From: Mobula hypostoma
Taxonomy: Eukaryota
Assembly: GCF_963921235.1 (NCBI RefSeq)
Contig: NC_086097.1
Location: 150,600,001 to 150,664,000, forward strand
DNA length: 64,000 nt
Direction of reading: 5' to 3'
This document shows, piece by piece, positions 1 to 64,000 of the stretch. The notes under the pieces were generated by a model. That model searched no databases and was not told the origin of the DNA. It was given only the letters and a program-made list of their open reading frames with translations. The position numbers and the translations under genes were made by a program. Positions within the stretch are counted from its first letter, which is position 1. Each line of letters opens with the position of its first letter.

Positions 1-218
1 GTTAAAGCAATGCCGGCTAGAATGCAGTTCTAAATCTGGGGAAAGCGGCTGCTCGGGGTGCGCGCCGATTTTTTTCGCATGCTGAATTTTTTATCGCGCG
101 CTGCTTTTTTTTCGTAACAGTGAAAATACCCTCTGAAAGCGAAAACAGGTTACTAATGTAGGTCTTTCGTAACAGTGAGGTTTCGTAAAGCAAACGTTCG
201 AAAAGCAGGGGACACCTG
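1..218 (-). mobile_element. Tigger/pogo-like DNA transposon end
   Basis: Ends in ...ggggacacCTG followed by TA, and is the reverse complement of the start of the element at 8498. Confidence 0.75.
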
Positions 219-379
219 TATCGCTCTATAAGATTATTTGTCTTTGCTGGTTTCATAATAAGGGATCAAACATACTTTTTGCGACTTGGAACTCAATTAT
301 CTGGAAGCGCATCACACAGAGTCAAGCCCCTCACTCAGCCTCTCAGTCAGTGGTTTTGGTTTGTTTTCAAGTAATCACT

Positions 380-1150
380 ACACCTGCTTTTACCCCAGTG
401 ATGAAGTGTTTTGAAAGGTTGGTGATGAAACATATCAACATCTGCCTGACAAATAAATGGCTTGGATCCGCTCCAATTTGCCTACTGCTGCAACAGGTCC
501 ACAGCAGATGCCATCTCATTGGGTTCTCACTCAACCCTGGAACATCTGAACAGCAAGGATGCTCTTTATCGACAATAGCTCAGCATTCGATACCATCATC
601 CACTCAAAACTAATCAATAAGCTTCAAGACCTTGGTCGCAATGCCTCATTGTGTACTTACATCCTTGATTTTCTCACTTGTAGACCTCTGTCAGTTTGGA
701 TTGGCAACAATATCTCCTCCGTGATCTCCATCAGCATAGGTGCACCTCAAAACTCTGTGCTTAGTCCCCTGCTCTACTCGCTTTTCATTTATGAATGTGT
801 CGCTAAGCACAACTCCAATGCCATATTCAAGTTTGCGGAATCAAAGGTGGTGATGAGTCAGCATACAGGAAGGAGACTGAAACTCTGTCTGAGTGGTGCC
901 ACAACAACAACCTCTTACTCAATGTCAGCAAGACCAAGGAGCTGATTATTGATTTCAGGAGGAGGAAACCAGAGGTCCAAGAGCCAGTCCTCCTTGGAGA
1001 ATCAGAGGTGGATAAGGGTCAGCAACTTTACATTCCTTGGTATTATAATTTCAGAGGACCTATCCTAAGCCCAGCACGTAATTGCAATTATGAAGAAAGC
1101 ACAGCAACGCCTAAATTTCCTTAGGAGTTTGCAAAGATTTGGCATGGCAT
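380..1150 (+). mobile_element. Rex-Babar-type LINE RT fragment
   Basis: [35 protein letters not shown] motifs; frameshifted. Confidence 0.8.
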
Positions 1151-1159
1151 CTATAGGCC

Positions 1160-2470
1160 GGTGGGTATGTCATCAGTAGTGGGAAAGTTATTGGAAGGTA
1201 TTCTAAGGGACTGGATAATTAAATACTTGAATAGGCAGGGACTGATTAAGGATAGTCAATGTGGCTTTGTGCGTGGTAGGTCATGTCTAATCAATCTTAC
1301 AGTTTTTCGAAGAAGTTACTAGTAAAGTTGATGAAGGCAAGGCAGTGGATGTTGTCTGCATGGACTTTAGCAAGGCCTTTGACAAGGTCCCACATGGGAG
1401 GTTGATCAAGAAGGTTCAGTTGTTTGGGTTTCAAGATGAGATAGTAAAGTGGATTAGATATTGGCTTTGCGGACGAAGCCAGAGCGGGGCGGTAGATAGT
1501 TGCCTCTCTAACCGGAGGCCTGTGATTAGTGGAGTGCCACAGGGATTGTTGCTGGATCCATTGTTGTTGGTAATCCATACCAATGATCTCGATGGTAATG
1601 TGGAAAACTGGATCAGCAAATTTGTGGATGACACCAGGATTGGGGGTGTACTGAATAGTGAGGAATACTATCAAAGCTTGCAGCAGGATCTGAACCAGCT
1701 GGAAAAATGGCAGATAGAATTTAATGCAAACTTGTGTGAGGTTTTACACTTTGGGAGGACCAACCAACATTCGGTAGGGCAACAAGGCACACAGTAGAAC
1801 AGAGTGGTCTGGGAATACAGATCCATAATTCCTTGAAAGTGGTGTCGTAGGTAGATAAGGTCATAAAGAATGCTTTTAGCACATTGGCCTTCATAAATCG
1901 ATGTATTCAGTACAGAAGTTGGGATGTTACGTTGAAATTGTATGACATTGGCGAGGCCTAATTTAGAACGTTGTGTTAAGTTTTGATCACCTACCAAGGA
2001 TGTAATTAAGATTGAAAGAGTGCTGAGAAAATTTACAAGGATGTTGTCGTGACCTGAGTTATAGGGAAAGGTCAAATAGGTTAGAACCATTCTTTAGAAT
2101 GTAGAAAATTGAGGGGAGAATTGATTGAGGTATATAAAATTATGAGGGGTATAGATAAGGTAAATGCAAGTAGGCTTTTTCCACTGAGGTTGGAGGGACT
2201 ACAAATAGAGGTCATGGGTTAAGGGTGAAAGGTGAAATGTTCAGGGAGGAAATGTTCAGAGGGTAGTGAGAGTATGGAATGAGCTGCCATGCAAAGAAGT
2301 GGATGCAGGGTTGATTTCAACATAAAAAAGAAATTTCGATAGGTACATGGATGAGAGGGGTATGGAGGCCTATGATCTGGGTCAAGTCGATGGGACTAGG
2401 CAGATTAACGTTTCAGCACAGACTCAATGGGCAGAAGGGCTGGATTCCAGGTTGTGGTGTTCTATGACTT
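1160..2470 (+). mobile_element. CR1 LINE 3' portion
   Basis: DFSKAFDKVPHGRL, SGVPQG and KFVDDTRIGG motifs, with a CR1-type 3' end. Confidence 0.85.
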
Positions 2471-2569
2471 TATACACATTTATGACATACAAGGAGACCA
2501 TTTTTGATCTACTAAGTCAATGCTGGCTAAAAGAGCAATCCCACTTGCCACACTAATTTTCCCTGTAAG

Positions 2570-2800
2570 ACATTCCAATCAATTCCACCAGCTTCTTATC
2601 TCTCACCTACACAGTTGGGGCAATGCATAATGTTCAATTAAACTACCAGTCTTTAGGAAGGGCGAGAAAACTGGAACTCCAAGGAGGAATTCACTTGGTG
2701 ACAGGAAGCATATGCAAACTTCACACAGATGGCATTCTAACTCACGATTGAACTTGGGTAACCGAGCTCTGTTGCAGCAGTACTGCTATCTGTGGCGCTT
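2570..2800 (-). mobile_element. V-SINE (HE1-like), degraded
   Basis: Minus strand reads tgtgtgaagtttgcatatgcttcctgtcacc...ttccagtttttctc...taaagac...ttaattg, a V-domain-like pattern after a tRNA-like head. Confidence 0.6.
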
Positions 2801-2827
2801 GCTCTTTCTCTACAAAGAGTACACATC

Positions 2828-3785
2828 CATAAGACATGACAGCAGAATTAGGCCACCTGGCCCATCGAACCTGCTCTGCCATTTCATCATGGCCAATCTA
2901 TTTTTCCTCTCAGCCCCAGTCTACTGCCTTCTCCCCATATCCCTTAATGCCCTGACCAATCAAGAATCTATCAACCTCTGCCTTAAGTATACGTACAGAC
3001 TTGGTCTCCACAGCTGCAAGTGGTGACAAATTCCACAGATTCACTACTTTCTGGCGAAAGAAATTCCTCCTCATCTCCTTTCTAAAAGGATGCCCTTATA
3101 TTCTGAGGTCGTGTCCTCTAGTCTTAGGTACTCCACCAAAGGAAACATCTTCTCCAATCCACTCTGTCAAGGCCTTTCACCATTCAATAGTTTTCAATGA
3201 GGTCCCCCTAATTCTTCTGAATTCTAGTGAATACAGGTCCAGAGCCATCAAACACACTTCACATGACAAGCTGTTCAAACTTGGAATCATTTTCGTGAAC
3301 TTTCTTTGAATCCTCTCCAGTTTCAGCACAACCTTTCTAAGATAAAGGGCCCAAAATTGCTTACAATACTCTAAGTGAGGCCTCACTAGTGCTTTATAAA
3401 GTCTCAACATTACATCCTTCCTTTTATATTCTAGTCCTCTTGAAATGAATGCTAACATTGCATTTGGCTTCCTCACCACAGACTCGACCTGCAAATTAAT
3501 CTTCAGGGAATCTTGCACAAGCACTCCCAAGTTCCTTTGCATCTCAGTTTTTTGTATTTTCTCTCCATTTAGAAAATAGTCAACCCTTTCATTTTGTCTA
3601 TCAAATTGCATGACCATACACTTCCCAACACTGTATTCCATCTGCCACTTCTTTGCCCATTCTCCTAATCTGTTTAAGTCCTTCTGTAGTTTCTCTGCTT
3701 CCTCAAAACTACCTGCCCCTCCACCTATCTTCATATTGTCTGCAAGCTTTGCGACAAAGCCATCAATTCCATCATCCAAATCATA
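2828..3785 (-). mobile_element. CR1 LINE 3' portion
   Basis: KLADNMKIGG, WAKKWQMEY, LYKALVRPHLEYC motifs. Confidence 0.88.
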
Positions 3786-4394
3786 TTATGATCACTTGCC
3801 TATAAAGGTCCTGTATCTAAGATTCTGCACACTTCCTGCCTTTCTGTATTAAATTTTCTGGATACCTAATTTTCATTGTGACTTTCACCACTGGTATTTT
3901 ACCCTTTTTACTTATAACAAAGACCGTTTCAAAAATTATTAGCACATCTCACTTCTTAAAAATATAATATTTAGCAAATACTTTTCCTTTAACATCAAAG
4001 TAAAGAAGGCCTGGCTTGCCTGGAAGAGTAGCAGAAAAAGTTAAAACTCAGTCAATAGAAGGAAACAAAAACAATGAAAATTGGTGAGGACTCACTCAAG
4101 CATGGATAGGCACTTAGACATAGCTCTTGTAGAAGACAAAATCCTTCCATATCAGAAAGAGAATCAGCTTTTATTTTAACAACATCTAAATTAATCTGCC
4201 TTCACCTTGTATTCTTTATAATTCACTAAGTAATTGGATTTCATAGGCGTTGACCAATTTTTCCATTATCTTATAAACCTTGTTTGAATATCTCAAAGAC
4301 TATGCAGTCATTCAAAGCTATTCGGGTAACCAAACTTTAAACTGAAGATCAACATTGTGGGCCTCCTCTGCACCTTTTCCAAAGTTATTAATGG

Positions 4395-5040
4395 AGTCAT
4401 AGAGTCACGCAGCACAGAAAAAGACCCTTCGGGCGAACTGGTCCATGCCAATCAGGACTTCCATCTAAGCGTGACCTGTTTTAACCATGTTGCCCCATAT
4501 CCCTCTTAACCTTTCCTCCCCATGTACCTGTCCAAATATCTTTTAAATGTGGTTAATGTAGCCCCCTTAACCACTTCCTCGGGCAGTTCATTCTTTATAC
4601 TGACCATGCTCTTGGAAAAAAACTTGCCCCTTAGGTTCCTATTAAATCTCCCCTCTCACCTTAAACCAGTGCTCTGCAGTTCTTGATTACCCACTTTGAG
4701 AAAAATACTGTGGGCATTCACCCTAAACATGCTTAATTGTACTCACCGCTATAAGATCACCCTTTATTCTCCTAATCACCAATGAAAATAGTTCAAACTG
4801 TTCAACCTCTCTCCATAACTCAGTCCCTCAAGTGCCAACAGCATCCCCCTAATGCTCCTCCGCACTATTTCCAATTTGATGGCATCTTTCCCATAGCAGG
4901 ATGACAAAAACTGAACACAGTATTCCAAATGCAATCTCACCAATGTTTTGTATAACTGCAACGTAACATCCTAACGTTTATACTCAATGCCAAAGCCTGC
5001 TTCACCATCTAGTGTTCCTGTGACGCAACATTCAGAGAAG
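4395..5040 (-). mobile_element. CR1 LINE 3' fragment
   Basis: LYKTLVRLHLEYCVQF motif and CR1 tail. Confidence 0.8.
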
Positions 5041-6324
5041 CAAGGTCCTTCCGAAAGTTAATTCCATATACTAACCACTTTTTTTAGTGGAAAAGTTGAC
5101 CCTCAGGAACCTATTAAATCATAGTGAGCATCCCCACATCAACAATTACTGTCTAGTTTAGTGCAGCACCCTCTCAGAACATATGAAAACGACAGCAAAC
5201 TGTCAGGTCAACAGAAAAGGTCATTGGCTGCAGCCTACCATCACGACAGGACTCATATGTGTCTGGGACAAAGCAGCCAGGAAAATTTCAGACACTACCC
5301 ACCCTGCAAACTGCATTTTCCAAAAGCTCCCTTCTGGAAAACACAGAAGGTTATTAAAACAGAAACATCACGCCTTCTTAAAAGTTTATTCTCCAAGGCA
5401 GTTAATCTGATCAACCATTCTTGTTAACCTCCATCCCCTCTCTATCTATTACCTCAGTCACTGCACTTTAAAACTTTTTATAATGTTGTTTACACTGTAA
5501 ATATATTCTGATATTATGTACTTGTGTACATTTATTCCATGTCCGTACTTTAACCTTATTTGTATATAATTTTGTATTCTTTATCATTGGTGAATGGTGT
5601 TGTTTTTGTTGCTTGTCATGCAAGCACACTGCAGCAAATTCCTAATAGATGTAATGCAAATAATGATCCATAATCACTCTATTCTCTGCTCTATTCTTTA
5701 TTACAGGAAGCTAAATCTGAAGCATAACCAGCCCCACATGTGCTTCATCAGACAACTCAAAAACTTTTTAAGGAATCTGTGAACTGGATACATTCTGGAT
5801 ACATCACAAATGCCCGATGAAAAATCTTGAGATTGAAATTGAAACGACTAGTGAATCATGATATTAATATGTAACAAGTTTGGATTTGATATTAATATGT
5901 AAGAAGTTTGGATCTGATATGAAGAAAACTGCAGTTGTGAAGATATTTGGAAGGACTACAATCACCCTTTCTTCACAAACACGCTACACATCTTAGACAT
6001 CACGCCACAAAATTATGATATTCCATTGTGATCTTTCCCATATTTTAAGACGAATGAATAAATACCAGCTCTATAATCTATTCTCTTTGGAATTCAATAC
6101 CAGTAACCCTATTCGACTGCAGGAAGTTGCTAAATTGACCACAGCAACAACATCAATGAAGACCCAAACCCAAATCCCATTAATGTATTCCAAAGTCAGG
6201 AAAAAAAATTGGAAGCAGGGCACATGGCTGCATTGGCAGTGTTCCTTTCAGTTAATTTCATGGCAAGTGAGGTAAGTAAGCATGTGCCATTTGAAGCTAT
6301 TGTTTTTCTGCAAAGTGCACTTGC

Positions 6325-6478
6325 CTGAAAGAATTCTGGGCCAACTCCAATGGTGCCTGTTGGATAGCATATTCCTGGTAACCCTTTCGCAGAGCTGATT
6401 CTTGGCCAATACTTTCAGGCTCAGCTGCTGGAGTTTTCTCAGCTGGAGTGGCCTCGATGGGAATAATTTTAGTGGCAC
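6325..6478 (-). CDS. ZFAT: ZFAT coding exon 5 (gene continues beyond the left edge)
   Basis: gttctag| acceptor. Translates (G)ATKIIPIEATPAEKTPAAEPESIGQESALRKGYQEYAIQQAPLELAQNSF(R), matching ZFAT GATKIVPVEA...RRGYQEYAIQQ. Probable donor is AG|GCAAGT. Confidence 0.9.
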
Positions 6479-7329
6479 CTAGAACACAGAAAAATATTAT
6501 TTCATGTTGCAACAGAGAATAGCAGTTACAAGGTAAGACAAGAATTGGCTTTAATAATATTTGGGTAAAGGAATAGCAGTAAGTATCTATCCCCTCAAAT
6601 CAGTTTTGCATATTGCATTGAAGTGGTGGCTGATCTGTGGCCTTGGTTTATGTGTTTATGATCTGTGTACATGTTATTGTGTTTAATCTGTGGCCTGGTG
6701 TTATTAACTTGTCCTTGACCCCACTTCACAAATCACTTATTTTTCTTTCACAAAAAAATCTACTAACTTTGAACTTCAAAGTACAGAATCAGTTGCCAAA
6801 TGATACTTACCAACGGTGAGATTTCATAATTTAATTCCTGAAAAGACCGGTTTAAATTTTTGGCTCACATCACAAAATTATACCTGCTGGAAAAATAATT
6901 TTTCCTGCCGCCTTTTATTGGCTTTCCTCTATCATGCCCTGTTTAAGCCTAGAGAAAATAAGGAGTCGGACACTTAATAAATCCTATAAATTTGAAGAAA
7001 TCTGGCGACCTTTCATCCTATATTTTCATATGATCTAATTTTTGTACTAATTCTCTTCCAGCTTGTAGGTGGAGTTAGAGTAGAATCTGGCCACATAGTC
7101 ATGAGTGTATAGGGAGAAGAGTAGAGGGTTGAGAACACAGATTTGTTTAAAGAATGGGAAAGGCCATAAAAAGGGGGTGTAAGCAAGAATCAAATGGAAG
7201 CAGAGTCTACAAAGCCAGAATGATAAATGCTATTCTCCTCTGCAGCTCAGCCATCTATAGAATCCTCCAGAATTTCTGTCTCCAAAATTTCAATTCTTCA
7301 AGACTTCAGAGGTTGACTGTCTTGAAAGA

Positions 7330-8400
7330 AGTGTACCCTGTTTTCTATTTAAATTAAAAATCAAATCTGTGCTGGGATCTTGCCAATTTTAAAAGAAGCA
7401 TAGGAACAATAATGGGGAACAGGGAAGTGGCTCCGAGGATCACATGCTTTATGTACCAAAATGCAATTAAGAACATTGCAAATCCTTCATTATCATCTTC
7501 CAAAATTTTCAATTTGACAAATGTTACTTAATTTGAAGAATTGTCCATAGCCCTCAGCTATCTAAGAAAATTGAGTGAGGGATAATGGGAATTATAGATC
7601 AGTTAATCTAATGTTTGGTGTTGAGGAAGTGTTTTTATGATTAAGGATTGAATGACTGAATGTCTCTGCATGTTCATATAGAGTCAATGTGGATTTTTAA
7701 AAGTGCAGGTCATGAAAGTCAAATTTGAATTGTTTTGGAGTGCCTAACTTGATTCGGGACTATCCATGGATTGTAATTATATGGACTTCTGAGGCAATAA
7801 TTTATTTTTTCTTTAACTAAAGTAGAAGCTTATGGAATTGAAGACTGATTGAGAATTTGGATGAGTAGTCAGAAGTCAAAATGTAGAAACAATGGCCAGA
7901 TTATCTCATTAGCAGGTAACTAGTGGCATTCCACAAAGATTTATGTTGTGATAGTGGCTATTCATCACCTCATAAACAACTGAGATTATTTTCCTTCTTA
8001 ATGATAGGTGCTGTTTTTAAGGAGGAGATATTATTAGATTAAATGGATGCTAAAACAGTAGAAACTGGTTTTCAATGTAAGCAAGTGTGAGGTCATCCAG
8101 TTTTGACCAGGATAGATCACGATACTTTGGAGTAGCAAAAAGTTAAAAACTCATTATTGAATGATCTGGGTTCATTGATAATTAAACTGAATTTTAGAAA
8201 AGATGAATGAATTACTGGTCTTTCCTGCACACCATAAGTGCCGTGAGTAGTAATGGGCACAAGAGTGTAGAAGCAAACTATTTGGCAAGTTTGTTTAATA
8301 GAATGATACCTGGATTGGAGTGAAATAGAGATGTTTTGATTTCTAATCAAAGATGATTAAGGGAGGATTTGATAAAAGTTTTCAAGCTATTCCAAAGAAC
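7330..8400 (+). mobile_element. Very old CR1 LINE remnant
   Basis: Degraded RT-like DNA (gtaactagtggcattccaca, aagtgtgaggtcatcca). Confidence 0.5.
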
Positions 8401-8497
8401 TGGCAAAATAGAGAAAAATTGTTTTTCTTTCTTTCTTTTTCTGTTTTTCAATCTTTTTATTGATTTAAAAAAAGTGTATACGAACAGGAGGAGACTA

Positions 8498-10119
8498 CAG
8501 AAATCCCCCACTTTTCGAACGTTCGCTTTACGAAACCTCACTGTTACAAAAAACCTACATTAGTTACCTGTTTTCGCTAACAAAAGGTGTTTTCACTGTT
8601 AGGTGCGATAAAAGCAGCGCGCGCCCCAAGCAGCTGTTCCTCCCCCGGATTCGGAACGGCATTCTTGCCGGCATTGCTTAAACACGTGCCTTTGCAAGAG
8701 AGTTCAAGAAAAGCCTAAAAGAGCTCGTAAGGGTGTTACACTCAGCGTAAAACTAGACGTAATTAATTGTTTCGATCGTGGTGAACGAAGTAAGGACAAA
8801 GTGAGTTTGGCTTGTGGAAGTTGACGAAGATGATATTGAAGAGGTTTTGGCATCCCATGACCAAGAAGTGATAGACGAAGAGCTGATACAATTGGAAGAG
8901 GAAAGGATAACTATCGAAACTGAATGCAGTAGTGAACGGACAGAAAGTGAAGTCGTACAGGAACTGAATGTGAAGCAACTGCGTGAGATTTTCGCTGCAA
9001 TGATAAAGTACAACTTTAATTTTGAAAGGGTACGTAGGTTTAGGGCATATTTGCAAGATGGTTTAAGTGCTTACAAAGAATTGTATGACAGAAAAATGCG
9101 CGAGGCTAGCAGTCAAGCATACTGTCGTTTTTCAAGCCTTCCACATCAGCCACAGCAGACAACGAACTTCGACCTTCAACATCGAGGCAGGCAGACACAG
9201 GAGAAGATGAGCTGCCTGCCCTGATGGAAACAGACGACACCTCAGTGTCCCACGACCCCAACCCCTGGGCCGTTGACAGATACCGATTCATGGAAAATGC
9301 AGCGGTAGCCAGGACGCACCCAGCACATCTTTGAGAAAAAAAAGCCGAAATAAACAAGCTAACTAATTAGGTGCCACCTTGTACGTAAATGTCGACCCAG
9401 ATCAGAGGTGATTGCCGATTGCGTCGCCTCTCATCTGGGCCGACATTTACATGATGGGCGGCACAGAATTAATTAGCTTGTTTATTTCGGCTTTTTTCTT
9501 AAAGATGTGCTGGGTGCGTCCCAGCCACCGCTGTATGTTTCATGGATCAGTATCAGTCGGCAGCCCAGAGGGTGGGGGCCACTGCACCATCCCAACCTCC
9601 GACGACTCAGCCTAACATACCATCATCAGTGTGCTCGATGCTGTCTTCCCGATTCCAGTAAGTGATACTACACTGTACATACATTATTTCTACTTTATAT
9701 TGGCTGTGTATTTTTATGTGTTATTTGGTATGAATTGGCAGCTTCATAGCTTAAAGGTTACTGGAGAGAGTTTTTCTGCCAAGAGCGTTTGCACTATGTT
9801 TTTGCCCACAGCGCTTGCGCTGTGTTTCTGCCGAGAGCACTTGCGTGAGATTTTCGCTAAGGAGAACAGTGCAGGCAATGATTGTAGAGAAGTATTTCTA
9901 CTGTGTATTTATCATATAATTCCTGCTTTTACTATATGTTACTGTTATTTCAGGTTTTATGTGTTATTTGGCATGATTTGGTAGGTTATTTTTGGGTCTG
10001 CGAACACTCACAAATTTTTCCCATATAAATAAATGGTAATTGCTTCTTCGCTTTACAACATTCCAGCTTACGAACCGTTTCATAGGAATGCTCTACCTTC
10101 GGATGGCGGGGGAAACCTG
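8498..10119 (+). mobile_element. Tigger/pogo (TcMar) deletion derivative
   Basis: TA|CAG...CTG termini with imperfect TIRs. CENP-B-type N-terminus (KRARKGVTLSVKLDVINCFDRGE) is fused directly to the C-terminal EVDEDDIEEVLASHDQE segment; the catalytic DDD domain is missing. It splits an AT-rich L1-like 3' end. Confidence 0.8.
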
Positions 10120-10469
10120 CATCTCTGGTATATATGTCAATAACAGTACATACAGAAGGTAAAATAAACAATATCAGAATCACACAGTGTTGATCTACAA
10201 AGTATAAATTTGATATAGAATATATAATACAGAAAAAAAAGAACGTAATTCATTCTCCCCTTATCAATTTATGAAGAAAGGAAGGACTATTAGAAATTTT
10301 CATATAAAAGAAATGAAAAAAAAACACTATTCTAAACAGCAAAAAAAGGACTGGGCAGTCTATCCTGAGAGAAAAACCAAGAGAAGAGGAACTCTCTGAT
10401 CAAATCCAAGGTTCTGAAAAAATCTACCTCTATTACCTTGCACCTCCTTTTCTACCTGCACTTCATTTT

Positions 10470-13400
10470 CTAACAGTGACACTTCATTCTGTATTCTCAT
10501 CTTGTTTGTCCCTACCATCATGGACTTCATCAGCAAACGTGTCGAGGACTGCGTACCAAAAGGGAAAACCCAGGTACTTTCAAGCCAGAAACCGTGACCA
10601 AACTGGGAGATCCACTTTTCTGAATTTGAGGTCTGCAGCATTCAAATCAGGTGATCTGACCTTCATAAGAAATCAATATATGACCTCTGTAAAGCCATCG
10701 GAGATGCTCTTTCAACATTTTTATTAGTTTCTCCATAGAAGAATACAGAGTACAAGAAAGTATATATAAATGTCGAAAAAAAAAACTGCCAATTACATTA
10801 TATCTATTCATAAAAACAATCTCATTACCCCGTATTCATGTAGGTTAGTCAAAGTTATATTGAAATATACTAATTTATTACAAAAGAAGTGTCTAACCCC
10901 TACCAAGACTGAAGCTGTTTATTACGGAGAAAAAAAGGTAAAATACCTTCTCGTATAACAAAAATTAATAATAGCCAACATCTAAATTTAAACAACGAAT
11001 TGAGGGTTTTGAAAGTTTTGAAAATAATTCAGAAAGGGTCCCCACAATGTTTGAAAGTCTTGACGAGATGGGAAATTGAACAACAAATCTTCTCTAAATC
11101 TAAGCATGACATAACATCGCATAACCATTGAGCATGAGTAGGAGGAGAAACATCTTTCCATTTAAACAAAAGCGCCCTCCTAGGTATAAGAGAGCTAAAG
11201 GCCAAAATATGTAAATCAGATGTCTTTAACTTGATATCTCATCCTGCAACAATACCGAATACGGCCATCAGAGGATTAGGCTTAAAATTGACTTTGAAAA
11301 GTAAAGAAAAAGTTTGAAAAACTTCCTTCCAATATTTTTCAAGACATGGACAAGTCCAAGACATATGAATTAATGAAGCTTCTCTATTATTGCATCTGTC
11401 ACAGTAGGGAGATATATCTGAATAAAAATGAGATAGCTTATCTTTAGTCATATGGACTTTATGTACCACCTTAAATTGTATGAAGGAATGGCGAGCACAT
11501 AGCGATGAAGTGTTAACCAGTTTAAAAATTTAATTCCAAGTTTCCTCAGATATTGATGTCTGTAAATCTTGTTCCCAGAGATTCGTAATTTTGTGTAAAG
11601 GAACATTCGTCTCCAGTAACATACCATAAATATTAGATATTGAACCATTATAAAAAGGTGTCAAATTAAAAATTACGTCTAGTAAGTTCTTATCTGAGCT
11701 TATAGGAAATGTGCATAATTGAGATCTTAGAAAGTCTCTGATTTGTAGATGTCTAAAAAAGAGAGTTTTGGGTAAGCTATATTTAGCTGACAATTGCTCA
11801 AATGAAAAAAGATTTCCTCCAACAAACAGATCCCAAAAATATTTAATACCCAACCAGTCCCATTCTTTAAAGACTAAATCAGTCATGGAGGGTTTAAAAA
11901 AAATTAGAATAAATGGGACTAGAAAGGGAAAATCTCAATAAACCAAAATGTTTTCTAAATTGTATTCAGATCCTCAGAGTATGTTTAAGTATTAAATTAT
12001 CAGTTAGTTTACTCACAAATAAAGGAAGTGAGCATCCAAGAAGAGAAATAATAGAAAATTTATTAACAGAATTAGCTTCTAAAGAAACCCATACTGGATG
12101 GTCTACACAATTAATATAATATAGCCAAAACGTAATATATTGTACATTAACTGCCCAGTAATAAAACCTAAAATTAGGTAAGGCTAAACTTCCAGACTTT
12201 TTAGGATTTTGAAGATGAACTTCATTTAAACAAGGACATTTATTTTTCCATATATAGGATAAAATAGATTCAAGAGAGTCATAAAAGGATTTAGGAATAA
12301 AAACAGGTAAAGGTTGAAAAAGATATATAAGTTTAGGTAGAATATTCATTTTAATAGAATTAATTCATCCAATCAACAATATTGAAAGAGGTGACCAATT
12401 TAATAATATCTTTTTTAAATGGTTCAATAAAGTAAGAAAGTTTTCTTTAAACAAGTGTTTGTAATTCTTAGTGATTGTTACACCCAAATAAGTAAATTGA
12501 TTCCTTACAATTTTAAAAGGGCGATTAGTATTAATTGATAATAAATTATTTAAAGGAAATAATTCACTGTTATGTAGGTTTAATTTATATTCCGAAAACT
12601 GGCTAAAATGGGAGAGTAAAGAAAGTACACAAGGTAACGAGGTCTCAACATTAGAAATAAAAAGCAATATATCATCAGTATAAAGCGAGATTTTGTGTGT
12701 GATACCTCTCCTTAAAATACCACAGATATCATTAGATTCTCGAAAAGCAATGGCAAGGGGTTCTAAAGCGAAATCAAAAAGCAAAGGACTCAACGGACAG
12801 CCTTGTCTAGTTCTGCAATGAAGTTTAAATGGTTTGGAATTTTGAGAATTAGTAAGAACCCGAGCAGAAGAAGATAAATAAAGTAATTTAATCCATTGAA
12901 TAAAATCTGGTCCAAAATTAAATTTTTCTAAGGTTTTAAATAAATAATTCCATTGAACCCGATCGAAGGCCTTCTCAGCATCTAAGGATATCACACATTC
13001 TGATATCTCCTGAGAAGGAGAGAAAGTAACATTTAATACACGGCGTATATTAAAATGGGAATGTCAGTTTTTAATAAGTCCAGTCTGATCATCAGAAATA
13101 ATAGAAGGTAAAATATTTTCAATCCTACGAGCCAGAACTTCAGAAAGAATTTTAGTATCTGCATTAAGTAATGAAATTGGCCTATATGAAGAGCAGTCAG
13201 TTGGATCCTTGTTCTTTTTTAGGATAAGCGAAATAGAAGCTTCATAAGAAGATTGAGACAAACTACCCAATTAGAAAGAATCCAAAAAGACTAAGTGTAA
13301 TTGCGATATAATTAATGAAGAAAAAGCCTTATAAAATTCTCCAGAAAATTCATCTAGACCTGGAGCCTTCCCTGAGTGTAATGAATGTATAGCCTCAGCG

Positions 13401-16400
13401 ATTTCCTCATAAGAAATGGGTTGATCCATCTGCTTGCAATTATCTGCAGGAAGTGCAGGGATATTTAATTGATCTAGAAAATTATTCATTACAATATTAT
13501 CTTTAGGGAAATCAGAACTATAAAGTTTAGAATAGAATTCTCTAAAGGTATCATTTATTTCAGAGTAATCAGTTGTCCTATCACCATTAGTTTTGCAAAT
13601 TTCTTTAATTTGTCGTTTAACTATATACGTTTTTACAGTAATTGGTTGGCCAATACTTAGCCTGATTTATCTCCGTGAATGCAAAATTGAGTTTTATCTT
13701 TAAGAAGTTGAGTTTCAATTGGATATGTTGACAGAAGATCATATTTAGTTTTAGCTTCAACATGTCTTTTATATAAAACAGGATCTGCAGCTATTGTATA
13801 TATTTGATCTAATTGTTTTAATTGATTGGCTAATTCAATTCTTTCTTTATTAGCTTTATCCTTAACACTCGCAGTATAAGAAATAATTTGTCCTCTAATA
13901 TAGGCCTTGAAAGCATCCCATACAATGAGATTAGAAGTCTCTTCCTTTTTATTCTCTTCAAAATACAAAATAATATGCTTCTCTAGAAATTTTTAAAATT
14001 CCTTATCAGTTAACAAAGTTGTATTAAAACGCCAAAATCTATTGGTTTGAAGAAGACCAGGGAGTTTTAAAGTTAAAAATATAAGAGCATGATCTGAAAC
14101 AGCAATCTCTTTATATTCACAGGATCGAACTGATGAAATCATTTGACTATCGATAAAAAAAAATCAATCCTGGAAAACGGAAAAAAGCATTCAAAGAAAC
14201 CTGGCTCATCTACATTTGGGCTGTACACATTGGCAAAAACAATTAATTTATTATCTAGTTTTCTTGAAACTGTAACAAAACATCCATTAGTATCAGGCAC
14301 TACTTTATGTTGGACAAAGGAAAGTGTATTATCTATGAGAATCGAAACTCCTCTAGATTTGGCCTGAAAAGAAGAGTGAAAACAAAGTCCATTCCAACGG
14401 CTAAAAAAACATAGATTATCACATTTGTGTATGTGAGTTTCTTGTAATTAAAAATAATAGGGACCTTAATTTCTTAATATAAGCAAAAATTTTATTACAC
14501 TCAACAGGGTGATTTAACCCAGTTAAAACTGAGTAAATTAATAGTTTGGTCCATTTTTAATATTATTTAATGGAAGGGTTAAAATGTAAGTTAAAAACCA
14601 AGCCATGAACCTTGAGAAATGGTAACCAAGCAACAAGTTGGCTAAAAATTTGAAAACAGCTTCTGGGAAGAAAACCCATAACCCCGCCCCTCCCCAAAGA
14701 AAGAAAACCGACCAATAGAATGTCGGCATCTACAAGCTACAGACAACCCCCCAAAAAACCTGGTGATCGCTCCAATTAGTTTCAAGGTTATTTATGTTCC
14801 AGCCTAGACTAAACAATACCCAAGCAAGAGATTCAATTCCCGTATATCAAAAATACAGTATTAAAAAATAGGAAAGGAAATTAGTTACAAAGGGTTACCA
14901 AAAGTAAAAGATACAATTATTCATACAGATAGACATTGAATATTAATCTTATATCTTCATGGAAAAACAGACTAAGCAAATTTAAAATAATCTTTGTGTT
15001 TCAGCATTCAAACAAAACCATTCGAAGGATCCATCTTTAATGAGTTTCTCAGTCAAACTGGGTAGACAAGGGATGGGTTAAAACCCTTGTTAAAAGAAAT
15101 TCCAACAGAGCTTGTTTAAACTTAGCACATTACTGCATAACCTCAAGTGAATAATCTTTGAGAATCTTAATATTCCACCCTATAACCAATCACGTCCCTT
15201 CGACGGGACTTGCGAATTAAAAGTATCTCATTTAATCTTGTGTCTTCATGTAAGGATAAACTAAACAGTTAGCCTTCGGATTTAACCTTCGCATTTTAAA
15301 AACTTTTGTGCTTGAACAGTCCAGCGGAACCATTCGAAAGAACCCTTTTAAAGTGTGATTCTGAGTCAGGCTGGATAGCGAAGGGAAGGCTTGAAACCCA
15401 TATTAAGAAGCTCGGACATAACTTCTTTGAACTTAACACGTTCCTGCATAACCTCAGGCGAATAATCTTCAACAATTCTAATCTTGCAACCATTATAGTC
15501 AATCATGCCTCTTCGACGAGATTCACGAATTAAGTCTTTCTTTGTTTTAAATTCCTGAAAACAGATTATTACTGATCCTGGTCTCTGAGCGTTAGGTGGT
15601 CTAAACGCAGGAGATCTGTGAACTCGATCGATCATAGGCACAGATGTCAAAATCTCCGGAAATAATTCTTGCAAAAAACTCCATAGAATGGTTACCTTTG
15701 ATTAATTCTTCGAGACACAGAACCCGTAGGTTGTTCTTTCTACCTCTATTTTCTAGGTCGATAATCTTCTGTCTTAACTTTTCGTTGGACTTCGATTGCT
15801 TTTCACAAAGCTTCTGCAATTCATCCACTTCCATTTTCAGAGCCAACAAATTTTCCTCATTATTTTTAATACGTTTATCCTGTTCATTAAGAGTTTGTTG
15901 AATAGAATCCAATTTACCATCTATTTGTTTAAATTCAGTGTTGAATTGTTGAAACTTCTCAGAGGCTTGTCGTGTATGACTCTGCAGTAATTCCATAATA
16001 GAATCCAAAGAGGCAGGAAAATCATCCTTTTTAGTACCTCTGGCACTCCTTCCAGCCATAATGAAAGAATATCACACTTCAAAAAGAAGTTTCAAGACAG
16101 GTTGGAAATAGTAAGATAGTTAGAGGAGCAACGGCAGATTGCTGTTACTCCATCAGCTACCACCAGGAGATTTCAGCTATCAGAGATGCTAAGAGACAGT
16201 ACCAGCCCAGAATTAAGTCTCAGTCTTGCTGTTAGAAGTGGCAGAGCTTACATATTATAACTGGTTACAAAACAAAATTGGGCAGCATTGCCAGCAACAG
16301 CACATCCTTTCTTGATGAGCTTATTCACTCTATGCATGTTTTGAACAGAGGGAACAGATACGACACACCCACCTTGACAGAGTCTGGTGCACCTAAATCT

Positions 16401-17900
16401 GCATAGTCAACATCACAGACATAAGATCAGTCTTCTGTTCAGTGAACCAGTGGAAAGCATTGGGTTCAGATGGCGTTCCTGCCTTCACCTTAAATCCCCT
16501 GTGAATTAGTTGGCAGGGGTATTTACAGACTTTTTTTATCTTACCCTATTTTAGACTGTGGTTCCCTCCTGCTTTATGAAGTCCACCACCATCCTGGCAC
16601 ACAAGAAAAACAAGATACTGTACCTCAACGATTTCCACCCAGTGGCTCTGATAGCTATGATCATAAAGTGTTTTGAAAGACTAGCCATGGCATGCATCAA
16701 CTCCAGCTTTCCAGAAAACTATGACCCACCGCAATTTGCCAATCTATGAAACAGGTCTATGGCAAATGCCATCTCCCTAGCCTTACATTGTACTATCTGG
16801 ATGTTAGACTATTGTTTATTGAATATAGCTCTGCCTTCACTACTTATTATTCCAAGCAAAGTCATCACCAAACCCTCTGCAACTGGATCCTTGACTTCAT
16901 GACCAATAGACCACCATCAGTAAAGACAGGCAGCAGCACCTCTGCCACCATTATTTTAAACACTGGTGCTCCATAATTTTGCCTTCTTCAGCTCCCTGCT
17001 CTACTCCCTGTACACTCATGACTGCATGGACATATTCTTCTCTAACTCCTGCTATAAGTTTGCAGATGATACCACTGTAGTGGGCCATCCCTCAAATACT
17101 GATGAGTTGGAGTACAAGAACAGAGAGCTTAGTAACATGGTGTCATGATAACAAACTTTCCCTCAATTTCAACAAAAGAGCTGATAATTGACTTCAGAAG
17201 GAGCGGGGTGGTGAATATGCTCCTGTCTATATCAACAGTAATGAGGGTAAAAAGTTTGAGAGCTTCAATTTGTTAGGTGTGATCATCACCAGCCTGTGCT
17301 GGTCCAACTATGTGGGTGTCATGACCAAAAAAGCTCACCACCATCTCTACTTCCTGGGGAGGCTGAAAAAATTTAGCATGTCCCCGTTGACCCTTACCAA
17401 CTTTTATTGATACACCATACAAAGCATTCTATCTGGATGCATTAACAGCTAATGCTCTGCACGTGACACCAAGCGAGTTGTGGACACAGGTCAGTATATC
17501 GTGTGAATGAGCTGACCTGGACTTGGTCTATATTTCTTGCTGCCTCAGTAAACCCTCCAGCATAATCAAAGACCCCATCCACCCAGACACCTTTCTACTA
17601 TCTATTGGGCAAAAGATACAAAAGCCTGAAATCCCATGCCACCAAGTTCAAGGACAGCTTCTATCCCACTGTGATCAGACACTTTAATGGACCTCTTGTA
17701 CGATAAGATGAGCTCATGGGCTCACAATCTACCTCATTGTGATCTTGAGCTTTATCGTTCAGCTGCAATGCATTTTTCGCAGTTATTACACTTCATTCTG
17801 CAATTTTTTTTAACCTTATTCTACCGCACTGCACTGTGTAATGATTTGATCAGTATAAATGGTGCGTTAAGATACACTTTTCATAAAGAAAACAATACCA
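10470..17900 (+). mobile_element. Rex-Babar-type LINE interrupted by the L1 (10470-10708 plus 16175-17900)
   Basis: Sequence continues across the L1 target duplication; VPSCFMKSTTI, PVAL...KCFERL and KFADDTTVVG motifs. Confidence 0.75.
10709..16174 (-). mobile_element. Near full-length decayed L1-clade LINE (ORF1 + ORF2)
   Basis: ORF1 (coiled coil, DLENRGRKNNLRV, IDRVHR) at 16059-15300. ORF2 fragments SYRPISLLNAD, SLDAEKAFDRV, QGCPLSPLLF, YTDD and C-terminal CDRC...H...C. Flanked by an approximately 16-bp duplication AGCCATCGGAGATGCT (10693-10708) / AGCTATCAGAGATGCT (16175-16190). Confidence 0.92.
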
Positions 17901-19663
17901 ATACTTCTTAATGCATTGCTGTAATGAATTGTTCTGCATCAACAGTAATCAAGACAGGTTTATCACTTTATTTTGGTACATGTGACAAGAAAAAAATCAA
18001 GGAGACACAAAGAACTCACACACAGACAAAGCTCACAATGCAAAGCATATTGCGGTCATGCAAGACATGTGAGCACCATCATACTGTACTGGCTCACTTC
18101 TTTCCATTTTTGAAAATAATATTATTAAAATTCCATATGGGAACATAAATCAATGTATAAATCGTGTTTTTGCAGTTGTGTTATTTGTTGTTTTCGGTTC
18201 CATTTTTGCTGTAGTTGGAACATTTTTGTATCCTTTGTTAACAAAAAGCACTGCCTTTTAGGCCATTGCATGGATTAACCTAAAGGATTAACCAGTACAG
18301 AGGCTTTCAGTTCTGAGATCAAGATTGCTACAAGACGTGCAGGTATGATCTCTGGAAAACTATCTCACAGACAGAGTAGAGATACTGAACTAGACTGGAA
18401 TCAACATGAGATGCTCAATAGCTGTGGAAGGAGGAAGATCATCCTCCTACAAAGATAAATCTGATGAAATGGGGGACAGCAGAGCTTCGCTTTCAGTTGA
18501 GCTCAGTTTGACCACCAGAACAGGCAGGAACCAATGCGCACCCCCCACATCTCCCGATGATCCTTTGGTCTCAGTATCTGAAGATGACGTGCGGGCTGCC
18601 TTCAAGAGACCGAATCCAAGGAAAGCATCCAGTCCGGACAGAGTACCTGGTTGTGTACTGAAGACCTGTGCCGACCAACTGGCTGGTGTGTTCACAGATA
18701 TCTTCGACCTCCCGCTCAGGCAGGGTGTGGTACCCAGCTGCTTGAAGAGGATTTCAATCATACCGGTGATCAAGAACAGCGTGGTAACCTGTCTCAGTGA
18801 CTATCCCCCAGTGGCACTTACATCCACAGTGATGAAGTGCTTTGAGAGGCTAGTGTTGAAACATATGAGCTCCTGTCTGAGTGGTGACCTGGATCCGCTC
18901 CAATTTGGGTATCGAAGCAACAGGTCCACAGAATATGCCATCTCATTGGCTCTTCACACAGCCCTTGAGCATCTAGACAGCAAAGATGCATAAGTCAGAT
19001 GCTCTTTGTTGATTACAGTTCAGCATTCAACACCATCATCCGCTCAAAACTAACCAGTAAACTTCAAGACCTGGGCATCAATACTCCTTCGCGCCACCCC
19101 CCACCCCCCATGCAACTGGATGCTGGAGTTTCTCACTTGCAGACCTCAGTCAGCTTGGATTGGCAAAAAATCTCCTCCACAATCTCCATCAGCACAGGAG
19201 CACCACAGGGATGTGTGCTTAGCCTCCTGCTCTACTCACTTTACCCCCATGACTGTGACTGCGGGGCTAAGTACAGCTCCAACACCATATACAAGTTTGC
19301 TGATGCCACCGCTGTTGTGGGCTGTATCAAAGGTGGTGATGAATCAGCATACAGGAAAGAAATTAAAAATCTGGCTAAGTGGTGTAATAGCAATAATCCC
19401 TCGCTCAATGTCAATTAGACCAAGGAACTGATTGTAGACTTCAGGAGAGAAAATCTAGAGGTCCATGAGCCAGACCTCATCAGAGCAGCAGAGGTGGAAG
19501 GGGTTAGTAACTTTAAATTCCTGGGTGTCACTACCTCGGAGAACCTGTCCTGGACCCATTATATAAATATAATTGCAAAGAAAGCATGACAGTGCCTCTA
19601 TTTCTTCAGGAGTCTATGGAGATTCAGCATGTCATCAAAAACCTTAACAAATTCTATAGATGT

Positions 19664-20231
19664 TGTTAGAGTGAGTTTTTTGGGTAGATGATTTGTTTAC
19701 ACTTATGACTTTGGCCACCAGACTTCTATTTGACAAAGTACCGTGGATTGAGTCCACAACACTGCGCTTCCTAAAAAGGTGTGAATAGCAGATGCTTCTG
19801 GCGCAGTAGTTTGACCAGATGCTGTAGTTTCGAAGACAGTATTACCTATACATTATATATATTAATTGTCTTCTATGTTAGCATGTGAAATGCCAAATAA
19901 ATGTATTGTGGATTTAACTTGCATTTCTAAAGGCTGTGGATACCAACCCAGACATGTTAGCACCGGAAGGAAAGGATGAAGTCAGAAGGTGTGATGTTTG
20001 TAGGTAGCTTCAAAAGGAAGCAAAGTCTATGCATTGTCTATAACATTTTAAGTAGCGATTGCCTTTGTGTTTAGCATATAAATATCAAGGCCACATTGGG
20101 CTAGCAGACCCTTCTACCGAAAGCATTTCTGTCCGTATGATGCCTGCTGTACCTTGTTGTGTCGAATAAAGAAGTTGCTTTGTGTCTACCAGTGACTCGG
20201 TCTCTCCAGTGATTTCGCCCACGCTACAACA
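19664..20231 (+). mobile_element. Solo LTR, 568 bp
   Basis: TGTT...AACA termini, perfect 5-bp TSD GATGT (19659-19663 / 20232-20236), internal AATAAA near 20165. The host LINE resumes after it. Confidence 0.8.
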
Positions 20232-20685
20232 GATGTGTAGTGGAAAGTGTACTGATTGGCTGGATTATCATGGCCTGATACGGGAACACCAGTGCCTTTG
20301 AGCAGAAAATCCTACAAAAGTTAGTGAATTCGACCCAGTACTTCACTGGTAAAGCCCTCCCAACCACTGAGCACATCTGCACAAAACGCTGTCATAGAAA
20401 AGCATTATTCATCATCAAAGATCCTCACCACCCAGACCATCCTCTTTTCTCACTGCTGCCATCAAGTAGAAGGTACAAGTGTCTCTGGACTCACACCACC
20501 AGGTTCAAGAACAGTATCTAGCCCTCAACTATCAGTCTCTTGAACAAAGACGAGTAACTATACTCACTTTATTTCATTCTATTTCTCCTGTTCCCACAAC
20601 TGATGGTCTCGCTTTAAGGACTCCTTATTTTGTTATTTCATGCTCTCATTATTTATCACTATAAATACTTTGGCACATGCCAGTG

Positions 20686-20910
20686 TTGGTGCATGGCCAC
20701 ATGGTTAAGGTGTCGGTCTAGTGATCTGAAGGTCGCTAGTTTGAGCCTCAGCTGAGGCAGTGTGTTGTGTCCTTGAGCAAGGCACTTAACCACACATTGT
20801 TCTGCGATGGCACCGGTGCCAAACTGAATGGGTCCTAGTGCCCTTCCCTTGGACAACATCGGTCTTCCATACAACCTTGCCCAGGCCTCAGTCAACATCA
20901 AAATCGAAGA
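20686..20910 (+). mobile_element. tRNA-derived CORE-type SINE
   Basis: tRNA-like head (tggccacatggttaagg ... gtttgagcc) followed by gtgtccttgagcaaggcacttaacc, a CORE-like motif. Confidence 0.65.
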
Positions 20911-21206
20911 GAAGATTTATTGCTATTTATCTATAGTTGCATTTGAACAGTTTGTTCTCTTCAATGCTCTTGTTCTTTCATTGATTCTGTTTACAGATAC
21001 TGCTCTATAGATTTGCTAAATATGCCTGCAGGAAAAAGGAATCTTCGCAGGGTTGTATGTGGTGACATATACATATATACTCAGATAATAAATTTTACTT
21101 TGATCTTTTGAACTTTGACTATATAATACTGTGGCTTTCCAAAAGTATTCAATACAATTCAAATAGTCTGACAGATGTGCCTAATGAATGGTTCATTGCT
21201 GCTCAC

Positions 21207-21371
21207 CTGGGATAGCTTCATGTGCTGTGAGAACCACACTGATAATTGGTTTTTTTCCTCCTCCGTTTTGATCAGCATCCTTATATGGCAACTTTTCATT
21301 TTTTTGCCAACGTGGTCTCTTAATTGCCCTCTCTCTTTCCTCATTCAGTTCTGCTTCAGGGTCCATTTTAT
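21207..21371 (-). CDS. ZFAT: ZFAT coding exon 4
   Basis: ctcgctag| acceptor, AG|GTGAGC donor, 165 bp. Translates (D)KMDPEAELNEERERAIKRPRWQKNEKLPYKDADQNGGGKKPIISVVLTAHEAIP; KKPIISVVLTAHEAIP is the conserved ZFAT motif. Confidence 0.95.
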
Positions 21372-22794
21372 CTAGCGAGAAAGGGAGAGGAAGAGAGAAT
21401 GTAAACTAATATATCAAATACCAGTCCTGTCCACATCATCAGATGCTTTGAAATATTATTCTCCACGATGTGTAAGGAGAGTTTGCCCTTATGTTCCCAG
21501 CTACTAAGAATTGATTCTCTGTTTTATTTTTATTTCTCCTCTCTCTTTTTATTCTCTTTTGTTTATCACTGATCACTTCTGAGCTACTGATCTCAATGAC
21601 TTGCTTCTATCCAAAACAAGAGCAGCTATTTTTTTCATGATCATGCTCGCATAAACCAACTACATACAAGGACTTTCAGAACGCGTGGGAACTTATTCCA
21701 CAACTAGAATTTTTCTTGTCCAAAAGCAAATGTCATGCACCTGTTCCCATCCAAATGTAATAACCCAATTTGGCACAGAACAGTTCAAAATGGGTTCTGT
21801 CCTAGGTTCTTTACCATTTTTGTAAAGAAAAGCAGAATAGAGGGCAAACAACACAAACAACAAAGGGTCAAACGAAGGGTCTCGGCCTGAAACTTTGACT
21901 GCACCTCTTCCTAGAGATGCTGCCTGGCCTGCCGCGTTCACCAGCAACTTTGACGTGTGTTGCCAGAATAGAGGGCAATAGGTCAAATAGTACTACAAAG
22001 GACTCCAGCATTGAAATGTAACAGCCATTAATTGCAAGAACGTCCCAAACAAGATGGAAGTATTATTTAAGTTACAATTAGCATCAGAGAAAAGAATTAA
22101 AAATTAACAGACTTTGGGCACTTCATCATTATGAGATTTTGGTGCTATTGGTTGAGTGCTGGTGCCAGAAGTAATTTGAAACATTATCTACCTCTGCAGT
22201 CAAAAGAACTTTGTAGGTCAAGTGTTAATGGCAATTTTTGCTGGCTGCACTGCCTGCCATGCCTCCCAAAAAACCTCACAGCTTCAAAGATCATTAAAAA
22301 CCAAGTCACTTGCCTCTTCAGCAATGGTGTACAGGAAAGTACAAGGAAAAGTAATCAGAACAACCCTAATTTTGTATTTCATGGAGTCCATATTTAGTTT
22401 AGACCATAACCTAATTTCAGACAGAAAACTCACAAGTGACCTCAAGCTTATGAATTGTGTTGGCCAGAAAAGACTACAATCCACAAACCAGTGAGTAGGA
22501 GTGAGGCAAGCTTCAGAGTTGTGTTGGCCAGAAAAGACTACAATCCACAAACCAGTGAATAGCAGCAAGGCAAGGGTGGTGGAAACAAAAAAAAAACAAA
22601 AGTCTTTGTTCTTGCCATGTTGCAGGAATGAAAGCAGCCATCTTGTAAGACTGTTCTTGCAGCTGCCATTTTGTGAACTATTCGGTTCTTGCTCAAGGAT
22701 AGCTTAATCAGAGCTATCTCTGACCAATGTGAACACAAGGAGTTTCTGCAGATAGGAAGCTGTTTATTATGTAGAATAGCAGGCTTGCAGAAAG

Positions 22795-22937
22795 CATGCA
22801 TCCCATCCTGCAAAAACTCATTTCAGGGAGGTAGCACACCACACCCCCCCCCCCCCCGCCGACATCCAAGGGTGCATGTATACAGGACATTTGATTATGA
22901 AAGAACACAACAATTTATTTGATCACATATTGAAACT

Positions 22938-22972
<35 letters not shown>

Positions 22973-25391
22973 TATATCCTTGTTGAGTATTTTGTAGGCA
23001 GTCTCAATGCTAATACCTAAATGCTAATACAAATAGCTTTTCTATTTCTTTCGGAAACTTTCCTTGTACTGTGATGTGGCTTGCTTGGCAGATTTGAGCA
23101 TTTTGCCGGAAGTCTCAACCTCATAGCAGTCTGTGTCAATGAATTTGTTAATTTTGCAAGACATCAGATTTGCAAGTGTTTTGTGAGACAGCTGACTTCT
23201 GAATTCTGTCTTAATGTGACACACCATGCTGAATGCCCTTTCTACATCACAATTAGAATTTGGCAGTACCAAAAGCAGCTTCATCAACTAGCAGAGCTCT
23301 TTGAATCTCAACTGCCTTGTGCTCACAGATTTTACTTTGGACAGCTTCCCCCAGAACTCATCAACTGGCAAACTTTTGTAGTTTGGCACCAGTCCTTTGA
23401 GGTTAGTTGAGACATAATCCAGGACTTCCAAGTGGAGCTGTTCTCTTGCATCTGCCTTGATCACATTTGGAAATCTCTCTGCCAAAGTCAAAATCTGGTC
23501 TGGATTCACCTAATCTTGGCTCTCTGTATTGACCACTGACAGTTTTTTCAAGATTTGGTCTCTCATTGGGAACTTCTCCAAGACTTTTTGAAAGCATCTG
23601 ACATAGAATGCTCTAGCATCTTTGAAGAACTGCTTTGTCTTGTAAGGGGGGATCTCTTGTGCTTATTCGCTTAGCAACTGCCTCCTTGCCAGGTACCCAG
23701 TAAAAAGCTTTTCATCTGGGCGGTGAATTTCAGGGTTGCTCACATCTATCTCCTGAATGTTCTGTTCTCTCAATACCTTTGGCTCAATAAATCTGCTTGC
23801 TATGTCAGGCAGGAGCTCTTCTACACTCTGATCCAACTTGAAGAGGATAGGTGCCTTGTTTTGAAAAATCAAATTGAATTTGTCAAAACATTATATGACA
23901 TCATGGAGAAAGTATGTGTATATTTTCATTTGGGGGTCTTTCAGCCTCTTCTGAATATGAGATGACTTCTGATTCTCACTCTTTGACTCAAACTATGAAA
24001 TAAAGGCTGGCCATTGGTGGAGCAGATGGTCCAAACATTTTCCTAAAGAAAGCCAGCATGTAGGACAATGCTTTTGTACTCTTTGCTGGACAACATTGCA
24101 GAACTCTTGAGACTGTTTTAAGTCTTCTCTTTGCAACTTTTCTCAGAGTAGTAGTAGATGTCAATGAGCAGTTGTTCAGGTGACATTGAGAGCTCCTTAG
24201 CAGCAGTTTTGGCACAAATATTGACCAGGTGACTTAGACAGCCAACGCTGTAAATATGAGGGGCCTGTGCTTTCACTCTTGATAAGACAGAGTTGTTTTT
24301 GCCAATCATCACATTGCAGTTGTCACTGCTAAATCCTACACGGTTAGACCATTCAAGGCCTTTGTCATGCACGGATGATGCAATGCAGTTGAATATGTTT
24401 TCAGCTTTGGCATCATTGCACACTGGCATGTCTACAAATCCAACTGTTACCTTATCCTGTGTTTCATTCTAGTACCTGGCTAAAATGGTACATTTCTTCT
24501 CACACATGATATCATTGTTTTCGTCAACCAAAATACTGTATGGCCTTTTTTCTGTCCGGATGAACTTGTACAGATCCTCTGAACATTCAGGTTCCAGCGT
24601 CATGTTCACAATTGCTGCTGTCTTGGTTGACGAGCAGGCATAGTTTTTTGCTATTTCTGTACTTATATTATATTATATTTTCAATAGACAATAGATGCAG
24701 GAGTAGGCCATTCAGCCCTTCAAGCCAGCACAACCATTCACTGTGATCATGGCTAATCATCCACAATCAGTACCCCATTTCTGCCTTCTCCCCATATCCC
24801 TTGACTCCGCTATCTTTATCATGAGTCGTTTTTTATTCTATTACATCTTTAAGCATGTCTACAGGGAGGTTGGCCTCATCACGTAGGACGTCAATAGAGT
24901 AGCTCCTTAGCAGCTAGCCAACTAGTTTAAATAACATTACCTATGCTAATGAACGAATGACACCTGTTAAGCTCACCTCAACATGCCTTTTACAGTCATT
25001 TGGGCAATAGAAAAGTCACTGTTGCAAACAGTACAGTAAGCAACACTGTCGATATTTTTGACCCCTGTTAGGCAGGGGTATACTTTAGCGTAGTCTGAGG
25101 TGAAGTGAGTTTTTTTTTGAAACACTCTGCCATGGCGGTGCAGGACTAAAACTGAACTGATGGCGAGGCAGAGGTCGACTGTAAAGTCCGCCCACAGAGA
25201 AAACTGATAGGTCTACTTAGCACAAAGAGAGACCAATCAGGATGATCGCTCTCGCTCCCACTCCCACTCTCGCTCTTTCTCTCTCTCAAAAAAATCTATT
25301 TCTGGGATATTGTATATAATTTACGGGTGTCAGGGAGCTGCCATCAATATGCGGGAGACTCCCGGAACTTCCGGGACGGGTGGGATGTCTG
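22795..25391 (-). mobile_element. hAT transposon with decayed transposase and 6-bp TSD
   Basis: Imperfect TIRs CATGCATCCCATCC / GGGTGGGATGTCTG, TSD AGAAAG on both sides. Transposase pieces include GFSSDNCNVMIG...GCLSHLVNI (CxxH) and LVLPNSNCDVERAFS (hAT C-terminal). Confidence 0.88.
22943..22968. repeat. (CA)n microsatellite
   Basis: Run of CA dinucleotides. Confidence 0.95.
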
Positions 25392-26205
25392 AGAAAGAGC
25401 AGCCCGTGATCTGATTTATCAGGATTCAGTTTCTGGCTGATCTGGTTTGACTGGTTTGAACCATTCTGATTTGAAAAGAACAAAATAAATGTCCTAGGCC
25501 ACAAGGCTGGAGTAAAGAGCAAAAAAGCAATACTGCTTGTAGCCGTGGGCCACCTCCAATGGGAAGCTAACACAGGTCAGTCAGATGAGCTTGAGCCAGT
25601 GAGATTGAAGTATCATAAATTGACTTGATAAAGAAAAGAATATGAATGGAGTATCTGGGGAACACAGGCAACGACAACTCAGGAGACCAGCCAATATGGT
25701 TGTGGATAACTCCACTTTGGACATGTGGAGATTACTTTGGGATCACAAGGAATGCCTGGTCAGCATAGACTCCCTTTCTTGAGTATTACCTTTACTATTC
25801 TTTGACTGTTCATGGAGGTCAGGGAAACCTAGTGGTTGTGCACAAAGATACTTAGTGCATAAATTCACATGCTTGTTAGCTGAGACAATAAAGGTACTTG
25901 TCAAATACAAATCTTCTCTGTGCCTAACTGATCATTATTGTTGACGGTTAATACATACAACAGTTGGGTCCTGAAGTTGGGATTCTGGCACTCATTTTAG
26001 GCTGGGACTTTATTATGAGCATCAAGGAGAGATTTATAAATGAGCCTTGAAATTGTTAGAATTGGCAATTCAAATACTTCTCACAGTGAAATTATTGAGC
26101 TTTCCGTTCAAACTTTCACACCCATAAATGAAGAATAAAATCAAACTATATCTGGTTAAAAAACAATTTCACAATATTAGATCAGTGTGATTTATCAGGT
26201 ATTAC

Positions 26206-26472
26206 CGTCTTCTGCTTCATCTTCTTCCCCGCCATCATCCTTCAATACAACAAAGCAACGATGCTTCCGCAGCTGCCTCCTATTTGAGAACTTCCGACTG
26301 CACTTCCGACAATCCAAACTGTCTGATTCTTCCAAGTCTTCCTCGTCTTGGTCAGGTTTGCCCTCTGTGCTCAGGCCGCAGTTACTGGCATCTCCCGACT
26401 CCTCTGCTTCAGCATAGAATTTCTTCTTTGACCCTTTAGGTCTTCCTCTTTTTCTCTTTGCAGCTACTGTCA
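26206..26472 (-). CDS. ZFAT: ZFAT coding exon 3, AT-hook plus C2HC finger
   Basis: tattatag| acceptor, G|GTAATA donor, 267 bp, phase 1-1. Contains the KRKRGRPKGS AT-hook and CRKCSRKFSNRRQLRKHRC finger. An alternative in-frame AG lies 6 nt downstream of the acceptor. Confidence 0.93.
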
Positions 26473-26769
26473 CTATAATAAAACAGAGACATAACAGGGT
26501 TACACCAACTTTGTTAAAAGTTTCCATACCATTATGAATGATTCAATCAAATACCTATAGTTAAAATTATAACAGGCAAACCCTGTGTTACTAGGGTAGA
26601 GGAAGGGGTGTAGGGTTAAATATGCTAAAAATGGACTACACCACAATTTTCCATAACACAAAGTCATACCATCTGCACACATTATAAAAAAACCTAATTT
26701 TTCCCCACATATATTCTGAGACTGAATTGCATCATCTGAAATTTTTTGGGTGATGATTTGTGAATTCAG

Positions 26770-27340
26770 CAAGCCTTTATGAGACACTAGTCGGGCCACA
26801 CTTGGAGTATTGTCAACAGTTTTGGGCCCAATATCTCAGAAAGGATGTGTTGTCATTGGAGAGAGTCCAGAGGAGGTTCATGAGGATGATTCCGGGAATG
26901 AAGGGGTTAACATATGAGAAGTGTTTGGCAGCTTTGGGCCTGTACTCACTGGAATTTAGAAGAATGCATGGTATCTCATTGAAACTACCAAATTTAAAAG
27001 GACCAGAAAGGGAGGATGTGGAGAGGATGTTTCCTATGGTGGGAGTATCCAGAACTAGATGGCACAGCCTCAAAATTGAGGGGCGATCCTTTAGAAGAGA
27101 GGCAAGGAGGTATTTTTTTAGCCAGAGAGCAGTAAATTCTGGAATGCTCTGCCACAGACTGCAGTGGAAGCCAAGTCCATGGGTATATTTAAGGCAGAAG
27201 TTGATTGTTTCCTGATTGGTCAGGGATATGACGAGAAGGCAGGTGTATGGGGTTGAGTGGGATACAAGATTAGCCGTGATGGAATGGTGGAACAGACTCG
27301 ACAGGCTAAATGGCCTAATCCTGCTCTTATGTCTTATGAT
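26770..27340 (+). mobile_element. CR1 LINE 3' fragment
   Basis: LVGPHLEYCQQFW...LERVQRRF motif and CR1 tail. Confidence 0.85.
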
Positions 27341-27459
27341 CTGTATCAATGATTTTAACTGGGTCGTGTAACTCTTTAGGTCCTTGGATTTTAACTTTCA
27401 AGCTTATTTGCTTGCATATTGCTTCACACCCAATAATTCCTATTAACTGAATCTCATAT

Positions 27460-29160
27460 TCTGTGGTTGTAAATAGACCCTTTGGCCCAGCTGTCCTGAG
27501 CATACTAAGATTTCCATCTAAGCTGGTCCCATGCTCCCACGTTTGGCCCATATTCCTCTAAACCTTTCCTATTCATGTACAAGTACCAGTTAAAAGTTGT
27601 CATTCCATAGACTAACCACCCTCTGTGCGAAAGTTTCCCTTCAGGTTCCTATTATATCTCTCACCTTAAACTTCTGTCCTCTAGTTCTTGATTCCCCCAT
27701 CAATCTTGAAAGAACGATATAACTTACAAAGAGGTCATTCAGACCATCAAGTTTGAAGATATATTGCAAGGAAGAAAGTTTCAGAATAGACACTTTGGGC
27801 ATGGTTGATTACAATACATCTTGATTTTACTCTTTAACCCACTCGTTGAGTAACAAAATTGAGCTAATCCTATTTGCCTGTATTTGGCCCTTATCCATCC
27901 AAACCTTTCCAATCCATGTAGCTGTTCAAATTCCTTTTAACTGCTACTTTCTCTGACAGCTCTTTGTAAATACCCACCACCCTCTGTATGAAAGAAAGGC
28001 CTCTTTGCCCGCTTTAAATCCTTCCCACTCTCGGACCTATGTCATCTAGTTTTAAACTCCCCTATCCTGGGAAAACAACTATAACCATTTATCTAGGGCC
28101 ATTGTGATTTTATAAATCTTTATAAGGTCATTCCTCAGCCTCCAAAGCCCAAGCCTATCCAGTCTTTCCTTAAAACTCACGCCCTTTGTTCTGCACGCTT
28201 TGGCAATCAGGCCACCCACAAGTCCAAGTGTAGCCTTTCCAACATCCTGTACAGTTGTAACCTAGTGTCTCAACCGCTGCACTCGATGCCCTGAGTAACA
28301 AAGACCAGCATGTCAAATGCCTTCACCACCACCCTCTCTAACAGGGAATGACTTGTACCTCTTCGTCTCTCTGTTGTACCATTCCCAAGAACCCTGCCAT
28401 TTATTGTGTAAGTCCAGCACTGCTTTAACTTAACAATATGCAAGCCTTTGCAGTTGTCAGAGTTCAAACTCCATCTGTCATTTCTTATCCCACTTACCCA
28501 GTTTTTTTCTAGGTTCCACTGTAATCTTAAAATATCATCTGCACTGTCCACTAATAACACCAATTTTAGTGTTGACCACAAACATGTCAATGTTTGGATC
28601 TTTCAAAAGGCTAAAATCTATGTAGACAACATCTACCATCCTGTCTCAAACAATTTCTTGCTGCCCTCTTCAAAAAACTCAAATTCACGCCTTTCCAAAT
28701 GCAGATAGATCTTGTCTCCAGTAACTTTCTCATAACTGATGTTAGGCTCACTGGCCTGCTGTTCTATGGCTTGTCATTACAGCCTTTTTAAAAGCACAAT
28801 GCTAGCTACCTTCTAGTCGTCCACTACCTAACCCATGCCTAACTCTGATATAAATATCTTAGCCAGGGCCCCAGCAATTTCTTCCCTAGTTTCCCTCAAT
28901 TTCCTAGGATAGACTTGGTCAGGCCCTGGGTTCTTCTCCATCTTTTTGCTCTCCTAACACTGCCACCACCTCCTGTTTTGTCATCTGGATACAATTCAGG
29001 GCATCTCTATTCTTTTCCCTGAATTCCATTGCTTCCATGGCCTTCTCGATGCAAATACAGACAAGAAATGTTCACTTAAAACTATGGCTATCTACTGTGG
29101 CTCCACACATAGATATCCACATCAACCATTAAGAGGCCCTTAATCACTCCTTAGCTAATT
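27460..29160 (-). mobile_element. Degraded CR1 LINE fragments
   Basis: RT and C-terminal remnants plus two CR1-type 3' ends. Confidence 0.65.
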
Positions 29161-29635
29161 GGACCGCCAACAATGACAAATTCATCAGCCATGCTTTCCT
29201 TTACTCCTGACGTGCCCCAGGACAGTAGCATGGATGGCTAGAGGCCAAAGAAGATTACCTGTCGTTGGGTTAGAGGATTAAGTATGTGTGTTGTTGGGAG
29301 GAAGGTACAGGGCTTGTTTTGCTCGTTTTGTGTTCTGCATTCTATCATGCATTGTAGGCATGAGATATTTTCTCTATGTATCCCGACACTTGTAGGCTGC
29401 CCCCACGCACCCTCTGGTGTGTTGATTATCACAAACAGTGCATTTGCCTGTGTGTTTTGATGTACAAATGGTTAATCAATTTGAATCTTAAGTATTGATG
29501 TAGATATTTATATGTGGTACACAGTAGATGGGCGAGTTTTAAATTTAACACCCACCGCATGCTAACCATAGATTATTAGTTAAAATGAAACACACAAGCC
29601 TAGTTTTCATTTGAATCCTCAGGCTTTCTGAGAAT

Positions 29636-29641
29636 TTTATT
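29636..29641 (-). terminator. Polyadenylation signal for the protamine-like gene
   Basis: AATAAA about 130 nt after the stop codon, followed on the minus strand by a GT/T-rich tract (cttgtgtgtttcatttt). Confidence 0.55.
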
Positions 29642-29769
29642 ATTTCATGTACATTGGTGTGGTACAGTAAAAGTGATGATGGGCTTTTTTTTAGGCCGGT
29701 AGATGTTCACAACACAGTCTATTTCATGTTCATTTCTTGTTCTAGGCCTTTTACTATTAGGGCATCTTT

Positions 29770-29913
29770 TCACCGCCTGCAACGTGCACGTCTTTTCTTA
29801 ACTCTTTGTTTTTTACATTTTCCTTTGGCATTCTTACGGTGATGAATTGGACTTGAGAAATTCCGATGAGCCTTGGCTAGCTTTGGCCCTCGCCGCTTCC
29901 CACTGCAACACAT
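29770..29913 (-). CDS. Candidate protamine / sperm nuclear basic protein, 47 aa, nested in ZFAT intron 2
   Basis: MCCSGKRRGPKLAKAHRNFSSPIHHRKNAKGKCKKQRVKKRRARCRR*: 10 K, 10 R, 4 C, 3 H and no D/E. G at -3 of the ATG, upstream TATA and CRE-like sites, downstream AATAAA. Confidence 0.7.
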   Translation of the reverse strand: MCCSGKRRGPKLAKAHRNFSSPIHHRKNAKGKCKKQRVKKRRARCRR

Positions 29914-29967
29914 CGCTATGTTCAAGCTTGAGGTTCACAGATTGTGTATCTTTATGTCTGTTGCAGC

Positions 29968-30027
29968 TTTATATAACATACACAAAGCTGGCTGCTCATT
30001 GTGACATCAGCTGAACTCATTACATCA
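29968..30027 (-). promoter_or_regulatory. TATA box and CRE-like elements upstream of the protamine-like ORF
   Basis: Minus-strand TATATAAA at 29975-29968, TGATGTCA at 30009-30002 (one mismatch to CRE TGACGTCA) and TGATGTAA at 30027-30020. Confidence 0.65.
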
Positions 30028-30454
30028 CATATTTTTGGGTCCAAATTTGGTATAATCTTCGACAAGCATTGTGACATTAGTGCAAGGTTACTGCCTTTTT
30101 GGGTTAAATAGTCAACAATGCACCCTCTACAGTCTCACTAAGTGGAGGGACTTCTACTAAAGGAAAAGTAAATGTTGGCAGAATAAGAACAGACAACCAC
30201 ATGGGATAATTGCTTACCAGCAAAGTCCTGAACCATATCAATTTGCAGAAATTTGAAGTTTCATCCAGTGCATCACTAATTGCATCTACTTTGTCTCCTT
30301 AATGACAATAGAGTAACTTATTCAAAAATGCTCCTAAACCTTCCTTGGTGTCACATAGATGTAGACTCGTGCTTTCAATGCCAATTGGCCTTGGAGTGAA
30401 AGCTTCCAGTGCAGGTGATTAGTTTAAATGAAAGCCACAAGAGCTGCCTTGAGA

Positions 30455-30790
30455 TTTTGGTCTCGGCCCGAAATGCCGACTGTACTTCTTCCTAGAGATG
30501 CTGTTGGGCTGCTGCGTTCACCAGCAACTTTGATGTGTGTTGCTTGAGATTTTAGTCACTGATTCTCCTCAAATGAATTTCACACCCAGTAACACACACA
30601 AAATATTGGAGGAACTCAGTAGGCCAGGCAGTATTTACGGGAAAAAGTATAGTCGACGTTTCGGGCTGAAACCCATCGGCAGGATGGGAACAGCGACTGT
30701 ATTTTTTCCATAGATGCTGCCTGGCCTGCTGAGTTCCTCCAGCATTTTGTGTGTGTTGCTCGGATTTCCAGCATCTGCAGATTTTCTCTT
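30455..30790. mobile_element. Cluster of Penelope-like terminal repeat fragments (another copy at 21872-21962)
   Basis: Recurrent ggtctcggcccgaaa...gactg...agatgctgcctggcctgctg...ccagca motif in both orientations. Confidence 0.6.
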
Positions 30791-31584
30791 GTTTGTTCAT
30801 GTCCAGTAATTGTTTTACAGAAAAAAACAAACCCTTTGATTATGAAAATAAAATCTGATCTTTGCCTCAGCTCCACTTTTTAAACACCTTTACAGAGGAA
30901 AGATTTCTCTATGGCCATGAATATTCAATTATTCAGCCTCCACAGTCCGTATGAGCGGAGTATTCCTAAGATTCACAACCATCAGAAAAATAGGGCTTAC
31001 ATTGGTCTTAAGTGAGCAACTCTTAAAGCTATGTGCACACCAGTTTTAGGTTTCACACAAGAAAAAACAGCATACAGAATCTCAAAAGCTTCCATGGAAT
31101 CTTCTGATATTCTTCAAAACTGCATGAGGTTATGCAAAACCTGCTTAAATTTTTCCTTTCAGTTAACTCCTTCATCACACAAAACAACTGTTGATTTTTT
31201 TCTTTGAAAATTACCTTCCTAAAAAAAGATCAAAACTGCACATCATAGTCCATACGTGCTCTTAACATTGACTTGTACAGCTATAACAAGACTCCCCTGC
31301 TTTAATACAAAAACAAAGTTTTTTTGAGTGTACTCAAAAAGTCAGGCAGTGTCAGCGAGAGGAGACATAGAATCAACATTTATATTCAAGCATTGCTCAT
31401 CAAAACTGGAAAACTGAGACAAGCATGTTTCTGGCTGTGAGATCTTTCCTGTTGCTTGCAGGATCTCCTGGCTTTAGGATCGGGCTTTCATTTCTAGCTT
31501 GCCTACTTAAGATCGGTACTTCATTTTTGAATAAACTGGCAGTGCTCCTGGAAAGTTCTTCAGACTTAATTGAATATTGTTTCA

Positions 31585-34500
31585 TAGAACATAGAATAGT
31601 ACAGCACATTACAGGCCCTTCGGCCCGCAATGTTGTGCCGACTCTCAATCCCTGCCTCCCATATAACCCCCCACCTTAAATTCCTCCATATACCTGTCTA
31701 GTAGTCTTTTAAACTTGACTAGTGTATCTGCCTCCACCACTGACTCAGGCAGTGTATTCCACACACCAACCACTCTCTGAGTAAAAAACCTTGCTCTAAT
31801 ATCCCCCTTGAACTTCCCACCCCTTACCTTAAAACCATGTCCTCTTCTATTGAGCAGTGGTGCCCTGGGGAAGAGGCACAGGCTATCCACTCTATCTATT
31901 CCTCTTATTATCTTGTACATCTCTATCATGTCTCCTCTCATTCTCCTTCTCTCCAAAGAGTAAAGCCCTGGCTCCCCTAATCTCTGATCATAATGCATAC
32001 TCTCTAAACCAGGCAGCATCCTGGTAAATATCCTCTGTACCCTTTCCAATGCTTCCACATCCTTCCTACAGTGAGGCGACCAGAAATGGACACAGTACTC
32101 CATGTGTGGCCTAACCAGAGTTTTATAGAGCTGCATCATTACCCCGCGACTCTTAAACTCTATCCCTCGACTTATGAAAGCTAACACCCCATAAGCTTTC
32201 TTAACTACCCTATCTACCTGTGAGGCAACTTTCAGGGATCTGTGGACATGTACCCCCAGATTCCTCTGCTCCTCCACACTACCAAGTATCCTGCCATTTA
32301 CTTTGTACTCTGCCTTGGAGTTTGTCCTTCCAAAGTGTACCACCTCACACTTCTCCGGATTAAACTCCATCTGCCACTTCTCAGCCCACTTCTGCATCCT
32401 ATCAATGTCTCTCTGCAATCTTTGACAATCCTCTACACTATCTACAACACCACCAACCTTTGTGTCGTCTGCAAACTTGCCAACCCACCCTTCTACCCCA
32501 ACATCCAGGTCGTTAATAAAAATCACAAAAAGTAGAGGTCCCAGAACAGATCCTTGTGGGACACCACTAGTCACAATCCTCCAATCTGAATGTACTCCCT
32601 CCACCACCACCCTCTGCCTTCTGCAGGCAAGCCAATTCTGAATCCACCTGGCCAAACTTCCCTGGATCCTATGCCTTCTGACTTTCTGAATAAGCATACT
32701 GTGTGGAACCTTGTCAAATGCCTTACTAAAATCCATATAGATCACAACCACTGCACTACCCTCATCTATATGCCTGGTCACCTCCTCAAAGAACTCTATC
32801 AGGCTTGTTAGACATGATCTGCCCTTCACAAAGCCATGCTGACTGTCCCTGATCAGACCATGATTCTCTAAATGCCCATAGATCCTATCTCTAAGAATCT
32901 TTTCCAACAGCTTTCCCACCACAGGCGTAAGGCTCACATGGTCTATAATTACCTGGACTATCCCTACTACCTTTTTTGAATAAGGGGACAACATTTGCCT
33001 CCCTCCAATCCTCTGGTACCATGCCCGTGGACAACGAGGACATAAAGATCCTAGCCAGAGGCTCAGCAATCTCTTCCCTCACCTCGTGGAGCAGCCTGGG
33101 GAATATTCCGTCAGGCCCCATGGAATTATCCATCCTAATGTATTTTAACAACTCCAACACCTCCTCTCCCTTAAAATCAACATGCTCCAGAACATCAACC
33201 TCACTCATATTGTCCTCACCTTCATCAAGTTCCCTCTCGTTGGTGAATACTGGTGAGAAGTATTCATTGAGGACCTCGCTCACTTCCACAGCCTCCAGGC
33301 ACATCTTCCCACCTTTATCTCTCTTTATCAGTCCTACCTTCACTCCTGTCATCCTTTTTTTCTTCACGCAATTGAAGAATGCCTTGGGGTTTTCCTTTAC
33401 CCTACTCGCCAAGGCCTTCTCATGCCCCCTTCTTGCTCTTCTCAGCCCTTTCTTAAGCTCCTTTCTTGCTTCCCTACATTCCTCAATAGACCCATCTGAT
33501 CCTTGCTTCTACATAAGGCAAACCTCATGTATGCTGCCTTCTTCCATCTGACTAGATTTTCCACCTCACTTGTCACCCATGGTTCCTTCACCCTACCAGT
33601 CTTTATCTTCCTCACCAGGACAAATTTATCCCTAACATCCTGCAAGAGATCTCTAAACATCGACCACATGTCCATAGTACATTTCCCTGCAAAAACATCA
33701 TTTCAATTCACACCCGCAAGTCCTAGCCTTATAGCCTCATAATTTGCCCTTCCCCAATTAAAAATTTTCCTGTCCTCTCTGTTTCTATCCTTTTCCATGA
33801 TAATGCAAAAGTCCAGGGAGCGGTGGTCACTGTCCCCCAGATGCTCACCCACTGAGAGATCTGTGACCTGACCCGGTTCATTACCAAGTACTAGATCTAG
33901 TATGGCATTCCCCCTGGTCGGCCTGTCCACATACTGTGACAGGAATCCATCCTGGACGCACTTAACAAACTCTGCCCCATCTAAACCCTTGGAACTAATC
34001 GGGTGCCTATCAATATTAGGGAAGTTAAAGTCACCCATGACAACAACCCTGTTATTTTTGCACCTTTCCAAAATCTGCCTCCCAGTCTGCTCCTCTGTAT
34101 CTCTGCTGCTACCAGGAGGCCTATAGAATACCTCCAATAGAGTAACTGCTTCCTTCCTGTTCCTGACTTCCACCCATACTGACTCAAAAGAGGATCCTGC
34201 TACATCACTCACCCTTTCTGTAGCTGTAATAGTATCCCTGACCAGTAATGCCACCCCTCCTCCCCTCCACCCCCCCCCATCCCTTTTAAAGCACTGAAAT
34301 CCGGGAATATTGAGAATCCATTCCTGCCCTGGTGCCAGCCAAGTCTCTGTAATGGCCACTACATCATAATTCCATGTATGTATCCAAGCTCTCAGTTCAT
34401 CACCTTTGTTCCTGATGCTTCTTGCATTGAGGTACACACACTTCAGCCCTTCTACCTTACTACCTTTACACTGTTTATTCTGCTTCTCTTTCCTCAAAGC

Positions 34501-35920
34501 CTCTCTGTATGTTAGATCTGGCTTTACTGCATGCACTTCTTTCACTGGTCTATCGCTCTGGGTCCCATCCCCCTTGCAAATTAGTTTAAACCCTCCCAAA
34601 CCATGCTAGCAAACCTACCTGCAAGGATATTGCTCCCCCTCGAGTTCAGGTGCAACCCACCCAATCTGTACGGGTCCCACCTTCCCCAAAAGAGATCCCA
34701 ATAATCCAAAAACCCTGTTCCCTGCACCAACTCCTCAGCCACGCATTCAACTGCCATCTCCTCCAATTCTTACCATCACTGTCACGTAGCACTGGCAGCA
34801 ATCCTGAAAACGCCACCCTTGAGGTCCTGATCTTCAGCCTTCTGCCTAATTCCCGAAACTCACACTCAGGACCTCATCCCTCTTCCTGCCCATGTCGTTG
34901 GTCCCAACATGTATCATGACTTCTGGTTGCTTTCCCTCTCGTACCAGGATGTCGCGCACCCGGTCAGAGACATCCCAGACCCTGGCACCCGGGAGGCAAC
35001 AAACCATGCGGGTGTCCTTCTCACATCCACAAAGTTTCCTGTCTGCTCTCCTGACTATAGAGTCTCCAATGATGAAAGCTCTCCTCGTCTCCGTCCCACC
35101 CTTCTGCACCACTGGGTCAGACTCAGTGCCAGAGGCCCTGCCACCGTGGCTCACACCTGGTCGGTCGTCCCCTCCAACGGTATCTAGGACAGTAAACTTA
35201 TTATTCAGGGGAATGGCTACAGAGGTGCTCTGCACTACCTGTCTGCTCACCTTCACTTTCCCCCTCTGACTGTCACCCAACGACCTGCTTCCGACAGCCT
35301 AGGTGTGACTACCTCCCTGTACCTCTCATCTATGACTGCCTCATTCTCCCTTATGAGTCGAAGGTCATCCAGCTGCTGCTTCAGATTCCTTACATGGTCT
35401 TCCAGATCGCCCAGCCATATGCACTTCTGGCAGATGTGACTCTGCAGGAGAGGGGCGTTCCCCCAAGACTGCCACATCTCACATGACAGGCACATCACCG
35501 TCTCAGGAGACATTGTAAGGACTAACTGCGAGCGAGCTCATCCTCCGCCTCTTCTCGTCGAAGCCTTTCGAGTCAAAGCCTCAAAGCTCCACTCCTTCAC
35601 TGGCTGGCTGGCTGGCTCGCTCGCCCGCTCACGCTCTGGCCGCTTTCCACAGGCCGCTCCGCTTGAGCTACTCCTCTATTTATCTGTTTGAGCTTTTCAA
35701 ACTGCTTGGTCACCCGACCTCGATTGCCCAATCAGCTGCTTTCTGCTGAGTCTGAGCTATTCAAATCTTGATTGTCTAATCAACGGCTTTCTGCTGATAT
35801 ATTCAAATCTTGATTGACTTGATTGCACAAACTGCCAAAACTGCCAGAATCTCTCAAGTCAAAGCCTCAAAGCTCCACTCCTTCACTGGCCCACTCACTC
35901 ACTGGCCACTTTCCGCATCA
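31585..35920 (-). mobile_element. Near full-length, relatively young CR1 LINE
   Basis: ORF1 with CxxC...CxxC finger and esterase-like IIGDSIVR / HVGTND (35513-34581). ORF2 with APE (ITETW, GDFN, SDH) and RT (KFADD) over 34599-31645 with a few frameshifts and stops. 5' UTR and (ttctatg) tail present. Confidence 0.95.
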
Positions 35921-36893
35921 ATGATATTGGGCTCAAATTAAATACAGGCTCAAGAACATATGGCCAGCAGGTCACTCAAACCTGCCCCACCATTCATTAT
36001 GACCATCAATGCTGGCCTTAACAACTGTTCTGTGCCAGTTCCGATTTATCCTCTGTTCCGTGGCCTTTCAAATATTTATCTATGCATTTCTTAACAACAT
36101 AATGACCTTGCTTCCACAACCCTCCAAATGTCCTGGCACAGTTGTACTTCAGAGTTCTTAGCACAAAAATAAAGGCTGGCACTTCAGTATAGACTGAGAC
36201 CCATGTAATTCCGTAGAAGTATGAAAAAGATTTCATTGCAATATTTCAAAAAGTTATCTCCTGGACCACAATTAACTCTGAAAACAAATGGATTCTGTAA
36301 AGTGCATTCTGACATCTTCAAAAAAATGTGACCGTTTTTAAAAAAATCCATCTCCTTTTCTGTCACAGTTAAGGAGTCCATCAACTTTCAACCCTTGTGA
36401 TTTCTTGGCTACTATGATATTTTGTATTAAGCAGTTAACTACTTAGCTTTCTGGTTCCTACCAATTTCCGTTGCATAGAAAACTCGCAGGTTCAGAAATT
36501 CTGTTGTCTTGAAATGCCCCATTTCCCATGAAGCACTCACCAGTCTTTGGATCCAATGTAATTTCCTGAAAGTAAGGATTACCTCTAAAATTCCACTCGA
36601 TGAACAACTGAGCAACTTGACTGGTTACTGTAACACTGCAATTGTTTGGTTTTGTTCGGATCAGTTTGTACCACTAACATTGACACAGTATCAATTAATT
36701 TATTGATATGTATAAGGGTTTCATGTAGCTGACAAAACTATGGTATCTTTGAATCCATTGATTCTTTAATCCAAACGTAGGACTCCAAACTCAGTAAGTT
36801 AATTGATAGATCAGATTGAAGATCTGAAAATAATTAATTGAGGATAAATACATAACGTGAATGAAGAAAGGTGCGATTAATTTGGGATCCTAC

Positions 36894-37064
36894 CTTCTTC
36901 AGTTCTCTCAGGCTTCTCCGATGCCGGAAGAGGTCGTAATGGGACAATGACATCATCTGGTGCATGGCCTTCCTCTGCATGCTTCTCAGAGAAATGAGTT
37001 AATAGCTCATCTTGACATGGGGAAAACAAATTGCAGAGTTTGCACATGAAGATTGAAACCAGCT
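36894..37064 (-). CDS. ZFAT: ZFAT coding exon 2, N-terminal C2H2 finger
   Basis: cacag| acceptor, G|GTAGGA donor, 171 bp. Translates (E)LVSIFMCKLCNLFSPCQDELLTHFSEKHAEEGHAPDDVIVPLRPLPASEKPERTEE, matching the ZFAT N-terminus (IFMCKCCNLFSP...SEKH...IPLRPL). Confidence 0.95.
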
Positions 37065-37429
37065 CTGTGCAACGGTATGGGAAGGTGGACGTGAAAGAAA
37101 AAAGCAGAAATTTAACTATCAGGAAAATATTCAGATTTTATTCCAGTTACTTTGTTAAAACATAATTTGTGTTATTTTGAGATCCAAACTATATGCCAGT
37201 TCAGCAGTAATCTCACTTAGAGAAAAACAGATTACAAAAAACAGCTTCCCATCTGAACACTTTCACCTTCCTGATACTACCAATCCTGACCAGTTTTGGG
37301 CCCCTTATCTAAGAAAAGCTGTGCTAGTATTGGAGAGGGTCCAGAGGAGATTCATGACAATGATTCCTCTGGGCCTGGGCCTGTACTCGCTGGAGTTTAG
37401 GAGAATGGGGGAGGAGTGGCATCTCAATG

Positions 37430-38814
37430 CAGACATCCCACCTCTCCCGGAAGTTCCGGGAGTCTCCGACATATTGATAGTGGCTCCCTGACGCCCGGAA
37501 GTTATATACAATATCCCGGAAATCGATTTTTTTGAGAAAGAGACAGAGAGGGAGAGCGAGCATCCTGATTGGTCTCTCTTTGTGCTAAGAGTGGTCCCCA
37601 ACCACCGGGCCACGAGGAAACAATATGATTTGGTGATATGAAATGATATGAGTCAGCTGCACCTTTCCTCATTCCCTGTCACGCCCAATGTTGAACCTTA
37701 ACGCATGCAAGGTCATTACACATGCGTCATCCATGTCAGCGCGGGAAGAAGATCAACTCCTCGAGCTTGCAAATGACGGCGGGCTGAAAAGTACACTTGA
37801 TATAACATCTCTGTCGGCGTTCTGGATCAAAGTCAAGGCTGAATATCCTGAGATAGCCATGGAAGCACTGAAAATGTTGCTTCCATTTCCAACATATCTC
37901 TGCGAAGCGGAGTTTTCTGCAATGAATGTAACGAAAACTAAATTGCGGAATAGACTGGACATAAGGAACCCCCTTCGAGTATCGCTGTCTCCCATCACCC
38001 TTCGATAGCATCGTCTTGTTGCAGGAAAAGCCCAGGGCTCCCACTGATTCAGCGATATTGGTGTGTTGCAATGATTTTATATGTTCATACGAGGAAAATA
38101 TGCACTGTGTGTTTAATAATAAATTTGTTAGATAAACCCTTTTAGAAACGAAATTGAGTGTATTAGCCACTTAGTTATAAGTGACTTATAGTTGACTTAT
38201 CACCTATATTCCGGTCGTGATTAACGCCCCCTCACCCCCCCGGACAGCCAGTCCGCAAGAATATTGTCAATATTAAACTGGTCCGCGGTGCAAAAAAGGT
38301 TGGGGACTCCTGCTAAGTAGAACTATCAGTTTTCTCTGTGGGCTGGCTTTACAGTCGACCTCAAAATAATGACAGTGTTGCTCGCTGCACTGTTTGCAAC
38401 AGTGACTTTTCTATTGCCCATGTTTCCATGCTGTAATTGTTATATGGTTATATGGTGGGTTAAAATGTAAAAGACATGTTTAGGTGAGTTTAACAGGTGT
38501 CATTCGTCCATTAGCACAGCTAACGTTATTTAAACTAGCTGGCTGGCTGCTAAGGAGCTACGCTATTGATGTCCTACGTGATGAGGCCAAACTCCCTGTA
38601 GACTTGCTTAAAGCTGTAATAGAATAAACATGATAATATAAGTACATATTTTAATGTCACATTTTCTGTATATACCCAACTTGGGTTTACAGATTAGACA
38701 AAATCACTAAACAGAGTATTACATACACACTTGGAGGTCGACTGGTGGGGGGAGGGGGGGATATGGGGTTGCGGGGGGGCGGGGGTGCTACCTCCCTACA
38801 GTGTGGGATGTCTG
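37430..38814 (+). mobile_element. Non-autonomous copy of the 6-bp-TSD hAT family
   Basis: Perfect 12-bp TIR CAGACATCCCAC / GTGGGATGTCTG, TSD TCAATG, and subterminal sequence shared with 22795-25391. Confidence 0.85.
37590..38312 (+). mobile_element. hAT-Charlie/Buster-like non-autonomous element
   Basis: (C)AGTGGTCCCCAACC / GGTTGGGGACTCCTG ends and a C-terminal transposase piece FWIKVKAEYPEIA...LLPFPTYLCEAEFS...KTKLRNRL. The left TSD/terminus is eroded by about 4 nt. Confidence 0.85.
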
Positions 38815-40166
38815 TCAATGAAATCTATCGAATATTAAATAGAGTGGGTGTGGAAAGGATGTCTCCGGTCATGGGGTTGTCTAGGATCAGAGGGCAGAGT
38901 CTCAGAATAGATGGGGACATCCCTTTAGAAAAGGGATGTAGAATTTCTTTGGCCAGAGGGTGGATCAGGGCACAAAGGTTAAGGGGAGAAGTCAGGAGAG
39001 TGGGGTTGAAAGATAATAGGACGGAGCAGACTCGCTGGGCCGAACAACCAAATTCTGCACCTATGTCATATGGTCTAAGACAGGTTAGAAGTTGAATTGA
39101 ATGTGCATAAATACATCAATGCCAGTGTGTATTTACAAAGTAAAGATCATTACAGAAAGTGGTTAAAGTGTGTTGCACTGATGGAGGTAATAGAGGGAAT
39201 GGGGCAATAAATAGAATGTTTGAGCAGACTAACTGCCCAGAGGGCATAACTTTGAAGAAAGCATTAAGTTTTTGTTTTAATATCCCTAGATTTTTTTTTG
39301 CGTTAATAGCTGATTAACGTTTTAAATCCCCCACCTATTCGTTGATCTAATTTCTAATCGCCCCCTCCTCTAACAAAGGCGTAACATTAACTGTGGTTAC
39401 TACTATTTTCACTAATTTCGAAATGCTCCACCATTAAGTTATGCCTTCAGCTATCAAGTTCTGAGACGCTTCTCTGAACTTTTGCACTTTAATACTCTGT
39501 TCCGTTAGCCTCCCTTTCCTAATAGACACCTGCATGAAAATCCCTAACTTGTGGCTCAGACTCAAATTTTGACCTGATTTTACCTTTCCTGGTGTGTTTC
39601 CCCGTACTTTTAGACCTGAGTTGAAGATGCAAGTTATTGATTTCAGATGGGATGATTTTTATTTGGACTTTAATCGAAAAAGAAAATTAACTACAAGTTC
39701 TAGAAGCTTTGAGAAGTACCAACAAAGCAACCACTTTCAATTATGAACTCTTCTCACGAAACGAGAACTATCTAACTATCTGTGTTTTATTTCACACCGA
39801 CTCTTTCGATCAACGCTCCCGACCCCCCGCAGATAGGAGCTACAACTACTGACATGTCCCTTTGAGTGACAGGGTAAGGGCGGGTCCGAACGTGGCCTCC
39901 GCCAATCCTCGTTGGCAATCGGTCGTCAATCAAACTATGGCCGACAGCGGACAGGCGTTCATTGACTTTTCTTTCTCAATATATTCGTTAGAACTTTTGC
40001 TTTTCAAAATATATCACCAGTCAATACAAACAATTAATTAAAACTTTGTAACCATGGTCCGGAGGTTTTTTTTTGTTTTGAACTCCCTTCGGCTGGTAGC
40101 TCGCACTACTTTTACCTTTCAAAAGAAAGAGAAGAAACAGAAAATGACTCGGTCGCCAATACTCAC

Positions 40167-40185
40167 CTGGAGTCCGATGATCCAT
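40167..40185 (-). CDS. ZFAT: ZFAT coding exon 1 (MDHRTP + 1 nt, 19 bp)
   Basis: ATG GAT CAT CGG ACT CCA G followed by a canonical GTGAGT donor. It joins exon 2 in frame, lies just below the CpG-rich promoter, and matches the short METRAA-E first exon I recall for mammalian ZFAT. Confidence 0.85.
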
Positions 40186-40289
40186 GAGTTTAGATATAAA
40201 TATGTGATATTTTAATTCTAATTACATTTAGACGTTACTCGAAGAGGTGTCATTGTATTATATTTTTTAAAAATATTTTTTCACTTTCT

Positions 40290-40495
40290 GACGAATCTGC
40301 GGAAGTAACATGGCGGCTCCCCTTACCCGGAGTGCATCACGCGTACCAAGGAGGTTGACGATTGGGCGGGAAGGTGCAAGAAGTGACGCTAGACAGGCAG
40401 AGGGCGCTGGTCCTCCTACCGCTTGTCGGTCTCTAGTGACGTGAGCGGAGCTGAGAATTTGGCGAGTGCTCCTAGAGAGAAGACACGTGGCTTTG
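40290..40495 (-). promoter_or_regulatory. ZFAT CpG-rich core promoter
   Basis: Local CpG enrichment with ETS/GABP CGGAAGT (40300), YY1-like ACATGGCGGC (40308-40317), ATTGG/CCAAT next to GGGCGG (about 40361-40370), TGACGT (about 40437) and CACGTG (about 40484). Confidence 0.75.
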
Positions 40496-41352
40496 GGTTT
40501 GGAGAACACTTTAAGCATTTTCGTTCTTGGTAACTGCAGGGGAATATAAAATTGAGGTTTTTTAAAAAAAAATCTGCATTATTTGTGGAGTTAGTTCTGT
40601 TAGAGGATGATGAAATCCCTCACGTGGTGCCTCAACTGTATTTCGTTCTGTGGTGCAATCTTGGGAGGGCAGAACTTCACCAGTTCTTCTCACTGAGCAT
40701 AACAAATCGCCAGCCCTTTCCCCAACATCGTACAGTAACTACTGGTCACCACTGCTATGAGTACCAACCTTCTTCCCTCCAATCTCCCACCTACTTGTCC
40801 TCTACCATCCATAAACACCACCTCTGAATTTCACCAGTTCTCCATTCACTCTTACTACTTTTACAATAGCAGCCACACACCCCTACATTACTCGCCCACC
40901 TGCTCTCCTAACCTCTAGTCTTCCATCTCCACTCTCTCCGTCTTTGGCCCTGTCGCAATCCAACATAAATCAAAAGTGACCCTCTTACCAATTCTAGCTG
41001 CTGCCTTTCTGGTCGAACCTTTCCAATCCTAAAGTGGTGCTTTCTTGGCTATGCCAGAAACCCCATCTTCATTCTGAAAGTATTTTGTCCTGCCCATTCT
41101 CACATCACCCCCATCGCATGCTGATTAGGATGCAATTTTTGACTAGATCATAGTTCCTAGGTGACCTACAAAGAAAATGATGTTTAAATATTTCATCAGT
41201 ATTCCAATTTCTCTATAAATGCTAACAGTTTTCATACAACATGGTGGAATAGTGGGCAGTGAAAAAAATATCTGATGTTACACCAGAATATAGATCAAGT
41301 GGACAAGAGAATGGGAAATAAGATTTATCTTGGACAGGTGAGATTGATGCAT

Positions 41353-41490
41353 TTGGGAATTTGAACCGAGACAGGATGTACAGGCAAAACTCACTGTTGG
41401 GAATTTGAACCGGGACAGGATGTACAGGCAAAACCCACTGTTGGGAATTTGAACCGGGACAGGATGTACAGGCAAAACCCACTGTTGGGA
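41353..41490. repeat. 44-bp minisatellite, about 3 copies
   Basis: ttgggaatttgaaccg(a/g)gacaggatgtacaggcaaaac(t/c)cactg repeated in tandem without spacers. Confidence 0.9.
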
Positions 41491-41699
41491 AGGGGTTATA
41501 TCCCTAGAAAATAGTCTGTATCATGATTTTCTAAACGGTGAAGCTACATCATTCACACGTCAAGAGGTACATTGAAAAAAAATTTAATTAAGCATTGATT
41601 TTTTTTTAAGATAAATTCTGAGAGGTTTTTTTTTCTGTTTTTCAAACTTTTGGGTAGTGATTTGTGAATTCTGCAACCTGAAAAGCCGTAACATAGGGT

Positions 41700-42290
41700 T
41701 CAGCTGTTCACAGTGAACGGCAGGCCTCCAGGGTGTGTTGTTGAATAGGGAGACTTCGGGGTACAAGTATGTGGATTCCTGAAAGTGACGACGTGGGTAG
41801 ACAGGTTGCCGAAGAAGTCTTGCCTTCATCAGCTGAGACAACGAGTGCAGTAGTTGGAACATTATGTTACACAAGTTGAAAGCGTGATTAGGTTGCACTC
41901 GAAGCTGTTCTGGTCACCACAGCACAGGAAAGTTATAATTACAGAGGAGGCTACAGAAAAGATTCACAAAGATGTTGTCTGAATTGGAGTACTTGAGTTA
42001 TCAGGAGAGATTGGATAGGCTGGGTCTGTCTCACCAGGAGCAAATGTGGCTGAGAGGTGACATGATGGATGTACTGTATATATAATTATGAGGCATAGGA
42101 AGATCTCCAGAATATGTTTCCTATGGTAGGGAGTGTCTAAAACTAGGGAGTAGGGGTTTAAAGTGGGAGGGGGGAGAGGAGATTTTAAAGGGGCCTGAGA
42201 GGTACATTTTTCACACAAGGAGAGGCTGATATCTGGAATGTGCTGCCAGAGCTGGCGGAGGTAGGGACAACAGCAACATTTACAAGGCAA
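41700..42290 (+). mobile_element. Degraded CR1 3' fragment
   Basis: gattcacaaagatgttg and gtgtctaaaactagggg...tttaaagtg CR1 3' motifs. Confidence 0.6.
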
Positions 42291-43599
42291 CACTCAAAAA
42301 CTGCGAGAGGAACTTGGCATCTATGAAAGGAATGGACAGTTGACAGATATTTTCCAGGAATATTGAGAACACAAGGCCCTAAGCATTTTCAATGATCCCT
42401 CCCATCTGTGCAATAATCTCTTTGTTCTCCCCCCCCCCACCCCATCACGTAGCATAAGGACAAGGACTGTTCAGCTGTAAGACCCTGCCACCACCCAAGT
42501 CTCATCACGTATGAAGCACCAGTAGCATTATGCAGTTTACTTTTTAACTTACATCATAAATGCACCTTATTATTTATTAATTTATTTGTGATAATATTAC
42601 TTAATGTGTGTGAGTTATATGTACCATGTTGTACACCTTGGTCTGTTGGAAAGTTGTTTCATTTGGCAGTGTACAGGTATGCTATTGAAATGACAATGAA
42701 CCTGAACTTGGCTCATCTGCGCTCCAGATTCATCACTTCATTCCATTGATGTTGCCTTGCCTACTGGGTTCCTTCAGCAGTTTGGATGTTGTTCCAGACT
42801 CCAACATTTGTTGTCTCTTGTGTCTTCATGGCTTCTGGACAAATATTTGAGTAAAAAAAGGCACAGAGGGAGATTGAATTAGGCAACATAGCTGGGAAAC
42901 GGCCTGTTTCTATGCTGTAAATCTCAATGACCCTTTGTCATCCTTGCTTTTAAACAAAAAACTGTTTTGTTACCAATGATAATGTCAGAGCAAGTGAATA
43001 CTTTCCATCTTTAAGTATTGGGGCAGAGATGTTATTAATTGTTTTTCCTTCCAGAAGTGCCACTTCCCTGCTAAATTTCTGGTATGTTCTACTTTTAATT
43101 CATTTTTTTTAGCTTCTGCAGGAAATTTCTGTGTAGAGCTGATATTACCTTGTGGAAAGCCTTTGTCAATCCAAACATGTGAAAAACCCTTCATTTAGAT
43201 TCCCAAGCTATAACCACCTGTCCCTGTCCCTCTTTGGAAATCATAACTTTGTGCTTGACAAGCTCATCATCAAAGTTACTGTTTTCCACCTCTGGTACTT
43301 GTTGCTCAGGTTTAGCACAACTTATTCTTCTAGTTCGACAGGAGCTCCATAGTCTGCTTCACTCATTCTTATTGCTCCTGTATTATTTATCTCATCTTTT
43401 GCAGCAGCCCTTTGAGTGATCTTGTGCTGTTCCTTTTGTACCTCACAGGCACTTTCCGAGTCACTCAGTGCTGCACTTCTACTTGGACAATTTGGCCCTC
43501 TCCTCCTCTTCCCTGTGCTCAGTCAGAGGTGGAGCATGTGATTCTGGAAGGGAAAGAACACAATTAATTTGCTCCTCACCTTTTTTTTAAGAACTAGAA

Positions 43600-44712
43600 T
43601 TTACTTAAATCTGACATCCATCACACAAAGTGAGGCAGTAAGAATCTTTGCGCTATGACTCCGTTGCAGTGTATACACATGTTAATTTATAAGTCTAATG
43701 GTTTGTAGAAAGAAGCTGTCCCGTAGCCTGTTAGTCTGACTTTAATGCTGTGGTAGTGTTTGCCAGACGGAAGCAGCTGAAACAGTTTATGGTTGGGGTG
43801 ACTGGTGTCCCTGATGATCTTCCAGGCCTTTTTTCTGCATGTGCTGCTATAAATGTCCTCAATGAAGAGAAGTTCACATCCACAGATGCACTGGGCTGTC
43901 CGTACCACTCTCTGCAGTGCCCAGCGATCAAGGTTGGTACAGTTCCCATACCAGGCAGTGATACAGCCAGTCAGGATGCTCTCAGTGGTGCCCTTTGAGA
44001 AGATCTTTAGGGTTTGGGGCCTCATGCCGAACTTCTTCAGTCGCCTGAGGTGGAAGAGATGCTGTTGTGCTTCTTTTGCCACAAAGCTGGTGTTTACAGT
44101 CCTGGTGAGATCATTGATGTGTATACCGAGGAATTTGAAACTACTCACCCTCTCAACTGCGGAACCATTGATGTTGATCGGGCTGAGCCTGTCTCCATTC
44201 CTCCTGTAATCCAGAATCAACTCTTTTGTTTTTTTGGACATTGAGGGAGAGGCTATCCTGGCACCCCTGTGTCGGGATGTCAACCTCTCCTCTGTAGGCT
44301 GTCTCATTACCGCTAGAAATTAGGCCGATCTAAGTCGTGTCATCTATGAATTTGATCAGCAGATTGGAGCTGTGTGTGGCAGCACAGTCACGGGTGTAAA
44401 GGGAGTAGAGGAGAGGGCTCAGGACACAACCCTGGGTCAGAGGGTCAGAGGGGCAGAGGTGAGGGAGCACATCCTGACCACCTGTCAGTGATCTGAATGG
44501 AAGATTAGGATCCAGCTGCACAAGGCGGGGTGCAAGCCAAGTTCTCTGAGCTTCCTGTCAACTCTGAAGGGAATTATGGTGTTGAATGCTGAACTGTAGT
44601 CCAGGAACAGCATTCTAACGCATGCATCCCTCTTCTCCAGGTGAGTGAGGACGGTGTTAGTGCTGTGGCTATGGCGTCATCAATAGATTGGTTCCGTCAG
44701 TAGTTGAATTAT
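43600..44712 (-). mobile_element. Rex-Babar-type LINE 3' portion
   Basis: [33 protein letters not shown] and GCITAWYGNC motifs. Confidence 0.88.
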
Positions 44713-45347
44713 AGATTAGATTATGAGGACACTCAGTCCTCATTTATTGTCTTTTAGAAATGCATGCATTAAGAAATGATACAATGTTCCTGCAGTATGA
44801 AATCACAGAAACACAGGACAGACCAAGACTAAAACTGACGAAAACCACATAATCATAACATATAGTTACAACAGTACAAAGCAATACCTTAATTAAGAGC
44901 AGACCATGGGCACGGTAAAAAAAAAGTCTCTAGTCCCGAAAGCCCCATCATCTCACGCAGATGGTAGAAGGGAGAAACTCTCCCTGCCATGAACCTCCAG
45001 CGCCGCAAACTTGCCGATGCAGCACCCTGGAAGCAGCCGACTCTGAGTCCGTCCAAAAACTTCGAACCTCCGACACCAGGCACTGAGCGCATCGACCCCG
45101 CCCCAGCCGCCAAGCAACAAGCAAAGCCGAGGACTCGGGGCCTTCCCCGCTGGAGATTCAGGATCACACAGTAGCAGCGGCAGCGAAACAGGCATTTCAG
45201 AAGTTTCACCAGATGTTCCTCCGTGCTCTCACGTCTGCCTCCATCAAATCAGGATTTTGCACGGCACCCTACTTGACAGATAACAGATATTGATCACCGG
45301 AGTGGCCGCTGTGCGCTGCGTTGTGCCTCCATCTTCTCCTCTCCTCT
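44710..45347 (-). mobile_element. Short non-coding retroelement inserted in the Rex LINE
   Basis: On the minus strand: GC-rich 5' end (aagatggaggc...), 3' AATAAA, stem-loop ATGAGGAC-tgagt-GTCCTCAT and (aatct)n tail. Confidence 0.5.
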
Positions 45348-47600
45348 AGGGTGTCCTTTCTGCTGAATTGGTGCAGTGGTTAACCAGAAGTGCTCCAGTC
45401 TGGACCCCGTCTAGTGCTGGAAATTTCTTGATGCAACAGCCCATGAAAGTATGCAGTCAATAAATGCCTCTTAAATATAGTGAGATTATTTGCATCCAGC
45501 GCCACCCCGATGGGGCAATGCATTCCAGGTTTCAACTATTTTCAGCATGAAAAACAACCCTTTCTCAAATTTCTTTCAGAAGAAATTTAAGCCCTCCCTT
45601 CACAGACATCTCTGTCAAGGGAAAAGTTTCTCATTTTCTTCCCTCTATCTCATCCATCCTAGTGTTTCCAGCCCTTCTCCGGTCTGTGTACAGGCGGAGT
45701 TGCTCCTGGGCAGAGGAATTTGGCTACAGTTGTACCTGGACGCATTTCTTCCCATCACTGCAATCCACTGAAGTATCTTTATGCATCATAATACTCAGAA
45801 AATTAATCTTAAGGCTAATTTTAAATATTTTGTCGCTATCTGTACTGTGTGTACCACTCTACCATGGTTTTATTTATTCCTGTGGAATACATGGCATCCC
45901 CACCAGTGTGCTCTGCATATTCATGGATACATGGACTATACTTCGCATTCTTTTGCTAGTGTGTGGGATGCCTTCCTTTTTTTTTGCAGTTATAGTAATG
46001 GGCTGTTTGAATGGAGAAACCAGATCTGAGTATCTGCCTTGGTGTTGATAGCAGGGCCTCCCATCTTTTGTCAATATGTAAAGCAAGAGATTCCCAGCCT
46101 TCCCATCCGGAAGACACAGCCGACATCACTGTTACCATCCCGGTGACCTTGCACAATGCTCTCATGTCTGCATCAAAAACTGAGTAAAATTCTTCTGTAT
46201 TACCTTTATTCAAAAATAAGACCTGGAGTGTTGAAGCGCCTGATCTGTGTACACTAATCAGTTTTTGAGCATTATTATGTGTCCTTTCCAAAACTCTAGA
46301 GCTTTGAGAGTCACCACCTCTGACGTGATTTGACATGTACTGAAATTGTAGCTCTGAAATATCTCAGACGTTGTAAGGTTAAAGTTGTCCCTAAATTTAC
46401 TTCCATTTCACCAAATATGACACAATCTGCACTGTGTGGTGCCAAGTGAGCTCGTGTTGCGTAACTGTATTTCCCTAGAGAGTATGATTTTTTTTCATTC
46501 ATTGTTTTTCCTGTAACTTTTCAAAATAAATGCCAAACATCTCCTCAGTCTTTAGTTGTACTATAGAGTCAGAAGCAGGTTTATTACAACTGACATATGT
46601 TGTGAAATATATTGCTTTGTGGCAGCAGCACAGTGCAAGACATTAAAAAATACTGCAAGGAACAATATAAAAAATAAATAGAGCAAAAGAGTAATGGTGA
46701 GGTAATAGTGTTCACAAATCTGATAACAGAAGGGAAGAAACTGTTCCTAAAACATAGAGTGTGGGTCTTCAGGCTCCTGTGCCTCCTCGCGGATGGTAGT
46801 AACGAGCAATGGCACTTGTGGTATTTTTACCATTTTGCCTTGAGCCCTATTTGTCAGGCTGCTTTTTATCAGTTACAGCATAGTATTCAACACCATCATC
46901 CCTTTAGTACTAATAAATAAGCTTCAAAACTTTATTATTGGGAGACCACATTCAGTGTGGATTGGTAATAACATTGCCTCTATAACATATGAATTTGTGC
47001 AACCGGGTGACCATCAAATCTTATTCATCATCGTTAAAAGTGTACTTAGGCACCCATCCAGGTAATGCTAGTATAGTTGTCTGCCTTTAAGTGGAGACGG
47101 TGATGTCATTATGTACGCTTGGGATAGTGGGGAGACCATTTTTGTATTCTGCAGAAGAAGCTGGTGTGACTTTGGGATTAAGTTCCTCCCAGAGATACTG
47201 GGCATGGTGAGGAAAGTGAGTGTTAATTGACGATATCCATGTGAATTTGTTTATGCTTGTTGGCAAATCAAGAATATTGGTAATTTGACATGTTTTACGT
47301 GTGGATGCTTAAGATTTTCACGAGTGAAGGCATCGGCGCTGGATAGCATGGCTTGTGCAAAGTTCCTTACCGGACAAGTAGATCAGTCTTCCTGTAATTT
47401 AACTACCAGGCAATATCTTGTAAAAGTTGTGCCAAAGTGTACCTTTTGTCTAACTTTATTGTATCATGACTGATTGTGAATGTAACAGCGTAACGTGAAT
47501 GTTTAGTCTCTGGAAGTTCAGCACGTGTGTACTAAAAAGTAGTAAATGTCTTAGATGAGACGTATTCGCTTACATTTTCGCTGCTATGTATAAGGTACAG

Positions 47601-48792
47601 CAGGGGTCCCCAACCTTTTTTGCACTGCGGACTGGTTTAATATTGACAATATTCTTGCGGACCGGCCGACCCGGGGTGGGGGGGTGTAGGGTTGCCAATG
47701 GACAAGAATAGCGATCAAATACGTTGTGTTTACCCAGAGAAAGACTACAATGACCATGAAGCCTTGCACGGGCACCAGTGTGCGTGCGTGTACCTGCCGA
47801 TTTTTTTTCCTGCAAATCGTTCTTGGCGATTCTGTTCGGGGTGGGGGGGGGGGTTAATCACGACTGGAATATAGGTGATAAGTGGCTAATACACTCAATT
47901 TCGTTTCTAAAAGGTTTATCTAACGAATTTAATACTAAACACACAGCGCATATTTTCCTCACATGAATATAGTGATAAGGCAATTATCAGGGGAGGACGG
48001 GGAGCTTGAAGTAAGTGTTGAACGAACTTCCAGTAGAAGTAGTAGAGGCAGGTTCGATATTATCATTTAAAGAAACATTGGATAGGTATATGGACAGGAA
48101 ACGAATGGAGGGTTATGGGCTGAGTGCAGGTCGGTGGGACTAGGTGAGAGTTGCGTTCGGCACGGACTAGAAGGGCAGAGATGGCCTGTTTCTGTGCTGT
48201 AATTGTTATATGGTTATATAAGTCACTTGTAACTCAATAGCATCATAACATTTTAAGTAACGTTTGGATATTAAACACACAGCACAAATTTTCCCTGTAT
48301 GAACATGTAAAATCATTGCAACACACCAATATCGCTGAATCAGTGGGAGCCCTGGGCTTGTTTCCCTGCAACAAGACGGTCCTATCGAGGGGTGATAGGA
48401 GACAGTGATACTCAAAGGGGGCTCCTTATGTCCAGTCTATTCCGCAATTTAGTTTTCGTTGCATTCATTGCAGAAAACTCTGCTTCGCAGAAAAATGTTG
48501 GAAATGGAAGCAACGTTTTCAGTGCTTTCGTGGCTATCTCAGGATATTTAGCCTTGACTTTGATCCAGAATGCAGGCAGAGATGTTATGTCAAATATACT
48601 TTTCAGCCTGCCGTCATTTGCAAGCTCGAAGAGTTGATCTTCTTCCCACGCTGACATGGATGACGCATGCGTAATGACCTCGCATGCATTGCAGCTGACT
48701 CCTATCACCAAATCATATCGTTACTTCGTGGCCCGGTAGCATATGCTTTGCGGCCCAGTACCAGTCCACAGCCCGGTGGTTGGGGACTGCTG
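47601..48792 (-). mobile_element. hAT-Charlie/Buster-like element inserted in the Gypsy 5' LTR
   Basis: CAGGGGTCCCCAACC / GGTTGGGGACTGCTG TIRs, 8-bp TSD AGGTACAG (47593-47600 / 48793-48800), with the empty site visible in the 3' LTR. Same family as 37590-38312; carries an internal CR1 tail. Confidence 0.92.
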
Positions 48793-51700
48793 AGGTACAG
48801 GGTTGGTGGGATTCTAATGTTGTTTGTATTGTGTTCCTTCAGAATTGCCACTACTGTATTAGTTCCGTATTAGTTTTGTGTGGTTTGCTTTATGTATTTT
48901 AATACTGCATATGCAATTCGTCAATAGACAAGGGTGTGGATCGAAAGTTAAACTGAGATTGTAATGGCAAGAACTGGTTGTAAATTCATTTGTTTTGTTT
49001 TGAGACCCTCTTCGGTACTAAAACATCTAAAACAGAGAAAGGAATTAAAACCCGAAAACGTATTTACAGCAAAGGATAGCAGCAACTCCTTTTGCAGGCT
49101 TGTTGTGAAAACTATGAAGACTTGAGCTCTTACTATGTTACACTCAGAGGATACACCAGTTGAACTTGATTTGAATGAACAATTTAGGGAATTGCATAGT
49201 AGATATGATGAAGCCATGGCAACCATAGATAAATTAAGCAAAATGTCCTATGTATATGTCCCAAGGGAAAGACGCATTGTTCCATTTACGGGGGATGTTG
49301 AGAAAGATGGGAGGTCTGTTGATGACTTTATTGAAGAAGTACAACGTGTACTTCATACTAGAAATCAGTCTGACCAGGATCAGTATGACTTTGTTATGTC
49401 CCTGCTCGGGGTGCAGCCTTAGAGGAAGCACGTATGCGCAGTGATGCCGGGGAAGACTGTACTGCGGACTTGTTCACCTATCTCAGGGAAACTTTTAGAG
49501 ACAAGTGTAGTGCACTCCAGCTGTGGCATAACTTCTACAGTCGCAAACAGCGTGAGGGTGAAGATGTAAGAGAGTTTTCACATGCCCTAGCCCAAGCTCT
49601 TAACTTGATTCTGAAGCACTTCCCCGATGCTGTGACCAATGAGAGGGTGGTGCTAAGAGATCAATTTATAGAGGGGATCCAGGATCCTTCCCTCAGAAGG
49701 GGGCTCCACAGATTCGTGAGGGGCCTCCTGAGTCCTCAATGATAGAAGTGCGAGAGGAGGCTCGTCTGTGGCTCATAGAAGAGCCCCTGGGAAATACAAA
49801 GTCTGGAAAGTCGAAGTGTAGCAGTAGTCAGGCACAGTACTCGGTTCTTAAAGCTCGGGAATCTGAGTCTGTCACATTAGATGACGTCCTTAAAGTGGTC
49901 GCAGAGCAGGGCAAAGCCCTTTGTGAATTGACTCAAGCAGTGAAAGATCTCACTGTGCAGAGGGATTTTACATGCGCTACTAGCAGTATACGTCAGTTAC
50001 AGCCTAGGTTAACAGAAGATAGTCAACCAATATGTTTCAAGTGTCAGGTGGGAGGGCATTTGGCCAAGAATTGCCCACAGTAGCGGGGTGCAAGGGAAGT
50101 GGAGTCTGCTTCCTCCTGCCCTCCAAGCGGTTGGGAATCGGGCAATTCGGCGGAACCTCACAGATACAGATAATGTACAGCTATCCCATGACCAGTTGTT
50201 GCAACATGCTATAGGAACATGTCCAGTTGTTGAGCTTGAAGTATCAGGTGTCACTGTGCGTTGTCTGTTGGACACAGGTAGTCAAGTAAGCACCCTGACC
50301 GAGCAGTTCTTTCAAGAACACTTGAAGGAGACGACGAGGATATGTTGTCCACTGCTGGCTGGCAGCTGCAAACGGTCTTGATATTCCTTACCTTGGGTAT
50401 CGAGAGCTAGAGGGTCAAACAATGGGCATGAAGATATCAAATTGTGGCTTTCTAGTAGTCAGGGAGCCTGTTAGCACTGAACCACCTATCCCATGTATTG
50501 TAGGCATGAACATTATCAACCAGTGTAGGCAACTTGTTTATGCAGAGTTTGACACAACCCTAGAAGGGAAGCTGGATTCTGATTGGAGGGAAGTTTTCCA
50601 AAGTGCAGATGCACACTACTGAAACCAAAGCAGTAGTCCGAGTATTGGGAAAAGATACTGAGCACATACCTGCTGGATCTGTAGACACCATTGCGGCTAG
50701 CAAGGCCACTGGTGATGCTGGTAGTGACCATGAAATGTTACTTGAGCCACTTAAAACCCCTTTACCAGGAGGTGTTGTTGACATTCCTACACTCATTGAC
50801 TCTGGTAATCGTATAGTGCCAGTGCAGATTTTAAACCTCTCTCGAGAGGATGTATGGCTCGCACCTAGGACCCTGCTGGGTATCCTGTCAAAGGTGGAGT
50901 GCATAGATAGTGATCCACAATGTGCAGTAAGATTTTTAGTGGATCTCAGCTGGCATTGATCACGTGACAGTGAGTGTAAAGGAGGAGTGTAGTAATCACA
51001 AGTGAAAGTCAATTCTAGACAAGCTTGACTCTGGGGGTAGTGAAGGACAACAAGCTCAGCTAAGAGCTTTACTGGTTAAGTACCTGGATATCTTTGCAGT
51101 TGAAGAGGAAGACCTTGGGTACACTGACAAGGTCAAGCATGAAATTCAGTTAACTGATGACGAGCCTGTTTCACAGCCATACCATCGCGTTCGCCGAACC
51201 AGTACAATGAAGTGAAGGAGCACATCTCAAAGTTGTTGAAGAAGGGTGTGATTCAGGAGAGCAATAGTGCGTATGCCTCACCTGTGGTGTTGGTCCGGAA
51301 GGCTGATGGTAGCATAAGACTGTGTGTAGATTATCTGAGACTGAATCTTAAGACCAGAAAGGACGCGTTCCCGCTGCTGCGTATTGATGAGAGTTCTGAT
51401 GCCCTGGGGGGAGCGCAATTTTTCTCGACAATAGACCTCACGAGTGGTTACCAGCAAGTGGCGGTAGAGGAGTGTGATAGGCATAAGACTGCTTTTTCGA
51501 CCCCATTTGGTCTGTATGAATATCTTCGTATGTCGTTTGGGGTCTGCAATGGGCCAGCGACTTTTCAAGGGCTCATGCAGGCAACCATGAATGACTTAGT
51601 TTTCCAAATCATGCTTGTGTACTTGGGTAATATTCTGGTGTATTCACAGACTTTCCAGGAACACTTGGAGAGGCTCAACACTGTGCTTAAGCACCTCCAG

Positions 51701-52963
51701 GAGACTGGTCTGAAGGTAGAATTGGAGAAGTGTCATTTTCTGCAGTCGGAGGTCAAGTTCTTAGGACACCAGATATCAACCAAGGGGTTAGGCACCGATC
51801 CTGAGAATGTCTCAGTTGTTCAACAGTGGCCAGTACCATCGACAGTTAAGGACTGAAGATCGTTTCTTGGCTTTTGCAGTTGTTATCGACGATTCATTCA
51901 AGGATTCTCAAAGATTGCAGGTCCACTGCATGACATAGTGAATTTGTGTACTAATGTAGAGAGTCCAAGTAAAGCAAACCAGCTGTTAAAACAGTCTTGC
52001 CTTTGACTTGCTCAAAGAGAAGCTGACCAGTTCCCCCATCCTTGGCTTTGCAGATTTCTCCCAGCCCTTTATAGTGGAGACCGATGCCAGCAATCATGGG
52101 CTAGGAGCTGTGTTATACCAACAGCAGGGAGGGGGAAAGAGGGTTATTTCATATGCAAGCCGGCAATTAAGGAATGCCAAGAAGAATGATAGGAATTATA
52201 GTAGCATGAAATTGGAGCTGCTTGCACTTAAGTGGGCTATAGTAGAGAAGTTTCGTGGATACTTGTTGGGTTCCAGATTCACTGTAATCACTGACAATAA
52301 CCCCTATCCCACTTGAAAACTGCCAAGTTGGGAGCAGAGGAGCAGAGATGGATCTCACAGCTGCCAGTGTTTGATTTCGATGTACAGTATCGTCCGGGTC
52401 AGAGCAATACTGTGGCTGATGCACTCTCTAGGCAGCTATTTGCAGGGGAGCCTGAGCCTGTCTCAAAGGATGCGGAGTTTGATGGGTCTGTGGCAATCTG
52501 TCGTTTGATCAATCGTGGCACTGCCCTTGACCCGGCACTGGTTACCGCTGGTCGTAACAGCTGTAGGGTTAAGCAAATTCGAGCCTGGAAGCTGGTACTA
52601 GTGATGTAAGTGGACCGATGCGAGGGAACACTCCAACCCTCCCAGGTTACTCTGATAGGGACTTGCACACTTTTCAGCAGCAAGACCCTGTGTTAAGTGT
52701 CCTAAGAGACTTATGGGATCAGAAAAGAAAGCTGAGTGGCCAGGAGCGTAAAACTCTGCGTAAACCTGTTTTGTCTCTGTTAAGGCACTGGGACAGTATC
52801 AGGGAGCGTGAAGGGTTACTGTACAGGGTAGTTGAGGATGGGAAGCTTGGGGAGTGTTACCAGCTTCTGGTACCTATCAGCTTGAGGTGCAGAGTGTTAG
52901 AGTATGTACATGACTTTATGGGCTATCAAGGCATCGAACGTACTCTGCAGCTGTTGAGAAGCC

Positions 52964-53395
52964 TGCCGTGCCTTTACTTAAATTTCTACAATCAGTGAGA
53001 AGCCTGCCGTGCCTTTACTTAAATTTCTACAATCAGTCTGCTGAATATTTGTCTTGATAGGTCTTTGCTTGTTTCATGATCAGCATACCATTAACCAGCA
53101 TAAATTCACTCCAACGCTGATGAATCCACTCTTTCAATAGATGATGGAGATCTTCATATTTTTCCCTTATGTAGTGTTTTTTTAAAAATATTTTTCTATT
53201 TAATAGTCCATTATACATATGAGGTCACTTCTCAGCACTGTCTGTGTTGTGTAGAGACCTATGCTTTGCCTGGGAACTTTCCCAGCACCACGTGGAATTT
53301 CCCATTTGTGACATCATGTCAGTGCTCAGAAAAACTTTGGATTTCAGAGGTTTTCACATTTTGGAATTTCAACCAAGGAGTGCTCAACCTGTATG
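52964..53395 (-). mobile_element. Tigger-like 5' fragment
   Basis: LKEWIHQRWSEFMLVNGMLIMKQAK is CENP-B HTH-like; ends ...ctcaacCTG|TA near 53391. Confidence 0.6.
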
Positions 53396-53596
53396 TTTAA
53401 GTGACTGAATAAATAAGGGAAAAGTGTATCGTACAAGCTTTTCATTAAATAGGTAAACATATCACATCACTAATTGTCTTCAGTTATTATTTAACTCTTC
53501 AACAATTTAATTAGTGAAAATTCACAATATTGCCTGTTCTTTTCAAGAGCTCCTGAAATATTTATTTGATTTACCACAAAAGAAGTTTCAAAGAAA

Positions 53597-55797
53597 TTAT
53601 CGTGGAAAAGGATAGAATCAGAGAGAACAGGAACATTTTTAATTGGGGAAGGGCAAATTATGAGGCTATAAGGCTAGAACTTGTGGGTGTGAATTGGGAT
53701 GATGTTTTTGCAGGGAAATGTACTATGGACATGTAGTCGATGTTTAGGGATCTCTTGCTGGATGTTAGGGATAAATTTGTCCCGGTGAGGAAGATAAAGA
53801 ATGGTAGGGTGAAGGAACCATGGGTGACAAGTGAGGTGGAAAATCTAGTCAGGTGGAAGAAGGCAGCATACATGAGGTTTAGGAAGCAAGGAGCAGATGG
53901 GTCTATTGAGGAATATAGGGTAGTAAGAAAGCTTAAGAAGGGGCTGAGGAGAGCAAGAAGGGGGCATGAGAAGGCCTTGGCGAGTAGGGTAAAGGAAAAC
54001 CCCAAGGCATTCTTCAATTATGTGAAGAAAAAAAGGATGACAGGAGTGAAGGTAGGACCGATTAGAGATAAAGGTGGGAAGATGCGCCTGGAGGCTGTGG
54101 AAGTGAGCGAGGTCCTCAATGAATACTTCTCTTCAGTATTCACCAATGAGAGGGAACTTGATGAAGGTGAGGACAATATGAGTGAGATTGATGTTCTGGA
54201 GCATGTTGATATTAAGGGAGAGGAGGTGTTGGAGTTGTTAAAATACATCAGGACGGATAAGTCCCTGGGGCCTGACGGAATATTCCCTAGGCTGCTCCAC
54301 GAGGCGAGGGAAGAGATTTCTGAGCCTCTGGCTAGGATCTTCATGTCCTCGTTGCCCACGGGAATGGTACCAGAGGATTGGAGGGAGGCGAATGTTGTTC
54401 CCTTGTTCAAAAAAGTTATTAGGGATAGTCCAGGTAATTATAGACCAGTGAGCCTTACGTCTGTGGTGGGAAAGATGTTGGAAAAGATTCTTAGAGATAG
54501 GATCTATGGGCATTTAGAGAATCATGGTCTGATCAGGGATGATCAGCATGGCTTTGTGAAGGGCAGATCGTGTCTAACAAGCCTGATAGAGTTCTTTGAG
54601 GAGGTGACCAGGCATATAGATGAGGGTAGTGCAGTGGATGTGATCTACATGGATTTTAGTAAGGCATTTGACAAGGTTCCACACAGTAAGCTTATTCAGA
54701 AAGTCAGAAGGCATGGGATCCAGGGAAGTTTGGCCAGGTGGATTCAGAATTGGCTTGCCTGCAGAAAGCAGAGGGTTGTGGTGGAGGGAGTACATTTGGA
54801 TTGGAGGATTGTGACTAGTGGTGTCCCACAAGGATCTGTTCTGAGACCTCTGCTTTTCGTGATCTTTATTAGCGACCTGGATGTTGGGGTAGAAGGGTGG
54901 GTTGGCAAGTTTGCAGGCGACAAAAGGTTGGTGGTGTTGTGGATAGTGTAGAGGATTGTTGAAGATTGCAGAGAGACATTGATAGGATGCAGAAGTGGGC
55001 TGAGAGGTGGCAGATGGAGTTCAACCCGGAGAAGTGTGAGGTGGTACACTTTAGAAGGACAAACTCCAAGGCAGAGTACAAAGTCAATGGCAGGATACTT
55101 AGAAGTGTGGAGGAGCAGAAGGATCTTGAGGTACATGTCCATAGTTCCCTGAAAGTTGCCTCACAGGTAGATAGGGTAGTTAAGAAAGCTTATGGACTGT
55201 TAGCTTTCATAAGTCAAGGGATAGAGTTTAAGAGTTGCAGGGTAATGATGCAGCTCTATAAAGCTCTGGTTAGGCCACACTTGGAGTACTGTGTCCAGTT
55301 CTGGTTGCCTCACTATAGGAAGGATATGGAAGCATTGGAAAGGGTACAGAGGAGATTTACCAGGATGCTGCCTGGTTTAGAGAGTATGCATTATGATCAG
55401 AGATTAAGGGAGCTAGGGCTTTACTCTCTGGAGAGAAGGAGGATGAGAGGAGACATGATAGAGGTATACAAGTTATTAAGAGGAATAGATAGAATGGATA
55501 GCCAGCGCCTCTTCCCCAGGGCCCCATTGGTCAGTACAAGAGGACATGGCTTTAAGGTAAGGGGTGGGAAGTTTAAGGGGATATTAGAGGAAGGATTTTT
55601 ACTCAGAGAGTGGTTGGTGCATGGAATACACTGCCCGAGTCAGTGGTGGAGGCAGATTCACTAGTGAAATTTAAGAGACTGCTAAACACTTATCTGGAGG
55701 AATTTAAGGTGGGGATTTATATGGGAGGTAGGGTTTAAGGGTCAGCACAACATTATGGGCCGAAGGGCCTGTACTGTGCTGTACTGTTCTGTGTTCT
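53597..55797 (+). mobile_element. 5'-truncated CR1, same family as 31585-35920
   Basis: ORF2 peptide is nearly identical to the minus-strand copy (MFRDLL.DVRDKFV..., KAFDKVPHS), with an intact 3' tail. Confidence 0.95.
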
Positions 55798-57749
55798 AAG
55801 CCAATGTTTTTGGGTGGGCATACACGAGGATGTGGCACGGTGGATCAAAAATTGTCCACGTTGTGTGCTAACTAAGATGCTGCAACCTAAGATCCGTCCC
55901 CCTATGAAGTCATTTCTGGCTTCTCGGCCGCTTGAAGTTGTAGCTGTAGATTTCACAAGTTGGAGCCGGCAACTGATGGGCGTGAGAATGTCTTAGTGGT
56001 CACGGACATTTTCACTAAATTCACCTAAGCATTTCTGACTTGGAATCAAAAGGCGGATACCACAGTAAGGGTGCTCTTGAGGGAATGGTTCATGAAGTAC
56101 AGTGTTCCTGAGAGATTGCATTCTGACCAGGGCCGTAACTTTGAAAGTGAGGTCATAGCTGAGCTTTGCAAATTGTACGGGGTAAAGAAGAGCCATACTA
56201 CACTTCATCATCCTACTGGCAGCGCGCAGTGCGAGCGTTTCAACAGGACAATGCATGATTTGTTGCGTACGTTGCCTCCAGAAAAGAAGTGCAGATGGCT
56301 AGAACATCTACCCAAGTTGGTGTATGCATATAATGCGACCCCTCACGCGACCACCGGGTATTCACCTTACTGTCTGTTGTTTGGGGTGGAACCCCACGTG
56401 CCCGTGGATGCTCTGCTGGGGCAAGAACAGACGGTGGACCGGAAACATGACTGGCTAGCTGTACACCAGAGCCGACTGAGGGATGCGCATGCAAGAGATA
56501 CTCTGAACAGAAGGCAGCCGAACACATTGCCTGGCAGGAGGACAAAGTGTACTGTCCCAAGGTTGATGTAGATGCGCTGGTTTACCTGAGGAACAGACCA
56601 TTAGGCCATAATAAGATCCAGGATGCTTGGAACTCAACTGTCTACAGGGTGGTAAAGGTACTGGGCAACACATACACTGTGGAACCTTGGGATGGTGGGC
56701 CTAGCAAGAGGGTGAACAGGGTAGACATCAGGCCCTGTGAGAACCATCCCCCTCCAGCTATCTGAGGGAGACTGCAAACTCCAGTAACTCAGGCCAGCTC
56801 ACCCCTGGGGCATGAAACGAGGACGATTACTTGAATGCAGGGCAGAATGTAACCGGGTGACTGTCGAATCTTATTCATTATCGTTAAAAGTGTACTTAGG
56901 CATCCATCCAGGTAATGCTAGAATAGTTGTCTGCCTTTAAGTGGAGATGGTAATGTCATTATGCACGCGTGGGATAGTGGGGAGACCACTTTTGTTTTTG
57001 GCAGAAGATAGTGGGGCTTTGGGATTAAGTTCCTCCCAGAGATACTGGGCATGGTGAGGAAAGGTGAGTGTTAATTAACGATATCCATGTGATTTCGTTT
57101 ATGCTTGTTGGCAAATCGAGAATATTGGTAATTTGACATGTTTTACGTGGGGATGCTTTAGATTTTCACGAGTGAAGGCATCAGCGCTGGATCGGCTCGT
57201 GCAAAGTTCCTTACCAGCCAAGTGGGTCAGTCTTCCTGTAATTTAATTACCAGGCAATATCTTGTAAAAGTTGTGCCAAAGTGTACCTTTTGTCTAACTT
57301 CATTGTATCATGACAGATTGTGAGTGTAACAGTGTAATATGAATGTTTAGTCTCTGTTTGGAAGCTTAGCACGTGTGTACTAAAAAGTAGTAGACGTCTT
57401 AGATGAGATGTATTCACTTACATTTTTGCTGCTATGTATAAGGTACAGGGTTGGTGGGGTTCTAATGTTGTTTGTATTGTGTTCCTTCAGAATTGCCACT
57501 ACTGTATTAGTTCCATATTAGTTTTGTGCGGTTTGCTTTATGTATTTTTATACTGCATACGCAATTCGTTAATACACAAGGGTGTGGATCAAAAGTTAAA
57601 CTGAGACTGTAATGCCAAGAACTGGTTGTAAATTTGTTTGTTTTGTTTTGAGACCCTCTTCCGGCTCTAAAACATCTAATGCAGATAAAGGAATTAAAAC
57701 CCGAAAAAGTATTTGTGACCTGAGTGTCTACTTTTTCCCAGGCTACACA

Positions 57750-58250
57750 ATTTTTCAGATGACACTGCTGTTGTTTGCAGAACTATAGATAGTGATGAAG
57801 AAGCATACTGGAGAGGTTAGAGGCAACATCGTGTATTCAATAACTCAGGCAGGGTTTGCAGGCTGTTACTTCCTACAAGCAAAACCAAATGCGGTGGATG
57901 AACCAGGAGGTGCAAAGTCTGCTGAGGGCTGGATCTGTGGCATTTAATTCTGGTGACCCAGGTATGTTTAAGAAAGCCAGGTATGACTTGCAGAGGGCTT
58001 TTGCAAGAGCCAAGAAACAATTACAAGCAAGGTTGGAGGCAACATCAGATGCTCGTTCACTCGAGCACGATTTGTAGGCCATTACTTCCTATAAAGCAAA
58101 ACATGAATGGCAGCGATGCTTCACTATCAGACCAGCTTAACGAGTCTTTTATGCTCACTTTGAAAGGGAGAATAAAACTACAGATAGGCGGATCTCTGCA
58201 GCATCCAATGACCCTGGGATCACTGTCTCAGAGGCTGACATCAGGCTGTC
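57750..58250 (+). mobile_element. Rex-Babar-type LINE fragments
   Basis: NQMRWMNQEVQSLLRA...KKARYDLQRA pre-RT linker motif. Confidence 0.65.
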
Positions 58251-61200
58251 AGAGCTGAGAAGGAGAGGATTTGCAGACTTTTTCAGATTTTTAAACGGCC
58301 CACCAATTGGGAGCGGAGGAGCTGAAGACAGCCAGTCAGCTAGCACACTATAAAAGAAGTTTCGTCTAGCAAAGTGGCCATCGTCGGAGTGGGATGGCTT
58401 TGTCTCAACAGGCTTTGGTGTAAACAGGCAGAGGCGAGGGTAGGTTCCGGTAAGTTGTTGTTTTAGAAACATAGAAAATAGGTACAGGAGTAGGCCATTC
58501 GGCCCATCGAGCCTGCACCGCCGTTCAGTATGATCATGGCTGATCATCCAACTCAGAACCCTGTACCTGCCTTCTGTCCATACCCCCTGATCCCTTTAGC
58601 CACAAGGGCCATATCTAACTCCCTCTTAAATATAGCCAATGAACTGGCCTCAACTGCTTCCTGTGGCAGAGAATTCCACAGATTCGCCACTCTCTGTGTG
58701 AAGAAGTTTTTCCTCCTCTCGGTCCTAAAAGATTTCCCCTTTATCGTCAAACTGTGACCCCTCGTTCTGGACTTCCCCAACATTGGGAACAATCTTCCTG
58801 CATCTAGCCTGTCCAAACCCTTTAGGATTTTATATGTTTCAATCAGATTCCCCCTCAATCCTCTAAATTCCAGAGAGTACAAGCCTAGTCTATCTAGTCT
58901 TTCATCATATGGAAGTCCTGCCATCCCAGGAATCAATCTGGTGAACCTTCTCTATACTCTCTCTATGTCAAGGATGTGTTTCCTCAGATTAGGGGACCAG
59001 AACTGCACACAATACTCCAGGTGTGGTCTCACCAAGGCCTTGTACAACTGCAGTAGGACCTCCCTGCTCCTGTACTTGAATCCTCTTGCTATGAATGCCA
59101 GCATACCATTCGCCTTTTTCACCGCCTGCTGTACCTGCATGCCCACTTTCAATGACTGGTGTACAATGACACCCAGGTCTTGTTGCACCTTCCCCTTCCC
59201 TAATCGGCCACCATTCAGATAATAATCTGTTTTCCTGTTCTTGCCACCAAAGTGGATAACCTCACATTTATCCACATTAAATTGCATCTGCCATGAATTT
59301 GCCCACTCACCTAACCTATCCAAGTCACCCTGCATCCTCCTCACAGCTAACACTGCCGCCCAGCTTCGTGTCATCCGCAAACTTGGAGATGCTGCATTAA
59401 TTCCCTCGTCTAAGTCAGTAATATATATTGTAAACAACTGGGGTCCCAGCACTGAGCCTTGCGGTGCCCCACTAGTCACTGCCTGCCATTCTGAAAAGGT
59501 CCCGTTTATTCCCACTCTTTGCTTCCTGTCTGCCAACCAATTTTCTATCCACATCAATACCTTGCCCCCAATACCGTGTGCTTTAAGTTTGCACACTAAT
59601 CTCCTGTGTGGGACCTTGTCAAAAGCCTTTTGAAAATCCAAATATACCACATCCACTGGTTCTCCCCTATCCACTCTACTAGTTACATCCTCAAAAAATT
59701 CTGTGAGATTCGTCAGACATGATTTTCCTTTCACAAATCCATGCTGACTTTGTCCGATGATTTCACCGCTTTCCAAATGTGCTGTTATCACATCTTTGAT
59801 AACTGACTCTAGCATTTTCCCCACCACCGATGTTAGGCTAACCGGTCTATAATTCCCTGGTTTCTCTGTCCCTCCTTTTTTAAAAAGCGGAGTTATATTA
59901 GCCAGCCTCCAATCCTCAGGAACTAATCCAGAATCTAAAGAGTTTTGAAAAATTATCACTAATGCATCCACTATTTCTTGGGCCACTTCCTTAAGCACTC
60001 TGAGATGCAGACCATCTGGCCCAGGGGATCTATCTGCCTTTAATCCCTTCAATTTACCTAACACCACTTCCCTACCAACATTTATTTCCCTCAGTTCCTC
60101 CATCTGACTAGACCCTCTGTCCCCTACTATTTCCGGAAGATTATGTCCTCCTTAATGAAGACAGAACCAAAGTAGTTATTCAATTGGTCTGCCATGTCCT
60201 TGTTTCCCATGATCAATTCACCTGTTTCTGACTGTAAGGGACCTGCATTTGTCTGAACAAATCTTTTTCTTTTCACATATCTATAAAAGTTTTTACAGTC
60301 AGTTTTTATATTCCCTGCAAGCTTTCTCTCATACTCTTTTTCCCCTTTCTTAATTAAGCCCTTTGTCCTCCTCTTCTGGACTCTGGAATTTCTCCCAGTC
60401 CTCAGGTGTGCTGCTTTTTCTGGCTAATTTGTATGTTTCTTCTTTGGAATTGATGCTATCCCTAATTTCCCTCATCAGCCACGGGTGCAGTACCTTCCCT
60501 GGTTTATTCGTTTGCCAAACTGGGATGAACAATTGTTGTAGTTCATCCATGCGATCTTTAATTGCTTGCCATTCCGTATCCACCGTCAACCCTTTAAGTA
60601 TCATTTGCTAGTCTATCTTAGCTAATTCACGTCTCATATCTTCAAAGTTACCCTTCTTTAAGTTCAGAACCTTTGTTACTGAATTAACTATATCACTCTC
60701 CATCTTAATGAAGAATTCCACCATATTATGGTCACTCTTACCCAAGGGGCCTCGCACGACAAGATTGCTAACTAACCCTTCCTCATTGCTCAATACCCAG
60801 TCTAGAATGGCCTGCTCTCTAGTTGGTTCCTCGACATGTTGGTTCAGAAAACCATCCCACATACATTGCAAGAAATCATCTTCCTCAGCACCCTTACCAA
60901 TTTGGTTCACCCAATCTATATGTAGATTGAAGTCACCCATTATAATTGCTGTTCCTTTATTGCATGCATTTCTAATTTCTTGTTTAATGCCATCCCCAAC
61001 CTCACTACTATGGTTAGGTGGCCTGTACACAACTCCCACCAGCGCTTTCTGCCCCTTAGTGTTATGCAGCTCTACCCATATCGATTCCACATCCTCCCGG
61101 CTAATATCCTTCCTGTCTATTGCGTTAATCTCCTCTCTAACCAGCAATGCCACCCCACCTCCTTTTCTTTCATGTCTATCCCTCCTGAATATTGAATATC

Positions 61201-64000
61201 TCTGAATGTTGAGCTCCCATCCTTGGTCACCCTGGAGCCATGTCTCTGTGATCCCAACTATATCATATTCATTAATAACTATCTGCACATTCAATTCATT
61301 CACCTTGTTACAAATGCTCCTTACATTGACAAACAAAGCCTTCAGGCTTGCTTTTACAACACTCTTAGCCCTTATACAATCATATTGAAAAGTGGCCCTT
61401 TTTGATTTCTGCTCTGGATTTGCCGGCCTGCCACTTTTACTTTTCACCTTACTTTTTGCTTCTACCCGCTTTTTACACCCCTCTGTCTCCCTGCAGTTGT
61501 TCCTATCCCCCTGCCACATTAGTTTAAATCCTCCTGAACAACAGTAGGATTGTTTTGTTCTCTTTGTTCAAGAGTAGAGAGAATGCGAGGCAGGATGTTG
61601 GAATGCTCCTCTTGCAGGATGTGGGAAGTCAGGGAGACCCCTGGTGTCCCTGACAACGACACCTGCAAGAAGTGCATCCAGTTGCAGCTCCTAACAAACA
61701 GCGTTAGGGAACTGGAGCAGGAGCTGGATGACCTCCGGATCATTCAGGAGAATGAGGAGATTATAGATAGTAGCTACAGGAAGGTAGTTACGCCAAAAGA
61801 GCAGCACACAGGTAATTGGGTTACCATCGGGCGAGGGAAGGGGAAAGGGCAGGTAGAGCAGTGTTCCCCTTTGGCCATTCCCCTCAACAATAAGTATACT
61901 GATTTGGATACTCTTGGGGGGGGGGTGGAAAGCTATCTGGGACAAGCTGCGGCAGCTGGATCTCCGGCACTGAGTCTGGTTCTGCAGTGCAGAAGGGAGG
62001 GTGGAAGAAGAGGAGAGCGGTAGTGATAGGGGACTTGATAGTTAGAGGTACAGAAAGGAGGTTCTGTGGTCGTGACAGAGACTCCCGGATGGTTTGTTGC
62101 CTCCCGGGTGCCAGGGTCAGGGATGTCTCTGATCGCGTGCACAGCATTCTGAAGTGGGAGGGTGATCAGCCAGATGTCATGGCACACATCGGTACCAATG
62201 ACGTAGGAAGAAAGAGTGAGGAGGTCCTGAAGAGAGAACTTGGTAGGAAGTTAAAAAGCAGGACCTCGAGGGTGATAATCTCAGGATTGCTACCTGTGCC
62301 ATGTGCCAGTGAGGGTAAGAATAGGATGCTCTGGCAGATAAACATATGGCTGAGGATCTGGTGTAGAGGGCAGTTTTTCAGATTTCAGGAACATTGGGAC
62401 CTCTTTTGGGGTGCAAGAAAGACGGGTTACACCTGAACTACAAGGGAACCAAAATCCTTGCAGGGAGGTTTGTTAGTGCTTTTGGGGAGGGTTTAAACTA
62501 GATTTGCAGGGGATAGGAACCAAAGTGCCAGAGCAGATAGTGGAGTGGGGGTGAAAATAAATGATGTTAAAAGTTCATGCAAGGTCACAAACAGAAGGGT
62601 TGTGTGTGGTGGTAATAATCTTCTGAGGTGCGTCTATTTCAATGCAAGGAGTATTGGGAAGGCAGACGAGCTGAGGACGTGGATTGACACATGGAATTAC
62701 AACATTAGTGAAACTTGGCTACAGGAGGGGCAGGACTGGCAGCTTAATGTTCCAGGGTTCCGATGTTTCAGACGTGATAGAGGCAGAGGGATGAAGGGTG
62801 GGGGGTGGCATTGCTCGTCAGGGAAAATGTTACAGCAGTGCTCAGGCAGGATAGATTAGAGGGCTTGTCTACCGAAGCCATACAGGTGGAGCTGAGAAAC
62901 AGGAAAGGTATGACCACATTAATGGGGTTGTATTATAGACCACCCAATAGTCAGCGAGAATTGGAGGAGTAAATCTGCAGAGAGGTAGCAGACAACTGCA
63001 GGAAACGTAAAGTTGTGATAATAGGGGACTTTAATTTTCCACATATTGATTGGGACTCCCATACTGTTAAAAGTCTAGACGGGTTAGAGTTTGTAAAGTG
63101 TGTTCAGGAAAGTTTTCTAAATTAGTATATCGAGGTACCAACTAGAGAGAATGCAATATTAGATCTCCTGTTAGGAAACGAGTTAGGGCAGGTGATGGAA
63201 GTGTGTGTAGGGGAACACTTTGGTTCCAGTGATCATAACACCATTAGTTTCAACTTGATCATGGATAAAGATAGATGTGGTCCTTGGGTTCAGGTTCTAA
63301 ACTGGAAAAAGGCCAAATTTGAAGAAATGAGAAAGGATCTAAAAAGCATGGATTGGGACAGGTTGTTCTCTAGCAAAGATGTGATTGGTAAGTGGGAGGC
63401 CTTCAAAGGAGAAATTTTGAGAGTGCAAAGTTTGTATGTTCCTGTCAGGATTAAAGGCAAAGTGAGTAAGAATAAGGAACTTGGTTCTCGAGGGATATTG
63501 GAACTCAGATAAAGAAGAAGAGAGAGATGTATGACATGTATAGGAAATGGAGCAAATAAGGTGCTTGAGGAATATAAAAAGTGCAGAAAAATACTTAAGA
63601 AAGAAATCAGGAGGGCTAAAAGAAGACATGAGGTTGCTTTGGCAGTCAAGCTGTAGGATAATTCAAAGAGCTTCTACAGGTATATTAAGAGCAAAAGGAT
63701 AGTAAGGGATAAAATTGGTCCTCTTGAAGATTAGAGTGGTCGGCTATGTATGGAACCAAAAGAAATGGGAGAGAGGTTTTTTGCGTCTGTATTTACTCAG
63801 GAACCTGGCATGGAGTCAATAGAAATAAGGCAAACAAGTAGTAAGGTCATGGAACCTATACAGATTGAAGAGGAGGAGGTGCTTGCTATCTTGAGGCAAA
63901 TCAGAGTGCATAAATCCCCAGGACCTGACAGGGTATTCCCTTGGACCTTTGAAATTGCAGGGGCCCTGGCAGATATATTTAAAATGTCGGTATCCACGGG
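58250..64000 (+). mobile_element. CR1 LINE 5' part (5' UTR 58250-58463; ORF1/ORF2 61549-64000), truncated by the window
   Basis: ORF1 CSSCRMW...CKKC, VIGDLIVRG, HIGTND; ORF2 APE YFNARSI, SETW, GSSDH. Confidence 0.9.
58464..61548 (-). mobile_element. CR1 LINE (complete but decayed ORF2) nested in another CR1
   Basis: APE (GITETW, GDFN, GKSDH), RT (DFQKAFDKVPH) and (tttcta) tail. Confidence 0.93.

What the first reader, a model, noticed from the sequence alone, without database searches (positions are those of the whole stretch)
29636..30027. Hidden intronless protamine-like gene nested in ZFAT intron 2
Seen: a 47-codon minus-strand ORF (29913-29770), below the ORF-track cutoff, encoding MCCSGKRRGPKLAKAHRNFSSPIHHRKNAKGKCKKQRVKKRRARCRR. 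It has 20/47 K+R, 4 Cys, 3 His and no acidic residues. It sits in an apparently non-repetitive island with TATATAAA about 55 nt upstream of the ATG, TGATGTCA 26 nt further up, a second TGATGTAA, and AATAAA plus a GT-rich tract downstream. Established: chondrichthyan keratinous protamines (dogfish scylliorhinines Z1, Z2, S4) are short Arg/Lys/Cys-rich peptides, and vertebrate protamine and transition-protein promoters typically pair a TATA box with a CRE bound by CREM. Inference: this is a complete, probably unannotated, spermatid-specific chromatin protein gene inside a housekeeping transcription factor gene.
Basis: partly seen in the sequence, partly recalled or inferred. Interest (0 to 1): 0.9.

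Follow-up and report, generated by a model that had tools for sequence, protein, structure and literature searches.

The report
Protamine-like gene inside ray ZFAT intron
A tiny single-copy gene for a strongly positively charged 47-residue peptide appears to lie hidden inside an intron of the ZFAT gene of a manta/devil ray; it probably helps pack DNA in sperm, but nobody has yet shown that it is expressed.

Summary
A 47-codon ORF (29913-29770, minus strand; 20 K+R, 4 Cys, no D/E) lies in ZFAT intron 2 of a Mobula ray, on the same strand as ZFAT, in a single-copy island of about 960 nt. It has a TATA box, a CRE-like site and SOX-type motifs upstream, and AATAAA plus a GT-rich tract downstream. 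It is the most basic of 1,075 short ORFs in 193 kb, and only 31 of those have both TATA and a poly(A) signal. The locus is present at about 90-93% identity in four other organisms. None of 9 listed indels hits the ORF. K+R stays at 20-21 while eight positions change. Six of 7 CpG-containing Arg codons show no listed change, and the TATA-CRE core has 0 shared substitutions in 60 nt. Each test is weak (p 0.02-0.05), only 40 of 134 differences were visible, and the ORF overall is no more conserved than its flanks. No protein homologue was found and expression is untested. Arg is only 21%, so it is not a canonical protamine. Best reading (0.6): an unannotated spermatid basic nuclear protein gene, protamine-like or transition-protein-like.

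The parts
29770..29913 (-). 47-codon intronless ORF plus TGA stop; basic Lys/Arg/Cys peptide, 5.6 kDa, pI about 12. Variable N-terminal half (codons 2-25), steadier basic C-terminal half (codons 26-47)
   Evidence: First ATG after the TATA box. No indel listed in four other organisms. Shared nonsynonymous changes: 9 of 55 sites vs 1 of 52
29968..29975 (-). TATA box (TATATAAA); start of transcription near 29945 is inferred
   Evidence: no shared substitution listed
30002..30009 (-). CRE-like octamer TGATGTCA; keeps G5, C7 and A8
   Evidence: critical positions from PMC2853129 passages; no shared substitution listed
30020..30027 (-). second octamer TGATGTAA; departs from the CRE at positions 4 and 7, so a weak CREM candidate
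29997..30007 (-). 11-nt element ATGTCACAATG, copy 1: overlaps the CRE-like site and holds a SOX-type ACAAT
   Evidence: ACAAT as the SOX30 motif in testis ChIP-seq, PMC8136829 passages
30067..30077 (-). copy 2 of the same 11-nt element; these are the only two TGTCACAATG in the window
   Evidence: conservation not visible (rows beyond 30060 not shown)
30115..30120 (+). third ACAATG, opposite strand
   Evidence: 3 of the window's 39 ACAATG lie in 29930-30130
29636..29641 (-). poly(A) signal AATAAA, about 130 nt after the stop; likely cleavage at CA 29613-29612 (inferred)
   Evidence: no shared substitution listed in 29618-29656
29581..29597 (-). GT/T-rich downstream element
29498..30458 (.). single-copy island holding the unit, bounded by repeats
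26473..36893 (-). ZFAT intron 2 (host intron, about 10.4 kb)

Best explanation
An independent, intronless RNA-polymerase-II gene nested in ZFAT intron 2 on the same strand. It encodes a small sperm nuclear basic protein of mixed Lys/Arg/Cys type, protamine-like or transition-protein-like. SHOWN: the anatomy, single copy, position in the intron, and presence without a listed frameshift in four other organisms. INFERRED: in round spermatids CREM-type and SOX30-type factors on the roughly 100-nt promoter fire the TATA box and give an unspliced mRNA of about 330 nt (29945 to about 29612). The peptide enters the nucleus through its basic clusters, binds DNA electrostatically through the C-terminal Lys/Arg run during histone replacement, and is locked by Cys disulfides or Cys/His-bound zinc. 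In somatic cells the unit is silent and spliced out with the ZFAT intron.
For: (1) Joint rarity: top K+R of 1,075 ORFs, and TATA plus poly(A) in only 31 of 1,075. The ATG is the first after the TATA box. (2) All 7 CpGs of the ORF sit at positions 1-2 of CGN Arg codons; it is the only one of 165 ORFs with at least 5 CpGs that has all in that phase. This is partly circular, since the ORF was picked for Arg. (3) One of these 7 CpGs differs in the relatives vs 4 of 5 flanking CpGs, p=0.045. (4) 0 shared substitutions in the 60 nt from TATA to the second octamer vs 24 in 361 nt of other non-coding DNA, p=0.022. (5) 0 of 9 listed indels fall in the ORF. (6) Listed changes touch eight residues but add no D/E. 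K+R stays 20-21 and Cys 4-5; all four relatives have Arg at 5, 6 and 31 and Cys at 19. Constant charge with shifting positions is described for protamines (PMC8812575, passages). (7) CRE-like sites in short haploid-gene promoters, including protamine 1 (PMC2853129), and ACAAT as the SOX30 motif (PMC8136829). (8) Cysteine-containing sperm basic proteins in vertebrates are cited to dogfish work (PMC11607694, passages).
Against: Expression is unshown. No homologue was found in any protein search. The ORF overall is not more conserved than its flanks: 14 of 144 vs 24 of 361, p=0.26, with 10 nonsynonymous changes in 107 sites vs 4 synonymous in 31, a ratio near 0.7. The absence of indels has a chance of about 0.2 (my arithmetic). 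A substitution-free run of 79 nt somewhere in the region has p=0.10 when the place is not fixed beforehand. A 1-nt insertion at 29983 lies inside the promoter core in three runs. 94 of 134 difference rows were hidden, so private stop codons are not excluded; about 0.11 are expected for X9 and 0.18 for X13. Arg is 21%, far below the 50-70% quoted for protamine 1. The composite promoter pattern is not enriched in the genome (17 matches vs 31 for the reversed control), and no other locus printed has a long basic ORF behind it.
Confidence: 0.6

Rival explanations
1. A conserved intronic regulatory element (an enhancer of ZFAT, or the promoter of a non-coding RNA) that happens to sit next to a purine-rich stretch reading as a basic ORF; no protein is made.
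For: The clearest constraint is on the promoter core, not the ORF. The ORF changes at least as fast as the flanks, with dN/dS near 0.7. There is no homologue. The C-terminal half is short of synonymous changes too (1 of 14 sites shared by X9 and X12).
Against: It does not explain the in-phase and retained CGN codons, the constant charge with no acidic gains, or the coincidence of the most basic ORF with a first-ATG position and a poly(A) signal.
Confidence: 0.2
2. A real microprotein gene with another job: a somatic or nucleolar nucleic-acid-binding peptide, or a cationic antimicrobial peptide.
For: Basic, acid-free composition fits these too. High Arg alone is a poor identifier of protamines (PMC12216123, passages). 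CRE and SOX motifs are not testis-exclusive (own knowledge).
Against: There is no hydrophobic signal peptide, no match to ribosomal or antimicrobial Pfam families and no parent gene elsewhere in the genome. Fast N-terminal evolution suits a reproductive protein.
Confidence: 0.08
3. A former sperm-protein gene now decaying on the Mobula line.
For: Five residues shared by all four relatives (Arg5, Arg6, Met14, Cys19, Arg31) differ in the window's species, three of them away from Arg and one away from Cys, against two synonymous changes shared by all four.
Against: Frame, ATG, TATA, CRE-like site and AATAAA are all intact here, and K+R is unchanged at 20.
Confidence: 0.07
4. An alternative exon of ZFAT: either a terminal exon spliced from exon 2 to the AG at 29917-29916, or a first exon spliced from the GT at 29837 or 29816 to exon 3. 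Both would be in frame.
For: Same strand as ZFAT; phases are compatible; an intronic AATAAA is available.
Against: The AG has no pyrimidine tract (0.5) and is GG in all four relatives (29917). The donors match only 6 of 9 consensus positions. None of the 66 ZFAT proteins printed carries this sequence, and no longer protein shares words with it.
Confidence: 0.05

Closest known systems
Dogfish (Scyliorhinus canicula) cysteine-containing protamines scylliorhinine Z1, Z2, S4 and spermatid proteins S1/S2 (names and properties recalled; no call returned them)
   Same: Chondrichthyan; short (recalled as about 30-50 aa for Z1, Z2, S4), basic, with a mix of Lys, Arg and Cys.
   Different: No sequence match was detected in the general searches, though I could not confirm that these proteins are in the libraries. 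This peptide has a neutral/His-containing middle segment and only 21% Arg. I found no genomic location for them in print.
Vertebrate P-type protamines (Pfam Protamine_P1, PF00260)
   Same: About 50 aa, no acidic residues, Cys present, TATA plus CRE-like promoter, constant charge with variable positions.
   Different: No Pfam match; the PF00260 scan of the genome does not list this locus. Arg is 21% vs 50-70%, with no run of more than two Arg. Nested in a host intron.
Mammalian transition protein TNP1 (Pfam TP1, PF02079)
   Same: Similar length, balanced Lys/Arg, and CRE-driven spermatid expression (recalled).
   Different: The PF02079 scan of the genome does not list this locus; TNP1 has an intron (recalled); four Cys here.
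Host/nested gene pairs co-expressed in testis (PMC11694760, passages)
   Same: The nested gene lies in a 5' intron of a broadly expressed host; same orientation is about as common as opposite; 163 pairs show testis-specific co-expression.
   Different: Those data are for human and mouse. Nesting is therefore ordinary; the listings showed no report of such a gene in ZFAT.

Membership tests
Sperm nuclear basic proteins (functional class) | Expressed post-meiotically in spermatids | not testable with these tools
   No run on record as RNA held the stretch; the laid runs are contigs
Sperm nuclear basic proteins (functional class) | Protein present in spermatid or sperm chromatin, bound to DNA | not testable with these tools
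   Needs mass spectrometry and binding assays
Sperm nuclear basic proteins (functional class) | Small, strongly basic, free of acidic residues | tested here: met
   47 aa, 43% K+R, no D/E, pI about 12; kept in the listed changes of four relatives
Canonical P-type protamine | Arginine about 50-70% (figure for protamine 1, PMC8812575), in runs | tested here: not met
   10 of 47 Arg (21%); 12-13 in relatives; longest run is two
Canonical P-type protamine | Match to Protamine_P1 profile PF00260 | tested here: not met
   low power for such sequences, as no locus in the genome passed the cut-off
Transition protein TNP1 | Match to TP1 profile PF02079 | tested here: not met
Scylliorhinine Z1/Z2/S4-type cysteine protamines | Sequence homology or orthology | not testable with these tools
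   Sequences not obtainable; 0 papers for 'scylliorhinine' and 'keratinous protamine'
Scylliorhinine Z1/Z2/S4-type cysteine protamines | Several Cys in a short Lys/Arg-rich chain (definition recalled) | tested here: met
   4 Cys here, 4-5 in relatives
Haploid germ-cell promoter | CRE able to bind CREM close to the start site | tested here: inconclusive
   TGATGTCA keeps G5, C7, A8, but T at position 4 was not tested in the passages read; no shared substitution listed
Independent protein-coding gene | Frame kept and purifying selection across species | tested here: inconclusive
   No listed indel or stop; 94 of 134 rows hidden; overall dN/dS near 0.7; constraint only in the C-terminal half and at CpGs
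Repeat or retrocopy | Other copies or a parent gene in the genome | tested here: not met
   Only self-matches; other protein hits have E of 3.8 or more

The most novel reading that the evidence does not exclude
A protamine-like sperm chromatin protein that arose inside ZFAT intron 2, either de novo or by insertion with loss of any traceable parent. It would be unrelated in sequence to histone-H1-derived protamines and have a fast-evolving, possibly cleaved N-terminal half on a steadier basic C-terminal core. It would be an independent origin of a cysteine-containing sperm-packing protein whose birth can be dated by aligning one intron across rays, skates and sharks.
Probability: 0.2. Interest if true: 0.75.

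Novelty: new member of a known kind. Interest (0 to 1): 0.5.

Why it matters
Sperm nuclear basic protein genes are largely missed by genome annotation (said of insects in PMC12216123, passages). In cartilaginous fishes the work I could trace is protein chemistry and cytochemistry from 1976-1997, seen only as reference titles. A mapped gene with its promoter, anchored between two conserved ZFAT exons, gives a fixed address for tracing orthologues across sharks, rays and chimaeras. That makes testable whether cysteine-containing fish protamines share an origin with other vertebrate protamines or arose separately, and whether CREM/SOX30 control of spermatid genes predates bony vertebrates. If it is not expressed, it is only a conserved intronic element.

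Tried and rejected
Expression: no RNA holder listed; this is no evidence either way. Run X13 is only guessed to be RNA. Its one orthologous contig (29760-30039, depth 7) reaches about 95 nt upstream of the predicted start, and contigs cannot show starts or ends, so I used it only as sequence.

Protein searches without result: Pfam, NCBIfam (65), word-index search at near and longer lengths (11, 52), phmmer on 1.84 billion representatives (19), exact look-up (23), ESM Atlas (24), PDB (66: best E 0.42, KMT5B N-terminus, taken as chance). All have low power for a 47-aa low-complexity query.

Paralogues: protein search of the genome gave three extra hits with E 3.8-7.5. PF00260 and PF02079 gave five sub-threshold hits each. 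TATA-plus-Arg-run patterns gave three hits, none a gene of this kind. Promoter-pattern scans gave 164 and 17 matches; 30 and 12 loci were fetched, and among those printed only this locus has a long basic ORF behind the motif (L056 and L059 did not print).

Metagenome scans: 0 exact matches to a 22-nt promoter stretch; three hits to the frame are chance 8-residue matches inside bacterial proteins. Rfam: two matches far below gathering score. The predicted mRNA has no unusual fold, z -0.38. The bacterial promoter scan is not applicable. The 24-residue cassette between exons 2 and 3 of Carcharodon ZFAT isoforms has no counterpart in this intron. A sliding same-phase CpG scan returned nothing, even for this ORF, because it demanded zero off-phase CpGs; I replaced it with the ORF-based count. 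No structure or complex prediction was run: there is no alignment and the peptide is likely disordered. A larger random genomic background was not available, so the background is the window plus 42 loci that were picked by other searches and are not random. Four look-ups of earlier findings returned nothing. Three papers sought were not held (Balhorn 2007, Lewis 2004, Saperas 1997).

Full report
OBSERVATION. The ORF at 29913-29770 on the minus strand gives the stated 47 residues: K10, R10, C4, H3, no acidic residue, 5.56 kDa, pI about 12. A CA at 29613-29612 and a GT/T-rich tract at about 29597-29581 follow. The ATG is the first after the TATA box.

HOST. The frame at 26195-26542 matches ZFAT of Mobula hypostoma at 100%, followed by other chondrichthyan ZFATs; the M. 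birostris N-terminus is identical too. So this is a manta or devil ray. ZFAT residues 3-63, 64-152, 153-208 and 208-260 map to 37077-36895, 26473-26207, 21372-21205 and 6479-6321, and coding exon 1 starts at 40185. The ORF lies in intron 2 (36893-26473), on the same strand as ZFAT.

COPY NUMBER. DNA searches of the 3.48-Gb genome with 29500-30150, 30080-30460 and 29760-30040 returned only the locus itself (the tool warns that common words are skipped). Sequence below about 29498 is an old repeat (40 scored matches of 542 candidates), and repeats resume at 30459. A protein search gave three further hits with E of 3.8 or more.

CHANCE. The background was 192,825 bases: the window plus 42 loci returned by other searches, so not a random sample. 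Of 1,075 ATG ORFs of 30-120 aa, this one has the highest K+R and is the only one with at least 35% K+R and at most one acidic residue. 84 have a TATA upstream, 31 have TATA and a poly(A) signal, and 2 have those plus a CRE-like site: this one and a locus fetched with a related pattern. All seven CpGs in the ORF are the first two bases of Arg codons; of 165 ORFs with five or more CpGs only this has all in that phase. These criteria were set after seeing the locus, and the CpG result is partly circular.

OTHER SPECIES. Sequencing runs of several other organisms hold words of the stretch. I laid four of the 24 listed runs on 29440-30470. X9 and X12 span the island in one contig (73 and 82 differences). 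X17 covers the ORF in two overlapping contigs at depth under 5, so single differences there may be errors. X13 covers 29760-30039. Nine indels are listed and none lies in the ORF; by my arithmetic that has a chance of about 0.2. The table shows 40 of 134 substitution rows. From its pattern I assume it is complete for differences shared by X9 and X12 from 29496 to 30060; I left out the row at 30313. On that set: 14 in 274 nt downstream, 14 in the 144-nt ORF, 3 in 32 nt of 5' leader, 0 in the 60 nt from TATA to the second octamer, and 5 in the 30 nt above it. The promoter core is more conserved than other non-coding DNA (0 of 60 vs 24 of 361, p=0.022). But an empty run of that size anywhere has p=0.10, and three runs carry a 1-nt insertion at 29983. 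The ORF is not more conserved than its flanks (p=0.26): 10 nonsynonymous changes in 107 sites and 4 synonymous in 31. The changes are uneven: 9 of 55 nonsynonymous sites in codons 2-25 vs 1 of 52 in codons 26-47 (p=0.016, split chosen afterwards). One of 7 ORF CpGs differs vs 4 of 5 flanking ones (p=0.045). The listed residue changes are C2G, G5R, K6R, R7Q, K14M, F19C, H25W/Y/R and G31R. None adds an acidic residue, and K+R stays 20-21 with 4-5 Cys. Hidden private changes could include a stop; about 0.11 are expected for X9 and 0.18 for X13. These are several weak signs that agree, not proof.

HOMOLOGUES. None were found in Pfam, NCBIfam, the 5.8-billion-protein index (25-83 and 84-2000 aa), 1.84 billion representatives, the ESM Atlas or the PDB. 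The exact sequence is not in the 15-billion collection, although that collection holds NCBI proteins of Mobula, Hypanus, Hemitrygon, Pristis and skates. The ORF is therefore probably unannotated. Protamine_P1 and TP1 profiles do not pick up the locus, nor any locus over cut-off in this genome.

MECHANISM. The best fit is a self-contained spermatid gene. CRE or CRE-like sites are frequent in haploid-expressed genes, and -150 to -37 suffices for protamine 1. In EMSA, positions 5, 7 and 8 of the octamer were critical for CREM while position 4 tolerated G or C (PMC2853129, passages). TGATGTCA keeps 5, 7 and 8; TGATGTAA does not. ACAAT is the top motif at SOX30 sites in mouse testis (PMC8136829, passages). 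Protamines keep their charge while Arg positions shift (PMC8812575, passages). I infer a 330-nt unspliced mRNA, and a peptide that binds DNA through its C-terminal basic run and may be cross-linked through Cys. None of these steps is shown. The composite promoter motif is not enriched genome-wide (17 vs 31 control), so it is not a recognisable family signature.

RIVALS. A regulatory element beside a chance ORF (0.2) explains the promoter conservation but not the codon-phase and charge patterns. An alternative ZFAT exon (0.05) is formally in frame, but the acceptor AG is GG in all four relatives, the donors are weak and none of 66 ZFAT proteins shows it. A non-testis microprotein (0.08) and decay on the Mobula line (0.07) remain open.

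COMPARISON AND NOVELTY. It most likely works like a protamine or transition protein, but it fails membership of canonical P-type protamines (21% Arg, no profile match). Kinship to the dogfish scylliorhinines is recalled and untested. Ten full-text searches listed no paper on a protamine-like gene in ZFAT or on batoid protamine genes. The library lacks most subscription journals, including the original dogfish papers, which I saw only as reference titles. I read no supplements. For PMC13756071, PMC13251019, PMC11083954, PMC2110730, PMC3750513 and PMC2112839 I saw term-search output only, and nothing in it bore on this locus. Nesting in a 5' intron, in either orientation, is common (PMC11694760, passages).

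VERDICT. A real and unusual sequence feature, probably a gene (about 0.75) and probably a spermatid basic nuclear protein (about 0.6). New member of a known kind; interest 0.5. Testis RNA and an alignment of the intron across assemblies would settle it.

Noticed in passing
window 29919-29914 (-), run X17: The listed differences give an in-frame ATG two codons upstream of the start in X17, so the start may have shifted between lineages (inferred; low-depth contig, hidden rows possible).
   Followed up: partly
window 31585-35537 (-): A near-complete CR1-like LINE (ORF1-like, endonuclease and reverse-transcriptase frames, broken) lies in ZFAT intron 2 about 1.5 kb upstream of the unit; 31585-33804 is 93% identical to an inverted copy at 53596-55798.
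   Followed up: no
window 49100-56800 (+): Broken Ty3/Gypsy-like LTR retrotransposon frames (gag-, protease-, RT-, RNase H- and integrase-like by eye), interrupted by the LINE copy at 53.6-55.8 kb.
   Followed up: no
window 23042-24468 (-) and 11239-16071 (-): Fragments resembling a hAT-type transposase in ZFAT intron 3 and a degraded L1-like element in intron 4, by eye from the ORF list.
   Followed up: no
window 30585-30763: An imperfect inverted repeat of about 180 nt (76%), probably two SINE-like copies head to head, 500 nt upstream of the promoter.
   Followed up: no
window 39501-40500: CpG-rich stretch (observed/expected 0.93-1.06) around ZFAT coding exon 1 at 40185, the likely host promoter.
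   Followed up: partly
P0031, P0067, P0007-P0009: ZFAT isoforms that skip exon 2 are annotated in Mobula hypostoma and Pristiophorus; Carcharodon isoforms carry a 24-residue cassette between exons 2 and 3 with no detectable counterpart here.
   Followed up: partly
L011, L014, L015, L018, L020, L021, L026 and others: A dispersed repeat family carries TGTCACAATG followed by a TATA-like site and makes up roughly half of the listed pattern matches in the genome; no basic ORF follows it.
   Followed up: partly
window 30061-30458: The 400 nt upstream of the promoter are single-copy and alignable in X9, X12 and X17, but their differences were mostly hidden, so further conserved elements there are untested.
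   Followed up: no
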